A DNA stretch of 64,000 nucleotides from a virus. The number at the start of each line of letters is the position of its first letter. The first letter of the stretch is position 1. A model generated the notes under the pieces. The model made no database searches and was not told where the DNA came from. It was given only the letters and a program-made list of their open reading frames with translations. Shown in pieces: positions 1 through 64,000 of this stretch. The DNA is taken from the IMG/VR virus record IMGVR_UViG_3300033149_003115, positions 49,898 to 113,897 of that record; one strand, written 5' to 3'. Position numbers and translations under genes: made by a program.

Positions 1-2
1 CC

Positions 3-335
3 AGCCTACTGGATAAAGCACTTCTACACAGACCATCCAGGTTTGATGTTAAGATAAGGTTTGAGCTACCCAGTTCTTCTGAGAGACTGAGCCTGGTGAA
101 CCTGTATTCTAAAGGGGTCAAGATGTCTAAAGAGATAAGGAGCTTAATAGCGTCCAGGACTGAGGGATTCACTCCTGCCATGATCAAGGAGGTCATAGTG
201 TATTCCAGGTTATTGTCTCTGTTCAAGGGATCAACACTGAGAGATGACATAGTGAAATCCTCCATATCCATCCTCAAGGAGAGCATGAGAATGAACAGGG
301 AGAGATATCAAGATCAAAAAGGACTAATAGTATGA
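3..335 (+). CDS. AAA+ ATPase (Cdc48/PAN/FtsH-like), C-terminal part; gene begins before the window
   Basis: Frame open from base 3: SLLDKALLHRPSRFDVKIRFELP (second region of homology with Arg fingers), then lid motif TEGFTPAMIKEVI. Confidence 0.85.
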   Translation, partial: SLLDKALLHRPSRFDVKIRFELPSSSERLSLVNLYSKGVKMSKEIRSLIASRTEGFTPAMIKEVIVYSRLLSLFKGSTLRDDIVKSSISILKESMRMNRERYQDQKGLIV

Positions 336-416
336 GATAATGAGGTGCAGACTTGATGTTATATGTTAATAAATTAGAAGATAGAGAGATCACCTACAAA
401 GGAAGAGAGGAAAGAG

Positions 417-662
417 ATGAGTAGGCTATACAGGGATCCAGATCTATATAGAAAGATATGGAGCTTGTACAGGGTGATTAAGGAGGATATCAAGCTACTA
501 AGCATGGTCTCTGATGACTCTAGGGAAGCTCTTAGGATTAAGATATTAAAAGAGCTGGATGAGCTATGGAGTCTTATTAGACCTATACTGGAAGAACTGT
601 TGTTACCTGACCCTAGGAGATTATTCCCTAGAGATATTCTGGATAGATCTTCTCTCCTATAG
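417..662 (+). CDS. hypothetical protein
   Basis: 81 aa ORF with purine-rich RBS; T-rich tract downstream. Confidence 0.6.
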   Translation: MSRLYRDPDLYRKIWSLYRVIKEDIKLLSMVSDDSREALRIKILKELDELWSLIRPILEELLLPDPRRLFPRDILDRSSLL

Positions 663-696
663 CTCCTTATCTTTTATTTATTACAAGCTTAGGTGA

Positions 697-1290
697 ATGT
701 ATATGAGAAACTTATATTGTAACGAGATAGAACGCAATAAATGGAGAGCAACCAGAGACTTTGTTAAAAAGTACTTGAGCAGAGATAGTGTAGTACTAGA
801 CACATTTGCTGGTGTAGGTTTTATAACTGAAATATACGCCTCTCATGTAAAGAGAGTAGTAGCCATAGAAGTAGATAATGAAGTATTTAAGTCTCTAAAA
901 GAGCATCTAGTTCCTTACTCTAATATTCAGTACTACAATGAGAATAGTGAAGTTCTAATATCTAGGGGTTTAAATGACAAGTTTGATGTTATAGATTTTG
1001 ATCCTTGGGGATGTGCAGACAAGCTAATAGTGAAAAGCTTAAACCTATTAAAAGAACACTCCTATCTGGCTATCACTAACTGTGATCCCTTTGTTATCTC
1101 TAGATTCAAGTGTACTATTAAGAAATATGGAGAGCCATATATTAATGATTGGAGAGGGTACTCTAAGCGTTATTATGATCAGTTTATATCTCCTGTGCTA
1201 GAGAACAATGGGTTAGAGTCCAAGCTCATCAGTCATATGGACACATCTAATATTTGTAGAATAATAGTGGAAACAAATAGGTTATCATGA
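697..1290 (+). CDS. SAM-dependent methyltransferase, Trm1-like Rossmann core
   Basis: VVLDTFAGVG motif I, VVAIEVD, FDVIDFDPWG (Trm1 has FDVIDxDPFG). Confidence 0.75.
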   Translation: MYMRNLYCNEIERNKWRATRDFVKKYLSRDSVVLDTFAGVGFITEIYASHVKRVVAIEVDNEVFKSLKEHLVPYSNIQYYNENSEVLISRGLNDKFDVIDFDPWGCADKLIVKSLNLLKEHSYLAITNCDPFVISRFKCTIKKYGEPYINDWRGYSKRYYDQFISPVLENNGLESKLISHMDTSNICRIIVETNRLS

Positions 1291-1574
1291 GATGATAAAA
1301 TGGTGAGTAAACCATATTATCTAGCTCATCATATTAACAACAGGAGTATAATAGGAACAACAGACTGATGGTGTAATGTATAATCATATGAGAATAGTGG
1401 GAGGATATCCCACTAAGATCTAGTATATGGAAATACCTCTTTGTTAGAAGAGCGTCATGGATAAGGATGATTAAATAAGGTGATCCATTGTCTCTTTCAT
1501 ACTGAGATCTAACTGATAAGGTTGTATCTTTATATTATCCAAATTTATGATCAATGGTAAAGGAATGATGTATT

Positions 1575-2579
1575 ATGAGTAAACTGATAGAAGTGTATGG
1601 AGGAACACTAGAAGATCTAAAAAATAGGATAGAAGAATCTCAACCACTACAAATGGCATTTCACTCAGACTCTGATGGAGTTGCTAGTGCTTGCTTATTA
1701 GCTTCGATATTTGAGGTGGAGGAGTCTAAGGACTTTCCTTATTCTCCCTCTATATTTGGAGCTTATAGAGAAGGGAACATAGCAGTGGATCTGGGATCTC
1801 CTCTGTTCCCCAGTCAGTGGAAAGGAGTTATAATAGATCATCATGATCACCCTAATCCTAGCTATCCATTGATATGGGGAAGAATACCAACTGGTGGTAT
1901 TATTTATGAGATCTTTAAGGATAGAATACCAGAGGACAAGCTATGGCTGGTGGTGTTATCCCTGGCTGGGGATGGACAACCAGAGCTAATACCTGATGAG
2001 ATATGGGATGCCTTACCAGAGCTATGGTTTGAGCAAGGGAGGGTGTACAAGGATAAGTATAGAAATGTCAAGGCTTATCCATACCCCTTCTTTAGTAAAA
2101 TATCACCACTGGTCAACTCATTGTGTAGAACAGGTAATGTGATGGGAGCTTACAAGCTAGTCAGGAGTGCTAGGGGGATCAGAGACATCATCTTTAACTC
2201 CACTGCTCTGAGAGCCCAGAGAGAGCTGTCAGATGAGGAGAGCAGAATATATGCTGGAAATGATCCAGAGAGGACACTACAGGTAGAAAAAATAGGACAC
2301 TTCAGCCTGGTCTTGATAAGATCCAAGTATCACATAGCTGGTAGGATAGCAGCTGGGTTACAAAAGGGAGATCATTACTCCACTTATATAGTGGTGAACA
2401 TGATCAACAAGGAGGTCTCTATTAGAGGACTACTGGCTAAGTATGTGGCTAACAGGCTAGCTCAAGAGGGTTATCTATGTGGAGGACATGCAGGGTTCAC
2501 AGCTTGTAGTATCTTACCAACTCAGAATATGGAAGTATTTGTTTCTAAGGTAAGGGAAGTGTTAGCTAGAATTAAGTGA
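1575..2579 (+). CDS. DHH-family phosphoesterase (RecJ/GAN/Cdc45-like)
   Basis: FHSDSDGVAS, VDLG, IIDHH and DHHA1 motif GGHAG. Confidence 0.85.
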   Translation: MSKLIEVYGGTLEDLKNRIEESQPLQMAFHSDSDGVASACLLASIFEVEESKDFPYSPSIFGAYREGNIAVDLGSPLFPSQWKGVIIDHHDHPNPSYPLIWGRIPTGGIIYEIFKDRIPEDKLWLVVLSLAGDGQPELIPDEIWDALPELWFEQGRVYKDKYRNVKAYPYPFFSKISPLVNSLCRTGNVMGAYKLVRSARGIRDIIFNSTALRAQRELSDEESRIYAGNDPERTLQVEKIGHFSLVLIRSKYHIAGRIAAGLQKGDHYSTYIVVNMINKEVSIRGLLAKYVANRLAQEGYLCGGHAGFTACSILPTQNMEVFVSKVREVLARIK

Positions 2580-2585
2580 TCTTAG

Positions 2586-2798
2586 ATGTCTAAGATGGAA
2601 GATCCAGTGTACTCCTTATTTTTTAATACACATTATGAGGTGATCACTATTCAATCTCTTAGACCAGTATGGGTGGGAGATAAGATGGTATTTAATAAGC
2701 GTACTAAGGTGATTAGAAAGAACCTCAGTCTGATGGACAAGCTAAGGTATTATTGGAGAGATCTCAGACTATGGATAAGGATGAAGAGCTCAGGATAG
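2586..2798 (+). CDS. hypothetical protein
   Basis: 70 aa ORF closely following the DHH gene. Confidence 0.5.
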   Translation: MSKMEDPVYSLFFNTHYEVITIQSLRPVWVGDKMVFNKRTKVIRKNLSLMDKLRYYWRDLRLWIRMKSSG

Positions 2799-3002
2799 CT
2801 CCTAATGTTTATCACTCCTCTACGGGTTCAGAGGTAACATTGAGATCATTGGAACATAGAAAAGGAGCCTTTATCAGATCTAGCTTCCCAGGTTCCAGCA
2901 TTGTTCTAACTACGAGATTATCCATGCTCCAGTCAGTCGAAACTATTAGTAAGATCATTATGAGATAGCTTTGTTAATAGGAAAATAGGTGATAGAAGAT
3001 CT

Positions 3003-3278
3003 ATGAATGTCTTGAAGGATAAACTATATCGAGAATATCTGAAAATAAAAGAGGCTCGTGTAGAGCTGAATGACCTGCTATCCCAATGGGAGCACCTATC
3101 TCTAGCCTTTGGCTCAAATGAGAGCTCAGTTAAAAGACTAGAGGATCAGATCAATAATATCTACAAGGAGTTCCCATATCTCTCATCCAAAGCTGATACT
3201 CTCAATATACAGTTTCCATTGATCCTTAGGTTTATTAAGTACATGGACAAGAGGATTGGAATACTTGAAGATCTATAG
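3003..3278 (+). CDS. small coiled-coil protein with C-terminal tag (GILEDL)
   Basis: RBS AGGTGA; helical composition. Confidence 0.65.
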   Translation: MNVLKDKLYREYLKIKEARVELNDLLSQWEHLSLAFGSNESSVKRLEDQINNIYKEFPYLSSKADTLNIQFPLILRFIKYMDKRIGILEDL

Positions 3279-3293
3279 TGAAGGTGATATGAT

Positions 3294-4214
3294 ATGATGA
3301 AGGTGATAGTAACAGGTGGGTTGGGGTTCATAGGTAGTAACCTGGTGGAGAGGCTAGTAAAAGAGGACTATGAGGTGACTATCTTTGATAACTACCACAC
3401 TGGTAGCTTTGCTAATGTGAAAGAGTTCTACGATAGTAAAGTATACGATCTAACTCATCTTAGATACTTTGGTAAGAATGATGTGGTCTTTCACTTTGGG
3501 ACACCATCATCATCCCCTATGTACAAGAGGAATCCTCTGCTAGTATCGGAGGCTATAAGGGACTTTATTAGAGTGTTGGAGTATTGTAAAAGAACTAAGA
3601 GCAAGCTGGTGTTTGCTAGCTCCTCCAGTCTCTACAATGGTAACTATACCCCTTTTAAAGAGAATATGAGCATTAAGGTCACAGATTACTACACTGAGGC
3701 TAGATATAGTATGGAGAGACTAGCTGAGCTATATTCTAAGCTACATAAAGTTAGATCCATAGGACTCAGGCTCTTTAGTGTCTATGGTCCCAGGGAGGAG
3801 CATAAGAAGCAGTATGCTAATGTCATCACTCAGTTCCTATGGAAGATGTTAAAAGATGAGCAACCAGTGATCTATGGAGATGGCACTCAGACCAGGGACT
3901 TTATACATGTCAGTGATGTGGTTGATGCATGTATGTTAGCCATGAATTATAGAACTAAGTTTGAGATCTTCAACATAGGGACTGGTGATGCATACTCCTT
4001 CAATGATGTGGTAGAGCTTCTGAACCTACTACTTCTTAAGGACATATCTCCTAAGTATATCAAGAACCCTGTTAAGAACTATGTTAAGCACACACTGGCT
4101 GACACCAGGAAAGCTGAGAGAAAGCTCAAGTTTAAGTCTAAGGTTGATCTGGAGAAAGGGGCTAGAGGTTTAGTGGAGTATTACCTGTATAACAACTTGT
4201 TCGATGGGATCTAG
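3294..4214 (+). CDS. NAD-dependent epimerase/dehydratase (UDP-glucose 4-epimerase-like SDR)
   Basis: TGGLGFIGS, ASSSSLY, LRLFSVYGP, GDGTQTRDFIHV; catalytic YxxxK appears as YTEAR. Confidence 0.92.
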   Translation: MMKVIVTGGLGFIGSNLVERLVKEDYEVTIFDNYHTGSFANVKEFYDSKVYDLTHLRYFGKNDVVFHFGTPSSSPMYKRNPLLVSEAIRDFIRVLEYCKRTKSKLVFASSSSLYNGNYTPFKENMSIKVTDYYTEARYSMERLAELYSKLHKVRSIGLRLFSVYGPREEHKKQYANVITQFLWKMLKDEQPVIYGDGTQTRDFIHVSDVVDACMLAMNYRTKFEIFNIGTGDAYSFNDVVELLNLLLLKDISPKYIKNPVKNYVKHTLADTRKAERKLKFKSKVDLEKGARGLVEYYLYNNLFDGI

Positions 4215-4418
4215 ATGTCTAAAGAATATGATGGGTACGTCATTAAGAAGCTCTCCTATAGGGTGTGGCTAGTAGTGTCACCTGAAGGGAGATCATACTA
4301 TGTTATCTTAACAGATAGAAAATGGATATGTACCTGTCCTTATTACAATAGGTTTCCAAGAGCTTGTAAACATATTAGATATGTGATCAGGTCTATCATG
4401 GAGGAGAGTAAGAAATGA
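4215..4418 (+). CDS. SWIM zinc-finger protein
   Basis: CTCP...ACKHI. Confidence 0.85.
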   Translation: MSKEYDGYVIKKLSYRVWLVVSPEGRSYYVILTDRKWICTCPYYNRFPRACKHIRYVIRSIMEESKK

Positions 4419-4633
4419 CCATTTCTCCTTCATCAGGATGTTGGATATCCTCTTCTACCTTAGAAGGTACCTTAGAAGGTACATTTTCTATATTAATAAA
4501 ATGTGATATATGTGGTAGAGAAGCTGATATCAGATCTTGCTCTCAGATCTTTGTAAGAGATAAGCAGATATTCCTGTGTGAGGAATGCACAGTGAAAATG
4601 TTAGGTAAGCTAATCACTGTTGTGGATCTCTAG
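4415..4633 (+). CDS. small Zn-finger protein with C-terminal tag (ITVVDL)
   Basis: CDIC...LCEEC; contains a 12-bp duplication at 4456-4479. Confidence 0.65.
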   Translation: MTISPSSGCWISSSTLEGTLEGTFSILIKCDICGREADIRSCSQIFVRDKQIFLCEECTVKMLGKLITVVDL

Positions 4634-4643
4634 AGGTATTGAA

Positions 4644-4874
4644 ATGAATAACATAGAAGCATTTTATATTACCTTAGACTCTTTTAGACACACAGCTGAC
4701 ATTAGAGTGGATCTCTCTATTTCAGATCCCTTTAAATGTCATAATTGTGAGGGTTTTATAGACCAGGGGAAAGGATATTTTATTTTAGATCCTAAGAGAC
4801 ACAAGGTGTTTCACCTCTGTAGAAACTGTGGAAATGAAGTGTTAAAGAAGCTAGAAGTGATAGAATGTTTGTGA
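4644..4874 (+). CDS. small Zn-finger protein with C-terminal tag (EVIECL)
   Basis: CHNC...LCRNC; ATG 4644 after GAGGT. Confidence 0.65.
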   Translation: MNNIEAFYITLDSFRHTADIRVDLSISDPFKCHNCEGFIDQGKGYFILDPKRHKVFHLCRNCGNEVLKKLEVIECL

Positions 4875-4886
4875 GAGTGAATAGAA

Positions 4887-5876
4887 TTGGTTAAACTATC
4901 AGATATACCTGGAGTGGGTCCATCCACTGTGGAGAGGCTAGAAGCTAAGGGAGTATTAACTGTAGAGCAAATGTCTATTATGGATCCAGAAGAGCTTAAA
5001 GCTATTCTGGAATGTTCCCTGGCTAAGGCTAAGAAGCTGATCAAAGGAGCTAAGGATCTAAGCAAGGATGCTATCAAGATCCTAGATGGGGATGCACTAC
5101 TACAGGAGAGAAAGAGCAAGATACAAAGAATATCAACAGGTAGTAAGGATCTGGACACTATACTGGGAGGAGGGGTACCAACTGATGCACTAACAGCATG
5201 GTATGGACAGTTCAGTACAGGGAAAACACAGCTTTGTAACCAGTTGGTTATTAATATGAAGAAACAATACAATAGAAAGTCAGCTTGGATAGAGACAGAG
5301 CCTCAGACCTTGGTGATAGAGAGACTACTAGAAATATCCAAGGCTCAGGGAGTTGACTTTGATCCCAAGACTGATCTATATGTGATAACAGCTAAGTTCA
5401 TGGACTCTCCTGTTCACATGTTCAAGGCATATGAGGCTATAGAGTCTAAGATCAAGATGGGAGAGGACATAGGGCTAATAGTCATAGACTCCTTTAATGC
5501 TATCTTCAGGAGCACTTACACTGGTAGAGAGATGTTGCCAGCTAGATCAGCTGAAACTGGTAGACATATAGGGTACCTACAGAAGCTAGCATCCAAGTAT
5601 AACATAGCAGTTGTGATGACTTTACAGGTGATGGGAGTTCCTGACTCTGGTTCTCAGCTTGGAGCCATTAAGCAATATGGGATCAGAGAGGTGCCAGTGG
5701 GTCCTCATGTCCTGAAACATGGGGTTAATTACATGGTTGGATTACAAAGGATATCAGCTAATGACAGAACATGGTCAGCTATAGTGGCAGATGGTCCTGT
5801 TCCTAGGGGAGATTGTGTGTTTGTAATAGATGAGACAGGAATTAGAGACTTCAGGAGTAGAAAGGGAGTAAGATAA
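4887..5876 (+). CDS. radA: DNA repair and recombination protein RadA
   Basis: N-terminal HhH (IPGVGP), ISTGSKDLDTILGGG, Walker A GQFSTGKT, Walker B LIVIDS. Confidence 0.92.
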   Translation: MVKLSDIPGVGPSTVERLEAKGVLTVEQMSIMDPEELKAILECSLAKAKKLIKGAKDLSKDAIKILDGDALLQERKSKIQRISTGSKDLDTILGGGVPTDALTAWYGQFSTGKTQLCNQLVINMKKQYNRKSAWIETEPQTLVIERLLEISKAQGVDFDPKTDLYVITAKFMDSPVHMFKAYEAIESKIKMGEDIGLIVIDSFNAIFRSTYTGREMLPARSAETGRHIGYLQKLASKYNIAVVMTLQVMGVPDSGSQLGAIKQYGIREVPVGPHVLKHGVNYMVGLQRISANDRTWSAIVADGPVPRGDCVFVIDETGIRDFRSRKGVR

Positions 5877-6116
5877 ATGAGTAATATAGCTACTTTTTCT
5901 ATTAGCCCTAAAACTTGGACATCAGTCAAGAAAAGGTGTCCATTAATAGAGATATGTAATAGGAAAATACCAGAAGACATATTTAAGTTCACTTGTATGT
6001 CCACTGACTACGTATATTGTGAATACTTTAAGGAACATGCTACTAAGGATATGCTAGACAAGATATTCAAAGAGCCTAAAAAGTGGTTAGCTATGAGAGT
6101 AGCTGAGGACATATAA
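5877..6116 (+). CDS. small Cys-containing protein with C-terminal tag (RVAEDI)
   Basis: CP...C...C...C; abuts radA stop. Confidence 0.65.
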   Translation: MSNIATFSISPKTWTSVKKRCPLIEICNRKIPEDIFKFTCMSTDYVYCEYFKEHATKDMLDKIFKEPKKWLAMRVAEDI

Positions 6117-6117
6117 G

Positions 6118-6450
6118 ATGAATAGCTATCTTGTAGTTCCTTTCTTAGAGACAGTGTACTTCCTCATAGGGTTGAACTTTGGTAGAGCATTTGGTAAGAA
6201 GCTGGATCAAGAGATACAGAGAAGTGAATGGTATAAGAGGAGATCCAAACCTACTAGATGGATGATCAGGAGAATGTTGGACTTTACTCATCACTGGTAC
6301 ATAGGGGCATTAATGATGATTTATTCTAGCTGTCCAGAAACCTACTGGTTCGGAGCTGGATTACTAATAGACGACTTACCAGACATTCCAAGAAGAATCA
6401 AATCAGTTTTAGCTGATTTAAAGAAAATGGCAAAAGAAAATAATCCTTAA
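6118..6450 (+). CDS. small membrane protein; 3' half apparently supplied by the homing-endonuclease element
   Basis: Hydrophobic segments and HHWYIG motif; residues from 6301 are duplicated at 6930-7064. Confidence 0.75.
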   Translation: MNSYLVVPFLETVYFLIGLNFGRAFGKKLDQEIQRSEWYKRRSKPTRWMIRRMLDFTHHWYIGALMMIYSSCPETYWFGAGLLIDDLPDIPRRIKSVLADLKKMAKENNP

Positions 6451-6929
6451 AGATATTATGAGGTTAGAATATTGGACTGGTCTTATATAGCTGGGTTTAT
6501 AGATGGTGAAGGCAATATTGGATTGATGAAAAGACGAGGCACTAAAAGAATAGAACCTTATTTGAAGATGGTGAACTCAAATAGAGAAGTTCTTGAAGAA
6601 ATCGAGAAATTCATAGGAGCTGGTGTTGTGAGGTTAAATAACAAAGGTAGCTTTAAAAAGAACTGGAGGAAAACTTATGTTCTTGTGTTCAACTCTAGAG
6701 ATAATATTAGGACTATCTTAAAAAATTGTATAAATGATTTAATAGTAAAACAGAGACAAGCTGAGCTCATGTTAGAGTTCATTAAAATTAGAGATCTCAA
6801 ATGTAGATCAGGTTCCCCCTTAAAAGGGAGATCAAGAGGTTCTTCAAGCTTTGATGAAGAATTAAAAATATATGAAGAGATGAAAAAGTTAAACTTTCAA
6901 CGAGGTAAGGCACATTATAAATAGAAAGG
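6301..6929 (+). mobile_element. homing-endonuclease element carrying a replacement 3' end of the target gene
   Basis: Bounded by two copies of the IGALMMIYS-coding sequence; AT-richer than flanks. Confidence 0.7.
6472..6924 (+). CDS. free-standing LAGLIDADG homing endonuclease (single motif)
   Basis: WSYIAGFIDGEG, LIVKQRQAELMLEF. Confidence 0.92.
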   Translation: MDWSYIAGFIDGEGNIGLMKRRGTKRIEPYLKMVNSNREVLEEIEKFIGAGVVRLNNKGSFKKNWRKTYVLVFNSRDNIRTILKNCINDLIVKQRQAELMLEFIKIRDLKCRSGSPLKGRSRGSSSFDEELKIYEEMKKLNFQRGKAHYK

Positions 6930-7064
6930 ATAGGAGCACTTATGATGATTTACTCTAACTGTCCAGAGACTTATTGGTTTGGAGCTGGTATCCTGGTTGA
7001 TGATCTCCCTGATATCCCTAGAAGAGTAAAAGAGGTAATGTCTGATCTGAGGAGAGAGCCTTAA
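6930..7064 (+). pseudogene. displaced original 3' half of the 6118 membrane-protein gene
   Basis: Translates IGALMMIYSNCPETYWFGAGILVDDLPDIPRRVKEVMSDLRREP*, versus IGALMMIYSSCPETYWFGAGLLIDDLPDIPRRIKSVLADLKK in the upstream gene. Confidence 0.85.
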
Positions 7065-7067
7065 AGA

Positions 7068-7727
7068 ATGACTATCTATGTTGATATCCATGAGCCGTCT
7101 TCTATGTCCACTAAGCTCAAACACCTTGGGGTGGATGTCAAGGTGATGGACCTTAAGGTGGGGGACTACTGGGTGGGAGATGCCATGATAGAGCGTAAGA
7201 CCATAGATGACTTCCTCAGATCCATAGTACAGAAGAGATACTATAAGCAGCTTTACAACATGATGAAGAACACCAAGAAGGGGATGGTCTACATTACTGG
7301 AGTATATCCCAAAGTACCTCCGATGAGGAGAGTTGGGGGTAAGCTAAGACCTATAGACATAGAAAGTGTGTTGAGGACTCATAGGATCGTTAGCTATTAT
7401 TCCTTTAGAATACCAGTGTTCCATGTTAGCTCTGATGATGATCTCATCAAGGATCTGCTGGAGTATCATACCAAATCAGGTAAGAATGTCTCTCTCAAAC
7501 CCCTGGACATCAGACGTAAAGCTGATAGCCTGGAGGATATCAGGACTAACATATTTGGATCCATACCAGGGATAGGGAGGAAGACAGCTAACTACCTGGG
7601 TAAGCATCTCTCTCTAGAGAGTGTGTTCTCCATGTCGGTGGATGAGCTTAGAGATCTTAAAGTAGGAAATAAGAGATTAGGAAAGAGAGGTGAGCACATA
7701 TACAATGTCTTCCATGATAAGAGATAA
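7068..7727 (+). CDS. XPF/ERCC4 (Hef-like) structure-specific nuclease
   Basis: YVDIHE, VGDY, IERKTIDDFLRSI, C-terminal HhH IPGIG. Confidence 0.9.
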   Translation: MTIYVDIHEPSSMSTKLKHLGVDVKVMDLKVGDYWVGDAMIERKTIDDFLRSIVQKRYYKQLYNMMKNTKKGMVYITGVYPKVPPMRRVGGKLRPIDIESVLRTHRIVSYYSFRIPVFHVSSDDDLIKDLLEYHTKSGKNVSLKPLDIRRKADSLEDIRTNIFGSIPGIGRKTANYLGKHLSLESVFSMSVDELRDLKVGNKRLGKRGEHIYNVFHDKR

Positions 7728-7929
7728 GAAGGATGTTGAGCTAGGAAAGGATATACCCTCTATCAAGAAGCAGCTAGGTAGACCTGTCACATGCTTTGGA
7801 TGTGGTAAGATAATAGAGAACCTAGAGGACATCAGGTGGGGTAGAGTAGTGATAGAAATGGGTAATCTAAGGTTTAGATACCTGGCTCCATTCTGTAGTG
7901 ACAAATGTGTGGTCACTTATGAGCTGTGA
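7705..7929 (+). CDS. TRASH/MYM-type Zn-finger protein with C-terminal tag (VVTYEL)
   Basis: CFGC...FCSDKC; start codon uncertain. Confidence 0.65.
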   Translation: MSSMIRDKKDVELGKDIPSIKKQLGRPVTCFGCGKIIENLEDIRWGRVVIEMGNLRFRYLAPFCSDKCVVTYEL

Positions 7930-7983
7930 GATGAAATATCGGTTAGTATCGGATCATAGTAACAACCTAAAGGAGGATACGAG

Positions 7984-9012
7984 ATGAGTGAGAAGATACC
8001 TAAGAAAATAGTAGATAGGTTAGTGAAACACTCAGAGCAATATGGAATATCCATGGATGAGCTGAAAGAGGAGTACATGGAATACCTAGGACAAGTGAGA
8101 AAGGAGTTCAGTGATCTACCAGAGAGGAAGCAAAAGGTCCTGGCATACAGAAGACTAAAAGCAAGGCTGAAAGCTGAGGAGGGTGGGATTGGATCCAGAG
8201 CAGTTATGCACAGTGCTTTCTTCATAGGAGAGTCAGGGTTACAGAATACAGCTGATCAGATGATAGCTAAGATAAAGAGAATGTCAACTGAGGAGCAAAG
8301 GATCTTTCATCCTGATCCCAACACGTGGCTAGACTACAGAGAGGGTGACACCTACCTTAAACCAATAGAGGGATATGATCATAGGACATACTATGCTGTT
8401 GGATCAAGTGGTAAGGAGATAGACAAGAGCAGGTTAGGATTCATGGCTATACAGGCATGGAGGAAAGCTGCTACAGCCCTGAGCCCTGAGCTAGGGGTTG
8501 TGTATAACTTCAGAGCTATCAACAATGGAGGGGACAAGCAGCTCAAGTACTATGATCTGAATGCTACTGAGATAACCAGGCTAAGAGAGTCCTCTAAGCA
8601 GCTAACAGAGGATGAGAAAGAGTATCTGATAAGGAACTGTGGATGGGAGATATACACACTAGCAGACTTGGACATGTTGTATAAGACTCATTTCCAAGCT
8701 AATGAGCTAAATGGGAATAGAGTCTTCGATAGACAACCAGTCTTCATAGAAGCTGATGTCTCTAACATAGTTTTTAGAGATGATAGATCTACCAGAGTGT
8801 CCCTGGATGATGAGCTGGAGACAGGGGATTTCGTTTCAACTGCTTATGTCCCACACTACTTACCTATTAAGTTCAAGCAGGGAGATAGGGTAATATTTCT
8901 AGCAGAGCTTGGAGAGATCACATCCAGGACAGGTGATACCAGCACAGTGCTATTTGTCAAGGGGTACTTTAGAGTCCCAGAGTCTAGTAAAGCAATAGAC
9001 TTCCTAGACTAA
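7984..9012 (+). CDS. putative OB-fold single-stranded DNA-binding (RPA-like) protein
   Basis: Helical N-terminus plus beta-rich OB-like C-terminus; replication context; own RBS and T-tract terminator. Confidence 0.5.
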   Translation: MSEKIPKKIVDRLVKHSEQYGISMDELKEEYMEYLGQVRKEFSDLPERKQKVLAYRRLKARLKAEEGGIGSRAVMHSAFFIGESGLQNTADQMIAKIKRMSTEEQRIFHPDPNTWLDYREGDTYLKPIEGYDHRTYYAVGSSGKEIDKSRLGFMAIQAWRKAATALSPELGVVYNFRAINNGGDKQLKYYDLNATEITRLRESSKQLTEDEKEYLIRNCGWEIYTLADLDMLYKTHFQANELNGNRVFDRQPVFIEADVSNIVFRDDRSTRVSLDDELETGDFVSTAYVPHYLPIKFKQGDRVIFLAELGEITSRTGDTSTVLFVKGYFRVPESSKAIDFLD

Positions 9013-9026
9013 CCTATTTATTCCTC

Positions 9027-9037
9027 TCTTTTTTTTT
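9027..9037 (+). terminator. oligo-T archaeal-type terminator
   Basis: Long T run just after the stop at 9012. Confidence 0.55.
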
Positions 9038-9052
9038 AATGTAAGAGGTGAT

Positions 9053-9352
9053 TTGTTTATGATGATAATTGGAGTAGAGATCAAAGATGCCATAAGGGTA
9101 AAGGGGAGAATAGTCTGGAATAACCCTTATAGGAGAGAGAAAGGACCCAGGTCTGATAAGCATCCTGTGTTTAGAGTTAAGAACAGGAGTCTGAGGACTT
9201 TGATGTGGTTGTATGGTTTATTTAGAGAGGAGGGTGTTGTCCCATCAGCTATGGATTTTTCTCTATTAACCGAGGTGATCAGTAAGAAGATCGGTATCAC
9301 TAGATATGGAGCTTATGACTATGCTAGAGCATTGTCCTATATTACTTCATAA
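9053..9352 (+). CDS. hypothetical protein, possible winged helix
   Basis: RBS GAGGTGA; C-terminal HTH-like ISKKIGITRYGAYDYARAL. Confidence 0.6.
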   Translation: MFMMIIGVEIKDAIRVKGRIVWNNPYRREKGPRSDKHPVFRVKNRSLRTLMWLYGLFREEGVVPSAMDFSLLTEVISKKIGITRYGAYDYARALSYITS

Positions 9353-9380
9353 TTAAGTAGAAAAGAGGTGAACTAAGAAT

Positions 9381-10277
9381 ATGAGTGATGGATATAGTAG
9401 GTTATGGGAAGAGAAGGGTGATGAGTGGGAGATCCTGTATCTAAGCCCTGATGAGATCAAGGGGATATCCCAGTACAATGCTAGGAAGACATTCCCTGAT
9501 AAGGAGCTAGAGGAGCTGGTGATCTCTCTGAGAGAAGCTGGTATTAACACCAGACCTATCATCCTGGACCAGCACAATGAGGTGGTGGAGGGTGGTAGAA
9601 GATATCAAGCAGCTCTCAAAGCTGGGCTAGAGAAGGTCTTCTGTCTTAGAAAGACCATGACACCTCTGGAGGCTAAAGTAAGATCCTTCATAGAGAACGA
9701 GCTATCATATGACATGACTGAAAGAGACAGATATCTCTTTGCTAAGGATCTGGTTGAGAAAGAGGGGATCAAGCCAGAGGACATAGCTTTCATAGTGGGA
9801 AGATCACATAGCACTGTTAGAGAATGGTTAGCCTATGAGAAATACCCAAAGGTGCTCTCAGAATCTGATGCCAGGGATGTGTATGATACTCAGTCAGCTA
9901 GAAAGAGAAAGATCCTGAGGGTCACTATAGATAACCCAGCCTTCCAGGATGATCCAGAGGCTGCTCTCAAGCTAGCAAAACATCTGGACAAGATCAGGCA
10001 TAGGACACTGGACGATATTAAGCAGGATGTCAAGGAGGGAGTCTTCAACTCTCATGCATCAGAGAAGGTGGATAGGATAGTGAGGAGGGAGGAAGAGCTC
10101 TCATCACACCCTGAGAAGTTTAGGCTTAGACATCTAAGGGTCCCTAGAGAGCTGGACAGGAGGCTGATCAAGGTATTCAAGTTTGATTATCCCAAGGATC
10201 CAGTGGAGGATGCTATAGTGAAGATCCTGGAGGACTATGTGAATACAAGAGAAAAAGAGCTGGGGTTTGTACGATGA
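9381..10277 (+). CDS. ParB/Spo0J-family protein
   Basis: NARKTF, PIIL, VVEGGRRYQA, SFIENE, HTH IAFIVGRSHSTVREWL. Confidence 0.88.
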   Translation: MSDGYSRLWEEKGDEWEILYLSPDEIKGISQYNARKTFPDKELEELVISLREAGINTRPIILDQHNEVVEGGRRYQAALKAGLEKVFCLRKTMTPLEAKVRSFIENELSYDMTERDRYLFAKDLVEKEGIKPEDIAFIVGRSHSTVREWLAYEKYPKVLSESDARDVYDTQSARKRKILRVTIDNPAFQDDPEAALKLAKHLDKIRHRTLDDIKQDVKEGVFNSHASEKVDRIVRREEELSSHPEKFRLRHLRVPRELDRRLIKVFKFDYPKDPVEDAIVKILEDYVNTREKELGFVR

Positions 10278-10489
10278 GGGTAGTGATAATCTTTGACACA
10301 ACTGAACCATCATTTGAAGCTGAAGTGTTCCATGATGGGGTCAAGAAGAAGAACCTTAGTAACCTGTTCTTGTTACTAAGACCCACTCAGCTTCCCATAT
10401 ATGAGACCTTCCAGAACATCCTATTTTATGATATTTTAGAAAAAGGGATCAATGCTGTTAAGAAAGAAAGAGTGGTAGAGGAGCTATAG
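10274..10489 (+). CDS. small protein with C-terminal tag (RVVEEL)
   Basis: ATGA overlap with ParB stop; abuts polB start. Confidence 0.65.
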   Translation: MRVVIIFDTTEPSFEAEVFHDGVKKKNLSNLFLLLRPTQLPIYETFQNILFYDILEKGINAVKKERVVEEL

Positions 10490-13078
10490 ATGAGGCTCTG
10501 CCTGACCAATATAGACTACAAGATAGAGGACAATGCTCCAGTTGTTTACATGTTTGTGAGGGACATAGAGGGGAATAGGTACATCATTAGAGACAATAGC
10601 TTTGAGCCTTATTTCTATATTAGAGAGAAAGACTACAATGTCTTGAGACTGGATGACAAGAGGAGAGGGTGCATTAAGAGAGTTGAGAAGGGGAACTTCA
10701 AGCTCTTAAGGGCTAGTAGAAGAGGAGTGAAGATAGTAACTTATTTACCTGGTCAGGTCAGGGAGCTCAGGAACTGGTTACACTCTATGAGGGATAGGAG
10801 GGAGCATCCCAGAGGGATAGAGACGTATGAAGCTGATGTGTTGTTTGTCTATAGATACCTTATAGATAGGAAGATCATCAATGGGGTGGAGATAGATGAC
10901 AAGTATTTCAGGATATGTAAAGACCTTGGATATATCCCCTGGAGTGATGAATATTGTGGACCAGCAAATGTTGAGTTCTCCAGGGTTAGATGTTTGTTTA
11001 TAGATATTGAGGTCACAGACGGGATCCCCAAAGAGGGGTACACATCCCCAGTGACCGTGATAGGGACTTATGACTCTTTCACCAGACAATACCATGTGTT
11101 CTATTGGAGGGGATCCCATTATTCTATCTCATCTGATCATATCATATACAGCAGATCAGAGGATGGCATGTTTGTTAGGTTCTTGGAGTATGTTAGCAAG
11201 ATAAACCCAGATCTTATCCTCTCCTTTACCAAGTTTGACATGTTGTATCTTATCAAGAGGATGAGAAAGATCAGGCTAGATCCCTCAGTGTTATCTCAGA
11301 TAGGGACAGTGAAGTGTTATGACAAGATGGAGAGAGTGAGCATAGGTGGTGTTGAGTACATAGACCTGGGACAGGTGTACAAGAAGGTGGTGAGAGGACA
11401 GAAATGGGAGACTCTGGATGCTATCTCTAACAGGGAGCTAGGGTATGGTAAGAAGAGGCTAAGCAAGGGTGATATATACTCTACCTGGATACATGATTAT
11501 AGGAGTGTGTTACTCTATAACCTCAGAGATGTGTTCTTGATCAAGAAGCTAGATGAAAAGCTTGATCTTGTGGATTACTTGGATGTTATCAGGAGAATAG
11601 TGGGGTGTAGGTTCAATGATGCTATGTTTGCAGCTAGAGTGGCTGATATCCTCTACCTGAGGTTGCTAAATGGGAAGCTAGCCTTGTTCTCTAGACCTAT
11701 GGAGAGAGCTAAAAGAGGGTACCTGGGAGCAATGGTGTACACAGCTAAGAAAGGTATTTACGATCATGTTGTGTGTCTGGACTATAGGTCATTGTACCCC
11801 TCTATCATCAGGGCTTACAACATTGGCTATAACACCTATGATCCGATAGCTGGGGATATAGTGATAGCTGAGAACTACAAGTACAGGAGTGATGTCCAGA
11901 GCTGGACTGTTAAGATATTAAATGATCTAAGTCCTCTCCTGGATGAGAACAAGAGAGAGATAGAGAAAGCTAAGAAGGCTAAGGACTTTGCTGAGGTTAA
12001 GAGACTAAAGAGAAGACGTATGGCTCTGAAGTCTATTGTAAATGGTATCTATGGCTTCTATGGGTATGCAGGGAACCCAGATGAGCATCACCCAGCTGCT
12101 AGGTTATATTCATCCGACATAGCAGAGTCTATCACAGTAGCAGCTAGGAAGCTACTAGAGAAGACATGGAGCATAGTCGGGGATCTGGGGTATGAAATGG
12201 TGTACTCTGACACAGACTCAGTATTTGTCAAGCTAAAGGGGACTGATAACTACATGGATGAGAGCATGGAGCTTAAAGACAAGATAGAATCCAGGTTGTG
12301 GAGCTATATCAGGGAAAGATGGAGGATAGACCCTTCTAACTTCATACTAGACCTGGAGGATGTCTATAAGAAATTTGTGATATTGACTAAGAAGAGATAT
12401 AGTGCTCTGACCATAGATGGGGATAGAATAAACAAGGGACTGGAGATAGTCAGGAGGGATCAATCAGATCTGACGGTGGAGACCCAGAAGGGGTTACTGG
12501 ATCTGATCCTTAAGGATGCTCCAGTATCCAGGATTAGGGAGTTTGTCAAGGGACAGATAAGGAAGCTAGACACTGAGCCATTGGAAAGGGTGGGGATAGC
12601 TGCTATGCTTCAACAGAGGAGGGACAGCTACACCAGTGCAGTTATCCATCTCAAGGCATTTGAATTTGCTAATCAGGTGTTGAAGCTCGATCTAGAGGAG
12701 GGTGAGAGGTTCTATTATATCTTCATCAAGCCATACAAGCTAAAGAGAGTGAGGATAAGGATCAGGCTGAGCAGCCCAGTCATGAGCTCTCAGGGAGAGA
12801 TCTATGATGTGGTGAGCGATGAGGGCAAAGGGTACCAGAATAAGAAGATAGCTCACATCACCAGGGACATTATCAGTGATGTGGCTGGGTTCAGATCATC
12901 ATCTGATCTTGAGAGAGCTCCTGGGATAGTTGTGGACAAGGAGAGGTTATTGGATCGTACTATAAAGAGCAAAGTGGAGGATCTCCTAGATCTGGTGGGT
13001 TTATCATGGAGTGAGATATTAGATGAGACAAGGAACCAAAAGAGATCAAGGCTTGACTACTATTTCTCATCAAGCTAA
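10490..13078 (+). CDS. polB: family B DNA polymerase
   Basis: Exo motifs FIDIE and YNLRD; DYRSLYPSII, KSIVNGIYG, YSDTDS, KKRY; C-terminal PIP-like RSRLDYYF. Confidence 0.97.
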   Translation: MRLCLTNIDYKIEDNAPVVYMFVRDIEGNRYIIRDNSFEPYFYIREKDYNVLRLDDKRRGCIKRVEKGNFKLLRASRRGVKIVTYLPGQVRELRNWLHSMRDRREHPRGIETYEADVLFVYRYLIDRKIINGVEIDDKYFRICKDLGYIPWSDEYCGPANVEFSRVRCLFIDIEVTDGIPKEGYTSPVTVIGTYDSFTRQYHVFYWRGSHYSISSDHIIYSRSEDGMFVRFLEYVSKINPDLILSFTKFDMLYLIKRMRKIRLDPSVLSQIGTVKCYDKMERVSIGGVEYIDLGQVYKKVVRGQKWETLDAISNRELGYGKKRLSKGDIYSTWIHDYRSVLLYNLRDVFLIKKLDEKLDLVDYLDVIRRIVGCRFNDAMFAARVADILYLRLLNGKLALFSRPMERAKRGYLGAMVYTAKKGIYDHVVCLDYRSLYPSIIRAYNIGYNTYDPIAGDIVIAENYKYRSDVQSWTVKILNDLSPLLDENKREIEKAKKAKDFAEVKRLKRRRMALKSIVNGIYGFYGYAGNPDEHHPAARLYSSDIAESITVAARKLLEKTWSIVGDLGYEMVYSDTDSVFVKLKGTDNYMDESMELKDKIESRLWSYIRERWRIDPSNFILDLEDVYKKFVILTKKRYSALTIDGDRINKGLEIVRRDQSDLTVETQKGLLDLILKDAPVSRIREFVKGQIRKLDTEPLERVGIAAMLQQRRDSYTSAVIHLKAFEFANQVLKLDLEEGERFYYIFIKPYKLKRVRIRIRLSSPVMSSQGEIYDVVSDEGKGYQNKKIAHITRDIISDVAGFRSSSDLERAPGIVVDKERLLDRTIKSKVEDLLDLVGLSWSEILDETRNQKRSRLDYYFSSS

Positions 13079-13088
13079 TCCTAACATA

Positions 13089-13289
13089 GTGATCACATAT
13101 CTTGATCTTGATGACTATCCACACCCTAAGCTTGATCTATCACCACCATACACTTACTCGTTAATATCTTATTGTTATGAGTGTAAAAAGAAGTTCAAGC
13201 CTAATGATAAGATTATATGGTATAGAGATTTTAAAGACATCTATAGACCCTACTGCTCTATGAGATGTCTAGTCAAGCATATTCTTTAA
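13089..13289 (+). CDS. MYM/TRASH-type Zn-finger protein (ends LVKHIL)
   Basis: CYEC...YCSMRC; start uncertain. Confidence 0.6.
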   Translation: MITYLDLDDYPHPKLDLSPPYTYSLISYCYECKKKFKPNDKIIWYRDFKDIYRPYCSMRCLVKHIL

Positions 13290-13343
13290 AGCTAAGGATA
13301 TATTCCTCTTTTCTTATTTTAGATCACACTAGAGGAGAATAAT

Positions 13344-13529
13344 ATGCCTAAACCCTTGTATAAATATTCTATGTGGTTATGTCCTCAATGTGGTAAAGAG
13401 CTAAGTGTCTCTAGTGTCAAGTATCATAAAATAGACAATGGTGTGTTCAAGAGTGATAAGGTGATAATAGAGACTACTTATGAGTGTAAAGTATGTGGGT
13501 GGTCTTACTGGGAATCAGAGGAGGTATAG
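13344..13529 (+). CDS. Zn-ribbon protein
   Basis: CPQC...CKVC; GAGGAG RBS. Confidence 0.7.
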   Translation: MPKPLYKYSMWLCPQCGKELSVSSVKYHKIDNGVFKSDKVIIETTYECKVCGWSYWESEEV

Positions 13530-13531
13530 AC

Positions 13532-13870
13532 ATGGAGACCAGGGTTCTTCTTAAGGAGTACTTTAAGGATAAGATAGTGAAGGATAAGAAATGTCCTTAT
13601 TGTGACCAAGTGTCATTAGTCTTACAAAGGGATGTTGACTACCACACATTACGTTCTTACTACTGGTGTACTGAGTGTGGATTTGCTATAAGCTCTTACT
13701 TATTAGATAACCCTGAACATGCTGAGGATGCTTTGAAAGTAGCTGTGGAATGGTATAACGAGCTATTGGAGAAAAAGAAGGGGTTAGAAAGAAGCTTAGG
13801 GTATGTAACTGACAGGCTAAGGAGAGCTGGTAAGAAGGTACTGAGATCAGTGGTGATCGATGAGCTATGA
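13532..13870 (+). CDS. Zn-ribbon plus coiled-coil protein with C-terminal tag (VVIDEL)
   Basis: CPYC...CTEC; ATG 13532 after GGAGGT. Confidence 0.7.
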   Translation: METRVLLKEYFKDKIVKDKKCPYCDQVSLVLQRDVDYHTLRSYYWCTECGFAISSYLLDNPEHAEDALKVAVEWYNELLEKKKGLERSLGYVTDRLRRAGKKVLRSVVIDEL

Positions 13871-14076
13871 CCAGGTGCGAGTCCTGTGGATCTTTCTTTA
13901 ATGGGAGGGGATCCAACAATCTATGCTTAAGGTGCTTCCTGAAGGTTCTGGAACATTTCCCATTCTTGAAACATCTGTTGTACTCATCTGATGAGCTCTT
14001 TGATCTATACTTTACCACTTATTATGATGAGCCAGTTGACAAGATCAGAAAAATGATAATAGCTGAAATACTGTAG
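13867..14076 (+). CDS. small Zn-finger protein with C-terminal tag (IIAEIL)
   Basis: CESC...CLRC; ATGA overlap. Confidence 0.65.
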   Translation: MTRCESCGSFFNGRGSNNLCLRCFLKVLEHFPFLKHLLYSSDELFDLYFTTYYDEPVDKIRKMIIAEIL

Positions 14077-14134
14077 TAAAGATATATTAAGGGTATGTAA
14101 GTTAGAGATTAGGTGTAGGAGTTGATCTTTAGCT

Positions 14135-15208
14135 ATGGATGATGTTGTTAGAGAGATAAAAAAGAGATACTGGAAAGAAATAAGTAAGAAGGCTAATGTG
14201 AATAGTTTTAGTGGTAAGCTGAGACCACGTGAGAGGAATAATAAAACAATTCCTAACACCAGAGTGTTTAGAGTGTATGTGGAAAAGAAAGAGCCTCTAG
14301 ATAAGCTTAGAACTAAGGACATAATACCTGAGAGACTTTCACTTGGGTCTGATGAGATAGAGGTGGATGTTGTTCCCATTGGTCGTATTAGGTACATGGA
14401 TGAGCCTGAAGAGGGGGGTACTAAGCCAGAGGATCATCAAAAGAGACACAGACCCATACTAGCTGGTGTTTCTTGTACTCATTTTCAGTCTCCAGCCTGT
14501 ACTTTGAACTGGTTCTTTAAGAGGAAGGTGAGAGACTCTTCCACTGGACCTATATACCAGATATTAATAGCTGGGAATAACCACTGCTTTGGAAGAGAGA
14601 ATGATGCCAGAGTGGGTGATCCCATACTACAACCATCTCCAAATGATAAAGGGGACTATGCTAAAGATCAGGTAGGATCTTTCCTCTTCAATGTAGAGAC
14701 TAAGTTTGCTAGCTTCAAGTGTCCTGCTAGGAACTCATTGTATAAGGTGTATAGAGGACTTTATCACTTAGCTCACCTTAGACCTTTAGAGCCTGTGAAT
14801 AAAGTGGACATAGCTTTTGCTATACCAAATGACAACATCGAGATCGAGTACAGGATCCTGGGGATAGATGGGAGGGTTATAAAGACATCTAGAGAGCATC
14901 ATGAGAACACTTTTGTGTATAAGAGTGGGAGGACTTCTGGGGTCACTAGCTTCACTATTATAGATAATACCTGGAATGGATATGTTGAGGGTAGAAGAGG
15001 GAAGGCATATTACGAGGATTGTGTACTATGCTATGGAGTGTGTAAGGGAGGGGATAGTGGTAGCCCAGTGGTTAGCAAGGTCAGTGTAGGAGGAACCCCA
15101 GCTCTGATGTATCATGGAGCCTTGTTTGCAGGATCACAGACTCACATGGTGTATTGTAAGGTGGAGAACATAGAGAAGGAGGCAGGTGTGAGGGCTATCA
15201 CTTATTAG
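14135..15208 (+). CDS. trypsin-like (S1, Nal1-like) serine protease with N-terminal prodomain
   Basis: RPILAGVS, NNHC (His), VDIAFA (Asp), KSGRTSG, GGDSGSPV (Ser). Confidence 0.85.
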   Translation: MDDVVREIKKRYWKEISKKANVNSFSGKLRPRERNNKTIPNTRVFRVYVEKKEPLDKLRTKDIIPERLSLGSDEIEVDVVPIGRIRYMDEPEEGGTKPEDHQKRHRPILAGVSCTHFQSPACTLNWFFKRKVRDSSTGPIYQILIAGNNHCFGRENDARVGDPILQPSPNDKGDYAKDQVGSFLFNVETKFASFKCPARNSLYKVYRGLYHLAHLRPLEPVNKVDIAFAIPNDNIEIEYRILGIDGRVIKTSREHHENTFVYKSGRTSGVTSFTIIDNTWNGYVEGRRGKAYYEDCVLCYGVCKGGDSGSPVVSKVSVGGTPALMYHGALFAGSQTHMVYCKVENIEKEAGVRAITY

Positions 15209-15255
15209 AAAGTGATAAATAGTCGTGAGAGGGATAGAATAAAGAGGAGATTGAC

Positions 15256-15471
15256 ATGAGTGAAGAGGTTATTGAGGAAAAGAGCAAAGCTGACATGATT
15301 ATAGAGACAATATCCAAGTCCACTGGTGCTGTGGTGGTGTTTTGCTATCTAGTGACCATATTCGCTGTCTTGCTAGGACTGGGGTATATTGATCAGTCTC
15401 TATTCAAAGAGCTAGTATTGAGTGGAGCATTGGTCTCAGCTGTTCTTAGACTCTTAAAGAATGAAAAGTGA
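15256..15471 (+). CDS. small two-TM membrane protein (holin-like)
   Basis: Two hydrophobic segments, charged termini. Confidence 0.55.
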   Translation: MSEEVIEEKSKADMIIETISKSTGAVVVFCYLVTIFAVLLGLGYIDQSLFKELVLSGALVSAVLRLLKNEK

Positions 15472-15478
15472 TAGGTAA

Positions 15479-16873
15479 ATGAGGATAACACGTAGAAAGC
15501 TAGCTCCTCCAGAGGAAAAAGAGCATAGTGTGATGGAGCTAGTCAGATCAGCTAATGCCAGGGACAGAGCCCTGATGTGGACTCAGCTAGAGGAGAGAAT
15601 AAAGTCAACAGTCTCCAGCTCTCAGCTAGAGACTCTTTTTCACTCTGATGGGTTAACCTTCAGAGAGGTGTATGATTATGTTGATTTCATAGTGGGACCA
15701 GGGTTCTACTTTGAAGGTGATCCCAAGCTGGTGAGGATATGTGATGAATGGAGTGATCTTGTGAGGCTTAAGAGAATACTGGAGGAGTGTGTCAAGGACA
15801 TACTGGTGGGAGGAGCTGGTAATGCATGGGTGGAGCTAGGATACAATGAGAGAGGGAGTGATATCCTAGCTCTCAGGATTCTTAACCCTAAGACGATGGA
15901 CTATATCAGGGATGATGCTAGTAAGAATGTCCTGATAGATGATGATGGTGAGCCACTGGGGTATAGGAGGATCAAGGATCAGATAAATGAGATGGAGTGG
16001 AGGAAAGACAGGATCACCAGAGATGGTGGTGTCATTTGGAGAGCTCCTCCAGGTCAGGATGGTAGGGACAGAATAGCTCATTTCAAGCTATTTGGGATAG
16101 GGGAGTCCTACCTGGGACAATCACCCCTGGAGACAGCTTACAAGCAGGCTATTATCAGGCTTAACCTCGAGGATAATGTCGGAGAGGGAGGGTACAGATC
16201 AGGAGGCATTGTAGCTTATGTTGGCAATGAGAAGTTCCCAAAGCCTTCTCCTAATATCATAGACAAGATAGTGGAGGATCTGAGAAATGTCACCACCCAG
16301 TCAGTGTTTGGGTTTCCTCACTTTGTCAAGCTGGATAGGCTACCATCCCCTGATCTGAGTGGTAGGGATGAGCTAATATTGTACTTTGCATCTATACAGT
16401 CCATAGCTATGGGGATACCCATCACCAGACATCTACACACCACATCTGGGAGGTTAGCTGCTAAGGTGTCAGCTGATATGAACCTGGACTTTGAGCAGCG
16501 TATAGCCTCTTTACAAGATAGACTGGCTGAGCAGGTGAGGGAGAAGCTGTTGTTTAGAATGTTGAAAGCTAGGAGACTAGTGAGCAAGTATAACGAGGTA
16601 CCCAAGATGATATTTAGGAGCAAAGCTCCACATCTATTGGAGAAGCTAGTGAACATGTTGTCCAGGCTTGGAAGGAGAGACCTGGTACGTAGAGATCCAG
16701 AGCTAGAGAAGAGAGTGAGAGAGGAACTTGGACTACCAACATCCTTCGTGGATAAGGAGCTGGAGGACTGGAGAGCTAGGGGATCAACCCCAAGATCCTC
16801 AAAAGGCAAGCAGGACATTGATGTTGATGAGATAGCTGAGGCAGTCATTGAGCATTTAGAAGAGTCTGAGTAG
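15479..16873 (+). CDS. portal protein
   Basis: GNAWVEL...LNPKTM, IAHFKL...YLGQSPLE pattern typical of HK97-class portals; 464 aa. Confidence 0.8.
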   Translation: MRITRRKLAPPEEKEHSVMELVRSANARDRALMWTQLEERIKSTVSSSQLETLFHSDGLTFREVYDYVDFIVGPGFYFEGDPKLVRICDEWSDLVRLKRILEECVKDILVGGAGNAWVELGYNERGSDILALRILNPKTMDYIRDDASKNVLIDDDGEPLGYRRIKDQINEMEWRKDRITRDGGVIWRAPPGQDGRDRIAHFKLFGIGESYLGQSPLETAYKQAIIRLNLEDNVGEGGYRSGGIVAYVGNEKFPKPSPNIIDKIVEDLRNVTTQSVFGFPHFVKLDRLPSPDLSGRDELILYFASIQSIAMGIPITRHLHTTSGRLAAKVSADMNLDFEQRIASLQDRLAEQVREKLLFRMLKARRLVSKYNEVPKMIFRSKAPHLLEKLVNMLSRLGRRDLVRRDPELEKRVREELGLPTSFVDKELEDWRARGSTPRSSKGKQDIDVDEIAEAVIEHLEESE

Positions 16874-16875
16874 GG

Positions 16876-17055
16876 ATGAGCAAGCTTGACTGTTGCTACT
16901 GTCACAAGCCTATTCAGGACAACAAGAGGTACTTTGTGTTGATACTAAGACAGAAGGGGACCTATGGCAACGAGCTTAGACTGAACTTTTGTAGCTTCAA
17001 GTGCTTGGAACATGTTATTAACAACCCAGCTGTCATCATCACTGAGATCCTCTAA
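16876..17055 (+). CDS. small MYM/TRASH-type Zn finger with C-terminal tag (VIITEIL); absent from the ORF track
   Basis: MSKLDCCYCHKPIQDNKRYFVLILRQKGTYGNELRLNFCSFKCLEHVINNPAVIITEIL, 59 aa. Confidence 0.75.
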   Translation: MSKLDCCYCHKPIQDNKRYFVLILRQKGTYGNELRLNFCSFKCLEHVINNPAVIITEIL

Positions 17056-17070
17056 GAGGAGAGTGTCTTT

Positions 17071-19158
17071 ATGCGTTATGTGAGAAAGAGAGATGGTAAG
17101 CTAGAGTCCTTTGATAAGGAGAGGATATGTAAAGCTATTTGGAAGGCTAGTGAAGCTGTGGGTAACCCCAGTAAGGACTTTGCTTATCAGCTAGGAGATC
17201 AAGTGGTTAAAGAGCTAGAGTCCAGGTTCGGGAATGATGGAGTACCAACAGTGGAGGAGATACAGGACACTGTAGAGAGGGTACTAATTAGACGTAATTT
17301 GAGAAGGATGGCTAAGGCTTATATTCTGTATAGAGAGCAACATAAGGAGCTTAGAGATCTAGCTTCATCTCTAAATGGTATAGACTTAATTGATAGCTAT
17401 CTTAGAAAGCTTGATTGGAAGGTCAATGAGAATAGTAATATGACATATAGTCTACAAGGACTAAACAACTATATCTCAACAGAGATCACTAAGACATATT
17501 GGTTAAACAGAATATACCCAGAGAGTATTAGACAAGCTCATTTATCAGGTGATTTTCATATACATAATTTAAATCTAATTAGTGTTTATTGTGTTGGGTT
17601 TGATCTGTATGATGTGTTATTGACTGGGTTTAAAGGAGCTGTTGATAAGATATCATCTTCTCCAGCTAAACATTTTAGATCAGCTTTAGGACAGATAGTC
17701 AACTTCATGTATACTCTTCAAGGAGAAGCAGCTGGAGCTATAGCCTTTAGTAATATTGACACTTTGTTGTCACCATTTATCAAATATGATAAGCTAACCT
17801 ATAAACAAGTGGAACAATCATTACAAGAGTTCATGTATAATATGAATGTACCAACTAGAGTGGGTTTCCAAACTCCATTCACTAATATAACCTTGGATCT
17901 GGTGGTTCCTCCATACTTTAAGAACTCTCCTTCTCTTATAGGGGGTAAAGCTAATGGTGAAGTATATGGTGAGCTCCAGAATGAGGTAACTTTATTCAAT
18001 AAAGCATTATTTTCATTATATTATAAGGGAGACAGCTCAGGTAGACCTTTTACTTTCCCTATACCCACTTATAACATATCTAAGTCCTTTAGATGGGATA
18101 ATGAGGACTTAGAAGGACTATGGGCTGTTACAGCTAAATATGGAGTTCCATACTTTGCTAATTTTGTTAGCTCTGATATGAAGCTAGAAGATTCTCGTTC
18201 TATGTGCTGTCGCCTTAGACTTGATCTTAGTAAGCTAGAGAAGAAGGGAGGAGGCTACTTTGGAGCTAACTCTCTCACTGGATCCATTGGAGTAGTCACC
18301 CTTAATCTACCTAGACTAGGGTATACTTCTAAAAATGAGGATGAATTTGTAGAAAAGCTACTAGAACTTGCTAGCTTGGCTAAGGATAGCTTGGAGATTA
18401 AACGTAAAGCTCTGGAGAGATTTACAAAGTATAATCTTTATCCATATACTAAGTTCTACTTAAGATCAGTAAAAGAGAGATTTGGTAAGTACTGGCAGAA
18501 TCACTTTAGTACTATAGGACTAGTTGGGATGAATGAAGCTCTGTTGAACTTGATGAATGTTGATATAGGGACTAAGGAAGGAGTTAAATTCACTATTAAG
18601 ATATTGAAGATATTAAGAGAAGAGCTTGTAAAATATCAGGAGAAGACTGGTAATTACTATAACTTGGAAGCTACCCCAGCTGAGTCCACTTGTTATAGGC
18701 TAGCTATATTGGATAGAGAGAAATTTGGTGATTGTTATTTTGCTAATGGTAAAGGACATGAAGCTAAAGATCCATTCTATACTAACTCCACTCAGCTACC
18801 AGTCAACTACACCGATGATATCTTTGAAGCATTAGAGCTACAAAATGAGATACAATCACTTTATACTGGTGGTACAGTGATGCATCTATTCCTGGGGGAA
18901 CAAATACGTGATCATAATATGGTCAAGAAATTGATTAAAAGAGTATGTAATAATTATAAAATACCATATTTGACCATCACTCCCACATTCTCAGTGTGTT
19001 CTAATCATGGGTATATTAATGGAGAAGTGTCTAAGTGTCCTAAATGTGGTAAACAAACAGAGATATACTCAAGAGTGGTAGGGTACTTGAGACCAGTGTC
19101 ACAATGGAATAGAGGTAAGCAAGCTGAGTTCAAGCTACGTAAGACCTTCAGGGTATAA
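17071..19158 (+). CDS. nrdD: anaerobic (class III) ribonucleoside-triphosphate reductase with ATP-cone
   Basis: VRKRDG ATP-cone, RSMCCRL, EATPAES, C-terminal Zn motif and YSRVVGYLRP glycyl-radical site. Confidence 0.97.
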   Translation: MRYVRKRDGKLESFDKERICKAIWKASEAVGNPSKDFAYQLGDQVVKELESRFGNDGVPTVEEIQDTVERVLIRRNLRRMAKAYILYREQHKELRDLASSLNGIDLIDSYLRKLDWKVNENSNMTYSLQGLNNYISTEITKTYWLNRIYPESIRQAHLSGDFHIHNLNLISVYCVGFDLYDVLLTGFKGAVDKISSSPAKHFRSALGQIVNFMYTLQGEAAGAIAFSNIDTLLSPFIKYDKLTYKQVEQSLQEFMYNMNVPTRVGFQTPFTNITLDLVVPPYFKNSPSLIGGKANGEVYGELQNEVTLFNKALFSLYYKGDSSGRPFTFPIPTYNISKSFRWDNEDLEGLWAVTAKYGVPYFANFVSSDMKLEDSRSMCCRLRLDLSKLEKKGGGYFGANSLTGSIGVVTLNLPRLGYTSKNEDEFVEKLLELASLAKDSLEIKRKALERFTKYNLYPYTKFYLRSVKERFGKYWQNHFSTIGLVGMNEALLNLMNVDIGTKEGVKFTIKILKILREELVKYQEKTGNYYNLEATPAESTCYRLAILDREKFGDCYFANGKGHEAKDPFYTNSTQLPVNYTDDIFEALELQNEIQSLYTGGTVMHLFLGEQIRDHNMVKKLIKRVCNNYKIPYLTITPTFSVCSNHGYINGEVSKCPKCGKQTEIYSRVVGYLRPVSQWNRGKQAEFKLRKTFRV

Positions 19159-19171
19159 GGGATAACATGGG

Positions 19172-19867
19172 ATGATCATATCAAGACTAAACCCTTTCAC
19201 TCTTATTGACTACCCTGGTCATATAGCTTGTATACTGTTCACTCAGGGGTGCAATTTTCGATGTCCCTACTGTCAAAACCCTGAGCTAGTGGATCCCTCT
19301 AGATATATCAATAACAATGTGGAAATTAACAAAGTCCGTAGCTTCTTACTGGGTAGAAAGGGGAAGCTAGATGGGGTGGTAATAACGGGAGGAGAACCAA
19401 CCATACACTCTGATCTACCAATGTTGTGTGAGATGATAAAGGACTTGGGGTATGTAATCAAGCTAGACACTAATGGGTATGAGCCCACCATGTTGTCTTA
19501 CCTGATCAATAATCATTTGATAGACTATGTTGCTATGGACTACAAAGCCCCACTGGAGAAGTATCCGATGATCACTGGTAAGCTGAGGATGGATATTGGT
19601 AGAATATCCCACTCTAAGTCAATAATCATGTCCAGCGGACTGAGGCATGAGTTTAGGACCACTGTGGTGAGGGAGCTACTAAGCCTGGAAGATCTGGTGA
19701 GGATATCCAGTGAGATAAAAGGAGCTGATCTGTATGCCATCCAACGTTTTAAACCAGACAAGGTTCTGGATGATGATCTCAGGTATTGTAGCTCTTACTC
19801 AGCTGAGGAGATAGGATCCATCAGATCACTAATCTTAAATAATGTTAAAAAGCTGATAATAAGATAA
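19172..19867 (+). CDS. nrdG: anaerobic RNR activating radical SAM protein
   Basis: GCNFRCPYCQNP, ITGGEPT, KLDTNG; follows nrdD. Confidence 0.93.
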   Translation: MIISRLNPFTLIDYPGHIACILFTQGCNFRCPYCQNPELVDPSRYINNNVEINKVRSFLLGRKGKLDGVVITGGEPTIHSDLPMLCEMIKDLGYVIKLDTNGYEPTMLSYLINNHLIDYVAMDYKAPLEKYPMITGKLRMDIGRISHSKSIIMSSGLRHEFRTTVVRELLSLEDLVRISSEIKGADLYAIQRFKPDKVLDDDLRYCSSYSAEEIGSIRSLILNNVKKLIIR

Positions 19868-19879
19868 AGTATTTATAAA
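19865..19879 (+). promoter_or_regulatory. BRE/TATA promoter
   Basis: AAAGTATTTATAAA about 35 nt upstream of the 19915 start. Confidence 0.55.
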
Positions 19880-19914
19880 ATAAAGTGTTTGATGAGGAAA
19901 TAAGGTGAAATAGT

Positions 19915-21087
19915 TTGGATATTCCTAAAGAGACACTGGAGAAGCTGTACTGGAGTGATAACCTCTCAGCTAGTGAAATAGCTGATAAGCTTGGTGTGTC
20001 TAAGAGCACTGTCCTAAGCTGGATGAGGAAATGTGGGATACCAAGACGTGATCTCTCAGACTCAGCTAAGCTGGCTAATCACAAGCTTAACCATAAGAAC
20101 AATGGGATGAGAGCTCATAATGAGATCATTGAAACACTAGATGGTATCCTTGACACACTGGAGGATTCTGTACCCACTGTCAGGTATGAGTCATCCCCAA
20201 AAGAGGACATCTATGTCTGTCTACCACTAAAGGTCCTGGAGTCTAAGAGAAGAGAGCAGCTATCCCTCACCCTGGTGTTGTCAGATCTACACCTTGGACA
20301 TGAGTCTCACCTGCCTGAGACATACTGGAGCTGTGTTTATAACCTATCAAGAGTGTTGAGGGTGTTAAAGAAACACTACAAGATCACCAAGCTAGACATT
20401 GTGTGTAATGGGGACATAGTGTCTGGGAAGGATGTCTACAGGTACCAGATATTCCAGAACCTGGTACAGAGATCACACTGGCAGGTGTTCTTAGCTGAGA
20501 GGATCATCAAGAGAACCATAGAGGAGATAGAGAAGGAATGTAAGGTCAACAGGGTGTACCTGATAAAGGGAACCCATGAGAGCCTTGAGAGCAACTTCAT
20601 GTTATACCTAAGGAAGTGCTTAGGAAACATTGCTAAGTATTCTAGCAAGTCACTGATCTTGAATGTAGCTGATCCCCTTGGGAACTACAATGTGTTGTTC
20701 ACTCATGGGTATGGAGGCTCGAGCTACTACCCCTTTGGATTTAAGTTCATAAGAGATATGTGGAAAACAATAGCTGAGTACAAGAACATAGGGGTCCCAA
20801 TAGAGAGGGTGATAAGTGGTCATTGTCACTGGCTAACACCTGATCTGGAGCTGGAGGGGATAAGGCTTAGCCAGAGTGGAGGGTTCCAGAAGTGGGAGTA
20901 CACTATTAACCAAAGACCGTCTGGGATGTTGTTGCTAGCTTGTAATGGGGATGAGTGTTCAGTCATCCCTATCAGACCTGATCCAGCCACTGAGGATGAG
21001 GAGAGGAATGACACTTCATTAGAGTATAAGAACATGAAGTATTACGCTCAGATGTTGAAGGATCATTTTAAGAGCTATGAGCTCTAA
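19915..21087 (+). CDS. HTH fused to calcineurin-like metallophosphoesterase
   Basis: HTH LSASEIADKLGVSKSTV; SDLHLG, NGD, GTHE, THG, GHCH. Confidence 0.85.
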   Translation: MDIPKETLEKLYWSDNLSASEIADKLGVSKSTVLSWMRKCGIPRRDLSDSAKLANHKLNHKNNGMRAHNEIIETLDGILDTLEDSVPTVRYESSPKEDIYVCLPLKVLESKRREQLSLTLVLSDLHLGHESHLPETYWSCVYNLSRVLRVLKKHYKITKLDIVCNGDIVSGKDVYRYQIFQNLVQRSHWQVFLAERIIKRTIEEIEKECKVNRVYLIKGTHESLESNFMLYLRKCLGNIAKYSSKSLILNVADPLGNYNVLFTHGYGGSSYYPFGFKFIRDMWKTIAEYKNIGVPIERVISGHCHWLTPDLELEGIRLSQSGGFQKWEYTINQRPSGMLLLACNGDECSVIPIRPDPATEDEERNDTSLEYKNMKYYAQMLKDHFKSYEL

Positions 21088-21106
21088 GACAAGATAGACA
21101 ACAGAG

Positions 21107-21379
21107 GTGAACAGGATGATGAAGAGACCTTTAAAGGACAAGCTCCAGGATGAGGAATACCTCAGCTCACTAAGTGAGAGGAGACGTAGGGAGCTCCTGG
21201 TGTGTGGTAAGCTACTGACAGAGGAGGAACTTGAGTATTTCAGCTCCATTGACACTGCATACAAGATAGCTAGATCCAGGTATATCAGGAGCAGATTTGA
21301 TGAGGAGATGGCTAGCAAGATACTGGAGAGAGGACATGTCCCAATATTCTTTAAAGACAAGATCCTAAATGAAGAGTAA
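21107..21379 (+). CDS. hypothetical protein
   Basis: 90 aa ORF in operon order. Confidence 0.55.
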   Translation: MNRMMKRPLKDKLQDEEYLSSLSERRRRELLVCGKLLTEEELEYFSSIDTAYKIARSRYIRSRFDEEMASKILERGHVPIFFKDKILNEE

Positions 21380-21423
21380 ATATAGATGACATCCGAATAG
21401 CTAGCTCAATATCTTTAGAGGAT

Positions 21424-23352
21424 ATGATGAATATGACTAAGAAGAAGAGAAGAGGTAAGAAAGACTACACCATCACCAGGAAAGATAGAAATAAGTTCAG
21501 AATGTTATGGCACTCAGTCTCTCCTCAAATCAGGTCTGGGTATGGCAATGTGACAAGACAGCTATGTACCAGGTTTAAAGAGTATGGATATAATGTCACT
21601 GTTAGTGCTTACTATGGAGTAGAGCCTGGAGGAGTTCTCCTAATCAATGGGGTCCCTGTGTTACCCTCTAAGCAGGGGAGGTTTGGAGAGCTTAGCTGCT
21701 TATACTATTACAAGACCTTAAGGGCTAACATAGCATGGCTCATGTGCTATGATGATAAGACTGAAATACTCACTGATCAAGGGTTTAAGTTCTTTAGAAA
21801 CCTGGATGGTACTGAGAAGGTGGTTCAATATAACAAGGAAAAAGACTACCTGGAGTATGTAAAACCATTGAGGTACTTTGTGTATCCATACACTGGTAAG
21901 ATGTATAGTGTGGAGGGTAGAGATATCTCCTTGATGGTGACTCCCAATCATAAGATGTTAGTAAAGAAGAGAAACAGAGAGAAATACGAGTTTGAGCATC
22001 CTGATCAAATAGTGGGGAAGAGGAGGAAATACCTTAAGATAGCCAGGTGGAAGGACTCTGATGAGAGGAGGATGAAAGCTAGAGAGCTATCCAAGGTACT
22101 TAACAAGAGAATGTGGATCTGTAGTAATGGTGTTACCAAATGTCTGTCTACACTGGACAGGGAGAAGGCTGACTATTTCCAGGAGCTAGCTATTAAAGCT
22201 GGGTTTGTAGCTGATCAAAGCCTCAAGAGCAGCTCCTGGCATGATAGACCTTGGTATGTGATATCCATAAAGGGGAGAAGGAGCACTGAGGTCAGACCAA
22301 AAGAGGGAGTAGGGAAGGATGGGTGGGTGGATTACTCTGGACATGTGTACTCAGTTCAAGTACCATCTGGAGCTATCCTGGTAAGAAGAAATGGTAAGAT
22401 AGTCATAAGTGGAAATTCAGACCCTTGGGCGTTTCATTGGTTTAGTGAGAAGCTCCCTTGCTCAGCTAGCTATGGTCCACTTGATCATGTTGGGTATCCT
22501 GAGGAGATACAGCATATCATGAGGGGTTTTGACTATAGAGTTAGTCCATCCAGGTTCCAGCAGAAAGAGTGGGCTAGCTATGATCCTCCAGTGGACTTTG
22601 AATACATCCCTCATGGAGTTGACACCTCAGTCTTCAAGCCAGTACCCAAGTCTAGAGCCAGGAAAGCACTGGGGTTGCCACAGGATGCCTTTATCTTTGG
22701 TAGTATATGTGCTAACTCTGACAAGGAGCATAGAAAGTCAGTTCCAGAGGTATTCCAAGCTCTAAAGATGTTCTTAGAGAGCAACCCAGATGTCAAGAGA
22801 GACAGTATAAAGTACTTCTTGTTCTCTAACCCCAGGGATTCGAGAGGGCTACAGCTAGAGCTATTTGCCAGGAAGTACGGTGTCAGTGACATCACTATAT
22901 TCCAGAACCCAATGTTGTTTGACACTGGGGTGAAGGAGAGTGAGCTTAACCTTATCTACAATAGCTTTGATGTCCTCCTCAACCCAGCCAGGAGAGGGGG
23001 TTTTGAGCTTGCTATCATAGAGGCAGCTGCTTGTGGTGTCCCAACCATAGCTCATGACTTCTCAGCTCCTCCTGAGCTTGTGAGGGGACATGGTTGGTTA
23101 TGCAAGTCCAAGATGAGGACCTATACCCCGATCAATGCTATAACTGCCATACCTGATGTGAATGATCTGGCTAAGTGTGTGGAGAGGGCTTACTTCAATG
23201 ACAAGGAGAGGAGGAAATATGGGAGAGACTCCAGGAAGTTCGCACTTGGTTTCAACTGGGATGACCTGGTAGCTGATCAATGGATCCCTCTGCTGGATAA
23301 GATAGTTGAGGAGACCAAGCCAAGGAAGGTGACAGAAAGGAGGATAGCCTAA
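21424..23352 (+). CDS. GT4-type glycosyltransferase containing an intein
   Basis: SGYG, IPHGVDT, IYNSFDV, GFELAIIEAAACGVP. Confidence 0.9.
   Translation: MMNMTKKKRRGKKDYTITRKDRNKFRMLWHSVSPQIRSGYGNVTRQLCTRFKEYGYNVTVSAYYGVEPGGVLLINGVPVLPSKQGRFGELSCLYYYKTLRANIAWLMCYDDKTEILTDQGFKFFRNLDGTEKVVQYNKEKDYLEYVKPLRYFVYPYTGKMYSVEGRDISLMVTPNHKMLVKKRNREKYEFEHPDQIVGKRRKYLKIARWKDSDERRMKARELSKVLNKRMWICSNGVTKCLSTLDREKADYFQELAIKAGFVADQSLKSSSWHDRPWYVISIKGRRSTEVRPKEGVGKDGWVDYSGHVYSVQVPSGAILVRRNGKIVISGNSDPWAFHWFSEKLPCSASYGPLDHVGYPEEIQHIMRGFDYRVSPSRFQQKEWASYDPPVDFEYIPHGVDTSVFKPVPKSRARKALGLPQDAFIFGSICANSDKEHRKSVPEVFQALKMFLESNPDVKRDSIKYFLFSNPRDSRGLQLELFARKYGVSDITIFQNPMLFDTGVKESELNLIYNSFDVLLNPARRGGFELAIIEAAACGVPTIAHDFSAPPELVRGHGWLCKSKMRTYTPINAITAIPDVNDLAKCVERAYFNDKERRKYGRDSRKFALGFNWDDLVADQWIPLLDKIVEETKPRKVTERRIA
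21745..22416 (+). mobile_element. intein (224 aa) with a truncated LAGLIDADG remnant
   Basis: Block A CYDDKTEILT, block B VTPNHKM, block F/G VYSVQVPSGAILVRRNGKIVISGN followed by +1 Ser (SDPW). Confidence 0.9.
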
Positions 23353-23353
23353 G

Positions 23354-25282
23354 TTGTCTAAGTCCGTAATGATAGGGGTGCCAGTGAAGAATGCAGCTAG
23401 GTGGTTACCAACATCACTGGACATAATAGAGAGGTTCACCTATCCCAAAGAGGATCTCAGGGTGGTCTTTGAGTACTCTAAGTCATCTGATGACACACTG
23501 AAGATCCTTAAGAAGTACCTGAAGAGGACCAGGATCCAGGCTGAGATATACCAGGAGCCCTATGATCCAGCTCTGAGGAAGCTTGGGATACAAATGGGAG
23601 CTGTCATCTACAATGACTTCCAGACCTTGCTGGATGAGGACTACTTCATGTTGTTTGATTGTGATATATGTGATGCTCCCAGGGATCTCATAGAGAGGCT
23701 GATGAGCATAGGTGAGGACATAGTGGCTCCATACCCCTGGAACGAGGGGTACTCTCACTTCTATGACACATGGATCTTCAGGATAGGGAACAAGAGGTTT
23801 CATCCCCTTGCTCCTCCAGGGATAGGGATGAGCACTCCAATAGAGGTTGATTCTGTTGGGACATGTTTCCTGTCTACCAGGGAGGCATTTAGGGATACTC
23901 CTATCCTGAACCCATACCCTAACCTCTCCTATTGTAACAATGCAAGGCGTAGAGGGTACAGGGTCCTGGCTGTGCCATATGTGGAGGTGTTCCATAGAGA
24001 CCTAGCTGGGATGGGGATAGTTCACAACCCCTTACCTCCTAAGATGGGAGGTTACCCAGCCAGTAGCTGGGCTACTGCTCTTGACCCTGTGATAGACCTG
24101 GATGGGAACATCGTCACACCTTACTCCTTTAATTTCAGTGACAAGGTGGAGATACAGAGGGTGGAGAGGGAGGTTGCACTCAGAGCCATCAAGCAGTACT
24201 TCACCACTCCATTCTGTAAGGAGAGAGGGAAGAGCCTGAGGTGGATGTATAATCTCTCACATTTTGGAGCTTTCTGGATGACACGTGATCCTCAGCTCCT
24301 GGATCTCATGTATAGGAACGAGATGTACCCCAGCTACATTGAAATAGAGCTCACTAACAAATGTCCATATAAGTGTGTGCACTGTGAAAGGACACACTGG
24401 GGTGATGACATAGAGCTTAGGAACATGACATGGGATGAGTTCCTGCTCATAATGAGGTCTTTCCCCAATCTCAAGCAATGCTCGTTCACTGGGATAGGAG
24501 ATCCATGGCTTAACCCAATATTCCTTGATGCTATCAAGTATGTGAAGGAGAGGGATGTGTACTTTGAGCAGTATGACACATTCCAGCACTGGAGCAGGGA
24601 CTCCATTGAAAAGATGGTGGAGTGGGGTGTGGAGAGGCTATTTGTGTCATTGGATGCAGCTACCAAAGAGACATATGAGAAGGTGAGGAAGGGACATAGC
24701 TGGGACAGGATGATAAGAAATGTTAAGCTGTTTGATGAGATAAAAAAAGAGCATGGATCTGTGTACCCTGAGATCAACTTTCATTTTGTGATTGATGCTC
24801 TGAACATTCATGAGGCACTGGACTGTGTGGACTTTGTAAAGTCCCTTGACATAGACAATGGGTTTATCCAGTACTCCAGGCTGTTGCACATGTATCCTGA
24901 GATAAATGATCTCTATGTTGATATCCCAGAGGATCTCTGTGATAAGATAAGGAGGAAAGGAAGGGACGAGGGTATCCCAATAGCCTGGAATGCTGATGTT
25001 AACCCCAACCTTCCTCCAATGTCAAAGTGTGCAGCTCTGTTCCAGCCCTTCTTCTTTGCTAATGGTGATGTCATAGTCTGTTGTGCTCAACATGAGGGTA
25101 ATAGGAGGAAATGGGAGCAGTCCATGAGGATGGGGAACATATTTGAGGCTAAGGACTTTAAGAAGATATGGTATGGGGAGAGATACAGAAGACTAAGAAG
25201 GGAGCTGAGAGAGGGGGTGTGCCCAGAGCCATGTGTTGGGTGTCCCATATACAAGCAACCCTCTGAGGTGAGGATGTGGTAA
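23354..25282 (+). CDS. GT-A glycosyltransferase (Anp1/GT2-like) fused to a radical SAM/SPASM-twitch domain
   Basis: IGVPVKN, FDCD, VDSVGTCFL; then CPYKCVHC, GDVIVCC, CVGC. Confidence 0.85.
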   Translation: MSKSVMIGVPVKNAARWLPTSLDIIERFTYPKEDLRVVFEYSKSSDDTLKILKKYLKRTRIQAEIYQEPYDPALRKLGIQMGAVIYNDFQTLLDEDYFMLFDCDICDAPRDLIERLMSIGEDIVAPYPWNEGYSHFYDTWIFRIGNKRFHPLAPPGIGMSTPIEVDSVGTCFLSTREAFRDTPILNPYPNLSYCNNARRRGYRVLAVPYVEVFHRDLAGMGIVHNPLPPKMGGYPASSWATALDPVIDLDGNIVTPYSFNFSDKVEIQRVEREVALRAIKQYFTTPFCKERGKSLRWMYNLSHFGAFWMTRDPQLLDLMYRNEMYPSYIEIELTNKCPYKCVHCERTHWGDDIELRNMTWDEFLLIMRSFPNLKQCSFTGIGDPWLNPIFLDAIKYVKERDVYFEQYDTFQHWSRDSIEKMVEWGVERLFVSLDAATKETYEKVRKGHSWDRMIRNVKLFDEIKKEHGSVYPEINFHFVIDALNIHEALDCVDFVKSLDIDNGFIQYSRLLHMYPEINDLYVDIPEDLCDKIRRKGRDEGIPIAWNADVNPNLPPMSKCAALFQPFFFANGDVIVCCAQHEGNRRKWEQSMRMGNIFEAKDFKKIWYGERYRRLRRELREGVCPEPCVGCPIYKQPSEVRMW

Positions 25283-26346
25283 CATCTATGGAACTGATCC
25301 CGTCTCCAAGATATGCCCTGGTTGAGATAACCTGGAACTGTAACCTTAACTGTGTGATGTGTCCGAGGAACATATGTGGGTACAAGATGGGTACCAAGCC
25401 TCACATGTCCCTGGAGAGGTTCAGAGGAATCCTGGATAGTATCCCAACCTTGAGGAACATCAATATGGCTGGATGTGGGGAGCCATTATATCATCCTGAG
25501 TTCCATGAGATGGCTAGGGAGTGTGTGGATAGGGACATTGAGATAACTCTCACCAGTAATGGGACTCTGTTGTCAAGATCAAACATAGAGAAGATACCAA
25601 GAAGTGGAAAGGTCAGGATGCATGTCTCCATAGACTCTCCTGTTCCAGGGATATACAAGAAGTATAGAAGAGTTGATCTGAGCCTGGTGCTGAGGAACCT
25701 TGAGAGGCTGAAGAGGATAAGACCAGACATTGAACTTACCATTCAACCCTTGATAATGAGGGATACTTTGCCAGACATGAGGAAGATAATCCCTATAGCC
25801 AGGAGGTATGATGCCAGGCTATCCCCTATTTATCCAATAGCTTTTAGCAAGGATGATGAGGAGAGGCTACATCCCTTCTCCATGGAGGACTTTGATAAGA
25901 TGATGACCAATCTTCATTATCTCAGTGATCACTTTGGTGTCCCAATATATGAGAAGCCATCTTACCCAACCCCTAAGGACTGTGTGGAGCCATTTGTAGG
26001 ACCAGTGATCTCAGTGAAGGGAGAGATCTTTGGATGCTGCTATGCCTATGAGGCTAGGAGATACTCAGCTACCCCCAGGTACTGGGATGAATACTACAGG
26101 GGGAAACATATCAGAGTTCCTCAACATGACTACTTGTTTGGGAACATCTTCAAGGATGACTTTAAAGAGGTATGGAGAGGGGATGAGTACAGGGATCTCA
26201 GGAGGACACTGATGAATCTGAGGAAACACGAGATGACACATCCATATAACCTGGATCAATACATGATCCTGAGGGACCAGTCCAACATAAAGAAGAGGTT
26301 TGACTATTGCTCCATGTGTTTGTGGAGATGGAACCAAGCCTGCTAA
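25276..26346 (+). CDS. radical SAM protein with twitch/SPASM domain
   Basis: CNLNCVMC, GEPL, GEIFGCC, CSMC. Confidence 0.9.
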   Translation: MVTSMELIPSPRYALVEITWNCNLNCVMCPRNICGYKMGTKPHMSLERFRGILDSIPTLRNINMAGCGEPLYHPEFHEMARECVDRDIEITLTSNGTLLSRSNIEKIPRSGKVRMHVSIDSPVPGIYKKYRRVDLSLVLRNLERLKRIRPDIELTIQPLIMRDTLPDMRKIIPIARRYDARLSPIYPIAFSKDDEERLHPFSMEDFDKMMTNLHYLSDHFGVPIYEKPSYPTPKDCVEPFVGPVISVKGEIFGCCYAYEARRYSATPRYWDEYYRGKHIRVPQHDYLFGNIFKDDFKEVWRGDEYRDLRRTLMNLRKHEMTHPYNLDQYMILRDQSNIKKRFDYCSMCLWRWNQAC

Positions 26347-26349
26347 GAT

Positions 26350-27423
26350 GTGATGATGATGTATAACCCTTATCCCTACCCAACTGACTATATCCTGGAG
26401 ACCAACACTAATTGTAACCTGAGATGTGTGTGTTGTGCCAGGAGGTTCACTGACATGACACATGAGCCAATGTCCCTGAGAGATGTCAAGAGGATAGTCA
26501 AGAAGCTACCATGGTCCAGGATATTCAGGATAGGGGTCCAGGGTGAGCCTCTTATCTACCCTGAGAACTTTGACATAATGGAGTACATGAGGAAGCTACA
26601 CAAGATGTGTACCATCACCACCAATGGGACTATGTTGACAGATGACAAGATAGTGAAATCCATACCCTCCAATGTCAAGGTGATGTACATATCTGTGGAT
26701 GCTGGGTCACCTGAGGTGTATAAGGAGTACAGAGGATGGAGGTTTGATAAGTGGAAGGAGGGAGTGATCAACCTCAGGAGGCTCAGACCAGAGATACAAG
26801 TCCAGATCAACTACCTGTTGTTCAAGGGTAACCTGACAGATGTCCCAAAGATGCTGGAGTTCTGCTCAGAGCATGGGCTGAGCTTGTCCAGTACGTTCCC
26901 TGTCATCTTCATGGAGGAGATATCCAGACAGCATGATGCCTTCTGGTTGGAGAACTTACCTAATATAATACACCATAACCTGAAATATGCTAAGTTTCTG
27001 GGGGTTCCCTACTTGTGCTCTACTGGTAGGCTGAGGTGGAGGAGATGTGTGATCCCCTGGGTACAACCCTTGATCGGGATACAGGGAGATGTGTATGTTG
27101 ACTTCTTCATTTATCAGCTTAGGAACTACGATAGGAATGGTCCTGTCATCTGGAGGGAGTACTTCAGGGACAAGTATAAGGAGGTACCTCAGCATGAGTA
27201 TATTATGGGTAACATTCTGGAGGATGATTGGAGAACCATCTGGAACAATAGCTACACTCCCTTCCTCCTCAAGCTGGACTCTCTGAACAACATGAAGATA
27301 AGCTCTAAGATGTTCTCCAAGATGTATGAGGAGTACCCAGTGAAATATGATCAGGACAACCCAAGATGTTCTGGCTGGGAGTACTGTAAGATATGTGGGA
27401 GAAGATGGGGGTACAGCTACTAG
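26350..27423 (+). CDS. radical SAM protein with twitch/SPASM domain, paralog of the previous gene
   Basis: CNLRCVCC, GEPL; shares WxEYY/F...VPQHxY..GNI with 25276. Confidence 0.9.
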   Translation: MMMMYNPYPYPTDYILETNTNCNLRCVCCARRFTDMTHEPMSLRDVKRIVKKLPWSRIFRIGVQGEPLIYPENFDIMEYMRKLHKMCTITTNGTMLTDDKIVKSIPSNVKVMYISVDAGSPEVYKEYRGWRFDKWKEGVINLRRLRPEIQVQINYLLFKGNLTDVPKMLEFCSEHGLSLSSTFPVIFMEEISRQHDAFWLENLPNIIHHNLKYAKFLGVPYLCSTGRLRWRRCVIPWVQPLIGIQGDVYVDFFIYQLRNYDRNGPVIWREYFRDKYKEVPQHEYIMGNILEDDWRTIWNNSYTPFLLKLDSLNNMKISSKMFSKMYEEYPVKYDQDNPRCSGWEYCKICGRRWGYSY

Positions 27424-27430
27424 GGTGAAG

Positions 27431-28273
27431 ATGATGGGTATCTCAGGTAAGCTGAGGATCCTGAGACCAGGCTTGTGGTATAGGAATATTATCTCCCTTG
27501 TCCCCCTTGTCCTCACAAGCAACCTGTGTGATCTCTCTCTCTATCCTCTGCTCTTTGTGAGGCTTGTATTGCTTTGTATGGCATCCAGTGTTGGGTATGT
27601 CATAAATGACATCCTGGATCATGAGAGTGATAAGGCTAACCCTGACAAGGCACATAGACCCTTGGTGTCTGGGGATATCAGTAGAGCAGAGGCTCTCCTG
27701 CTGGGTGGGTCCCTTGGGTGCCTAGTGTTGGTGTTGTCCTGGTTGCTCAGCTCAATGTACCCACCTCTGATCATGTTGAACACTGCTCTTTATTCGTTGC
27801 TTCTCAGGGATATCCCAGTGGTTGATATCATCTCCATATCATCTAACTATGTCTTCAGGATCATGGAGGGGTACTCGGTAGTTGGAAGTGGAGTGGATCA
27901 CAATGTGATCCTAACAGCTTTCTTCTTTGCAATGCTGATGAGCTCTGGGAAGAGGATAGGGGAGTACACCCTACTAGGGGAGAAGGGGAGAGAGCACAGG
28001 ATGACCTTGACAAGAGGATACATCAATCTCCTAGCAAGGATGTGCTTGGTGTTCTCATCATTGTTCATGTTGTTCTTGATCATGGCTCTTGGACACTGGG
28101 GTGTGATCATCTCACCAATGGTGATCTGGATGTTATACAAGTATCTGAGGTTAGTGGGAGATGATCCCATAAAGGTGAGGAGACCAGACACCCTGATGAA
28201 GGATAGGGTGTTTGGATGTTTGTTTGTAGCTGTGTCCTTGATAGTACTGGCTCATTATTCTGGAGTGATATGA
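27431..28273 (+). CDS. UbiA-family polyprenyl-phosphate phosphoribosyltransferase (DPPR synthase-like)
   Basis: LRPGLWYRN, YVINDILDHESDKANPDKAHRPLVSG, GKRIGE; multi-TM. Confidence 0.85.
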   Translation: MMGISGKLRILRPGLWYRNIISLVPLVLTSNLCDLSLYPLLFVRLVLLCMASSVGYVINDILDHESDKANPDKAHRPLVSGDISRAEALLLGGSLGCLVLVLSWLLSSMYPPLIMLNTALYSLLLRDIPVVDIISISSNYVFRIMEGYSVVGSGVDHNVILTAFFFAMLMSSGKRIGEYTLLGEKGREHRMTLTRGYINLLARMCLVFSSLFMLFLIMALGHWGVIISPMVIWMLYKYLRLVGDDPIKVRRPDTLMKDRVFGCLFVAVSLIVLAHYSGVI

Positions 28274-29340
28274 CCTTGGTATCTGTGGTTATTCCAGTTA
28301 GGAATGAGGAGAGGAGCATAGCATCCGTAATAGAGGATGTCATGTCATGTAGTGAGGTTGAGGAGATCATAGTGGTTGACAATGCATCCTCAGACAGGAC
28401 AGTGGAGATAGCCAGGAGGTATCCAGCTATCATCATCAGGCATGGGAGAGATCTAGGATACATGAGATCTATCCAGGATGGGTGTGTAGCTGCATCACGT
28501 GACAGGGTACTGATCATGGATGGGGATGGTCAGTACAGGATGGACAGATCAATATTTGGATCTGATGAGGACCTGATCACTGGAGCTAAGGTGGATAGAA
28601 AGGACAGTGCTCTCAGGGTGTTGTTTTCAAGCATCATGAACCTGATAGTCAGGGTGATGTTTCACCTGGATCTTAGAGATAGCAACTGTGGGTACAAGCT
28701 GATCAAAGAAGATCTCCTATGGATGGTGGTGAGCCTGAGCAAGCTAAAGTACACCCCTCTCACGGAGCTTTGTATCCTTGCACACAGATATGGGTACAAC
28801 ATCAAGGAGATCCCGATTAGGCACTACCCAAGGAGACATGGTAAGAGCAAGATCTTTACAAGCTTGATGAGATCTGGGATCCTCACACTACTTGGGTTGT
28901 TGAGGATGTGGTGTGATGACAAGAGAGACTTGGTATCTGGGTTCTTGATCTCGAGGACAAGGAATCTAAGGAGGATCAACCACTCGAAGATCCTTAAGTA
29001 TCTGTATGTCGGAGGGAGAGGACACAAACAATTCCCAATAGAGATAGATACCAGAGCTCACATGGAGGAGGGATCCTATGTTCATCCTCTCGTTCTGAAC
29101 AAGTATGTTGAGGCATTAGCTAGAAGCTTGGCATACAAGAAAGATGTGCTAGTGTTCTGTGACAAAGGGAGGGGTAGATCTGTGATGGTTGTTTGTGGGT
29201 ACCTGATGAGGTTTCTAAGGATGACATGGGTTGAAGCTTACAGGTTTCTAAAGAACAGACACCCCCAGTCGTATCTAACAAGAGAGCAGTTCAGGTCTCT
29301 AAGGGAGTATGAGAAGATCATTGAGGAGGGGATGAGATGA
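28270..29340 (+). CDS. GT2 (dolichol-phosphate-sugar synthase-like) fused to a dual-specificity phosphatase domain
   Basis: VVIPVRNEE, VDNASSD, MDGDGQ, DSNCGYK; C-terminal VFCDKGRGRS (CX5R). Confidence 0.85.
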   Translation: MTLVSVVIPVRNEERSIASVIEDVMSCSEVEEIIVVDNASSDRTVEIARRYPAIIIRHGRDLGYMRSIQDGCVAASRDRVLIMDGDGQYRMDRSIFGSDEDLITGAKVDRKDSALRVLFSSIMNLIVRVMFHLDLRDSNCGYKLIKEDLLWMVVSLSKLKYTPLTELCILAHRYGYNIKEIPIRHYPRRHGKSKIFTSLMRSGILTLLGLLRMWCDDKRDLVSGFLISRTRNLRRINHSKILKYLYVGGRGHKQFPIEIDTRAHMEEGSYVHPLVLNKYVEALARSLAYKKDVLVFCDKGRGRSVMVVCGYLMRFLRMTWVEAYRFLKNRHPQSYLTREQFRSLREYEKIIEEGMR

Positions 29341-30302
29341 GATTGCTTGTTAGTGGGTATCCTGGCTGGTTGTGCACGAGGCTGGTTGAGAGAGTGCTTA
29401 AGGAGCACAAAGACTGGAGCCTTAGATGCTTGACCTTGAGAGGTTCCCCAAATCCATTAAAGGCTGATGTGGTTAGTGGTGATGTCAGGGATCTCTATAC
29501 CCTGGTTGAGGCAACAAAGGACATAGATCTGGTTGTTCATGCAGCTGGGATCATACATGGTAGACCAAAGACATTGATGGATGTGAACGCTCAGGGAACT
29601 TTAAATATGCTCAAGGCATGTGAGCATAACAATGTCAAGAGGATCATCTATATATCAAGTAACTCAGCAACAGGACACACCAGAGACAAGACACTGATGG
29701 ATGAGGGTACGTTCAGGGAGCCTTATCTGACATATGGTAAGAGCAAGTGGCTAGCTGAGGAGTATGTGAGGGGGTACTGGGAATCTAGAAAGATTGATGG
29801 CATAATACTAAAGCCATGCTGGTATTATGGTCCAAATCAACCAGGACGACAGACTAAGCTGTTTAGGATGATAAAGTCTGGGAGACCTCTGATCCTTGGT
29901 GATGGGAGGAATATTAGATCAATGACCTACATAGACAACCTGGTGGATGCTATCTTCCTGGCATCCAGGAGTGACACCTGGAACACCACGTACTGGATAG
30001 CGGATGAGAGACCCTACACCACGGATGAGATCTACGAGACCATAGCTGATCTCCTGGGGGTGAAGAGATACAACCCTGTTCATCTGCCAGGTCTAATATC
30101 CAGGGTAGCCAGAGCTGGGGATAAGGTCCTTCAGATGCTGGGGATGTACTCTCAGTATGTTCATGTGGCTGGTGAGATGACTCTGAACATAGCATGTGAT
30201 ATCTCCAAAGCCAGGAGAGAGCTTGGGTATGAGCCAGGGGTCTCCCTGAGGGACGGGATGAGGAGATCTATTAGATGGTGTGAGAGGAGAGGGTTGATAT
30301 GA
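29337..30302 (+). CDS. NAD-dependent epimerase/dehydratase
   Basis: SGYPGWL, YGKSK, GDGRNIRSMTY. Confidence 0.9.
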   Translation: MRLLVSGYPGWLCTRLVERVLKEHKDWSLRCLTLRGSPNPLKADVVSGDVRDLYTLVEATKDIDLVVHAAGIIHGRPKTLMDVNAQGTLNMLKACEHNNVKRIIYISSNSATGHTRDKTLMDEGTFREPYLTYGKSKWLAEEYVRGYWESRKIDGIILKPCWYYGPNQPGRQTKLFRMIKSGRPLILGDGRNIRSMTYIDNLVDAIFLASRSDTWNTTYWIADERPYTTDEIYETIADLLGVKRYNPVHLPGLISRVARAGDKVLQMLGMYSQYVHVAGEMTLNIACDISKARRELGYEPGVSLRDGMRRSIRWCERRGLI

Positions 30303-31285
30303 GAGTGCTCATCACTGGATCATCTGGCTTCATAGGGTCCAGGCTAGCTAGGCTCTTCTGTGACAACCATGATGTCTTGTCTGTGGATATCTTGAGATAC
30401 CCATTTGAGCATCCAAGACTACATCACTTAAGAGAGGACTTTGTTAAATTAAGAGTGAAAGACATAAGAGGAGTGGACATTATTTATCACCTAGCAGCTA
30501 AGCTCCCAGTTGATAAGTGCTCTTTTGAGGAGTATTACAGGGTGAACGTGAGAGGGACCAGGGTGTTGCTAGAGAGGAGCCTGGAAGCAGGGGTCAAGAG
30601 GTTTGTCTATGTCTCATCCTCTGCTGTGTATGGGTACCCAAGATCTCCCATCACCGAGGGATCCCTTAGGAGACCAAGAGAGCCTTATGGACTATCAAAG
30701 TACTATGCTGAGCTGGTGTGTGAGCAGTACAGGAGGGATCATGGTATGGATATCTCCATAGTGAGACCAAGGACGGTGATTGGGAGCAAGAGGCTGGGGA
30801 TACTGTACTTGTTGTTTTACTGGATCAGGAATAACAAACATGTGTACTTGATAGGGGATGGAAGGAATAGATATCAGCTACTGTCCATATGGGATCTGAT
30901 CAGAGCCCTGTTCACTCTGAGACACAAAGGGGACTATGAGGACTTTAACCTGGGCACTGACAAGTTCCTCACATTGAGGGAGGACATAGATGATCTTATT
31001 CGGGTAGCTGGATCAAGATCCAGGATAGTGCTCCTGCCATCATTCTCAAAGGTGATGTGTAGGATAGCTGACAGGTTCATCCCCTTAGCCAGGTGGCATT
31101 ATGATCTGATAGATAGGGACTTCTATTTTGATATCTCAAAGGCTAGGGACATGCTGGGATGGATCCCTATACACTCCAACCTTGAGATGCTAGTGGAGGC
31201 TTACAGGACACTGGATGTCAGTGAGGATCACAGATCCTCTCATTTCTCTCCTGTTGATCTGAGGTTGTTGAGATTACTGCCATGA
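30299..31285 (+). CDS. NAD-dependent epimerase/dehydratase
   Basis: TGSSGFIG, SSSAVYG, YGLSK. Confidence 0.9.
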   Translation: MRVLITGSSGFIGSRLARLFCDNHDVLSVDILRYPFEHPRLHHLREDFVKLRVKDIRGVDIIYHLAAKLPVDKCSFEEYYRVNVRGTRVLLERSLEAGVKRFVYVSSSAVYGYPRSPITEGSLRRPREPYGLSKYYAELVCEQYRRDHGMDISIVRPRTVIGSKRLGILYLLFYWIRNNKHVYLIGDGRNRYQLLSIWDLIRALFTLRHKGDYEDFNLGTDKFLTLREDIDDLIRVAGSRSRIVLLPSFSKVMCRIADRFIPLARWHYDLIDRDFYFDISKARDMLGWIPIHSNLEMLVEAYRTLDVSEDHRSSHFSPVDLRLLRLLP

Positions 31286-31301
31286 GAGGAGGATGTGAAG
31301 A

Positions 31302-32366
31302 ATGAAGGTGTTGATAGTTCATCCCTCTTTTGGGGTGTATGGAGGAGCTGAGCTTGCTATCTTCTACCTGACCAGGTACCTGAGGAGGAGAGGGGTGATG
31401 GTTGACATTACTACTAATATACTACATTACCAAGTGAGGAGAGATCTTAGAGGACTATGTGGTTTCCATGTGATGTTCAGTGATGATCTGTACCATGGGA
31501 TAGCTAAGTATGTCCATGAGCACTATAAGGAGTATGATGTGATAAACATGCATAACCATCCAGCTGAGCTCACTTTGTACCCTCACAAACATCCCTCTGT
31601 CTGGTACGTGAACGAGCCTCCCCAGGATGTCCTGGATGGGAAGGATGTCCATGAGAGTGAGAGGGTGGCTGTGAGGGACACTGTTGGGGAAGTGATCACT
31701 AACTCTGAGCATAACCAGGATGTTATCAGGAGGGTCTATGGAAGGAGATCCTCCATAGTGAGGTATGGTGTGGATCATGATTTCCTGGACAGGTATGACC
31801 TGGACAACCCTGTGATCAGAGACCTGGGGATTGATGATGATGACTATGTTATTCTACACTCAGGATGGTGGAACCCCTTCAAGGATCAGGTGTACTCAGT
31901 GAGGGTGTTCAGGAGGTTTAACAAGGTGGTCCCAGGGTCTAAGCTTGTGCTGTCTGGATACAACAAGACTCCATATGCCAGGCTTGTATATGATGCCATC
32001 AGGAGATCTGGGTGTGGGGACAAGATATTAGTCCATGACAGGGTGTCCAAGACAGAGGCTAGGGACCTGTGTGCCAGAGCTGATGTCTTGATCAATCCAT
32101 GTAGGGGTCAGGGATCTTTCCTGTCCACGTATGAAGCCATTAGTCTTGGTAAGACTGTGATAGTGAGGGATGATGTCCCAGACATCAGGCTTATCAGGGG
32201 ACATGATCTGTGCATAGTCTCGGATGACTTCTATGAGACATTATTGGATGTGTACAATGGGAGGCTGTGTGTCTCTGGAGATGCCAGGACATGGGTTAGG
32301 AATAATTTGACATGGGACAAGTATGGGGAAGGTGTGTATAACATCATGAGGGATGTTGTTGGATGA
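31302..32366 (+). CDS. GT4 glycosyltransferase
   Basis: GGAE, YGVD, YEAISLG, LTWDKY. Confidence 0.85.
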   Translation: MKVLIVHPSFGVYGGAELAIFYLTRYLRRRGVMVDITTNILHYQVRRDLRGLCGFHVMFSDDLYHGIAKYVHEHYKEYDVINMHNHPAELTLYPHKHPSVWYVNEPPQDVLDGKDVHESERVAVRDTVGEVITNSEHNQDVIRRVYGRRSSIVRYGVDHDFLDRYDLDNPVIRDLGIDDDDYVILHSGWWNPFKDQVYSVRVFRRFNKVVPGSKLVLSGYNKTPYARLVYDAIRRSGCGDKILVHDRVSKTEARDLCARADVLINPCRGQGSFLSTYEAISLGKTVIVRDDVPDIRLIRGHDLCIVSDDFYETLLDVYNGRLCVSGDARTWVRNNLTWDKYGEGVYNIMRDVVG

Positions 32367-32689
32367 CTAAGGAGAGGACTATACAGGATTTTTGTGTGAA
32401 GTGTGGTAGCTGCTGTAGGAGGTTTGTGTTTAGAACTATCATGGGAGAGAAGGACTATGAGTTCTACAGACATGTGTATAACAATGGCTTTAGAGCCCAA
32501 CAGGTTGAGGTGTATTTTCCATCCAGGAACATGATGGATATTGTTATAAAAATACCTTGTAGGTTCCTTGATCCTGTCACCAACAAATGTATGAGCTATG
32601 AGAGCAGACCTGATCTGTGTAGGAGCTATTATTGTAAAAGAGTCAGAGAAGAGTATCAAAGATACAAGGATGGTATGAGGGATGAATAG
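32363..32689 (+). CDS. YkgJ/CxxCxxCC cysteine-cluster protein
   Basis: CVKCGSCC...CRFL...C..YESRPDLCRSYYC. Confidence 0.8.
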   Translation: MTKERTIQDFCVKCGSCCRRFVFRTIMGEKDYEFYRHVYNNGFRAQQVEVYFPSRNMMDIVIKIPCRFLDPVTNKCMSYESRPDLCRSYYCKRVREEYQRYKDGMRDE

Positions 32690-33446
32690 TAGGACCAGGA
32701 GCAACCTTAGGAAAGAGAAACACCTCTTGGATGCTATTGACATTGCATTACGTGATCTAAAGATAAGATATGAGCCATTGTACCACAAATACAACTTCAA
32801 GAATGAGTGGGGTAAGGGGGTGCCAGACTATGACCTTGGATGTCTTGGTACATTAGAGGCTAAGAACTGGAACTGTGAGCGTTACTGGGTATCAGCTGAG
32901 AAGGCTCTGGAGCAGATAATACATAGGTTCATTGACTATGACAACCCCAAGATGTACTATAATCAAAAATACCTGGTGATATCCAGACCAAGGTGGATCA
33001 ATCACACAAGGGAGTTCCTCATAGCACATGGTATTAACATCATAGAGCTTGGGTATTTCGTGGATGAGGACAACATTGACAAGGCGTCTAAGGACATAAA
33101 GGACAAGCTGGGTGAGTACATCAAGGCATCTAGTCAGAGATCCCAGTGTGAGATCAGGATCTTTCCAACCTATCCAGTCAAGGACACCCTGACTTACTCC
33201 TTCAATTACTCATCCAGCCTCGACATGCCTGATCACATGAGACATGAAAGCTGTGTTGGTCTCTCTAGACACATACCCTTGTCACATAGACCTCCTTTTT
33301 ACTGGACACCCATATCAAGTGCTAGATATATTAAAGGTTATAATACTGGATATATTATTGGATATATTACATACCCAACCAATGATCCTACCTGTCCTGG
33401 AGATCATTCTCACTTGTTACTGTCTAAGAAAAGTGATAAAGGATGA
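32682..33446 (+). CDS. putative PD-(D/E)XK nuclease-fold protein
   Basis: PDY...LEAKNW. Confidence 0.5.
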   Translation: MNSRTRSNLRKEKHLLDAIDIALRDLKIRYEPLYHKYNFKNEWGKGVPDYDLGCLGTLEAKNWNCERYWVSAEKALEQIIHRFIDYDNPKMYYNQKYLVISRPRWINHTREFLIAHGINIIELGYFVDEDNIDKASKDIKDKLGEYIKASSQRSQCEIRIFPTYPVKDTLTYSFNYSSSLDMPDHMRHESCVGLSRHIPLSHRPPFYWTPISSARYIKGYNTGYIIGYITYPTNDPTCPGDHSHLLLSKKSDKG

Positions 33447-33559
33447 CCAGTAGAAGCAAGATAAGATGTCCAAGGTGTGGATCCAAGAAGATCAAGAAGC
33501 TGAACTATGTGTACCAATGTAGGGTATGCAAGGAGATCTGGAGCAAGGCTAGTCACTAG
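33443..33559 (+). CDS. tiny Zn-ribbon protein; absent from the ORF track
   Basis: MTSRSKIRCPRCGSKKIKKLNYVYQCRVCKEIWSKASH; ATGA overlap. Confidence 0.6.
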   Translation: MTSRSKIRCPRCGSKKIKKLNYVYQCRVCKEIWSKASH

Positions 33560-34436
33560 TCATCTTGTAGACCAGGTTGTACCTCATCCCTCTAGAGAAC
33601 AGTCTCTCCCTGATAACGCTCACTGGAGTCATCCTACCTGGATCTATCCTCTTTACACCTGATATACTGGTCCTCTTGTTGAACAAGGCTCTGTCCACAT
33701 AAGATAATATGTCATCAAGCTCATCTGGGAACCTGGAGAAGCAGACAATGGTGAGGTCTAGATAATACTCCCCTATTCTCTTGTCTATCCATCTCTGGTT
33801 GAACCCTCTCCCCAAGATATCTATGGCTAGTCTTGGGAATGAGTGGAGAGACAGATCATCCCTGGGATAATCAACATATATCCAGCCTGGAGTGGATACA
33901 TCAAAGTAGAGATCAACATCTAAGCTACCCCAGGGTCCTCCAGAATCCCTGTACAATGCCGTTCCCATCCAGTAGTCACTATCCACCGTGTTCTTACCTA
34001 TGGTGTAATAGTCAGTAGCAGACACTGAGCTCTTAGGCTCAACGACTATCCAGTATGTCTTGTTAGATCCCAGCATGGATGATATTGGAACATTGACAGT
34101 GTAGGGGCTCAGGATAGTGGGAACTGATCCCACAGATATGGAGTGAGATCCCAGGGTGGATCCTGATGGTTGATCATCACTGGATGATTGTAAGGACACC
34201 ACTATTCCCTGGTCTGGAGATCCATATCTCCTCAGCTTAAGAGTAATCGGAACTGTCCCAGAGTAAGGATCAGTCTTTCTGTAGAACTTGGAGTATGGGA
34301 TAAAGGACTGAGCTATGTCTATTGTGGATGTAGCTGATAAGGTGTGCTCTGTGTCTCCACTTAAACACTCAGGGTATAGCCTGAGCCTCAAGGTGTCCTG
34401 TATAGCACTCTTTAGAGCATTTAAGCTGAACACCAA
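33549..34436 (-). CDS. tail terminator/completion protein with an inserted beta-sandwich
   Basis: C-terminal WIYVDYP...FPRLAI tail-completion pattern; S/T-rich insert; position in neck cluster. Confidence 0.6.
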   Translation of the reverse strand: MVFSLNALKSAIQDTLRLRLYPECLSGDTEHTLSATSTIDIAQSFIPYSKFYRKTDPYSGTVPITLKLRRYGSPDQGIVVSLQSSSDDQPSGSTLGSHSISVGSVPTILSPYTVNVPISSMLGSNKTYWIVVEPKSSVSATDYYTIGKNTVDSDYWMGTALYRDSGGPWGSLDVDLYFDVSTPGWIYVDYPRDDLSLHSFPRLAIDILGRGFNQRWIDKRIGEYYLDLTIVCFSRFPDELDDILSYVDRALFNKRTSISGVKRIDPGRMTPVSVIRERLFSRGMRYNLVYKMTSD

Positions 34437-34437
34437 T

Positions 34438-34851
34438 CTAGGATCCCCTCAATATCTCCTTTATCCTGGTATACACGTTATTCACCAGGTTGTCCCTATT
34501 GCTACTCAGTATGCTCTCTAGATCCTCTCTACTAACCCATCCAGCTTTCTTCATAGGTTTGATGTATTTCCAGTAGGGACATCTGAAAGCTCTCCACATG
34601 AACACAGCCTTCCTCCTCTTCACCTCCTCCTCAGGGTACTCCCTGGTAGAAGGAATAATATAAGTAGTCATGGACTGTACATCCGTCTCTACCACATATT
34701 CTTTATCCCCCATCTCATTTATCTGATCAGCTATGGGAGCAGATCCATCATGCATACCAATAACAGCTTTGTCCTTTATTCTGTTATTTAGATCTTTAAA
34801 GAACCTAAGTGCATCTCGTACTCCACTAATTTCTATAGTTATTAAAGTCAT
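34438..34851 (-). CDS. HK97 gp10-like tail-completion protein
   Basis: ITIEISGVRDALRFF N-terminus; gene order. Confidence 0.5.
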   Translation of the reverse strand: MTLITIEISGVRDALRFFKDLNNRIKDKAVIGMHDGSAPIADQINEMGDKEYVVETDVQSMTTYIIPSTREYPEEEVKRRKAVFMWRAFRCPYWKYIKPMKKAGWVSREDLESILSSNRDNLVNNVYTRIKEILRGS

Positions 34852-34858
34852 CTCTTGA

Positions 34859-35233
34859 TCACACTCCAGTAGATGTCTTTCTTAGTATAACCTCTTTATA
34901 GGCAACGGTGTTAAGCTCATAATGTTTGATGATCTCCACCACCTCAGTTTCTATCCCATCATTTAATATCACCCTATCATTGACATCGATATCAATGTTG
35001 GACTTAAAACATCCAGAGTAGTCCCCATCCACTCTATACCCTACTATATCCCATATCTCCCTTAATCCTCCAAATGGTATTATCCAGGCTCTGGTGCTTA
35101 TTGTATCATAGTAGGACTCATCCACGACCTGGTTATCATCGTCCAGTGTGAACGTGTGTCTATGGATCTTGACACTCTGACCATAAGTGTCTATCAGCTT
35201 CCCAACATGCCAGTTGGTCTCCATAGCACTCAT
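34859..35233 (-). CDS. head closure/head-tail adaptor
   Basis: LIDTYGQSVKIHR N-terminus, about 120 aa, synteny. Confidence 0.6.
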   Translation of the reverse strand: MSAMETNWHVGKLIDTYGQSVKIHRHTFTLDDDNQVVDESYYDTISTRAWIIPFGGLREIWDIVGYRVDGDYSGCFKSNIDIDVNDRVILNDGIETEVVEIIKHYELNTVAYKEVILRKTSTGV

Positions 35234-35235
35234 GT

Positions 35236-35877
35236 TTACATCCTCCTCCTATGTAAGGTCATGTCAGAGCTGGTCTTCTTGACATGATAGTGGGACTTAA
35301 CCAGTGACATCATCTCGTAGTATTTGTCTAAGTACTCATTATATGGTTTTGTGTAATGTCTAAAGGTGATGGGACCTCTCCTAACACTGTCAGGTAAGAC
35401 AGTGAACTTCTGTACACAGAACAGGAAAGCTGCCAGGTAAGCACATGCTACCTTGATGAGATCCCAGTTCAGATCATCCTCCAGGGTGTAGGAATAGTCA
35501 ATAGTGATCATCTCTACACTCCCAGGAGGAGCTGATGTCAACACTATCTGACCATCTCTACTATACACCGTATCCACACCAACAGAGCTCTTAGTGGAGG
35601 GATCTTCCTTGTCAGTCCAGGTCCAGACAGTGACATCAGCAGATCCCACAGTTCCCCTATCACCACTCACATCAGCTATTGGGTAGTTACTAACAGAGAA
35701 TGTGGTGTTAGATCCATCTATGTCTCCTACTGGTTCCTCATCTTTGACAGAAATAGTGAGATCCTCAATTATCATCTGAGTGGCTATGTCAATAAACTCA
35801 CCTAGCTCACTATCAGACACATCGCTCTCAGTTAACCCTGTCAAGGTCCTTACCTCTGAGACTGTGGCATAAGGCAT
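35236..35877 (-). CDS. head-tail connector (gp6/gp15-like) with beta insert
   Basis: MPYATVSEVR..TGL..., IKVACAYLAA; directly after capsid gene. Confidence 0.7.
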   Translation of the reverse strand: MPYATVSEVRTLTGLTESDVSDSELGEFIDIATQMIIEDLTISVKDEEPVGDIDGSNTTFSVSNYPIADVSGDRGTVGSADVTVWTWTDKEDPSTKSSVGVDTVYSRDGQIVLTSAPPGSVEMITIDYSYTLEDDLNWDLIKVACAYLAAFLFCVQKFTVLPDSVRRGPITFRHYTKPYNEYLDKYYEMMSLVKSHYHVKKTSSDMTLHRRRM

Positions 35878-36005
35878 TTCATCACTCTCTAATAATAATA
35901 AAGACACTCCACTCTCTTATTAAATTATAGCATAAAAAAGATAACGTCTATTGGAGAACCCTCCAATAGACAAAGCTCATCTACTTCAAACCAGCACTAC
36001 ACGGC

Positions 36006-37070
36006 TCAAGCAGCTGGATACTCGTAGTCAGAAGACTGAGCATTCACAACTGCACCAACTGCCAGTGAGTCAGCTACTCCGAAGTTACGCTCAGCCCAGA
36101 AGTGGTACCAGACTGAGTCATAGTCAGGCTTGTCCTCTCTAACCCCACTTAGATCTCTCTTACGGACATCGTACCCTAGTCTCTTACTATCAACCACAAA
36201 GGCATTCCCCTGTGGAGCTCTGGAGCTAGTGACAACCTTCATACCAAAGATCTTCCCTATTTCAGCATTCATGAGAGCCTCATTTGAGCCATAAGCTGAC
36301 ACATCCACGAACTTGACATTAGGATCAAAGAGCAGGGAAGCTAGGTCAGCATCATTTATGATCAACACATCAGGCTTTCTATGCTTAGCCACAAGCTTAG
36401 ATCTGACCCTTAATATGTCCTTAGCAGACAGGGATCCAGCAGAGCTAGCACCAACCCACAATGTGGTTGAGCTAAGATAGTCTGAGTAGACTGATGTGAT
36501 AGTAGCTGCCGTCACAGACCCAGTGAGTGTGACCTTACCAGTATCATACTCAACAGAGCTGATAGTGGCACTGGATGGAACATCAGTTATCTTGATGACT
36601 GGAGTGTTGGGGAATGTCCCAAGTGACCCAGTGGCTACAGTACATGTCTGAGTAGTCAAGTCAAGCATCACGGTCTGAGCCACATCATCAAGCACCTCAG
36701 CCCATTCCAGACCTGCTTCATAGATGTGATCCTTGATCACATCTCTCATAGCCTGCTCCAGTGCTTCATTTGTGAACTCTAACCTGATCCCAGACTTGGT
36801 GACAGTCACAGTCACAGCATCATACGTGAAGCTAGAAGAAGCAATAGTGGCTCCAGGTGATGCTCCCCATGTGACAGATATCCCAGTGCCTTTCTTAGGA
36901 AACTGGATCTGTCTTGGAGTGTTAGGTCTTTTAAGATCCTCATTAGGCTTAAAGAGCTGAGCAAAGACCACTTCTCCCCTAGCAACCTCTTCTATGGTGT
37001 CAGCTATAGCCTTACCAGTGATAGCTGCTACATCAGCAGTTCCAAGTGCTAGTTCCTCTATAGATTTCAT
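36006..37070 (-). CDS. major capsid protein 1 (HK97 fold)
   Basis: K.G.RLEFTNE, PDVLIIN, EIGKIFGMKVVTS. Confidence 0.85.
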   Translation of the reverse strand: MKSIEELALGTADVAAITGKAIADTIEEVARGEVVFAQLFKPNEDLKRPNTPRQIQFPKKGTGISVTWGASPGATIASSSFTYDAVTVTVTKSGIRLEFTNEALEQAMRDVIKDHIYEAGLEWAEVLDDVAQTVMLDLTTQTCTVATGSLGTFPNTPVIKITDVPSSATISSVEYDTGKVTLTGSVTAATITSVYSDYLSSTTLWVGASSAGSLSAKDILRVRSKLVAKHRKPDVLIINDADLASLLFDPNVKFVDVSAYGSNEALMNAEIGKIFGMKVVTSSRAPQGNAFVVDSKRLGYDVRKRDLSGVREDKPDYDSVWYHFWAERNFGVADSLAVGAVVNAQSSDYEYPAA

Positions 37071-37128
37071 CTTAATCCTCCTCTAATTGTATGTTAATTA
37101 TTATGTGTGATGAGATATATAAAGAGTG

Positions 37129-37488
37129 TCATATCTCCTTGTACCTAATGACATAGAATATCTTGGAGCCAACTGATACATCTGACCATGTGATCACAAT
37201 ACCCTCATCAACATCTCCATCAATCCTGACCTCTGGCAATGTAAGTCCCTGGAACTTGGAGCAGTATAGCTTTGCTAGGATCTTACCACTATTGCTATAC
37301 TTAGCCTCTACATCCCCAGCACTGCTATCTGAGAATATATACACTCCTCGTGTACTGATCAGCCTACCCTTCCCTGGAGTAAGGACAGTGATGGGAGAAG
37401 ACTCAGTAGATGTATCTATCTCATCAGAAACACTGCTCTCAGAGCTCATTACATCTACCATCGAGGATGGCTTAGGTCTTTCTCCCAT
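37129..37488 (-). CDS. putative head decoration/virion protein
   Basis: Beta-rich, 119 aa, between the two capsid genes. Confidence 0.45.
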   Translation of the reverse strand: MGERPKPSSMVDVMSSESSVSDEIDTSTESSPITVLTPGKGRLISTRGVYIFSDSSAGDVEAKYSNSGKILAKLYCSKFQGLTLPEVRIDGDVDEGIVITWSDVSVGSKIFYVIRYKEI

Positions 37489-37705
37489 TGCTGATCATCA
37501 ATTAATAACAGGAGCATTATCTATAAACTTTACTAGAAATAAGCAACAGATCTGATCTATTTCTTACAAGGTAATCTCTAGAGCCTGATCCCCAGACTCA
37601 ATATGATAGGAATATTCTGAGATCGTGTAGTTTGTTTCTTATCCTCATCTTGAGGGTACTACCCATTGAAACATCAAGATAGTCTCATCCCAAGCTGGAC
37701 ATCAT

Positions 37706-38782
37706 CTATAGGCTTGCAGCTCCATATTCTCCCTGCTTGGCATTCACTATCACTCCTATGGCATTATCATCAGATACAGCCATCTCCCTCTCAGCCCAGA
37801 AGTGATAGAATACACTATCATAGTCAGGCTTGATCTCCTCATTTCCATCAAGGTCCCTCTTGATCACATCATACCCCAGTCTACTGGAGTCCACTAGTAT
37901 CCCAACTCCCTCAGGGACATTGGCAGAGCTCACTACTTTGAGATCCACTATCTGTCCCAGCTCTCCATTGAGCTTGTCATCCTTACCAGCATATAGCCTC
38001 TCATGTACAAACAAGGTCTGAGTGTCTGGATCGTATAGCAAGGTGGTGACCTCTGATGGATGTACCAGCAACACATCAGGGTGAATAGAGTTACTGATCA
38101 GGGTACTCCTAAGGTTCAAGACATCCCATATCTTGAGGTATTGCTTGGTGTTAGCATCCAGGTAAAACCCATTGCTCCTACATCTATCTGAATATAAGAA
38201 AGTCAGAGTACCAGATGATATAGATGATGTGAGCAACACCTTACCACTATAATAATCAACAGAGCTAACAGTGGCTCCTGATGGCACAGATGATATGCTA
38301 ATAACAGGGGTCAAGGTGGTACTACCCAGAGTACCCCCAGACCATGATGTTATGCTCCCAGTCTTTAGATCCAGGGCTATGGTCTGAGCCCGCTTATCAA
38401 GCTCATCAGCATATTTCTTCCCTACCATGTACACAGCATCTTTCAATAGATCCCTGGCTGTTGACTCTAACACCTCCTTGGGTATTTCTAGTCTAACACC
38501 AAACTTAGCAACATCAACAGTCAGAGCATCATATGAGAATGAGGATGGGGGCAATGTGGTGTTCTCCCCAACATCAGATGACACTACAATATTGTCCTCA
38601 AGCTTGGGGATCTCCAGTCTCCTGCCTGGACTCCTCAAGAAGTCCTTGTTCTCTCTAAAGAGCTGAGTAAAGACTACTTCATTCCTAGCAACATCATCTA
38701 TAGTCTTAGCTATCACCTTTGGAGTAATAGCCTGGACATCAGCTGTCCCCAGTGCCAGCTCCACTATCTCCTTACTATTCAT
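37706..38782 (-). CDS. major capsid protein 2 (paralog)
   Basis: Collinear with 36006 (LALGTADV, RLGYDV.KRDL.G, KPDYDSV.YHFWAER). Confidence 0.85.
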   Translation of the reverse strand: MNSKEIVELALGTADVQAITPKVIAKTIDDVARNEVVFTQLFRENKDFLRSPGRRLEIPKLEDNIVVSSDVGENTTLPPSSFSYDALTVDVAKFGVRLEIPKEVLESTARDLLKDAVYMVGKKYADELDKRAQTIALDLKTGSITSWSGGTLGSTTLTPVISISSVPSGATVSSVDYYSGKVLLTSSISSGTLTFLYSDRCRSNGFYLDANTKQYLKIWDVLNLRSTLISNSIHPDVLLVHPSEVTTLLYDPDTQTLFVHERLYAGKDDKLNGELGQIVDLKVVSSANVPEGVGILVDSSRLGYDVIKRDLDGNEEIKPDYDSVFYHFWAEREMAVSDDNAIGVIVNAKQGEYGAASL

Positions 38783-38788
38783 TTACTC

Positions 38789-39031
38789 TTACCTCCTGGT
38801 GGGTGGGACTCTCCTGAAGTGCTCTATAGCCCAGTCAGCAGCTACCTTGCTCTTCTCATCAGGGCTACTGGCACTAGAGAGACTCTGGGATATCACCCTC
38901 TCCTTTCTAAGCTCTTCCACCTCATGCTTAAGTCCCTTCATACCCTCTTCTAGCTCCTTCACCTTTTTAGCAAGATCATCCATCTTCTGTAGCTTCTCTA
39001 GTAAGCTCAACATTGTACTCACATCACTCAT
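38789..39031 (-). CDS. small scaffolding-like coiled-coil protein
   Basis: Heptad coiled coil; C-terminus AADWAIEHFRRVPPTRR. Confidence 0.55.
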   Translation of the reverse strand: MSDVSTMLSLLEKLQKMDDLAKKVKELEEGMKGLKHEVEELRKERVISQSLSSASSPDEKSKVAADWAIEHFRRVPPTRR

Positions 39032-39045
39032 GTCATCTCACCTCT

Positions 39046-39303
39046 CTAGATCACCCTTCTCTCAGGTGGTTCCCTCTTAAAGTGTAGTATAGCCATCTCA
39101 GCTGCATTGTCTAGCAGAGGCTCCATCTTCTTCTTCTTCCTCATCTTCTCCTTCTCAAGATGCTCAAGTGCACTCAGGGTATGGAACTTAGGCTTGTCAT
39201 CCTGTGACAAGCTCACATTTTCTCCTCTTAGATCCTGGACATCCTTCTCCAGCTTACTTAGACGACTTAGTATTTCCCTCACCAAGCTTTCCAGGTTAGA
39301 CAC
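39046..39303 (-). CDS. small scaffolding-like coiled-coil protein (paralog)
   Basis: Coiled coil; C-terminus AAEMAILHFKREPPERRVI. Confidence 0.55.
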   Translation of the reverse strand: MSNLESLVREILSRLSKLEKDVQDLRGENVSLSQDDKPKFHTLSALEHLEKEKMRKKKKMEPLLDNAAEMAILHFKREPPERRVI

Positions 39304-39305
39304 TT

Positions 39306-41342
39306 TTAGAAATCCCTTCTTGTACGGGTAGCTATTATCAGATCAGCTAAGAAGTCATGATCCTGCTTAGCCTTCTCTATCAGCTCCTCCTTAGGTGGAG
39401 CAGATTGCTCTTTCCTCTCAGGCTCGGACTGAGCTGGCTTGTTACCATCCTCACTCCTTTCCTCTGATGGAGATTCCTCTTCATTCTCATTAGCATCGGG
39501 TTTAGGAGCCTCATCCTCCTCAGCTGGTTTGTCCTCATTCACACCTGGGCTCTCTGTGTCATCTGAGCCTTCCTCAGATAGCTCAGCTAGCTTGGCTTTC
39601 TTGTACTTAGCATACTTCTTACAGCTGGGGAGATGAGCTAACAGGTCTTTTCTGCTCTTGAACACCTTACCACAGAACTTACATCTGAAGACCTCTTCCA
39701 GTGTCTCCTTGTACATCTCACACTCCTTGTAATGCTCCTCCAGATCATCCACTAGCTCATTACAAAAGACACATCTCTTACGTCTAAGCTCTTCCGTGTC
39801 CTCACTCAGGTCATTGTCCTCCAGATTGTCCTCCTTCTTCTTCTCCTCTTTCTTCTCAGGGTACTTCCCCTCCTCATATTTCCCATATTCCTCTGAATGT
39901 TCTTTATTAAAGTGTTCTATCATTTCCTCCTTGGTGTCAAACTCCTTACCACACACTGGACACTTGACCTTCTCTTCCTTTCCTTCCTCTATGGTCTCTG
40001 GGTGGTCAGTGCCTATTGGTATAATGACTCCCTGGGACTTTGTTTCCTCTGTTTTCCCTCCTTTACTGATGTAATCCTTAGCTTCATCCTCAGTATCAAA
40101 CTGAGCCACTATTTTCCACATACCAAACCCTTTCTTACCAGTAGCCTGGAACACGACGTACTTGTTTCTCACTTTCTTGTAAGCTAGATCCCCCTTCTTT
40201 GGGTTCTCTGGTAACCCAGCCAGATCCTCCTCTGACATCTCAATAATGGGAACAGTTCCCATAGAGTCCTCAGATGCTGATCCTCTTGGGGGTAATAGCT
40301 TGTAAGCATCCTCACCCACCAGCTCAAGTAGCTTCTTAGCCTTCTCCTCACCAAAATGAGCTATTAGTCTTTCTCTCTCCGTCCTGGGTCCTGATCCCTC
40401 TGTGTCATCTGACTTCTCATAATAAGGATAATAGTAGGGGTAATAGGGGTAATAGTAATAATGTGGTACTGGGTAGTAGTAGTATCCCTTCTTCCTCTTA
40501 ACCCTTTTCTTAGTAGAAGGGTATTTCCCAGGTTGATAGTACTCGTAGATCACTCTCTTTCTCTTCAGAGCTTCAGCTAGGTCCATGAACTCCAGCTCTA
40601 CTTCCTCTACTTCACCATCTTGCTCATCCTCTGGCAACACTGCTACCTTAGGTGTTGATAGCTCAAAATACTCATCACTCACTTCTTTTCTCTCCTCCTT
40701 TAATTCTTTATCATTCTCATTATTAATAACTGTTTCTTTTATTATACCATAATACTTGTATACAGGGGTGTTATCCTCACCCTCGCTTAGTGTCTCTTTA
40801 GAGACTATAACACAAGCCTTACAAGCTGGGTTAGTAGTTAAGGAGTTATCAATAGGCTCATAATCAACCCCTTTCACCAGGGTACCATCGCTTATCTTTC
40901 TAAGCCTAGTCTTCATGCTAGTAGCTGGGAAAGTACCATCCTTAACCAGCTCAACAGCTTTGGGATCCACAACTTCAGCCTCATATAGTATAGCTCCCAG
41001 TGTGTCAGACCACTCCACCCTGGTGTGTTTACCAACATCTTTATCCTTAAACTCATCAGTCTTCTCATGCTCTACCTTGAGAGGTAGCTTAGCCAGCTTG
41101 TCTTTAAACCTCTCGTACATCTTCTTCAGTTCGTCTTTGGTGTAGAGCACTCCATTCCACATCCCCTCAGCTAGCAAAATACCAGATATCTTGATCTTAT
41201 TCTTAAGCTCTTGATCTATTCTGAAATTAGATAAGGTCTGGGTCTCTACATAGCTCAGGGTGACATCCTTAGAGCTAGACACCTGATTTCTTAAATAGGT
41301 ATTTTCAGCTATCAGCTCTTCCAGAATAGAATCATTACTCAT
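39306..41342 (-). CDS. prohead protease/scaffold fusion with Zn fingers
   Basis: LAEGMWNG.LYT.DEL, PLKVEH, ATS, NSLTTNPAC caudoviral protease pattern; acidic low-complexity tail; CPVC..H..H, CVFC, CKFC. Confidence 0.75.
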   Translation of the reverse strand: MSNDSILEELIAENTYLRNQVSSSKDVTLSYVETQTLSNFRIDQELKNKIKISGILLAEGMWNGVLYTKDELKKMYERFKDKLAKLPLKVEHEKTDEFKDKDVGKHTRVEWSDTLGAILYEAEVVDPKAVELVKDGTFPATSMKTRLRKISDGTLVKGVDYEPIDNSLTTNPACKACVIVSKETLSEGEDNTPVYKYYGIIKETVINNENDKELKEERKEVSDEYFELSTPKVAVLPEDEQDGEVEEVELEFMDLAEALKRKRVIYEYYQPGKYPSTKKRVKRKKGYYYYPVPHYYYYPYYPYYYPYYEKSDDTEGSGPRTERERLIAHFGEEKAKKLLELVGEDAYKLLPPRGSASEDSMGTVPIIEMSEEDLAGLPENPKKGDLAYKKVRNKYVVFQATGKKGFGMWKIVAQFDTEDEAKDYISKGGKTEETKSQGVIIPIGTDHPETIEEGKEEKVKCPVCGKEFDTKEEMIEHFNKEHSEEYGKYEEGKYPEKKEEKKKEDNLEDNDLSEDTEELRRKRCVFCNELVDDLEEHYKECEMYKETLEEVFRCKFCGKVFKSRKDLLAHLPSCKKYAKYKKAKLAELSEEGSDDTESPGVNEDKPAEEDEAPKPDANENEEESPSEERSEDGNKPAQSEPERKEQSAPPKEELIEKAKQDHDFLADLIIATRTRRDF

Positions 41343-41376
41343 GTCATATCACTACTACTAAATTACTATCTTGATG

Positions 41377-41390
41377 TTTATAAATTCTTT
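41377..41390 (-). promoter_or_regulatory. BRE/TATA promoter for the head operon
   Basis: On the minus strand AAAGAATTTATAAA, about 35 nt before the 41342 start. Confidence 0.55.
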
Positions 41391-41392
41391 TA

Positions 41393-41716
41393 TTATATGT
41401 AGAACTGTGAAGGCTCATCCTCCTCTTTTTCTAGCTCCAGCTTGGACTGTAGATACTTGGTCCACCTGACATCATTCTCTAAGAACATTACGGCTATGAC
41501 CTTAAACTCCTCAAAGATCCTCTTGAGATCATCCTCACTAAAGGAGTTCATAATAGTGGGGTTATCTAACCAGTATTTCCATCCCTGACAGCTAGAGACT
41601 ATTGCTCTATTACACTTTAGTATGTTAGTGAGGTATTCTAGTCTGTCCCTACTCCTAGACTTCTTGATCCTATTGATCTCTTCTCTTACCTTACCCAGCC
41701 ATTCCTCTATCTTCAT
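41393..41716 (-). CDS. DUF2153-like archaeal protein
   Basis: DRLEY...GWKYWLDNPTIMNSFSEDDL...FLENDVRWT. Confidence 0.7.
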   Translation of the reverse strand: MKIEEWLGKVREEINRIKKSRSRDRLEYLTNILKCNRAIVSSCQGWKYWLDNPTIMNSFSEDDLKRIFEEFKVIAVMFLENDVRWTKYLQSKLELEKEEDEPSQFYI

Positions 41717-41719
41717 TAT

Positions 41720-43642
41720 CTATCCCTCTTTTCTGATCTGAGCATGACCCCATGAGTCCAGTCTATTCTTTTTTATCCATTGAATTGCATCCTTATAAGT
41801 CCATTCTTTACTAAAGGTGACATAAGGTATCCTAGCCTGGTGTATCCTGCCTGGCACTGAGTATAACCCAATCGCTATATCAACCCCTTTGGGGATCTCC
41901 AGATCAGGTAGATATGCTTTGATCTTCTCATCAGGCTCAACCTTGGTAAATCTTCTTAGATCGTATATCCTAACTATGAAGTGATCCCACCCTTTTCTCT
42001 GCTCTATTCTGAGTGGTGAGAATGGTTTACCCTCTCTTGGATCCCCTTCTTTATCAAGTTCATAGTAGAATGACAATAGTGATAGCTCACCAGGTAGCTT
42101 GGACTTCATGAACTCCCATATCCTATCCTTTTTCCTAGCTATATAGAAACCCCTGAGCTTTTTCCCATGTAGCTCCAGTGATAAGAAATTAAGACTATCA
42201 GATAAGAGAGTGACATTGCCATGATCTAGTGTCCTGACTTTGCTCCACACACCAAAAGCTTTCATCTTGGTGCTCTTAGGCTTCACCCTCATCCATTCCA
42301 TGTCATAGCACCTCTTACGAACAGCTCTGATAGGCTCCTCCACTTTTGTAGTTCTGGGATCCTTGTACAAATTAAGCTCTTCCAGGTACTTCTGACCTCC
42401 AAGCTTCCATCTTAGATCCCAGTGTATCTTCCCAGAGTCCATAGGAAACTCATGTTCATCTAAGACAAACACCCCTTTGGTGAGATCCATCTCTTGTGAT
42501 AGCTTCTCAAACACAAAGGTATCTGTACCTTTCTCCTCTTGTCTAATTTCCCACTTACCTTTTAGCTTTCTACCTTTGAAGTTAAGGGAGATAATCTCTA
42601 CTCCCTCTTCTATAGTAGTGTTGTAAGAAGCTTCTCCTCTGTCTATAATGGTATATTTTCCCAATAACCTCTTATTAGGATTAAAGTTAGTGTCTGGTTG
42701 GGTAGGACCCTCGTATGTCAACCATTTCCTACTAGATCTTTCAAGCTCATAAGCAGACATTATCTTGTCTTTAAGAGGGTAACCATCCAGCAGAAAAGTT
42801 CGTACTTTACCACTCCCTTTATCATCTAGTAGCAGGAACCATCTAAACTGAGGCATCTGTCTACCACTTTTAGCCCTAGCTCCAAACCATGATGACAACC
42901 CTAGTGTGAACTTTATACTGGATAGCTCACTAAGCTCTCCTCTCATGTATTTGATCCATCTCTCGTATTCCTTAGGGAAGTTCTTCTTAGCCCATTCCTC
43001 TGGGAAAGGTACAATCCCCTTTGGTGGTTTCCATCCCTTCTTGATACCTCTGGAAATAGCATAAGGTGTTTTGTCCTTAGCCACCATGAATCTCCACATA
43101 CGCTCTGATTTCCCAGTAGGTCTCTTAGTCTTAGGATCAATCTTCTGTACTTTGATAGCTCTAAACACTAATCTAGTCCAGTCCTTCCATGTGTTCCCTT
43201 TTACAAAGTACTCCAGGTAATAGGGTTTCAGAGCACCAAACTTGACCTTCAGTCTGTCTAGTACTCTCATGTGCCCTTCAGCCTCCTCCCCAGCTCCCAC
43301 CTCTCCAGGCTTGAAGGTGAACACCTCCCCTATCTTTAGGTTCTTGAATAACCACTGCTTGGGTTGTATAGCTTTGGTCTCAGCTCTAAATCCCTTCCCT
43401 GGAACCAGCTTGTCCATTGTAGGAGGGTTATCGGTGTTAAATCCCACTATAGCAAAACCTACCAGGTGATCATCAACACTGAACCTAATATCATAATGGG
43501 AGGATCTCCCAATATCATGTCTCTCTATCACTCCTTCAGTGATCTTGTTACCCTTAGGATATTCCAGGTATCTAGATTGTAGATCTATACATACCTTGGG
43601 AGGTACATATAGTTCATCCAACATTTCTTTACTTATCCTCAT
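41720..43642 (-). CDS. multi-domain protein with tandem LigD 3'-phosphoesterase-like domains
   Basis: VIERHDIGRSSHYDIRF and FVLDEHEF...HWDLRW (cf. LigD PE FVVQKH...HYDFRLE); repeated D.G...F.G.KL.G endings. Confidence 0.7.
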   Translation of the reverse strand: MRISKEMLDELYVPPKVCIDLQSRYLEYPKGNKITEGVIERHDIGRSSHYDIRFSVDDHLVGFAIVGFNTDNPPTMDKLVPGKGFRAETKAIQPKQWLFKNLKIGEVFTFKPGEVGAGEEAEGHMRVLDRLKVKFGALKPYYLEYFVKGNTWKDWTRLVFRAIKVQKIDPKTKRPTGKSERMWRFMVAKDKTPYAISRGIKKGWKPPKGIVPFPEEWAKKNFPKEYERWIKYMRGELSELSSIKFTLGLSSWFGARAKSGRQMPQFRWFLLLDDKGSGKVRTFLLDGYPLKDKIMSAYELERSSRKWLTYEGPTQPDTNFNPNKRLLGKYTIIDRGEASYNTTIEEGVEIISLNFKGRKLKGKWEIRQEEKGTDTFVFEKLSQEMDLTKGVFVLDEHEFPMDSGKIHWDLRWKLGGQKYLEELNLYKDPRTTKVEEPIRAVRKRCYDMEWMRVKPKSTKMKAFGVWSKVRTLDHGNVTLLSDSLNFLSLELHGKKLRGFYIARKKDRIWEFMKSKLPGELSLLSFYYELDKEGDPREGKPFSPLRIEQRKGWDHFIVRIYDLRRFTKVEPDEKIKAYLPDLEIPKGVDIAIGLYSVPGRIHQARIPYVTFSKEWTYKDAIQWIKKNRLDSWGHAQIRKEG

Positions 43643-46600
43643 CTATCTATCTCCTCTACCTTATAATCTGATGTAACAATCTTGGGATATGGCTTTCTAT
43701 TATAAGTCTTCATACCATAGTAATACCCCTTCACATACACACATTTGTAGATATTAGCCAAAGGACAGGCTATAGGGTATTTGAGATGCTCTATCTTGAC
43801 CTTGGTTAGCTCTTCATTCCTAGGTTTAATAAATATCTGCTTAAGAGGACATATCCGCTTATCTTCAGAGAATGGACAAGGGGGTAGCCTGATGATGACC
43901 TCAGGTTCTATACTTTCCAGTTCTTCCATAGATAGTGACCTAATATCCTTAGGAGCTGGTCTGGTCCTAAGCTTAGCTATCCTCTCTACTGTAGTCAGAG
44001 TATCAGGTTCGGTCTTGTCAGCTCTTTTCTCTTTAAAGAGAGGAAACATCCAAGTATATTTCATCTTACCATCTTCATTTACATATTTCCTTATTCTAAT
44101 AGGCATTACAGTTATTATATCTCCTCTCTTACACTTGACATCAGTGGCATAAGTCTTCCCTATAATAGCATAGTGTTTACCCCTGTACTCAACCACGTTG
44201 TCCTTCTGGAACTCATTAACTTTATTCTCAGGGATCAAGTATACTGAAATATACATATAGTTACCCATAGGCTCTCCAGTCTTGGTCCTCTTCTTCTCCT
44301 CTTTATCCCACACCATGACATCTATTTCCTTTAGGTTCTTGAGTTTACACATTCTCTCTGAACGGTTTTCTCCTTTGTACTTGATAGGATATAATAAACT
44401 AGCTGCTTTAGCAACCACACCTTCACTACCATTATAGTTCCTCATCTTTCTAACAGCATCTATGAACTCTTTAGGAGTTGTAGCAACTATGGATCTAACC
44501 CTGTCTAGATACCTAGCATCTTTAGGTACCACTTTATCAAGGATCTTAAACCTCTCAGAGTATGGTTTATCCACTAATGTCTCTCCATCTAGATACATTA
44601 TATCATAGAAGACATACACCACCTTATCCTCAAACCCTTCAGGAACTTTACCAGAAGTGATAACAGCTGTGTCCTCTCTCTCCATGAGCGGATACCTGTC
44701 TCTCTTGATCCTAGCTGACTTGACCTTGACATTGCTAGGTATTTTGAAAGCTACCATTTCCCCATCCAGGATACATTCATCACACTTTAGCTTCTCCTTG
44801 ATCTCCTTAACAACATTGGGGAACTGACTAGCTCTGTCCCTTTGTCTATCCTCAGTTATTATTTTCACCATGTCCTTGCTCTTATCAATGTGTAATTGGA
44901 GCCTCCTCCCATCAACCTTCTCCTGAACATATATCCCCTCATCCAGGTATCTCTTAGCCCATTTCTCATACATATCCTGGGGATCAAAGAACTCATATTT
45001 GAAAAACCCTGACTTGGGTTTAAGTCCTATAATTGGTTTACCAACCTTAAGCTTGGTGTTTCTAAGGATGACATTCTTACTGAGGTCTCTATAAGGACCA
45101 AACCCTCTAACAAAGTCATCCTTAGGCACTTTGATCAGCCCATAATGATATGCTGGGTAGCTCATACCTATTGAAGGACCATTAGGGTCAAACACTGGAT
45201 GAATAAGCTTAGCTAACCACGAGGGCTTGATCTCTTTTATAGCTTTTATCACCCTGGGATCTGGGTACTGTCTAAGAACCAAGTCCTGATCATGGGTCTT
45301 GTCAGCTTTACCCTCATTGGCTCTTCTACCAGTGAAGTAAGCTGCCCAGGGTTGTCCTCTGATAGGGATAATAGATGGAGCTGCATTGTAGATATCTTCT
45401 ATAGTGATCTCACCCTCTGGTTCTGGTACATCATCATCCTCTTCTGATAACCCCTTGATTGTTGGGTATTCAGTCACCTCTAACTCTATAGCTTTTTCCA
45501 GGATATTGTCTCCTCTATATTTCTCCCATAGTCCTCTCTTGAACATTTCTATTCCTACAAAAGTGGCACTATCTTGGATGTTCTCAGGTATTCTATTTGG
45601 CTCATCAGCTGTTTCTTTAGCTCTTTCTACTAAGAACTTCCATACATCTACAAGCTCCTTATCCGTTAACTCTTTAACAAATACTATATCAATATCTTCT
45701 ATCCTCATACCTTCAGGTAGCTTCCATCTTAGTTCCTTGCTCTCTTTCCATGGAATCTCCTTACCATATATCTCTATAGCTTTCCTAAACCCCTCAGCTG
45801 CATATTTGGTATATGTCTCTGGTCTGTTGAACTCAAACCCTCTCCTGATCATTTCTGGCAATAGTTTCTTAGCTATAAACCACACCATGTCGTCTTCTTT
45901 CCAGTTCTTGTACTTCTTTCCCTGTCTCATGTTAGAATAATGTCCTAGTGCTAGTCTAAAGTCATCCCCAAGCTGTTTCTTACTTACCTTTCTAGGATCA
46001 TAAGTCTTAATGTCCATGAATAACCAGTCCACAGCTCTATCACAGCTGGTTCTACTTAGATGTTCTAACCCTCTATCTATCATTTCCTTAGCTATCATGA
46101 AATGCATCTCACAGCAATCTGATAGTAGATCTCCACATGAATGGAAATATGCATGATAATACTCCAGATCAGATAAGCTCATACTCCTGGGAGTGATGAT
46201 CTTGATCTTATCATATCCCACAAAGACCTGTGCTCCTCGAGGAACTCTAATAGGCTTAGGAGCTGGAAGCTTGGTGAACTTAAATTCATAAGCATATAGT
46301 TTGTCTTTATCCCTCCACCACTCCCTGTACTCTTCACTTGTTATTCTATGCCTGTCCCTGAGCTTATCAAATTCTTCCTTACTGATCTCTCTAGGCTCTT
46401 CTAGGGATATTATACCATAAAGTAGCTTATTATCTATCAAGTACATATCCTCATTGACATGGGATGTGAACTTCTTAGACTTAACTATCAGGGTCTTCTT
46501 ACCCTTGTAGATCAGATCAGCATGTCTAGGGACCAGGTACAGACATGTCTTGATCCCTGAAGGGAATACCTTAGGAGTTATAGCATCAACATCAGAGGGT

Positions 46601-46920
46601 TTAAGAGCTAGATCAGAGCTCTTAGGCTCTATGTGAAAATGATAATGATCTTTTATCTTCCTATTTTCAAATCTAAGCTTGTACTTGTCATCACCATAGA
46701 CATCTCTACCTATCCTATGAGCATGTTCCATCATCTTGTCAATCATCTCTTTAGGAGGTCTTGTAGTGTGCTCTCTATACACAACCATAGGGACTTTACA
46801 GGTTAAGCAGTCAGCTATCCAGTAACGTGCTTTGTTAGTGAGAAGATCCTCTCTTTTCTCAGGGTAGTACCAATGAGTCTTCTTCTCTGCTTTACATAGA
46901 TCACACTTAGAACTATTCAT
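43639..46920 (-). CDS. polyprotein: HIT-like, ASCH-like, helical repeats, NTase-like and ATP-dependent DNA ligase domains
   Basis: HYHFH; LIYKGKKTLIVK; FTG...HDQDL; ligase motifs QEKVDG, LDGEMV, FYDIMY, EGVVAK; start ATG 46920 with GAGGAG RBS. Confidence 0.85.
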   Translation of the reverse strand: MNSSKCDLCKAEKKTHWYYPEKREDLLTNKARYWIADCLTCKVPMVVYREHTTRPPKEMIDKMMEHAHRIGRDVYGDDKYKLRFENRKIKDHYHFHIEPKSSDLALKPSDVDAITPKVFPSGIKTCLYLVPRHADLIYKGKKTLIVKSKKFTSHVNEDMYLIDNKLLYGIISLEEPREISKEEFDKLRDRHRITSEEYREWWRDKDKLYAYEFKFTKLPAPKPIRVPRGAQVFVGYDKIKIITPRSMSLSDLEYYHAYFHSCGDLLSDCCEMHFMIAKEMIDRGLEHLSRTSCDRAVDWLFMDIKTYDPRKVSKKQLGDDFRLALGHYSNMRQGKKYKNWKEDDMVWFIAKKLLPEMIRRGFEFNRPETYTKYAAEGFRKAIEIYGKEIPWKESKELRWKLPEGMRIEDIDIVFVKELTDKELVDVWKFLVERAKETADEPNRIPENIQDSATFVGIEMFKRGLWEKYRGDNILEKAIELEVTEYPTIKGLSEEDDDVPEPEGEITIEDIYNAAPSIIPIRGQPWAAYFTGRRANEGKADKTHDQDLVLRQYPDPRVIKAIKEIKPSWLAKLIHPVFDPNGPSIGMSYPAYHYGLIKVPKDDFVRGFGPYRDLSKNVILRNTKLKVGKPIIGLKPKSGFFKYEFFDPQDMYEKWAKRYLDEGIYVQEKVDGRRLQLHIDKSKDMVKIITEDRQRDRASQFPNVVKEIKEKLKCDECILDGEMVAFKIPSNVKVKSARIKRDRYPLMEREDTAVITSGKVPEGFEDKVVYVFYDIMYLDGETLVDKPYSERFKILDKVVPKDARYLDRVRSIVATTPKEFIDAVRKMRNYNGSEGVVAKAASLLYPIKYKGENRSERMCKLKNLKEIDVMVWDKEEKKRTKTGEPMGNYMYISVYLIPENKVNEFQKDNVVEYRGKHYAIIGKTYATDVKCKRGDIITVMPIRIRKYVNEDGKMKYTWMFPLFKEKRADKTEPDTLTTVERIAKLRTRPAPKDIRSLSMEELESIEPEVIIRLPPCPFSEDKRICPLKQIFIKPRNEELTKVKIEHLKYPIACPLANIYKCVYVKGYYYGMKTYNRKPYPKIVTSDYKVEEIDR

Positions 46921-47087
46921 AGATACTCCTCTTGAACTAAATAAGAAAGCTATTGACTTATTAATATTCTCATTGCTTATCTTAATCTTTATATGAAGCA
47001 TCTGATATCTATTAGATTGACAAACCTTCAAGGGAAGGTCTTGTTATAAAGTAAACCTAATAAGTATTAGGAGGTAAGTAAGAGAGA

Positions 47088-48047
47088 ATGTCATACTTTA
47101 CTGACAGATGGATCAAGTTCAAAGAGGAGGATAGCTGGGGAGAGTGGGCAACACCTGACACCTTCCCCAACTACTTGCTAGAATGGTCAGCTACCTCTAC
47201 TGAGAATAAGAGTGAGGAGGATCTAATAGGTGGATCCAGGGACTGGAGGAAAAGAGTCTGGTTAGAAGAGGGAGTGGTTGCTAGATGGTTACAGGAGCTA
47301 GTATCAGCTAAGATCTATAAGTATATCCTGGGATCCAGAACTGGTACAGGTGATACGGTATCTCCAAGTTCAAGTACATATTCTCTATCATCCACATTAC
47401 CATCAATAAGTGTCTATAGAGGGTTATACCCTGATGAGTCTGGTGGAACTTTCAGCTTAGGATACTATGGTCTCAAGGTGGATACATCAGAGCTAACCAT
47501 CGAAGAGTCTGGTGATGTCAGATTAGAGCTTAACTTTGCAGGTAGAGGGGTCACAATACCCTCTGCAATATCCAAGCCTACTCTGGACATGGATGTTGAG
47601 GCATTTGCATTTCATCATTCCTCTATTGACATCATCACAAACACTGGGAGCACCTTGTCATGTTCATTGACTCCTAGGTTAGTAATATCCACTAACTCTA
47701 ACCTAACTGCCAGGTATTCAGCTGGATCTGGCTCATATAGACCAACAGAGCTTAGAGAGGGAGCTTTCCAAGTCAGTGGTAGAATAACCATGAGTGGTCA
47801 GCTCAGCTCTATAGCTTCACAGATCATAAACAGAACTGACAACACTATCAAGGCATACCTTAAGAAGGCAGGAAGCACCATCACATTCACACTAAACAAT
47901 GTAACATTTGATGAGCTTCCAGATGAGATACGGGGACTAGAACCAGTAGAGATAGAAATACCCTTTGTGGCTAGACCTGAATCAGGATCAGATGCCCTTA
48001 CTGTTGTTGAGACTTCCACTACAGCTTATGAAGACCTCCCGATCTAG
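47088..48047 (+). CDS. major tail (tube) protein
   Basis: FKEEDSWG N-terminus, S/T-rich, G.KVDTSEL, VSGRIT; precedes chaperone and tape measure. Confidence 0.75.
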   Translation: MSYFTDRWIKFKEEDSWGEWATPDTFPNYLLEWSATSTENKSEEDLIGGSRDWRKRVWLEEGVVARWLQELVSAKIYKYILGSRTGTGDTVSPSSSTYSLSSTLPSISVYRGLYPDESGGTFSLGYYGLKVDTSELTIEESGDVRLELNFAGRGVTIPSAISKPTLDMDVEAFAFHHSSIDIITNTGSTLSCSLTPRLVISTNSNLTARYSAGSGSYRPTELREGAFQVSGRITMSGQLSSIASQIINRTDNTIKAYLKKAGSTITFTLNNVTFDELPDEIRGLEPVEIEIPFVARPESGSDALTVVETSTTAYEDLPI

Positions 48048-48073
48048 GCTTAGGGAGAAAGAGGTGAGCATTA

Positions 48074-48475
48074 ATGGATGAATCTATCATCTCCTTAAAT
48101 GATATACTCGATAACCCATCTAGGGTCTTGGAGGTGAAGGGGATAGGAAACATTATGGTGAGAGATCCCACTACCAAGGACAGATTAGAAGCTAGGGATC
48201 AAGCTAAGAAGGATCCAAGATGGGAGTCCATGAGCCAGGAGGAAAGGTTAGGACTGATTCAAGATCTCATAGCTATCAAAATGATGGTAGAACCTAAGGT
48301 CACCATAGATGATTATTATAATGCCAACAGTGTCAAGCTCATGAACATCATAGATGCTATAGTGATAGACTACACCAAGAGGTTCCAATCCCTGACTAAG
48401 AAGAGAGAGAAGGAGATTAGGGATTTTTTAGAACTCCTGAGGGAAGGCAATCCAGGGAGTTCTACTACATCTTAA
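48074..48475 (+). CDS. tail assembly chaperone (gpG-like)
   Basis: Between tail tube and tape measure; slippery site near its 3' end. Confidence 0.75.
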   Translation: MDESIISLNDILDNPSRVLEVKGIGNIMVRDPTTKDRLEARDQAKKDPRWESMSQEERLGLIQDLIAIKMMVEPKVTIDDYYNANSVKLMNIIDAIVIDYTKRFQSLTKKREKEIRDFLELLREGNPGSSTTS

Positions 48476-48657
48476 AGTCTAATAGCTATGATTTTAAGAA
48501 AGCATCTGAGATATACAAGAGCTTCACTGACATACAGAGACTATGGTTGTCTGTTATGCTGGAGGAGGAGAAGGGACAAGAGAGATCCCAGTACAAGCTA
48601 CAGGAGACAGCTAACAAGGTGTTTGGAGGTAGAGCAAGGAGGAGGAGGATGATATAA
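48424..48657 (+). other. -1 programmed frameshift (T TTT TTA at 48424-48430) giving a gpGT-like extension
   Basis: The -1 frame is open (RTPEGRQSREFYYILK...RRRRMI) to TAA 48657, 1 nt before the tape measure ATG. Confidence 0.85.
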
Positions 48658-48658
48658 A

Positions 48659-50242
48659 ATGTCATACGATAAGGATATAGGAATAGGTATTAAGATTGAA
48701 GTAGACCCTACCACATTTGAGCAGACTAAGGCTAGATTAACTGAGATAGCTACTGTGCTTGAAAAGATAAGCTCAGTCTCCTCAAAGAAGCTAACCCTAG
48801 CTCTTGATGAGGTATCATCATCAGCTAAGAAGACAGCTCAAGCATCTGCTCAGGCTGGTAGACAAATACAGGAGGGGTTGTCTGTCAATGGTACTCCTTT
48901 GTCATCCCTCATAAACCAGTATTCAAACCTGAACACTGTGGTGTCCGACTCTGATGCAGTGTTTGAGGATCTATGGGATGTCCTGGAGAGGGTAAGAAGT
49001 AAGCAGATGACTGCTAAGAAAGGGATGATGGAGTTCAATGATGTCCTTGGAGCATCCACTCCAGTCGTGAGGATGCTGGTGAAGGGATGGGAAAACGTAG
49101 AGGCTATGGCTAAGCAGATGGGGATCAGTGCAGATGACCTAGCTAAGAGGATGCTAAAAGGAGAGATAGCATACTCCAGACAAAGAATAGGATCAATATA
49201 CCTTAACAGAGCTCTAGCTCAACAAGCTCAGGTCTTCAAGTCTGTTAGACTAGGGATGGGAGCTTATGGAACAGCTCTACAGTCACTGGGTAGGACAATG
49301 TTCTGGGTAGGACTAGGATCAATGTTCATAATGATGTCATGGGCTAGGATGCAAAGGAGAGCTAAGCAAGTCACTGCGTCTGCCTTTAGCTTAAAGAGAG
49401 CCTATGTGGATCTGTATCAGGCTCAGTCTAACCTGAAAGAGACCATGCTTGAATATGGGAAAACATCTAAAGAAGCTGTCTTAGCTCAGCTGAGACTGGA
49501 AGAGGCTCAGATGAGGGTTACCCAAGCTGAGGACAATGTGAGATCAGCTACTGAGCAGAATATTTATGCAACTGCTATGTGGATATTTGGAATGGTTCCC
49601 ACATACATCAGAGCTTCATTTGAGATGACCAGTTCTCTAGCTATGCTGACAGCAGCTAAATATCAGGTAGCAGGAGCCTCTATGGTTGAAGCTGCGGGTC
49701 AGAACGCAGCTGCTGGAGCAATCACTATTCATATCCCATTAATAGGAGGTGTCACACTAGCCTACTGGCAATGGGCACTAGCAATAGGAGCTGTGACATT
49801 TGGTCTTAACATATTAATAGGGTTATTAACACAGCAATACGCCATGAGCCAGGCTGAGGCTAGGATAAAGAAGGTGAGAGAGGAAACAGAGAAGTGGGAG
49901 GATGTATTAACTGGACATTCATTAGTGGACTCTTTAGAAGCTACCAGAAATAAGATGATGGAAACCAATCTAAGTACCAAGGAGCTTTCATATTCATTAT
50001 CAAGATTACCTCTAAGATCTCATAGTCCTCTAGAAATTAAAACCACCAGTGGATGGGTAGAAATGAGTAATCTAAATGCTGATCTCAAAGGGTTAGGAGC
50101 AGTGTCTAGTACTAGAAGTGTTAACATTAGTGTCAATGGACCCTGGTATATCAGAGAAGAAGCTGATATTACCAAAATAGCAAAGAAGATCAAGCAGATG
50201 GAAATGAGAGGTATAAGGAATAGTACTGGAGGCAAGATATAA
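48659..50242 (+). CDS. tape measure protein
   Basis: Ala-rich helical protein with hydrophobic stretches; C-terminal VNISVNG...ADITKIAKKI. Confidence 0.8.
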   Translation: MSYDKDIGIGIKIEVDPTTFEQTKARLTEIATVLEKISSVSSKKLTLALDEVSSSAKKTAQASAQAGRQIQEGLSVNGTPLSSLINQYSNLNTVVSDSDAVFEDLWDVLERVRSKQMTAKKGMMEFNDVLGASTPVVRMLVKGWENVEAMAKQMGISADDLAKRMLKGEIAYSRQRIGSIYLNRALAQQAQVFKSVRLGMGAYGTALQSLGRTMFWVGLGSMFIMMSWARMQRRAKQVTASAFSLKRAYVDLYQAQSNLKETMLEYGKTSKEAVLAQLRLEEAQMRVTQAEDNVRSATEQNIYATAMWIFGMVPTYIRASFEMTSSLAMLTAAKYQVAGASMVEAAGQNAAAGAITIHIPLIGGVTLAYWQWALAIGAVTFGLNILIGLLTQQYAMSQAEARIKKVREETEKWEDVLTGHSLVDSLEATRNKMMETNLSTKELSYSLSRLPLRSHSPLEIKTTSGWVEMSNLNADLKGLGAVSSTRSVNISVNGPWYIREEADITKIAKKIKQMEMRGIRNSTGGKI

Positions 50243-50278
50243 CGATAATTCATAGTCCTCTCATTGAGGTGATGAGAC

Positions 50279-53017
50279 ATGAGTAATCCATCTTTGGAAG
50301 CTAGAGCCTCAGTAGAGTGCTTTCAATCAGTGGGGTATATGAATGATGGTCTACATCCCTATAACTCATCCACATCTCCTTATGGGTTTGTCCTGGATGG
50401 GGCTATGTATAGTACAGACAAAGATGTAGGATCTCTCATCACCACTTATCCAAGCTACACCACAATATGGGCTAACCTCGTATTAAATGACAACACCCTG
50501 AGTGTTTCTGATTATCCTTATGTAATAGTGAGAGGAAAGCAGATCTCAGACTCTGCTAACTGGAAGTTTGGTGTTAAGTACACTGACAATAGTGAGACAT
50601 TCTCTCCTCTATATTCTAACACAACATGGGACAGATATGTCCTAGCTCCAGACACTCTAAAATCCTATCAGTCCATAGCTCTAGCATGTCAGGGGACAGC
50701 TTACTTTGATTATGTGTGTATTTCTAGCACTATCCCAATGACATTACATCCTTTAAGCATGACTGTAGATAGGCTACTAACTGAGGAGATCAGTTCAGCT
50801 GAGATAACACTGGATTACGAGGATGTTAAGGATGTTAGCTTCTTAGGGTCTCATCTCAAGATCTGGTTAGCTAAGGAGACTATAGTCACTACTGAGGACT
50901 ATCATAAGGTTTTCACTGGTAAGGTTGAGAAGGTCTCTAAGACCATACAAGGACACACTCCAAGGGATCTGGTGATCGAGGCTACTGGATATGGGAAGTA
51001 CCTACAAAAGAAGATGTTAGGTCATCTAAAGGTCTATGATGGACGTATTCATGACATAGTTAGAGGTATGGTATCGGATCTGGTGGAGGATGGACTAATA
51101 ACATCTAACAGTATCAGTACATTCTCAGATCACACAAGGAAGAAGCTAACATCCAATCAGTCTGTCTTTGATGCATTGGTGGATCTAGCTGAGGACTATG
51201 GAGCTGACTTCTATGTTGATATTGGAGGAGATCTCAACTTCTTTAGAAAAGGTACCAGGGTGAATACTATCAACATAGATGTTGATGAGACTGTGGAGTA
51301 CCCATACTCAGAGGACATTAATAGCCTTATAAACTACCAGGAAGTGGTTGGTCTAGATGGTAAGACCCTGGGAACTGATCTTGAATACTCAGACTCTACT
51401 GTCAACTGGAGCTGTAGTGGGATCCTGGCTGAGGACACTGATATATATGATCCAGCTGGTAACCCTCCATCCATTAGATGTTCACTCCCCTCTGGAGGGA
51501 CTATATGGTTTGCTAGGGACATGGGAACATTAGATCTCTCCTTGGGAGGAGTCCTCCACTTTAGCTTACAGCTCAAGACATTGAGACCTGAGGATCTCAA
51601 ATCTCCTACTCCTAAGATAAGAACATATTTCATAGGTCCTGAGGGTCAGTACTTTGTTGATGTAGAAGCATCAGGAGGTCTCTCTGCTAGGAGATCACTC
51701 TATAGGTATGATGGGATCGAGTACCCGATGTATGTAAATAACTTCTATTTCTGGTATTACCCAATGACCAGGATAGATATCCCTTTTAACTACAAAGCAG
51801 GAACGGAGGAGCAGACAATAGGGACTAACCCAGACTGGTCTGAGATTAACACTATAAAGGTGGAGATCCTGGATCCCTTACCAAGTACTCTAGCTGTGGC
51901 ATGGCTAGACAACATGAGCATAGATGGTGTGTATTATTCTGCTACGATCAGTAATACCTTGTCTATTAAGGAGTATGGCAGATCAGAGGGAGTACCAATA
52001 GGACCTGATCCCTCTCTTGACACTCCTGATAAGTGTACACTAATGGCTAGCTTGATAGTAGCTACTTACAAGGATCCCATTAGGGTGATCGAAGATGTCA
52101 AGACGATCAGGAGCTTTGATTATAACCTAGGGGATGAATGTACTCTAAGTGTCAAAGAGATGTCTAGTGTTCCAGTCATACTGAGAAACATCAGACATGA
52201 GCTAGAAGGGATGAATTTTGATACTTATCTGACCTTCTCTAAGCGATATATACCATCAGCTGAGAAGCTACTAGCCACAGCTAAGAAGCAGCTAGAGGCT
52301 TATGGATGGAATATAGAGGCATGGAAGAGAGCCAAACAACCAACTAACATCACCCCTACCAGATCTGAGGAAATAGAATTCTGGGAAACAGATCTAGAAT
52401 TTCCTAGAGCAGCTTTAGTCAGTGCAGCTTTTGCAGTTTCATTAGGAGATAGTACAAGCAATTATGAATTAAAACACAGTGAATATTTCAATACATTTGA
52501 AGTGGGTGGAGGCGGATATTATAGACTTAAAGTAGCTAATGCATATGATACTCAACCAGGGTTTCATGCTAAAGGAAGATCAATACGAGGCAATAACAAA
52601 ATACAATTTAGATTTAAGGTAATACCAGATTTATGCAATACTACTATTTCAACAAGACAGATCTATATTGGAATACGAGATCCTGATTCAAGCACTGGGT
52701 ACTCTTTCTATTTTGAAGCTCCACCAGGCACAAGTAATGGTGGTTCGCTGTATTTCAGAATAGATGCTGATACATGGGGTTCTCAAGAAGCAATTGGAAC
52801 ATGGACATCTGGAAACACGTATGATTGTTGGGCTATTATAAATCCAGACATTGATGCAGTTCATGTGTATGTAAATGAACAGTTTAAATGTTCAGTATCG
52901 CCTTTAGTGTCAGGAACTTTTTATCCAATAGATGTCACTACTGCTACTCAGAATGCTACGATGGATGCTACTTTACAGGTAGAAATATTTGGATATCAGG
53001 TAGCTCAGGCATGGTGA
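50279..53017 (+). CDS. baseplate hub/tail-tip protein with carbohydrate-binding-like inserts
   Basis: VFTGKVEKV, DLAEDYGADFYVD, SIKEYGR; follows tape measure. Confidence 0.7.
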   Translation: MSNPSLEARASVECFQSVGYMNDGLHPYNSSTSPYGFVLDGAMYSTDKDVGSLITTYPSYTTIWANLVLNDNTLSVSDYPYVIVRGKQISDSANWKFGVKYTDNSETFSPLYSNTTWDRYVLAPDTLKSYQSIALACQGTAYFDYVCISSTIPMTLHPLSMTVDRLLTEEISSAEITLDYEDVKDVSFLGSHLKIWLAKETIVTTEDYHKVFTGKVEKVSKTIQGHTPRDLVIEATGYGKYLQKKMLGHLKVYDGRIHDIVRGMVSDLVEDGLITSNSISTFSDHTRKKLTSNQSVFDALVDLAEDYGADFYVDIGGDLNFFRKGTRVNTINIDVDETVEYPYSEDINSLINYQEVVGLDGKTLGTDLEYSDSTVNWSCSGILAEDTDIYDPAGNPPSIRCSLPSGGTIWFARDMGTLDLSLGGVLHFSLQLKTLRPEDLKSPTPKIRTYFIGPEGQYFVDVEASGGLSARRSLYRYDGIEYPMYVNNFYFWYYPMTRIDIPFNYKAGTEEQTIGTNPDWSEINTIKVEILDPLPSTLAVAWLDNMSIDGVYYSATISNTLSIKEYGRSEGVPIGPDPSLDTPDKCTLMASLIVATYKDPIRVIEDVKTIRSFDYNLGDECTLSVKEMSSVPVILRNIRHELEGMNFDTYLTFSKRYIPSAEKLLATAKKQLEAYGWNIEAWKRAKQPTNITPTRSEEIEFWETDLEFPRAALVSAAFAVSLGDSTSNYELKHSEYFNTFEVGGGGYYRLKVANAYDTQPGFHAKGRSIRGNNKIQFRFKVIPDLCNTTISTRQIYIGIRDPDSSTGYSFYFEAPPGTSNGGSLYFRIDADTWGSQEAIGTWTSGNTYDCWAIINPDIDAVHVYVNEQFKCSVSPLVSGTFYPIDVTTATQNATMDATLQVEIFGYQVAQAW

Positions 53018-53086
53018 TGATGACTATGGGAGAATTAAATGAATTGAAGAAATCGAATCCATATTTCTGGTATTTGGAATGGAGGG

Positions 53087-53734
53087 ATGCTCTTGTCAAT
53101 AGCAATACCAGCTAGAGTGATCACTAAGATAGGAACACTATTCAAGCGTAGAGTGGAGAACATAGCTATCTATCTACTTACTAAGATAAACATCCTCATG
53201 GTCTACTTGATCACTCTAAAGGATCTTTGTAATATCATCCTCATCCTACCTTTCATCATCAATGTGAATGCGTATATCAAGCTCTTACTAAGAGAGATAG
53301 AGCACCTGATGATCTCTGAGCTATCGAGGATATGGTTAAGGTTTAGTAAGAGCATCTCCATCATGGACAAGATCATTCTACACTTCTACGCATCAAGCTC
53401 AATCATCACTGATAAGATCTTAAACCTTAAGATCAAGATGCCAGAGTCTCTAGAAGTACTGGATCTCCTCAAGATCACTTTAGATCTAGGTAAGAACATA
53501 TCAATAAATGAGATCCTGAACTACTTCCTAGTATGGTCAGAGAGTGTAAATATCTCAAGACATATCAAGCTAAGCCTAAGAGGTCTAGTGGACTCTCTTG
53601 GAATATCAGATGATCTAGGATATAATGTTAAATTATCTAAAGACATAACAATAGAGGACAGTATGAGCTACACTCTACAAGGAGAGTATATAAGGTTCGA
53701 TATTGGTAGATTTGATATAGGGAGGATAGGATAA
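53087..53734 (+). CDS. virion protein with Ile/Leu-rich beta-strand repeats
   Basis: Repeated [KE]S[IL]x[IV]xD pattern; ends RFDIGRFDIGRIG. Confidence 0.5.
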   Translation: MLLSIAIPARVITKIGTLFKRRVENIAIYLLTKINILMVYLITLKDLCNIILILPFIINVNAYIKLLLREIEHLMISELSRIWLRFSKSISIMDKIILHFYASSSIITDKILNLKIKMPESLEVLDLLKITLDLGKNISINEILNYFLVWSESVNISRHIKLSLRGLVDSLGISDDLGYNVKLSKDITIEDSMSYTLQGEYIRFDIGRFDIGRIG

Positions 53735-53735
53735 A

Positions 53736-56159
53736 GTGCCAATTACTCACTCCAGTGTAGCTGTGTCTGGAGAGACACTGTGGGCTAATGCATGGAATGC
53801 TGATCACAAGATAACAGATGTTATACCTACTAGTGTTAATGTTTATGATCTGGGTAGCACTAGCTATGAGTTTAGAAATGCTTACTTAGGTGGGACTTTA
53901 TTCCTTGGTACTAACTCAGATGTAAATTTGTATCGTTCAGGTACGGATATCTTGAAAACGGATGATTTATTAATCTTAGGAGATGGTACTAATAAAGATC
54001 TACTAGTATTTAACACCGAGAGATCCTGGAGATTCACAACCAAAGACACTGGAGCTAGCACTAAATTAATTCTTAAGACTGATGTGAATGCTAAAGCTTT
54101 CCAGATTTGCAGAAACGATGATGAATCAATACTTTCGATTTATGCTAACACTCTTGATCCTGAAGTTACAGTCAATGGAAGCTTAATTGTAAATGATCAG
54201 CTTCAGCTCCCTGTACAAGGATCAAGCGGTGGTATACTGATAGGAGGAGATGTTCAGTTATACCGTTATGGTGCTAATGTTTTAAGAACACCAGATCAAA
54301 TAGATGTTGAGACAAAGATATGGTGTGGTGGACCTGTTGATGCTGAGAGATTGTGGATAGGTGGAACTGAAATAATAGATAGCTCAAGGATACTGAAGAA
54401 TATTGCTTCTATTGCTCAGAGTCTTCTTCCAGATGCGGATAACACGAGAGATTTAGGAAGTTCAAGCTATAGGTGGAGAGACTTAAGACTCTCTGGGGAT
54501 GCCTATATCGGTGGTGATGCTCTTATAAGTGGTGTTCTGGACAATCCATATATCAATGCTTATTCAAGTGATTATGGACTCGTTCTTTACTTACCATTTG
54601 AAGAGGGAACTGGAACTTCGGTCTATGACGAATCTCCTCATGGGAATGATGGAACTGTTTATGGTACTCTTTCTGGAACGGTTTACGGGGCATCTTGGGT
54701 TGATGGAAAGTATGACAAGGCTTTAGGCTTTGATGGTGATAACGACTATGTGGAACTGTCAGAACCTCTAACTATTTTTGATAAATCTTTCACAGTTTCC
54801 ATGTGGGTTTGGGCAGATTCAACGATTTCTGGAAGATGGGGGATTCTTCTTGGTGATTATAATCTTGGAGGAATAGATGTTAATTTTGAAATAGTCGAGA
54901 ATGGCAAAATACGATTTTATTGGGCTGGAAATCCAGATCTCAGAGGCACAAAGACTCTGGAAACGGAAAAATGGTATCTCATAACTTTTGTCAGGGATAA
55001 AGACGCTGAAACAGTCAAGGGTTATGTTAATGATGAGCTTGACATTAACTATAGTGGGGCAATATCTGATAAGACTGCAACCGTTCCACATAGAATTGGC
55101 AGAGATGCAAGAACGGGTGATACTGCTTTCGGACCAGGTATTATCGATGATGTTCGTATTTATAACCGAGCCTTAACTGAAGAGGAAATCCAGCAACTAT
55201 ATCAAGGCAAGGACATCGGTGGTGGTCGTGTTCTCTGCTTACGCTTCGATGAAGGAGAAGGTACTACGGTTTACAGCGATAACTGGTGTGATGGGAAGTA
55301 TGGGAAGGCGTTGAGCTTCGACGGCGAAGACGATTTCGCTCTTATAGACGACTCACCATCCTTGCATATTGCCGATGGAACAATAATATTTTGGGTGAAT
55401 AAACTTGCTAATCACGAAGTTACTGCTGACTTCCTGAATAAAAACAGGGGGGGACGCCATGAAGGTGACTTACATATTGGATTAAGAGCTGACGAAAACA
55501 TCGAGATTTGGCTAGACGATGGTGTAGACGAGCATTATGTTACTTCAGGTGTCCTTGGAGGAGGCTGGTATCACGTAGCTTTCACATTCGGTTCTGGCGG
55601 AATGAAATTGTATATTAACAGCGAACTTGTAGACACCAACGCTTACACGGGAGGAATTGAAAATAATACCTGGAAAATAAGCTTGGGAGCAGGAACAGAG
55701 ATAGGGACGGGACTCTGTAAGGTTGAGGGTTTAGATGAGGTTCGCATCTACAACCGAGCTCTCACACTAGAAGAGATAAGAGCTCTATACTTAGCTGGTA
55801 AATCAAGATATTCCAGAAGCATAGTTGTATCAGATAAGTTTAGAATATTTAGCACTTCTCTATCAGAGCTACTAAGGTTAACAACCACAAATCTAAACCT
55901 CAGTGTGTCACTCTTGCCATTATCAGATAGTGTTTATGACATTGGATCATCGAGCTATAAATGGAAAAACCTGTACATCACTAACACTATTAACTTTGGT
56001 ACAGACACCAACCTATATAGGAAGTCAGCTGATCTCTTAGCAACAGATGATGACTTTGATTTCAATCAACATCAAGCTAAGCAGTTTGTGATAGAGAACA
56101 GAACCAGTGATCCTAGCTCTCCAGTTGAGGGACAGCTATGGATCAGGACAGACCTATAG
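53736..56159 (+). CDS. tail fibre/receptor-binding protein with two LamG (ConA-like) domains
   Basis: DVNLYR and DLGSSSYRW fibre repeats; LYLPFEEG, GKY..AL.FDG, DDVRIYNRAL twice. Confidence 0.85.
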   Translation: MPITHSSVAVSGETLWANAWNADHKITDVIPTSVNVYDLGSTSYEFRNAYLGGTLFLGTNSDVNLYRSGTDILKTDDLLILGDGTNKDLLVFNTERSWRFTTKDTGASTKLILKTDVNAKAFQICRNDDESILSIYANTLDPEVTVNGSLIVNDQLQLPVQGSSGGILIGGDVQLYRYGANVLRTPDQIDVETKIWCGGPVDAERLWIGGTEIIDSSRILKNIASIAQSLLPDADNTRDLGSSSYRWRDLRLSGDAYIGGDALISGVLDNPYINAYSSDYGLVLYLPFEEGTGTSVYDESPHGNDGTVYGTLSGTVYGASWVDGKYDKALGFDGDNDYVELSEPLTIFDKSFTVSMWVWADSTISGRWGILLGDYNLGGIDVNFEIVENGKIRFYWAGNPDLRGTKTLETEKWYLITFVRDKDAETVKGYVNDELDINYSGAISDKTATVPHRIGRDARTGDTAFGPGIIDDVRIYNRALTEEEIQQLYQGKDIGGGRVLCLRFDEGEGTTVYSDNWCDGKYGKALSFDGEDDFALIDDSPSLHIADGTIIFWVNKLANHEVTADFLNKNRGGRHEGDLHIGLRADENIEIWLDDGVDEHYVTSGVLGGGWYHVAFTFGSGGMKLYINSELVDTNAYTGGIENNTWKISLGAGTEIGTGLCKVEGLDEVRIYNRALTLEEIRALYLAGKSRYSRSIVVSDKFRIFSTSLSELLRLTTTNLNLSVSLLPLSDSVYDIGSSSYKWKNLYITNTINFGTDTNLYRKSADLLATDDDFDFNQHQAKQFVIENRTSDPSSPVEGQLWIRTDL

Positions 56160-56171
56160 GAGATATGAGAC

Positions 56172-56936
56172 ATGTCAGAGACTATTAGTCTAAGAGTACG
56201 GGTCTACCATGCTGGTAAGATCAGGACACTGAGGGAGAGTACCGCTAGTCCTCTAAGATTAAACATAGGAGGAGAGACTTACTATCTGGAGCTAGTGGAA
56301 CCAACCAATAGGTTTTCCAGTCCTGTCAGAGTGTATCACGGAGGACAGGTGTGGGCTATAGCCTATGGAGATATTATAGTACTTGTAGAATCCCTTGTCA
56401 TAGACGAGTTCTTGAAGTTAGTGTTAAGGTTAATTAAGAGCATTACGGTCCTAGAAAAGCTAAAGATAGACACAATAATCAAAGAGATCATTAGTGTAAC
56501 TAGACATCTTAAAATGAGGTTAAGCTTACCGAATGAGATCATGTCGATCATGGATATTCTCAAGCTCAGACTAAGGATGAGCAAAGCAATTGATATAGCA
56601 GAGGACTGGCTAGCTGAGAAGACATGTGCTACCTGCTATAGCTGTGATACATGTCAAATCTGTGATTCATGTGAGACCTGTGTAACCTGTGAAACCTCTG
56701 AAGTATGTCCATCCTGTGAGATCTGTAACACCTGTGATGTTTGTGACACCTGTCAAAGCTGCATTGGTTGTCAACACTGTGTGGTCTGTTATGGAAGCTG
56801 CTACACATCTTGTCAGAGCTGTTACTCGTGTATGGCTTGTGAGACTTGTGATGTATGTGATTCATGTCAGAGCTGTAATGTGTGTGACGCATGTGATGTA
56901 TGTGAGGTCTGTTATGCTGACTTCTACATTTCATAG
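56172..56936 (+). CDS. virion-associated protein with C-terminal (Cxx)n array (31 Cys)
   Basis: N-terminal SPLR/SPVR repeats, aliphatic repeats, then CATCYSCDTCQIC... Confidence 0.8.
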   Translation: MSETISLRVRVYHAGKIRTLRESTASPLRLNIGGETYYLELVEPTNRFSSPVRVYHGGQVWAIAYGDIIVLVESLVIDEFLKLVLRLIKSITVLEKLKIDTIIKEIISVTRHLKMRLSLPNEIMSIMDILKLRLRMSKAIDIAEDWLAEKTCATCYSCDTCQICDSCETCVTCETSEVCPSCEICNTCDVCDTCQSCIGCQHCVVCYGSCYTSCQSCYSCMACETCDVCDSCQSCNVCDACDVCEVCYADFYIS

Positions 56937-56951
56937 AGGAGTGATGAAAGG

Positions 56952-57269
56952 ATGACAATTAGCTGTACCAATTGTGACACGTGCCAGAGCTGTGTTGTGT
57001 GTGAGGTTTGCTATTCATGTGATGTCTGTGATGCTTGCAATACATGTGTGACCTGTCAGACTTGTGATATCTGTGAGCTATGTGATGTCTGTGATTCATG
57101 CAACACTTGTGAATTTTGTCATTCCTGTGACTGGTGTGTAGTTTGTCAAGCTTGTAATTCTTGCCAGTCGTGTGTGACATGTGAGAAGTGTGATTCATGT
57201 TTTAGCTGCTATAGTTGTGAGAACTGTGACTCGTGTGAACTATGCGTGACCTGTCAGCTGGTGATATAG
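56952..57269 (+). CDS. Cys-every-third-residue protein (33 perfectly phased Cxx units)
   Basis: MTIS(Cxx)33VI; GAGGAGTGA RBS. Confidence 0.8.
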   Translation: MTISCTNCDTCQSCVVCEVCYSCDVCDACNTCVTCQTCDICELCDVCDSCNTCEFCHSCDWCVVCQACNSCQSCVTCEKCDSCFSCYSCENCDSCELCVTCQLVI

Positions 57270-57285
57270 GGAGTGAGTTATAAAC

Positions 57286-58566
57286 ATGTCAAGATGTATA
57301 GAGTGTGAGGTATGTGTAATGACACAAAACCCTAGATGTTCTAGCTGTTACACCTGTCAGAAGTGTGTGACGTGTCAGATCATGAAGGGGAAAGGAGATG
57401 GAGGAGGACTAACCAGGGGTCCTTATCCAATTACTGGGATAACATTGTTCCCAACAGATCACTGTAACTTTAGATGTACCTACTGTTTCACTTATGAGTA
57501 TGAGAGAGAGTTCACTGGTAGGATGAACTGGGATACAGCTAAACAGTCCATAGACTTCCTTCTAAAGAACTCTGGTAACAACAGAATGGTGAGCATACAC
57601 TTCTTTGGTGGAGAGCCATTATTAGAATATGATCTAATAAAGAGAATGGTAAAGTATGGAGATAGAGAAGCTAAGAAATACAACAAGGAAATACGATGGG
57701 GTATGACTTCAAACTGCTCATTGATAACAAGGGATATTAACAGCTTTCTTAGAAAGCATAAGTTCAAGATCCTAGCTTCAATCGATGGATGGAGAGAATC
57801 TCACAATACTCACAGAGTAGATAAAGAGGGTAAAGGAACCTTTGATAGAGTTATCAGAGGAATAAAGATGTTGAAAGAATGGAGAACACCAGAGCTGAGA
57901 TGGACTCTTACTCCCCAGACATTGAAGTATGTGTCTAGTGACATTAGAAAGCTTGTAGACATGGGCTTCTCATCATTTGCACTGGAGCCAGTGTATGAGA
58001 TAGAATGGACTGAGGATGACTATGATGAGTATGAGAGGATGTTGAGAGATGTTTCAGATTTTCTCCTTGAACTAGCTGCTAAGAACAAGACCATTCATGT
58101 TAAGCCAATAGTGGATGGTCTACTAGTCTTTCAGCTAAATACCAGGATGAGAGACAGATGTGGACTTGCTAAGGGATCAGTTGGAGTGTCTCCATCTGGT
58201 GAGATATTCAGATGTCATAGGTTTGTAGGACAGTATGCTCACAAGATAGGGGATGTCTGGAAAGGGATAGATGTAGATAAGGCAGCTGTGATCAATAGCT
58301 CATGGGACATTAACAAAGTACATCCAGTCGGTGATGAGGATCAGGAGAAATGTAAGAACTGTAGAGCCAGAGTTATATGTACTGGAGGATGTCTGGCAGT
58401 GAACTATGATCTCTACAAGGATATCTTCACTGTTCCAGAGGTGTACTGTAAGCTGAATGAGATCAAGGTTAAAGTAGCTACAGACTTCTATTTGGAAATG
58501 ATTAATAAGTATCCCCTGTTATTAAATAGATATATGAAGCTAAGAAGGAGAAGGAGCAATAAGTAG
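57286..58566 (+). CDS. radical SAM/SPASM peptide-maturase-like enzyme with an N-terminal (Cxx) segment
   Basis: CNFRCTYC, FFGGEPLL, SIDG; full SPASM CGLA...RCHRF...CKNC.....CTGGC...YC. Confidence 0.9.
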   Translation: MSRCIECEVCVMTQNPRCSSCYTCQKCVTCQIMKGKGDGGGLTRGPYPITGITLFPTDHCNFRCTYCFTYEYEREFTGRMNWDTAKQSIDFLLKNSGNNRMVSIHFFGGEPLLEYDLIKRMVKYGDREAKKYNKEIRWGMTSNCSLITRDINSFLRKHKFKILASIDGWRESHNTHRVDKEGKGTFDRVIRGIKMLKEWRTPELRWTLTPQTLKYVSSDIRKLVDMGFSSFALEPVYEIEWTEDDYDEYERMLRDVSDFLLELAAKNKTIHVKPIVDGLLVFQLNTRMRDRCGLAKGSVGVSPSGEIFRCHRFVGQYAHKIGDVWKGIDVDKAAVINSSWDINKVHPVGDEDQEKCKNCRARVICTGGCLAVNYDLYKDIFTVPEVYCKLNEIKVKVATDFYLEMINKYPLLLNRYMKLRRRRSNK

Positions 58567-59019
58567 ATGGAGGAGCATATCAGGATTAAAGAACGTCTTA
58601 GACTGGTGGTCCAGGACAAGAAGACTCACAAGATCATAGAGGAGAAGATAATAGAGCCTAAAGTCTCCAGGTGGGGTAAGTTCTTAGCAAGGATCCTTGG
58701 TAAAGAGGTACATGCCACTGTTTTAGACTATGGGAAGGAGATGGCAGCTAAGCTATATGGTGGGATATCTCCAGCTTATTCTATAGATCAGATAGGGACT
58801 GACAATGGAGGATGGAAATCAGCTACCAGAACCTATGAAGCTGTTGGTACTCTAAGAGTAGATAACAGCCTGGATCCATGGACCACATCTGGTCAGTATA
58901 ATTGGATAAAGTGTAGAAGCTCAGGTGATACTGTTAATACCCATAACTCTATCAAAGTGGATATTGATATCAGCTCTGGACAACAGTGGTGGGCTGAGGT
59001 ACAATTTGTGTTTAGCTAG
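58567..59019 (+). CDS. putative virion structural protein
   Basis: Beta-rich; similar to the domains of 59041. Confidence 0.55.
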   Translation: MEEHIRIKERLRLVVQDKKTHKIIEEKIIEPKVSRWGKFLARILGKEVHATVLDYGKEMAAKLYGGISPAYSIDQIGTDNGGWKSATRTYEAVGTLRVDNSLDPWTTSGQYNWIKCRSSGDTVNTHNSIKVDIDISSGQQWWAEVQFVFS

Positions 59020-59040
59020 AAAGAGGAGAGGAGAACAGTC

Positions 59041-59793
59041 TTGAAAAAGGATATGTCTTTAAACTTTGTAATAAGGGAGATAATAGGATACACCATAGTG
59101 GAAGATGATGAGATAGTGGAAACTGGTACTATCCAAGCTAACACCGTTCTGGATCATACCTTTGAGTCTATTATTAGAGCTCTGGCTAATGATAGTTGGA
59201 ATGCTAACACTTTTTCTTTATCTACTCCTCAGCTAGTGCTCAAGAATGACCTTGGACAGTTATCAACTCAGGATGCTTCAAAGGAGCTCCAACCATCTGG
59301 CGTCTCATCTGGATCTGCAACACTGGTGATAAGTAACACAGCTTCACCTTTCTCTGGTCCTGGTACTTTCGTAACAGTTCTAACACAGAATGCTAATTAT
59401 CCAGGAGGGTATTTCAACTCTATATCAGCATTTACTATTGCTATAGGGTCAGGACAAGAGATCTCTTTCACTATTAAGGATATATTCTCAGATCTTAACA
59501 ACTATGGGAACTGGTATTGTGGGGATATATTGTATGGTAACCAGAGCTCCATTACATCAGGTGTATGGGTTAATACAGGATTACAAGATAGAACAGTCTC
59601 AGTTGATTGCTCTAGAGATGGTAACACCTTAACAGTCACAACAACCACCAGTCCTCCAATAGATGAATATAATATTTATTCTGTTGTCCTCAACTATGAT
59701 AAGAAGTTCCATGCTTTCATTGCGGCATTTGATGTGGATCTCCAGCCAGATCAAGAGCTTTACTCAGAATCTAAGTTCGTCTTCTCAGCTTAG
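59041..59793 (+). CDS. putative virion structural protein (two repeats of the 58567-type domain)
   Basis: NTVLD...; repeat ends GQEISFTIKDIFS and DQELYSESKFVFS versus GQQWWAEVQFVFS. Confidence 0.55.
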   Translation: MKKDMSLNFVIREIIGYTIVEDDEIVETGTIQANTVLDHTFESIIRALANDSWNANTFSLSTPQLVLKNDLGQLSTQDASKELQPSGVSSGSATLVISNTASPFSGPGTFVTVLTQNANYPGGYFNSISAFTIAIGSGQEISFTIKDIFSDLNNYGNWYCGDILYGNQSSITSGVWVNTGLQDRTVSVDCSRDGNTLTVTTTTSPPIDEYNIYSVVLNYDKKFHAFIAAFDVDLQPDQELYSESKFVFSA

Positions 59794-59812
59794 AATTAGG
59801 AGTGTGAAGAAA

Positions 59813-60337
59813 TTGGGTAGAACCTGTAAGCTCTGTACATCTATCCACAGAGCTGAATATGAGGAGATGAGGTTAAAGCAACACTTGACATATAGAGAGA
59901 TAATACAAATAGCTAAGAACAAGTATGGAGAGAGATTCACCAATAGATGTCTAAGTAATCACTTCAACAAGCATGTGGAGGAATACCTCAAGGCTAGTAT
60001 TAAGTCAGCTAAGCAGAGAAGTCAGCTGATAAAGGAGAGCTTGGAAAAGAACATAGCAGCTGTTAATCTGATCACCAAGTCCTTACAAGAGCTTGACAGT
60101 CAGCTGGAGAGGGTGATCAATAAACCAGATGATCCAGATGCCAGGAAGGAGAGTAGGGAGATCATTAGTAAGATAGATGACATACTAAACACGGCTCTCA
60201 AGTATAGTGAGAAGCTTGGAGTAGAGGAAACAGTCACAGATGAGGAGATATACGATAGGTTGTTATATTCCATAGAGCCTCTGGATGTAGATGATATACA
60301 GACAGTAAAGAAGAGATGGAAAGAATATACCAAGTGA
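59813..60337 (+). CDS. putative terminase small subunit
   Basis: TTG start after AGGAG; CKLC...H...H, HTH-like segment, coiled coil; immediately before TerL. Confidence 0.6.
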   Translation: MGRTCKLCTSIHRAEYEEMRLKQHLTYREIIQIAKNKYGERFTNRCLSNHFNKHVEEYLKASIKSAKQRSQLIKESLEKNIAAVNLITKSLQELDSQLERVINKPDDPDARKESREIISKIDDILNTALKYSEKLGVEETVTDEEIYDRLLYSIEPLDVDDIQTVKKRWKEYTK

Positions 60338-60343
60338 TAAACA

Positions 60344-61693
60344 ATGGATCCAGAGACAAGGATGCAGCTACTTATTTGGTACAAGTCTCCCACTAAGTTC
60401 TATGAGGATTTATATGGTCATCCTCCTTTTCCTTACCAGGCAAGAGTGCTAAAGTTTATACCTAAGCTCAGAAGACTAATGATCCTCTCGGCTTCAGGCA
60501 CTGGAAAGTCGGAGCTATTAGCTGGGATAGGACTTTGGTTATGTATTCCATATTCTTATTATATTAAAAGATCTTATGACGTTATTATACTAGCTGGATC
60601 TCAAGATCAAGCTAGGAGCTTGTATAACTACACTTCAGAGATACTCCCAGAGCATCCAGTCTTATCCAAGCTAGTAGATGGAGAGGTACAAGTGACTCAA
60701 TGTAGATTCAAAACTGGTTCTATGATCAGAGCTTTACCAACATCACTAAAGTCAGTACAGGGTAAACACACCCCATGTGTTATCATAGATGAAGCTGTCT
60801 TAGCTGGTGATTTCTTTATTAAAGATGCTTATCGTATAGTCGGAGGGTTCCCAGATTCTAGGATCATACTAAGTGGTACTCCCATGGAATATAGTAGCTT
60901 ATTTGTAGAGATGTGGGATGATCTAAAGAACTACCCAGATTACTTCTCTAAGGACAAACCTGATCCCTTGGACTGGGCTAGGTTCTCATGGTCTGTAATG
61001 GAGTGTCCCAGGATAACAAAGGAGGAAGTAGAGGAGGCTAAGAGAAGACTCTCAGATGAGCAGTTCTCTATATTCTGGTTAGGTAAACCCTATCCTGTTA
61101 CTAACACTGTAGTTCCAGTTGAACTGATCAGGAGACAATCGATAGGTTATTCTAAGTTCCAATACGACCCTGCTCATAAAGTAGGTAAGATCATATTTGG
61201 AATAGACTGGGGTATGACAGACAGATCAGTCTTAGTGATAGTCCAGATATTGGATGATCAATACAGAGTGTTGGAAATAGATGAGTGGAGAGGACAGAGA
61301 TACGAGAATGTTCATGACTGGATCAAGGCTTATGCTATTAAATACAAGCCAGATCACATCTTTGTAGATCTTAACCCCAAGGGAGAATCCTCAAGATGTG
61401 TTGATAGGTTGATGCCACTAGGGTTTGATGTTAAGGCTATTAACATGGGTCAAGAGAGAGGATCCTTACAGGTTAGGATGAAGTACCTGTTTGAACATTC
61501 TAAGATAATAATACCTCAGGATGATGAGTTTCAACCTCTGTTAAATGAGATCAAGAGGTACACATGGGATCAAATAAAGAATGATGACAGGGTGACAGCT
61601 CTGATGTTATCCCTAAAGAACATTAACGAAGAGGAATACCAGGATCAGTTCTACTACAAGATATCATCATTTAAGAGAAAACGATTATGGTAG
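60344..61693 (+). CDS. terL: terminase large subunit
   Basis: PYQ, Walker A SGTGKS, Walker B VIIDEA, SGTP, nuclease GIDWG and DDRVTAL. Confidence 0.93.
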   Translation: MDPETRMQLLIWYKSPTKFYEDLYGHPPFPYQARVLKFIPKLRRLMILSASGTGKSELLAGIGLWLCIPYSYYIKRSYDVIILAGSQDQARSLYNYTSEILPEHPVLSKLVDGEVQVTQCRFKTGSMIRALPTSLKSVQGKHTPCVIIDEAVLAGDFFIKDAYRIVGGFPDSRIILSGTPMEYSSLFVEMWDDLKNYPDYFSKDKPDPLDWARFSWSVMECPRITKEEVEEAKRRLSDEQFSIFWLGKPYPVTNTVVPVELIRRQSIGYSKFQYDPAHKVGKIIFGIDWGMTDRSVLVIVQILDDQYRVLEIDEWRGQRYENVHDWIKAYAIKYKPDHIFVDLNPKGESSRCVDRLMPLGFDVKAINMGQERGSLQVRMKYLFEHSKIIIPQDDEFQPLLNEIKRYTWDQIKNDDRVTALMLSLKNINEEEYQDQFYYKISSFKRKRLW

Positions 61694-61820
61694 ATCTCTA
61701 AGATACTTGTTTTAGAGATCTTAATCTCCTACCTTACGTTATTAATTTTAAAAAATATAGCTAACACATATACAGGTCAGATATGATGTTTTCCCTTCCT
61801 GTTTCTAAAATCTTATTCGT

Positions 61821-61931
61821 TTATTTCCTACGTAAGGCTCTAATGCAAGAGATATGGACAGCTTTATGGTTCCTCAAATACACACAATCTAGAGCTTTTA
61901 CTTCTTTACCACATATAGAGCATTTTTCCAT
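61821..61931 (-). CDS. tiny Zn-finger protein; absent from the ORF track
   Basis: MEKCSICGKEVKALDCVYLRNHKAVHISCIRALRRK. Confidence 0.5.
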   Translation of the reverse strand: MEKCSICGKEVKALDCVYLRNHKAVHISCIRALRRK

Positions 61932-61942
61932 ATCTGATCCCT

Positions 61943-62485
61943 TCATAGGAATTTAACCTTAAGGTTATGGCTATTAGCTGTTTGTCTCCATAACGCTTTA
62001 CTGTATGGCTTACCATTATAATGAAGCTTCTGAAGGGTTGAGAATACTCTATGGATTTTGTTATGTTCTATCCTCTTGAACGTTTTAAACTCTTTAGGAT
62101 CAAACCTCATTCTTTTAAATCTATTATCAGCTACGAATACCGTTTTAGCTCTGATCTCTTTTTCCACATCCTTCTTAAACTCTAATATCTCATCTTTTGA
62201 GATTTGGGATATATGTTTTTCAACCCTTCTAACCAAGAGCTGATCTTCATACAGAGCTACGAGATATGTAGCTCTATATTTTCCACACCGTTCGGGTTTT
62301 TCTTTTTCAGCTGTTTCATCATAGATTACTCTTACCAATTTAGAATAGAAGCTGTTTGCATATGTTCGTTTACCGAACCCTTGGATGATAGCTCTTACCT
62401 CTCGTTTGTCTATCAGATCATAATGTCTCCAGAGCTTAGCTAGATACCAGTTTTGGTATTTCTTCTTGAACGCCATTTTTCTCAA
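61943..62485 (-). CDS. hypothetical basic protein
   Basis: 180 aa K/R-rich ORF with GAGGT RBS. Confidence 0.6.
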   Translation of the reverse strand: MRKMAFKKKYQNWYLAKLWRHYDLIDKREVRAIIQGFGKRTYANSFYSKLVRVIYDETAEKEKPERCGKYRATYLVALYEDQLLVRRVEKHISQISKDEILEFKKDVEKEIRAKTVFVADNRFKRMRFDPKEFKTFKRIEHNKIHRVFSTLQKLHYNGKPYSKALWRQTANSHNLKVKFL

Positions 62486-62719
62486 CCTCGTTTTTTCTTT
62501 AAAGAATATACTAGATCGTTTATAAGCTTAACCATCCTCCATAGACATGTTTAAGCCTTATTTTAGGCTTATTTGAAGCTATTGGCATCTAGAAGGATCA
62601 TTCTTCTTTACATGATCATGTTAATTTATGTTCTCAATTGAGAGCGTTTTTTAACATAGATGTATCAACCCTAAATCTTTTATATAACATATGTACAAAC
62701 ATAAGGAACGTGATCCAAA

Positions 62720-63277
62720 ATGAACGAAACAAAAGAGAACAACACAATGACCATAGAAGAGGATCAAGAGAATAATGGGAACTGTTTCCACTATCAAGAG
62801 TGGGATCGATGTCTCCATTATTCCAACAACCATAGAGAACTGGGATATTGTCCACATTACAATAACGGTAAATGTGAACTGTTTCCAGTGTACCCAAAAA
62901 TATTCAAAGACCCTAGATGTGTGGCTATTGATACCTTTAGAACAAAACATCCAATAAAGGATCGAATACCCCTAATGTGTGCCTTATATGGTCATGAATG
63001 GGGGGAACTGATCAGAGACTTGGATACTGGTATTCTCTATCGGGAATGTCAGAGATGTAAACAAACCCAAGTAGCATCTATTGAGGAACATTCAAGGCAT
63101 AGGGTAATTAAAGGGAAATTCCTTTTGGAGGAATGGGACGGTAAAACATTGATCTCTATTATCCCTAATGAACTTTCGTACCCCTTGGCTAAAGAGCTTC
63201 TGGATAAACGCAATGAGACACTCTTGATCCTCCATAAGGGAAAGGGACAGCTAACAATTTATCAACATGATCCCTAA
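62720..63277 (+). CDS. hypothetical Cys/His-containing protein
   Basis: C..YGHEW...CQRC motif; followed by a T-tract. Confidence 0.55.
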   Translation: MNETKENNTMTIEEDQENNGNCFHYQEWDRCLHYSNNHRELGYCPHYNNGKCELFPVYPKIFKDPRCVAIDTFRTKHPIKDRIPLMCALYGHEWGELIRDLDTGILYRECQRCKQTQVASIEEHSRHRVIKGKFLLEEWDGKTLISIIPNELSYPLAKELLDKRNETLLILHKGKGQLTIYQHDP

Positions 63278-63297
63278 CCCTTACCCCTTTTTTTTCA

Positions 63298-63342
63298 TAA
63301 GTGTTAAGCTCTTAAGTGTTAAGCTCTTGAGTATTAAGCTCT
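63298..63342. repeat. three tandem 15-bp repeats (TAAGTGTTAAGCTCT)
   Basis: Two exact copies plus TGAGTATTAAGCTCT, in non-coding DNA. Confidence 0.85.
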
Positions 63343-63572
63343 ATACCTTATTGATGTTCTAGGGTCTTTAGGGTAAATATTAGAAGGATAGAAATACCGA
63401 ATACGGAGACATAAGGAAAATAACTGGAACCCTAACATTCAACCCTCAAGGGATCGGAAAATAACCTTATTTTTTCCTTTATTTTAACGTCTTACCCATC
63501 CAAATTCGTAACCTTTAAATATCCTTTTGGCTTATCCCTATAACGCTAAACCACAAAAGGAGATATCGGGAA

Positions 63573-63875
63573 ATGCCTTTTTCCGTAGCGGGAACGGAAC
63601 TCAAGACAGCCAAAACAGTCGAAGTATCTAGGATTGATATCCTAGAGACCGATCTAGAAGCCTTCTGCAACATGCAAGGGATACCTTACTACTCTAAATA
63701 CTACACCAACAAAGACGGAAAAGAGATATCCAACGCTTCTAAAAGACGTAAAGCAAGAGAAGCTATGAGCCAGTTCGTACACATGATCATCGAAAGTGTC
63801 CAAGAAGCCAAACCAGATAAAGACGGAGTAAGACACATATCAGTTAGCTTCTTACCTCCAAAACAAAGTAGCTAA
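63573..63875 (+). CDS. hypothetical protein
   Basis: TTTAAATA TATA-like box near 63514, GGAG RBS, T-run terminator near 63887-63895. Confidence 0.65.
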   Translation: MPFSVAGTELKTAKTVEVSRIDILETDLEAFCNMQGIPYYSKYYTNKDGKEISNASKRRKAREAMSQFVHMIIESVQEAKPDKDGVRHISVSFLPPKQSS

Positions 63876-64000
63876 CTGATCCCTTCTTTTTTTTTAGTGT
63901 TAAAGGTTGTGTTTGTTCATATGCCTTTAATGATAGACAATAAAGAGCTAGAAGTTTTAAAGGGTAAGAGAAACAGAGCCATTACTAAAGTAATTGATTA

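Follow-up and report, generated by a model that had tools for sequence, protein, structure and literature searches.

A C-terminal peptide common to small unrelated proteins of a hydrothermal-vent virus: a possible docking label

Several systems are known in which a short C-terminal peptide is recognised by a partner. SspB-type adaptors have a C-terminal ClpX-binding tail, and ssrA-type peptides are C-terminal degrons; clamp-binding C-terminal tails include the archaeal PIP box and the tails of T4 gp43, gp33 and gp55. Eukaryotic C-terminal addresses include PTS1 (-SKL) and KDEL/HDEL (PROSITE PS00014), to which the poxvirus ANK-PRANC family may be added.

The vWA-MoxR ternary systems have been described as peptide-processing modules in which a zincin peptidase accompanies small proteins of the FxSxx-COOH type (Kaur et al. 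2020, PMC7159879; FxSxx-COOH-type modules are cited there from Haft and Basu 2011). The zincin peptidases linked to these systems have as substrates small proteins that diverge fast but keep a conserved peptide at the very C-terminus; extended peptides are bound by vWA MIDAS sites (PMC7159879). A MoxR AAA+ protein paired with a metallopeptidase-vWA protein was also found in group 2.2 jumbo phages, with a proposed role in virion assembly (Iyer et al. 2021, PMC7824862).

We analysed a stretch of 64,000 nucleotides (the window) of a complete virus genome of 113,897 bp (G000) from a hydrothermal-vent metagenome, as well as the genome itself, in which our own greedy ORF calls gave 195 ORFs. Gene organisation is prokaryotic (tightly packed co-directional genes, Shine-Dalgarno sites ahead of genes, operons); an HK97-type structural module is present, and the nearest relatives of the family B DNA polymerase (PolB) are from archaeal viruses. 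A preliminary description of the window had noticed a common C-terminal tag on about ten small proteins. We observed that this motif exists and is strongly enriched, that it sits on unrelated bodies, that it is conserved in orthologues and that its flavour differs between related genomes; it is also wider than ten proteins, being present in ∼50 of the 195 ORFs, or roughly one viral protein in four. We found no published description of it.

The tag, with consensus [ED][ED]-h-K-K-x-h-[VIL]-[IVA]-[EDN]-[EDST]-[LI]-COOH, is ∼10-14 residues long and includes K/R at -7 and -8; it is thus longer than the motif noticed before. The regular expression of that shorter motif matched 29 of the 195 C-termini, against a mean of 2.5 (maximum 9, 1000 trials) in shuffled tails and 1.9 in random internal 10-mers. 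A C-terminus-anchored matrix, trained on the same C-termini that it scores, gave 50 matches against 0.28 expected (the expectation being the matrix's internal rate), and its scores formed two modes separated by a gap from 3.2 to 6.6 bits. The effect of such training was mitigated by internal-rate, control-locus and cross-genome tests; in a control set of 77 unrelated PolB-containing loci, some of them from similar metagenomes, only 2 of 1,237 C-termini matched.

Nearly all tagged proteins are small (median 80 aa). The tag was seen on only 1 of 55 proteins longer than 200 aa; the earlier observation was that large enzymes nearby mostly do not end this way. Tagged genes all lie in the genome half with early and replication functions, most of them upstream of the window, between 5.8 and 42 kb in genome coordinates. 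No protein of the structural module, small scaffold-like ones included, is tagged or tag-like. With the tail trimmed off, the bodies fall into at least 31 BLAST clusters of unrelated sequence: zinc ribbons, Cys-rich families, membrane proteins and one 246-aa alpha/beta protein. Half are zinc-ribbon-like; no obvious signal peptide was seen in the zinc-ribbon carriers when their sequences were read by eye (no formal test).

Three related virus genomes (G001, G002 and G003; PolB ∼50% identical to that of G000) have 16-21 tagged proteins each, with ∼0.3 expected. The flavour is L-L-[AMS]-x-[EKR]-[LI] in G001 and G003 and [IV]-[AM]-E-E-L in G002; matrices trained on one genome found 3-18 matches in the others, against 0.2-0.4 expected. 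Orthologues stay tagged while the flavour shifts (VVDVL, LAVML and VIEFL in one case, VVEEL and IAEEL in another), and all 15 database homologues of the 246-aa protein have a hydrophobic tail ending in L or I. No tag was seen in a 27%-identical homologue from a viral lineage outside this clade, or in its neighbours.

All ten C-termini quoted for the window were found exactly at the ends given (Table 1), and eight of them score at least 6.5 bits. The two weak tails, ITVVDL and LVKHIL (the latter, without an acidic residue, we consider the weakest of the ten), have well tagged orthologues or synteny partners in relatives: the G002 orthologue of the former ends in KIIIAEEL, and in locus L002 the gene behind PolB ends in CRIVGEL. 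The VVTYEL gene lies directly 3' of an XPF-like nuclease gene, and its syntenic orthologues behind the nuclease end in MISDLL (L002), ALADRL (L003) and ALAASL (G001). The stop codon of the KKERVVEEL gene abuts the PolB start; its G002 orthologue ends in KERIAEEL. The ten tails are those members of a genome-wide C-terminal short linear motif that fall in this part of the genome.

Table 1. Tagged genes and other features of the window and genome (window coordinates unless marked G000)
Position	Strand	Feature	C-terminus	Matrix score (bits)	Remarks
3..335	+	AAA ATPase, classic-clade, 3' part			457 aa; G000 48859-50232; Pfam AAA + AAA_lid_3
3003..3278	+	91-aa tagged protein, no zinc finger	GILEDL	12.1
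4415..4633	+	72-aa tagged CxxC protein	ITVVDL	-0.1	weak fit to G000 matrix
4620..4874	+	tagged zinc-ribbon protein	EVIECL	15.4
5877..6116	+	79-aa tagged protein	RVAEDI	12.2
7690..7929	+	tagged TRASH/FCS-like zinc protein	VVTYEL	6.5
10274..10489	+	71-aa tagged protein, no Cys	KKERVVEEL	18.7	top-scoring
10490..13078	+	family B DNA polymerase (PolB), untagged			Pfam
13023..13289	+	TRASH/FCS-like zinc protein	LVKHIL	3.3
13493..13870	+	125-aa tagged zinc-ribbon protein	VVIDEL	12.3	weak Lar-like zinc ribbon (Pfam)
13867..14076	+	69-aa tagged zinc-ribbon protein	IIAEIL	15.9
14135..15208	+	chymotrypsin-fold serine protease (GDSGS), untagged			phrog_20754
16876..17055	+	59-aa tagged TRASH/FCS-like zinc protein	IITEIL	7.6
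G000 21207-23718		MoxR ATPase + zincin-vWA pair			tagged genes on flanks

This virus and the FxSxx-COOH modules have in common small proteins that diverge fast but keep a conserved peptide at the very C-terminus, and a zincin, a vWA/MIDAS domain and a MoxR ATPase nearby (here zincin and vWA are fused and lie amid tag arrays). The differences are several: the tag is hydrophobic-acidic-Leu and not of the FxSxx, RxD, acidic-run or FtsH-linked type; there are ∼50 carriers per genome instead of one or few; the radical-SAM gene beside the arrays is viperin- or MoaA-like, not peptide maturase-like; and the setting is viral, with cleavage or binding of the tag only a candidate function. A VMAP or AP-ATPase effector, the third component, was not found in the Pfam scans run on the virus. 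The jumbo phages have the same gene pair and domain fusion (phrog_1297 + phrog_1314; DUF2201_N + DUF2201); however, no client tag is described there, and the link between pair and tag is one that we infer here.

The preliminary description had in effect proposed a model of the SspB/ssrA kind, a variable body with a short exposed C-terminal peptide docking on one AAA+ machine, with the AAA ATPase at the start of the window as a candidate hub of a putative targeted-degradation or anti-defence toolkit. In sequence the tag is unlike these peptides, though, and the archaeal host would be without ClpX. The proposed hub, the only classic-clade AAA ATPase of the virus, is specific to G000 among the four genomes: genome search, blastp and tblastn found no homologue in the three tag-bearing relatives, so this part of the earlier interpretation was not supported, whereas selection at the protein level, unrelated bodies and conservation in homologues were.

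Clamp-binding tails resemble the tag in that unrelated proteins of one virus have a common hydrophobic and acidic C-terminal peptide for one hub. Yet the PIP-box core h-x-x-aromatic-aromatic ([LIM]-x-x-[FYW]-[FYW], usually with Q three before) was seen in none of the 108 tags of the four genomes, the last 6 residues of tagged proteins having an aromatic fraction of 0.04, and the viral PolB has a separate PIP-like end, L-D-Y-Y-F (LDFYL, LSSFF and LEYYF in orthologues), so a clamp-binding peptide in this virus looks unlike the tag. The PCNA_N profile had no match in the virus genome; a host PCNA is presumably present. PTS1, KDEL and ANK-PRANC are alike in putting one terminal label for one receptor on dozens of unrelated proteins, and some tags of relatives, e.g. 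AEEL and ADEL, literally fit [KRHQSA]-[DENQ]-E-L. This KDEL-type pattern (PS00014) fits 0 of 50 tags in G000 and 5 of 58 in the relatives (G001 1, G002 3, G003 1), and retrieval of this type in a eukaryotic host was rejected in view of the prokaryotic SD/operon organisation and the archaeal-virus relatives of PolB. Many tags fit the loose PDZ class III pattern x-[DE]-x-hydrophobic-COOH (E/D/N at -2, L/I at 0); the PDZ_2 profile had no match in the virus genome, while 14 of 14 control genomes matched. The proteasome-docking motif HbYX (hydrophobic-Tyr-X) was absent from all 108 tagged proteins, and the Pfam scans run on the virus showed nothing resembling a known peptide-binding module.

About a quarter of the proteins, nearly all small and mostly unrelated, share the tag, which relatives have in versions of their own; it thus has the look of a docking or address label not described before. 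Recognition in trans by one common reader is the best reading and, in our judgement, probably the right one; we infer that the reader is a single one, co-evolved with the tags. One receptor would bind the free C-terminal end, recognising Lys/Arg, then 2-3 hydrophobic residues, 1-2 acidic or polar residues and terminal Leu or Ile, and would thereby dock, sort or hand over many unrelated small proteins as one class. In an AlphaFold2 model of the 246-aa protein the last 7 residues are unstructured (pLDDT 54 vs 86 overall), as expected for an exposed docking peptide if the model is right.

A host factor is quite possible as the reader, and is at least as likely as the best virus-encoded candidate, a MoxR-like ATPase with a DUF2201 zincin-vWA protein, whose candidacy is weaker than an even chance by a good way; other viral proteins take up the rest. 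The pair is kept in all four genomes, amid tag arrays, with HExxH and MIDAS intact in each; both sites (MIDAS as DxSxS, T, D) are invariant in 81 homologues. The vWA MIDAS site would grip the acidic C-terminal end of the tag. The pair is very widespread (>20,000 cluster representatives) and also found in jumbo phages, so its presence is not specific to tags. One could speculate, at rather long odds, about a clade of archaeal tailed viruses with an addressing system of its own, in which a lineage-specific label on a quarter of the proteome is gripped by the MoxR and zincin-vWA pair or by some other single reader. Dozens of small zinc-ribbon host-takeover proteins would thereby be deployed, remodelled or disposed of collectively.

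The tail might instead be a degron or timer that marks early proteins for joint clearance by a host or viral protease or unfoldase, which we consider unlikely; the executor would be PAN or Cdc48 with the proteasome, Lon, the viral zincin-vWA protein with MoxR, or the viral serine protease. The restriction of tags to the early and replication half, with none in the structural module, agrees with clearance, as do the non-polar C-terminal end, which resembles known C-terminal degrons such as ssrA (substrates tagged with ssrA are degraded by PAN in vitro), and the virus-encoded zincin peptidase and serine protease, each of which is kept throughout the four genomes. General C-terminal degrons are loose, however, whereas the tag constrains 5-6 positions including acidic residues and Lys at -7, and a flavour shift between close relatives would be unexpected for a conserved host protease.

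A reader would not be needed if the tail were a terminal helix or strand that stabilises its own fold or zips tagged proteins together. For a 12-member zinc-ribbon family, AlphaFold2 makes the tail a confidently predicted terminal helix (residues 68-79, pLDDT ∼87-91), which could be an internal structural element and to that extent counts against a docking label; a Ser/Thr-x-Glu-Glu N-cap often precedes the tail, and at a hydrothermal vent pinned termini could aid stability. Still, this reading is improbable: the tag also occurs on membrane proteins and as the predicted disordered tail of the 246-aa protein, in the TRASH-like family it follows the zinc knuckle directly (only 6 residues), and it is missing from control loci as well as from the large and structural proteins of the virus. 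Why unrelated folds should end in one motif, and why its flavour should change across a whole genome, is not explained by fold stability.

HK97-fold encapsulins have known C-terminal cargo peptides, to which the T4 capsid-targeting sequence is a parallel; with an HK97-type structural module in this virus, the tail might target proteins into the procapsid or a virus-made compartment. We regard such an address as very improbable, and an encapsulin-type or T4-type signal was rejected, as no structural-module protein carries or resembles the tag; moreover, tagged genes lie in early and replication arrays apart from the late genes, and fifty cargo species would be a great many.

Misreading of a nucleic-acid signal (RBS, promoter, terminator overlap or termination context) as amino acids has next to no probability left and is already largely refuted. 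Tagged genes are tightly packed (median gap 9 nt), and the next gene's Shine-Dalgarno site overlaps three of the ten window tails, at 6116 (through GAGG), 10489 and 13870 (through GGTGATC, the next gene itself overlapping). But such overlap is no commoner than elsewhere (SD-like 5-mers in the last 6 codons of 12/49 tagged and 18/78 untagged small genes), the motif's register is tied to the stop codon, whereas the next gene starts at no set distance (quartiles -1 to 15 nt), and no sequence 3' of the stop is conserved among tagged genes. Averaged over the final 10 codons, second codon positions carry 0.70 bits of information, first positions 0.29 and third positions 0.16, almost none; various codons are used for Leu, Ile, Asp and Glu, and the first positions of hydrophobic codons are mixed (A/G/C), which leaves no TATA-like run. 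The tag is selected at the protein level, not as DNA. With overlap failing as an explanation, nothing that the preliminary description had listed as speaking against a tag (lack of enrichment, RBS overlap as the cause, lack of conservation in homologues) was found.

Most of the dark matter of archaeal virus genomes consists of small orphan proteins, and a selected label common to ∼50 of them offers a way to approach them collectively. The tag predicts one reader, for which a synthetic peptide could serve as bait, and shows which proteins belong together in function; the lineage-specific flavours are a natural co-evolution experiment for finding that reader. Should it be the MoxR and zincin-vWA pair, the tag would give a first client-recognition rule for a poorly understood module widespread in phages and cells.

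The serine protease of the window is present in all four genomes (orthologues 50-52% identical) and is a minor candidate for a reader or processor of the tag. The true start of the EVIECL gene is probably the ATG at 4644.

Considering the complete 113,897-bp record (G000), whose right-hand 64 kb constitute the window, we saw that about 50 of the 195 ORFs called greedily on the whole genome (93% coverage) encode proteins with a common end, [ED][ED]-h-K-K-x-h-[VIL]-[IVA]-[EDN]-[EDST]-[LI]-COOH, referred to here as the tag. The tagged genes are located at 5.8-67 kb of G000, all but one on the plus strand; the window holds just the edge of the phenomenon. The ten C-termini quoted for the window in the preliminary description were all exact when checked against the sequence, and the set turned out to be larger than noted there, with further carriers in G000 and in its relatives. 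The pattern originally proposed matches 29 C-termini, compared with means of 2.5 for shuffled tails and 1.9 for random internal 10-mers (maxima in 1000 trials: 9 and 8, respectively). A matrix anchored at the C-terminus gave 50 matches, with 0.28 expected from its own internal rate, and the scores were bimodal; eight of the ten window examples reached at least 6.5 bits, the remaining two being weak members. Applied to 77 unrelated PolB-bearing metagenome loci, the G000 matrix matched 2 of 1,237 C-termini. Terminal Leu/Ile was present in 61 of 140 proteins of up to 200 aa, with ~18% predicted from composition, and in 9 of 55 larger proteins. No published description of such a tag was found in a literature search. 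The tag-like end of a 90-aa protein in the window scores 10.4 bits without terminal Leu/Ile; this may be a variant of the tag or a tag in decay.

With the last 12 residues removed, the tagged proteins formed at least 31 BLAST clusters. Among them are a zinc-ribbon family of 12 members, two families rich in Cys, zinc proteins of the TRASH/FCS-like type with only six residues from the last Cys to the tag, membrane proteins whose cytoplasmic tail is short, Cys-free proteins and one protein of 246 aa. Two or more CxxC pairs were observed in 26 of 50 tagged proteins versus 6 of 91 untagged small proteins. A homologue search with a 99-aa tagged protein returned only itself; Foldseek against PDB gave no significant match for the model of the zinc-ribbon family or of the 246-aa protein, and a PDB sequence search found nothing for the 342-aa core protein or the serine protease. 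A 633-aa protein of unknown function, with a tag-like sequence near its end, shares 72-73% identity with the orthologues in G001 and G003, far more than PolB (50%); a protein atlas places it in large viral clusters, all unnamed.

An explanation of the tag at the nucleic acid level is essentially excluded. In 46 tagged genes, codon position 2 was the most informative over the final ten codons (mean, 0.70 bits), ahead of position 1 (0.29) and position 3 (0.16); no conservation was seen in the DNA 3′ of the stop codon of these genes. Acidic positions of the tag are coded by GAG, GAT, GAA and GAC, and the final residue by nine different codons; hydrophobic codons start variously with A, G and C, thus no TATA-like run is hidden there. 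It had been considered that overlap with the next gene's ribosome-binding site could account for the motif; such overlap was found for 3 of the 10 window tails, and Shine-Dalgarno-like 5-mers occurred within the last six codons in 12 of 49 tagged genes versus 18 of 78 untagged small genes. Given these frequencies and the low information at codon position 3, overlap with a ribosome-binding site, promoter or terminator was rejected. The register of the tag with the stop codon is fixed, while the distance to the next start is variable; therefore, conservation acts on the peptide.

A common backbone is shared with three IMG/VR genomes, G001 (109,754 bp), G002 (128,201 bp) and G003 (107,896 bp), and with two metagenome fragments (L002 and L003), the PolB identity to relatives being ~50%; a related-locus search of viral contigs with the single PolB as query found none. 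The relatives have 16-21 tagged proteins each (~0.3 expected), in lineage-specific versions: h-x-x-h-L-L-[AMS]-x-[EKR]-[LI] in G001 and G003, [IV]-[AM]-E-E-L in G002. A matrix derived from one genome matched 3-18 C-termini in the others, above the 0.2-0.4 expected but far below the count in the training genome; thus, the tag is clade-wide and tuned per genome. Conservation in homologues, the lack of which would have counted against the proposal in the preliminary description, was observed: orthologues within the clade retain the tag while its version shifts (VVDVL / LAVML / VIEFL; VVEEL / IAEEL; LVANDI / LANEL), and orthologues of the zinc protein 3′ of the XPF-like nuclease end in VVTYEL / MISDLL / ALADRL / ALAASL. 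In each of the 15 homologues of the 246-aa protein found in the database, the tail is hydrophobic with terminal Leu/Ile, whereas a 27%-identical homologue from a different viral lineage has another ending, and its neighbours have no common tail. The tag is therefore a clade-specific add-on rather than a part of an old fold.

We consider it fairly probable that the tag is recognized by a single trans-acting reader of some kind, docking or address being the best fit. This much of the preliminary description was retained; its proposed hub, the AAA ATPase at the window start, was not, as none of genome search, ORF-level blastp and tblastn detected a homologue in G001, G002 or G003, all of them tagged. 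Its absence there excludes this ATPase as conserved reader, leaving at most an additional role in G000, the genome with by far the most tags. One pair of the proteins that are conserved throughout the four genomes is located within the tag arrays: a MoxR-like ATPase and a zincin-vWA fusion. The HExxH and MIDAS residues of the latter are invariant in the four viruses and 81 aligned homologues. The MIDAS sites of vWA domains bind extended peptides, and vWA-MoxR systems have been repeatedly linked to a zincin peptidase, with substrates that are small and fast-diverging except for a conserved extreme C-terminal peptide (PMC7159879); the same MoxR and peptidase-vWA pair is present in jumbo phages, with virion assembly as its proposed function there (PMC7824862). 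One could speculate that the MIDAS site would suit the near-constant acidic residue beside the free carboxylate. The pair is extremely common (>20,000 cluster representatives), so that its presence in G000 is weak evidence; we regard it as a candidate reader, a host reader being at least as likely. The G001 zincin-vWA gene and the G002 serine-protease gene each have a ~330-aa insertion relative to their orthologues, possibly an intein.

That the tag acts as a degron seems unlikely. A structural role in cis or by homotypic contact we regard as less probable still: in the AlphaFold2 model of the zinc-ribbon family the tail forms a terminal helix, predicted with confidence (pLDDT ~87-91 for residues 68-79), which favours such a role; in the model of the 246-aa family (overall pLDDT 86) the last seven residues are a coil with pLDDT 54, the appearance of an exposed linear motif. 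Capsid loading is very improbable, as none of the structural-module proteins of G000 is tagged. Neither PCNA nor a PDZ domain was found in the virus. The tag is not a clamp-binding peptide, and a PIP box was rejected: PolB has a separate PIP-like end, and an aromatic pair is missing from all 108 tags. Also rejected were the HbYX and KDEL readings, a general cap for thermostability, a helix for membrane targeting (the acidic end speaks against it) and a DnaK-type binding site, where acidic residues are disfavoured. A role in peptide maturation was rejected for a 269-aa radical-SAM enzyme beside the arrays, which NCBIfam matches best to a viperin-like family (53 bits; cut-off 180).

Coordinates of individual features in the window, in G000 and in two related genomes
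Feature	Sequence	Coordinates	Locus	Remarks
AAA ATPase	G000	48859-50232		window start
MoxR-like AAA+ ATPase	G000	21207-22442
DUF2201 zincin-vWA fusion	G000	22432-23718
Zincin-vWA gene	G001	47314-49599	L103
Serine-protease gene	G002	76524-78605	L110
GHKL/sacsin-like ATPase (556 aa), dual-specificity phosphatase (165 aa), calcineurin-like phosphoesterase (142 aa)	G000	2499-4169, 6409-7629	L081	upstream of window
633-aa protein	G000	7856-9757	L081:7856-9757	upstream of window; LEKDRIISIL four residues from end
Mosaic blocks	G000	25406-31506	L082	upstream of window; DNA methylases, SpoU methylase, others
ORF with first segment copy	window	6118-6450		copy at its end
LAGLIDADG-type gene	window	6472-6924		between the copies (region 6118-7064)
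40-aa ORF with second segment copy	window	6942-7064
PolB C-terminus	window	13040-13078		L-D-Y-Y-F
90-aa protein	window	21107-21379		end FFKDKILNEE
Two capsid-like paralogues	window	36006-37070, 37706-38782		~355 aa, minus strand
105-aa Cxx-repeat protein and maturase	window	56952-58566		within tail module
Three rSAM/SPASM paralogues		23354-27423

According to IMG/VR, the record is a virus genome that is complete and has direct terminal repeats. One hydrothermal-vent metagenome contains ~44% of the sampled words of the window; no RNA data set was listed as containing it. G000 encodes a family B DNA polymerase, RadA, an XPF-like nuclease, ParB-like proteins, a portal-like protein, class III ribonucleotide reductase with its activase, several DNA methylases and radical-SAM enzymes; no tRNA genes were found in its upstream 52 kb. 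PolB shares only 22-24% identity with its counterparts in haloarchaeal tailed viruses, and the capsid protein has no match in the phage collection searched; the source is therefore an uncultivated tailed virus, very probably of archaea. Only a distant homologue is present in two small contigs from the bins of a Thermoplasmata MAG and a candidate division Kazan MAG. The two capsid-like paralogues, neither of which was matched in the phage collection, are both kept in all four genomes. As no PCNA is encoded, the virus probably uses the host clamp; the PolB orthologues end in LDFYL, LSSFF and LEYYF.

The GHKL/sacsin-like ATPase and the two phosphatase/phosphoesterase genes are an unusual set for a tailed virus. 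Protein identity of the mosaic blocks to G003 or G001 is 66-94% (backbone, ~50%), which suggests recent recombination between lineages. The LAGLIDADG-type gene is located between two copies of one protein segment (...PETYWFGAG-L/I-L-I/V-DDLPDIPRR...). It resembles a homing endonuclease by which the target gene had its 3′ end duplicated or replaced. Finally, a protein made almost entirely of Cxx repeats adjoins a ranthipeptide maturase, PapB-like and of the radical-SAM/SPASM type, which has three more rSAM/SPASM paralogues; its NCBIfam match (E 1.7e-83) scores 281 bits and stays under the cut-off of 340.

Follow-up and report, generated by a model that had tools for sequence, protein, structure and literature searches.

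A viral radical SAM/SPASM enzyme and two length-matched arrays of phased cysteines among tail genes: a candidate system for covalent stapling

Genes at the locus and their tail-gene setting

The window, i.e. the whole 64-kb stretch of DNA that was analysed, comes from a virus of 114 kb from an oxygen-free habitat. Among the tail genes of this virus lies a tight same-strand string of three genes, encoding two proteins with arrays of phased cysteines (ORF A and ORF B) and a radical SAM (rSAM) enzyme, in which GGAG-type ribosome sites precede ORF B and the enzyme gene. The features referred to below are the following:

47088-56159, + strand: tail gene string, with tube, 527-aa, 912-aa, 215-aa repeat and 807-aa proteins
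47088-48047, + strand: tail tube gene (Pfam Phage_tube_2, PHROG 290)
53087-53734, + strand: 215-aa repeat protein, a tail-module ORF
53736-56159, + strand: 807-aa fibre-like protein (Laminin_G_3 twice, PHROG virion-structural and tail-fibre matches)
56172-56936, + strand: ORF A, long-leader (L-type) array protein, 254 aa
Residues 1-151 of ORF A, + strand: non-array carrier part
56625-56912, + strand: (Cxx)n array of ORF A, residues 152-247, 31 Cys
56952-57269, + strand: ORF B, short-leader (S-type) array protein, 105 aa
56964-57254, + strand: array of ORF B, residues 5-101, 33 Cys, each gap exactly 3
57286-58566, + strand: radical SAM/SPASM enzyme, 426 aa, putative array maturase
57295-57375, + strand: mini-array tag of the enzyme, Cys 4, 7, 10, 18, 21, 24, 27 and 30, holding the conserved CSSCYTCQKCVTC motif
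57376-57429, + strand: Gly-rich linker after the enzyme tag, residues 31-48
57463-57486, + strand: CX3CX2C (C60/C64/C67), the radical-SAM [4Fe-4S] cluster motif
58159-58449, + strand: SPASM region with seven Cys (C292-x12-G305-x4-C310; C356-x2-C359-x5-C365-x3-C369; C388)

The initial annotation, made from the sequence alone, had placed this system in the tail module, which is correct, since the array genes lie between the tail tube and Laminin_G_3 fibre-like genes, upstream on the same strand, and TerL, downstream. The NrdD that the source virus encodes suggests, as far as gene content goes, an anoxic lifestyle; as a host marker it was discarded, being too conserved to inform. The best full-length isolate matches of PolB are haloarchaeal tailed viruses, at an identity of merely 22-24%, and for TerL no close relative was found among isolates.

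ORF B starts with MTIS directly before the first Cys and ends with four non-array residues, and the counts given for it earlier (a 105-aa protein with 33 phased Cxx units) hold exactly; a recount likewise returned D/E directly after the Cys in 15 of the 33 units and D/E/N/Q in 23. ORF A does end, as had been described, in 31 nearly phased Cys, the spacing being 3 throughout bar a single gap of 6 and two gaps of 4. The two arrays match in length, with 33 versus 31 Cys and 101 versus 103 aa (ORF B versus ORF A). At the start of the ORF A array, the junction ..KAIDIAEDWLAEKT before the first Cys is similar to the L-type junction of relatives (see below), and residues 73-144 of the carrier part hold a repeat in common with the tail-module ORF at 53087-53734 (BLASTP E 2e-6). 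No tail domain was recognised in the N-terminal part of ORF A by Pfam, NCBIfam or PHROG, Pfam and NCBIfam searches gave no match for either array protein, and the array of ORF A is matched by PHROG 15341 (function unknown).

Phased runs of at least four Cys are confined within the 64-kb window to ORF A, ORF B and the rSAM enzyme. Cys codons make up about 3% of the neighbouring tail-gene stretch in a rough single-frame count, so that a chance origin of the arrays is excluded. Recent DNA slippage was also considered as their origin and rejected, the units reported by Tandem Repeats Finder matching one another by merely 63-82%. Single-protein locus, word-based homologue and ESM Atlas searches returned no relatives of ORF B; it does align with the S-type arrays of 14 other loci (alignment A3), where every invariant column is a Cys. 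An AF2 model of ORF B based on a 15-row alignment had a pLDDT of 43 and gave no usable fold.

The radical SAM/SPASM enzyme

The enzyme belongs to the radical SAM superfamily (Pfam Radical_SAM, PF04055, 64.9 bits versus a cut-off of 29.5) and shows the SPASM subgroup pattern for two auxiliary clusters, CX9-15GX4C...CX2CX5CX3C...C. Its seven SPASM Cys are all invariant in the enzyme alignment A1, and the three segments that hold them align with those of CteB. Because the Pfam SPASM model PF13186 gave no match to the enzyme at E <= 0.1, the SPASM assignment rests on motif, alignment and fold. The best sequence match in the PDB is CteB (5WGG, E 1.6e-45), and the AF2 model (pLDDT 83.5, core above 90) matches the folds of CteB and anSME, with CteB (5WHY, E 3.5e-27) as the best match and anSME second.

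In the NCBIfam ranking PapB comes best, followed by SCIFF, nif11 and QhpD. The score against the PapB family (NF047865) is 280.6 bits over residues 49-376, under the cut-off of 340, and that against SCIFF/CteB (TIGR03974) is 211.8 bits with a cut-off of 425, where the precursors differ too. Lower scores were obtained for the CXXX-repeat maturase (TIGR04115, 132.8 bits, cut-off 350, the array period here being 3), anSME (TIGR03942, 117.7 bits, cut-off 349) and the CrpC family (TIGR04463, 101.6 bits, cut-off 525, with the Cys-rich neighbour alone in common); RumMC scored 140 bits. As the enzyme reaches none of the curated cut-offs of named maturase families, its reaction is not transferable by equivalence. 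The kinship with thioether-forming enzymes that had been suggested earlier is nevertheless upheld by PapB as the best NCBIfam match and by CteB as the best match in both sequence and fold, and these comparisons place the enzyme within the thioether-forming SPASM group, though under the family cut-offs.

The enzyme had been described as an rSAM protein with a full SPASM domain and eight N-terminal Cys at the place normally taken by an RRE. The Cys positions and the alignment with CteB, in which residues 1-98 of CteB, i.e. its RRE, are without counterpart, agree with this description. The public gene call (P0001, 415 aa) starts the protein at Met12, which would leave five instead of eight of these Cys. 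In the AF2 model residues 1-46 are unstructured, with a pLDDT below 50 for the tag.

Coupling, pairing and tail fusions among related loci

A single-protein search for related loci with the window rSAM enzyme as query returned none; a profile search yielded the loci that are discussed here. In the tree the window enzyme falls within a clade of 65 rows (SH-like 96), in 53 of which (Cxx)n arrays lie beside the enzyme on the same strand; ten are cut by contig ends and two are without arrays. In the clade loci inspected, the arrays are located directly upstream of the enzyme. The enzymes of 242 related loci were scored against the clade profile. Those with at least 300 bits have arrays in 49 cases and none in three, nine being not evaluable, whereas those below 250 bits have arrays in three cases versus none in 126. 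Enzyme and arrays are coupled in a clade-specific manner, distant relatives almost never having arrays. Viral contigs also contain (Cxx)n arrays of the type C-[TIV]-[ND]-C, with no rSAM in the stretch examined, a point against the explanation preferred below. A DNA pattern scan for eight Cys, which is a sample and not a census, gave at least 120 matches, mostly simple 9-bp DNA repeats.

The Cys tag at the N-terminus of the enzyme, present in the window, is not general. Its motif in the clade, C-x-x-C-[FY]-[TE]-C-[QE]-x-C (in summary CxxC[FY]TC[QE]xC), is fused to the enzyme in just 11 of the 65 members, including the window enzyme, and forms a separate small ORF between arrays and enzyme in at least 34 of 56 other members. 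No RRE was seen among the clade members, in which mostly fewer than 40 residues precede CX3CX2C.

Loci of the clade carry two arrays, one L-type and one S-type, the Cys counts of which are nearly identical within a locus: over 30 loci, with counts ranging from 20 to 101, the correlation is r = 0.993 and the median difference 3%, and in 14 phylogenetically separate contrasts the length match persists (r = 0.976). Both partners moreover have a super-period in common in 21 of 33 loci. The initial annotation made no mention of this length-matched pairing. Recent duplication as the main cause of the length match was ruled out, because the likeness of the partners at non-Cys positions hardly exceeds that of arrays of different loci (0.40 versus 0.36) and each leader type is conserved throughout the clade.

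With respect to make-up, 101 array proteins with 4,470 Cys were compared, in which 78% of the gaps equal 3. The first residue after the Cys (x1) is Q/D/E/N in 64%, Tyr in 15% and K/R in 0.6% of cases, the bias towards D/E/N/Q noted in ORF B thus persisting across this set, and the second (x2) is S/T in 57% and K/R in 4.7%; K, R, P and G hardly occur in the arrays. Dense CxxC are classic metal ligands, and binding of Zn or Fe-S before or instead of cross-linking is compatible with the data. The residues enriched in the arrays are known acceptors of PapB, QhpD and CteB (PMC9413430). The junctions before the first Cys are short in the relatives (2-20 residues) and conserved, being of the types MSIDIRT and MSIDIRRRAVKTIDVKDVE, each followed directly by the Cys, and they speak against the strictly leaderless recognition that had been envisaged.

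The association of arrays with tail proteins, proposed earlier from gene position, recurs as genetic fusion in related viruses. In at least ten viral contigs (loci L004-L006, L008, L009, L021, L034, L037, L115 and L332) a protein of 630-1700 aa ends in the L-type array. In at least five of these contigs this protein comes after the tape-measure gene, which is typed as such by PHROG in L006, L021 and L037; L008 and L009 have the same gene order. Among 150 profile matches the array is preceded by at least 250 other residues in 22, and in 15 of these 22 no more than 15 residues separate the end of the array from the C-terminus. The two arrays of most metagenome loci are separate proteins, 70-350 aa long and with short leader-like N-termini, and some loci are near glycosyltransferase, NrdD or integrase genes instead of recognisable tail genes. 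Since most loci have free-standing arrays, it is from the fused subset that we infer incorporation into the virion. As to the signs of a tail-structural role, gene position in the window and fusion in relatives both point that way, and ORF A is without a recognised tail domain.

Interpretation and comparison with known systems

Because the trio of two arrays and enzyme recurs in more than 50 related DNA stretches, part of the viral tail is probably welded by chemical means. The explanation that we prefer, and to which we give slightly better than even chances, is that of a matched pair of arrays that is stapled with thioethers by the rSAM enzyme and carried on the tail as a non-reducible rod or ladder. 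ORF A and ORF B would be partners, their equal-length arrays, in which every third residue is a Cys, probably lying side by side in register. In the anoxic cytoplasm of the host, the RRE-less rSAM/SPASM enzyme would probably turn many of the Cys thiols into thioethers, with the beta or gamma carbon of D/E/N/Q or S/T in each unit as the most likely acceptors, giving a rod or ladder held by covalent staples and resistant to reduction. Attachment to the tail would take place here via the N-terminal 150 aa of ORF A, and in relatives a large tail protein would end in the rod, in several of them one encoded after the tape-measure gene. The Cys tag of the enzyme, which many relatives encode as a small protein of its own, would probably dock onto the arrays in place of an RRE. 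The data establish the anatomy of the genes, the clade-specific coupling, the statistics of the pairing, the tail-protein fusions, and the fold and cluster motifs of the enzyme; the chemistry, the pairing in register, the function of the tag and, for this particular virus, the location in the virion are inferred. With considerable reserve, and as something that we would rather not expect to hold in full, we also put forward that dozens of inter-chain or overlapping intra-chain thioethers zip the two chains in register into a tail-tip rod, a redox-proof replacement for disulfides that would have evolved in viruses infecting anaerobes; its RRE-less maturase would locate the substrate via a mini-array of its own. 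Compared with the initial annotation, which had envisaged a virion fibre or spike cross-linked with dozens of thioethers, the enzyme class, the missing RRE, the coupling, the tail link and the D/E/N/Q bias are retained, strictly leaderless recognition is not, and the tag proves to be fused to the enzyme in a minority of the clade.

Dense CxxC is also the commonest metal-ligand pattern, and the arrays might instead be modules that bind Zn, Fe or Fe-S, either as a metal-zipped rod or as a metallothionein-like store, the rSAM enzyme having another task or acting as cluster or electron partner instead of cross-linking. The S/T at x2 would suit NH-S hydrogen-bonded knuckles, the Cys tag of the enzyme could hold a further cluster, and the CrpA operon discussed below is induced on pyrite, its authors suspecting metal binding (PMC13692751). 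A dedicated rSAM/SPASM enzyme is needless for metal proteins, however, yet the coupling is near-obligate in the clade; the nearest characterised relatives of the enzyme all form thioethers on Cys-rich substrates, and the D/E/N/Q bias and 15% Tyr at x1 are untypical of metallothioneins, which makes metal binding an unlikely explanation in our view. We give still less credence to other radical chemistry on the arrays, such as conversion of Cys to formylglycine, epimerisation, or C-C/C-O links via Tyr. The chemistry of SPASM enzymes is varied, anSME ranks second among the fold matches and scores 117.7 bits in NCBIfam, and Tyr is frequent at x1; the thioether formers, however, outscore anSME two- to threefold, and the anSME motif C/S-x-P/A-x-R needs an Arg, whereas the arrays contain hardly any K/R.

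Another possibility concerns not the chemistry but the destination of the product, namely that the trio is a RiPP-like accessory cassette and no virion part, i.e. a two-component toxin, exclusion factor, signal or metal scavenger that is modified and then released or kept in the infected cell. It would account for the two free-standing arrays with leader-like N-termini in most loci, reminiscent of thuricin CD (PMC12093266), and for the integrase, NrdD or glycosyltransferase genes that adjoin some of them. Against it, 20-100 Cys in 70-350 residues is far above known RiPPs, no protease or transporter was found among the approximately 40 neighbouring proteins scanned, arrays end large tail-module proteins in at least ten contigs, and the window genes sit within the tail string; we consider a cassette of this kind improbable.

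If the stapled tail rod is indeed formed, viruses apply RiPP-type radical chemistry to a permanent part of the particle. HK97-type chainmail aside, we know of few cases of virions hardened by post-translational covalent bonds, and in the literature searched no description was found of tail cross-linking by such an enzyme-array trio, or of covalent virion hardening by a dedicated enzyme. Such a rod would account for the persistence of cross-links in particles outside the cell, in sulfidic and reducing habitats where disulfides fail, and the equal lengths of the paired arrays suggest a new architecture made of two chains. The enzyme would handle 30-100 sites per chain without an RRE and almost leaderless, which is relevant to peptide and protein stapling. 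Mining pipelines that demand an RRE and drop precursors of more than 600 bp (PMC10288494) would miss this enzyme-array family.

With substrates of 70-1700 aa, the system lacks the short precursor of a ranthipeptide with its RRE-read leader peptide. In HK97-type capsid chainmail, an autocatalytic Lys-Asn isopeptide hardens the capsid post-translationally; the covalent hardening of the particle is common to both (putatively so here), but HK97 involves no separate enzyme, sulfur or tail. The CteA/CteB system (SCIFF/thermocellin; 5WGG, 5WHY) is similar in fold and in the three SPASM segments, whereas CteB alone has an RRE, of about 100 aa, and the SCIFF peptide, with about 45 aa and six Cys, is unlike the array proteins of the window. 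The CteB-type seven-Cys pattern leaves one iron of Aux I free for a substrate Cys. The CXXX-repeat system (TIGR04115) likewise combines an rSAM/SPASM maturase with a strictly periodic Cys target, of period 4 versus 3 here; to our knowledge, paired and length-matched targets have not been described for it. In the sactipeptides thurincin H and thuricin CD, donor Cys at each third or fourth residue form a ladder of thioether rungs with correspondingly spaced acceptors. These are, unlike the window proteins, small secreted antibiotics of about 30 aa with three to four rungs and differing donor and acceptor stretches; their enzymes carry RREs and are more remote (RumMC, 140 bits), and thuricin CD is a two-peptide product (PMC12093266).

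PapB joins Cys to Asp/Glu in CX3D/E, tolerates many substrates and can work without a leader (PMC9413430, PMC12715619). As in PapA/PapB (freyrasin, Paenibacillus polymyxa), x1 of the next array unit sits at Cys +4; PapA is, however, a short peptide whose six CX3D rings are separate, whereas the rings here would overlap over 30-100 units, in two protein chains and in a virus. The closest precedent is, by analogy, CrpC/CrpA of Methanococcus voltae (Dieter et al. 2026). That system is cellular and without virion link, in contrast to the viral trio of the window; CrpC has an RRE and CrpA a leader-like part of 47 residues, where the window has no RRE and very short junctions, and the CrpA repeat is a 17-residue unit instead of a Cys at each third residue. 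In common with the window, a seven-Cys SPASM rSAM enzyme lies beside a large Cys-repeat protein (PMC13692751), with two substrate-like proteins and C-x-x-Q/D motifs. CrpA and CrpB have their N-terminal part in common, the setting is an anaerobic archaeon, and mass spectrometry showed that CrpC cross-links CrpA, a Cys-repeat protein of 29 kDa, by ranthionine bridges (PMC13692751).

The gene trio and its enzyme

The viral record is complete (113,897 bp, with direct terminal repeats), the window being its last 64 kb, and the cassette consists of three tightly packed genes on the same strand:

56172-56936, + strand: ORF A, 254 aa, with 31 Cys in residues 152-247
56952-57269, + strand: ORF B, 105 aa, with 33 Cys
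57286-58566, + strand: rSAM, a radical SAM/SPASM enzyme of 426 aa

In the (Cxx)n stretch, or array, of ORF B all Cys-Cys spacings are exactly 3 residues, and in that of ORF A the gaps are 3 as well, save one of 6 and two of 4. The rSAM has N-terminal Cys at positions 4, 7, 10, 18, 21, 24, 27 and 30, CX3CX2C at 60/64/67 and then a complete seven-Cys SPASM pattern. The trio matches its description in the initial annotation. Phased Cys runs of at least 4 were found nowhere else in the 64-kb window. Fresh DNA slippage was rejected as the source of the arrays, as their coding sequence is diversified.

The genes upstream encode a tail tube protein (Pfam Phage_tube_2), large unassigned proteins and an 807-aa Laminin_G_3 fibre-like protein; the TerL gene lies downstream. 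No known domain was found in the carrier part of ORF A, of which residues 73-144 have a repeat in common with the tail-module ORF 53087-53734 (E 2e-6). Two genes 3' of the rSAM (58567-59019 and 59041-59793, both +), themselves without a family match, encode the common C-terminal ending ...D[IV]D[IL]...[QK]FVFS (BLASTP E 0.001) and may specify paralogous tail-end or receptor-binding proteins.

Among NCBIfam models the top ranks for rSAM are held by thioether-forming maturases, i.e. the PapB family (280.6 bits), SCIFF (211.8), nif11 (211.0) and QhpD (203.2), with scores under the curated cut-off in all four cases; TIGR04115 (CXXX-repeat, 132.8), anSME (117.7) and TIGR04463 (CrpC family, 101.6) score lower. 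Among solved relatives CteB ranks first (E 1.6e-45); its residues 99-445 align with rSAM 52-398, and since the alignment begins only at CteB 99, the N-terminal RRE domain of CteB has no counterpart in rSAM. The core of the AF2 model (pLDDT 83.5) is confident and matches the fold of CteB first and that of anSME next; residues 1-46 are unstructured in it. From the sub-cut-off scores, the CteB alignment and the AF2 fold we conclude that rSAM represents a new RRE-less family among the SPASM peptide/protein maturases.

Coupling of the enzyme to paired arrays

Viral, genome and metagenome contigs were scanned with profiles, which gave about 240 related loci, and each enzyme was scored against the profile of the clade that includes rSAM, while phased Cys runs were sought nearby on the same strand. 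Arrays accompany 49 of the enzymes that reach at least 300 bits (3 lack them and 9, at contig ends, are not evaluable) and only 3 of those below 250 bits (126 without, 11 not evaluable). In a FastTree phylogeny over 216 rows the clade (65 rows, SH-like support 96) has arrays in 53 rows, is not evaluable in 10 and lacks them in 2. The refuting condition named in the initial annotation, homologous rSAMs without Cxx arrays, thus does not count against it within the clade and applies only to distant relatives, which belong to other systems. An RRE would not fit into any clade member, since mostly fewer than 40 residues precede CX3CX2C. The array family is rare, as the short-array profile recovered 179 cluster representatives among 1.84 billion proteins.

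In two array-coupled rSAM homologues (L034 6735-9059, +, and protein P0005) an intein that carries a LAGLIDADG endonuclease splits the enzyme at or just past the CX3CX2C motif. On a long, apparently chromosomal contig of an uncultured archaeon (L203, 389 kb) a single array protein of 508 aa (4252-5778), with a looser-spaced C-terminal array, lies 5' of a clade rSAM; this may be a cellular or proviral version that lacks a partner array. Another period-3 array, C-[TIV]-[ND]-C, with the polar residue second and sometimes spread across several ORFs of one contig, occurs among the matches listed on viral contigs (L105, L164, L172, L183, L185), with no rSAM nearby in the fetched stretch.

As a third element the cassette has a mini-array, C-x-x-C-[FY]-[TE]-C-[QE]-x-C, with a linker rich in Gly or in Pro/Gln behind it. 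In 11 of the 65 clade members, window rSAM included (CSSCYTCQKCVTC), this motif is fused N-terminally to the enzyme; of the 56 evaluable loci at least 34 have it as a small ORF of its own between arrays and enzyme. In a viral enzyme outside the clade (L021) a tag of this kind is C-terminal.

Array proteins come in twos at almost all loci and sort into two conserved types by the sequence preceding the first Cys. S-type proteins start very short (MSIDIRT|C, MDIRT|C or MA|C), as does ORF B (MTIS|C), and L-type starts are longer (MSIDIRRRAVKTIDVKDVE|C, with variants), as in ORF A (...KAIDIAEDWLAEKT|C); in several viruses a large protein instead precedes the L-type junction, which there reads ...EDLQSxGxx[FY]|C. 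The partners are matched in length (31 versus 33 Cys in the window), with Cys counts of 20-101, r = 0.993 and a median difference of 3% over 30 loci, and with r = 0.976 over 14 non-overlapping phylogenetic contrasts. A super-period (10, 15, 16 or 22 residues) is common to the partners at 21 of 33 loci. Recent duplication was rejected as the main cause, because non-Cys identity between partners (0.40) hardly exceeds that between loci (0.36). The simplest reading is selection for equal length, and therefore side-by-side pairing of the arrays.

Probable tail carriage and the likely host

At ten loci (L004-L006, L008, L009, L021, L034, L037, L115, L332) a protein of 630-1700 aa has the L-type array as its C-terminus. 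In L006, L021 and L037 this protein sits after a PHROG-typed tape measure gene and one small gene, which is the usual position of the tail-tip protein, and L008 and L009 have the gene order of L006. Carrier domains from at least three unrelated families (PHROG 8917, PHROG 18190, none) mark the array as a portable module. Of the best 150 of 179 profile matches, 22 have the array after 250 or more other residues, and in 15 of these 22 no more than 15 residues follow it. Tail-fibre genes lie directly 5' at L347 and L340; at some other loci the neighbours are only glycosyltransferase, NrdD or integrase genes. A glycosyltransferase gene also lies 5' of the array pair in L340 (3072-4874, immediately adjoining) and L331 (314-1366), and glycosylation of arrays or carrier is a possibility. 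A survey of methanogen and methanotroph viruses found tail spikes among the most Cys-rich proteins and drew no enzyme link (PMC9723712).

Further genes of the window are:

10490-13078, + strand: PolB, family B DNA polymerase
17071-19158, + strand: NrdD, full-length anaerobic ribonucleotide reductase with ATP-cone
23354-25282, + strand: second radical SAM/SPASM protein, 642 aa, with an N-terminal Anp1-like glycosyltransferase part
43639-47031, - strand: 1130-aa protein with an ATP-dependent DNA ligase domain, adjoining head genes

The virus encodes both PolB and NrdD, and so replicates in an anaerobe. NrdD homologues of 68-70% identity occur on other contigs of 110-128 kb, which are probably related viruses. 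The cellular genomes with the nearest occurrences of the enzyme are archaeal MAGs, and the best full-length isolate matches of PolB are haloarchaeal tailed viruses (identity only 22-24%); together with the inteins of the two homologues, these make an archaeal host likely. The second radical SAM/SPASM gene lies within a higher-GC island of glycosyltransferase genes, e.g. 21424-23352 (GT1) and 28216-29340 (GT2 plus dual-specificity phosphatase). The neighbouring genes 36006-37070 and 37706-38782 (both -) both match major-head-protein PHROGs 544, 1357 and 1650, which suggests two capsid-protein paralogues.

Predicted chemistry and comparison with known systems

PapB, QhpD, CteB and related enzymes use Asp, Glu, Thr and also Asn as acceptor residues. 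The array composition is as follows.

Composition of 101 distinct array proteins (4,470 Cys)
Cys-Cys gaps of 3: 78%
First residue after Cys (x1): Q 29%, Y 15%, D 13%, E 12%, N 9%, V 9%; D/E/N/Q 64%
Second residue after Cys (x2): S 32%, T 26%; S/T 57%
K, R, P, G: nearly absent

The x1 of the next unit falls at Cys +4, as in the CX3D/E geometry of PapB (PMC9413430). Metal binding by the arrays and other radical chemistry by rSAM on them are rivals to the predicted thioethers, for which CrpC is the strongest precedent. This SPASM rSAM of Methanococcus voltae was shown in 2026 to bridge the protein CrpA with ranthionines. CrpA, a Cys-repeat protein of 29 kDa, contains C-x-x-Q/D motifs and has an N-terminal part in common with its paralogue CrpB; viruses go unmentioned in that paper (PMC13692751).

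The most likely mechanism combines array pairing, stapling guided by the mini-array and carriage on the tail. In the anoxic cytoplasm L and S arrays would pair lengthwise, and the enzyme, guided by its own mini-array rather than by an RRE, would work along them and convert thiols to thioether bridges. In the window virus the stapled rod would be borne on the tail via the N-terminal part of ORF A; in relatives it would itself form the terminus of the tail-tip protein. The virus could plausibly gain from this a cross-linked host-contact organelle that withstands proteases and heat and keeps its cross-links in reducing water, where disulfides would open.

A full-text literature search found no description of rSAM-made cross-links in a virus particle. 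RiPP mining that starts from RRE-containing enzymes and drops precursors above 600 bp would exclude the enzyme and array family of the window (PMC10288494). Thioether-type rSAM maturation of Cys-repeat substrates is known, its proposed biological use here being so far undescribed, and the window cassette is distinct in its period-3 arrays, its obligate length-matched pair, its lack of an RRE and the mini-array on or beside the enzyme.
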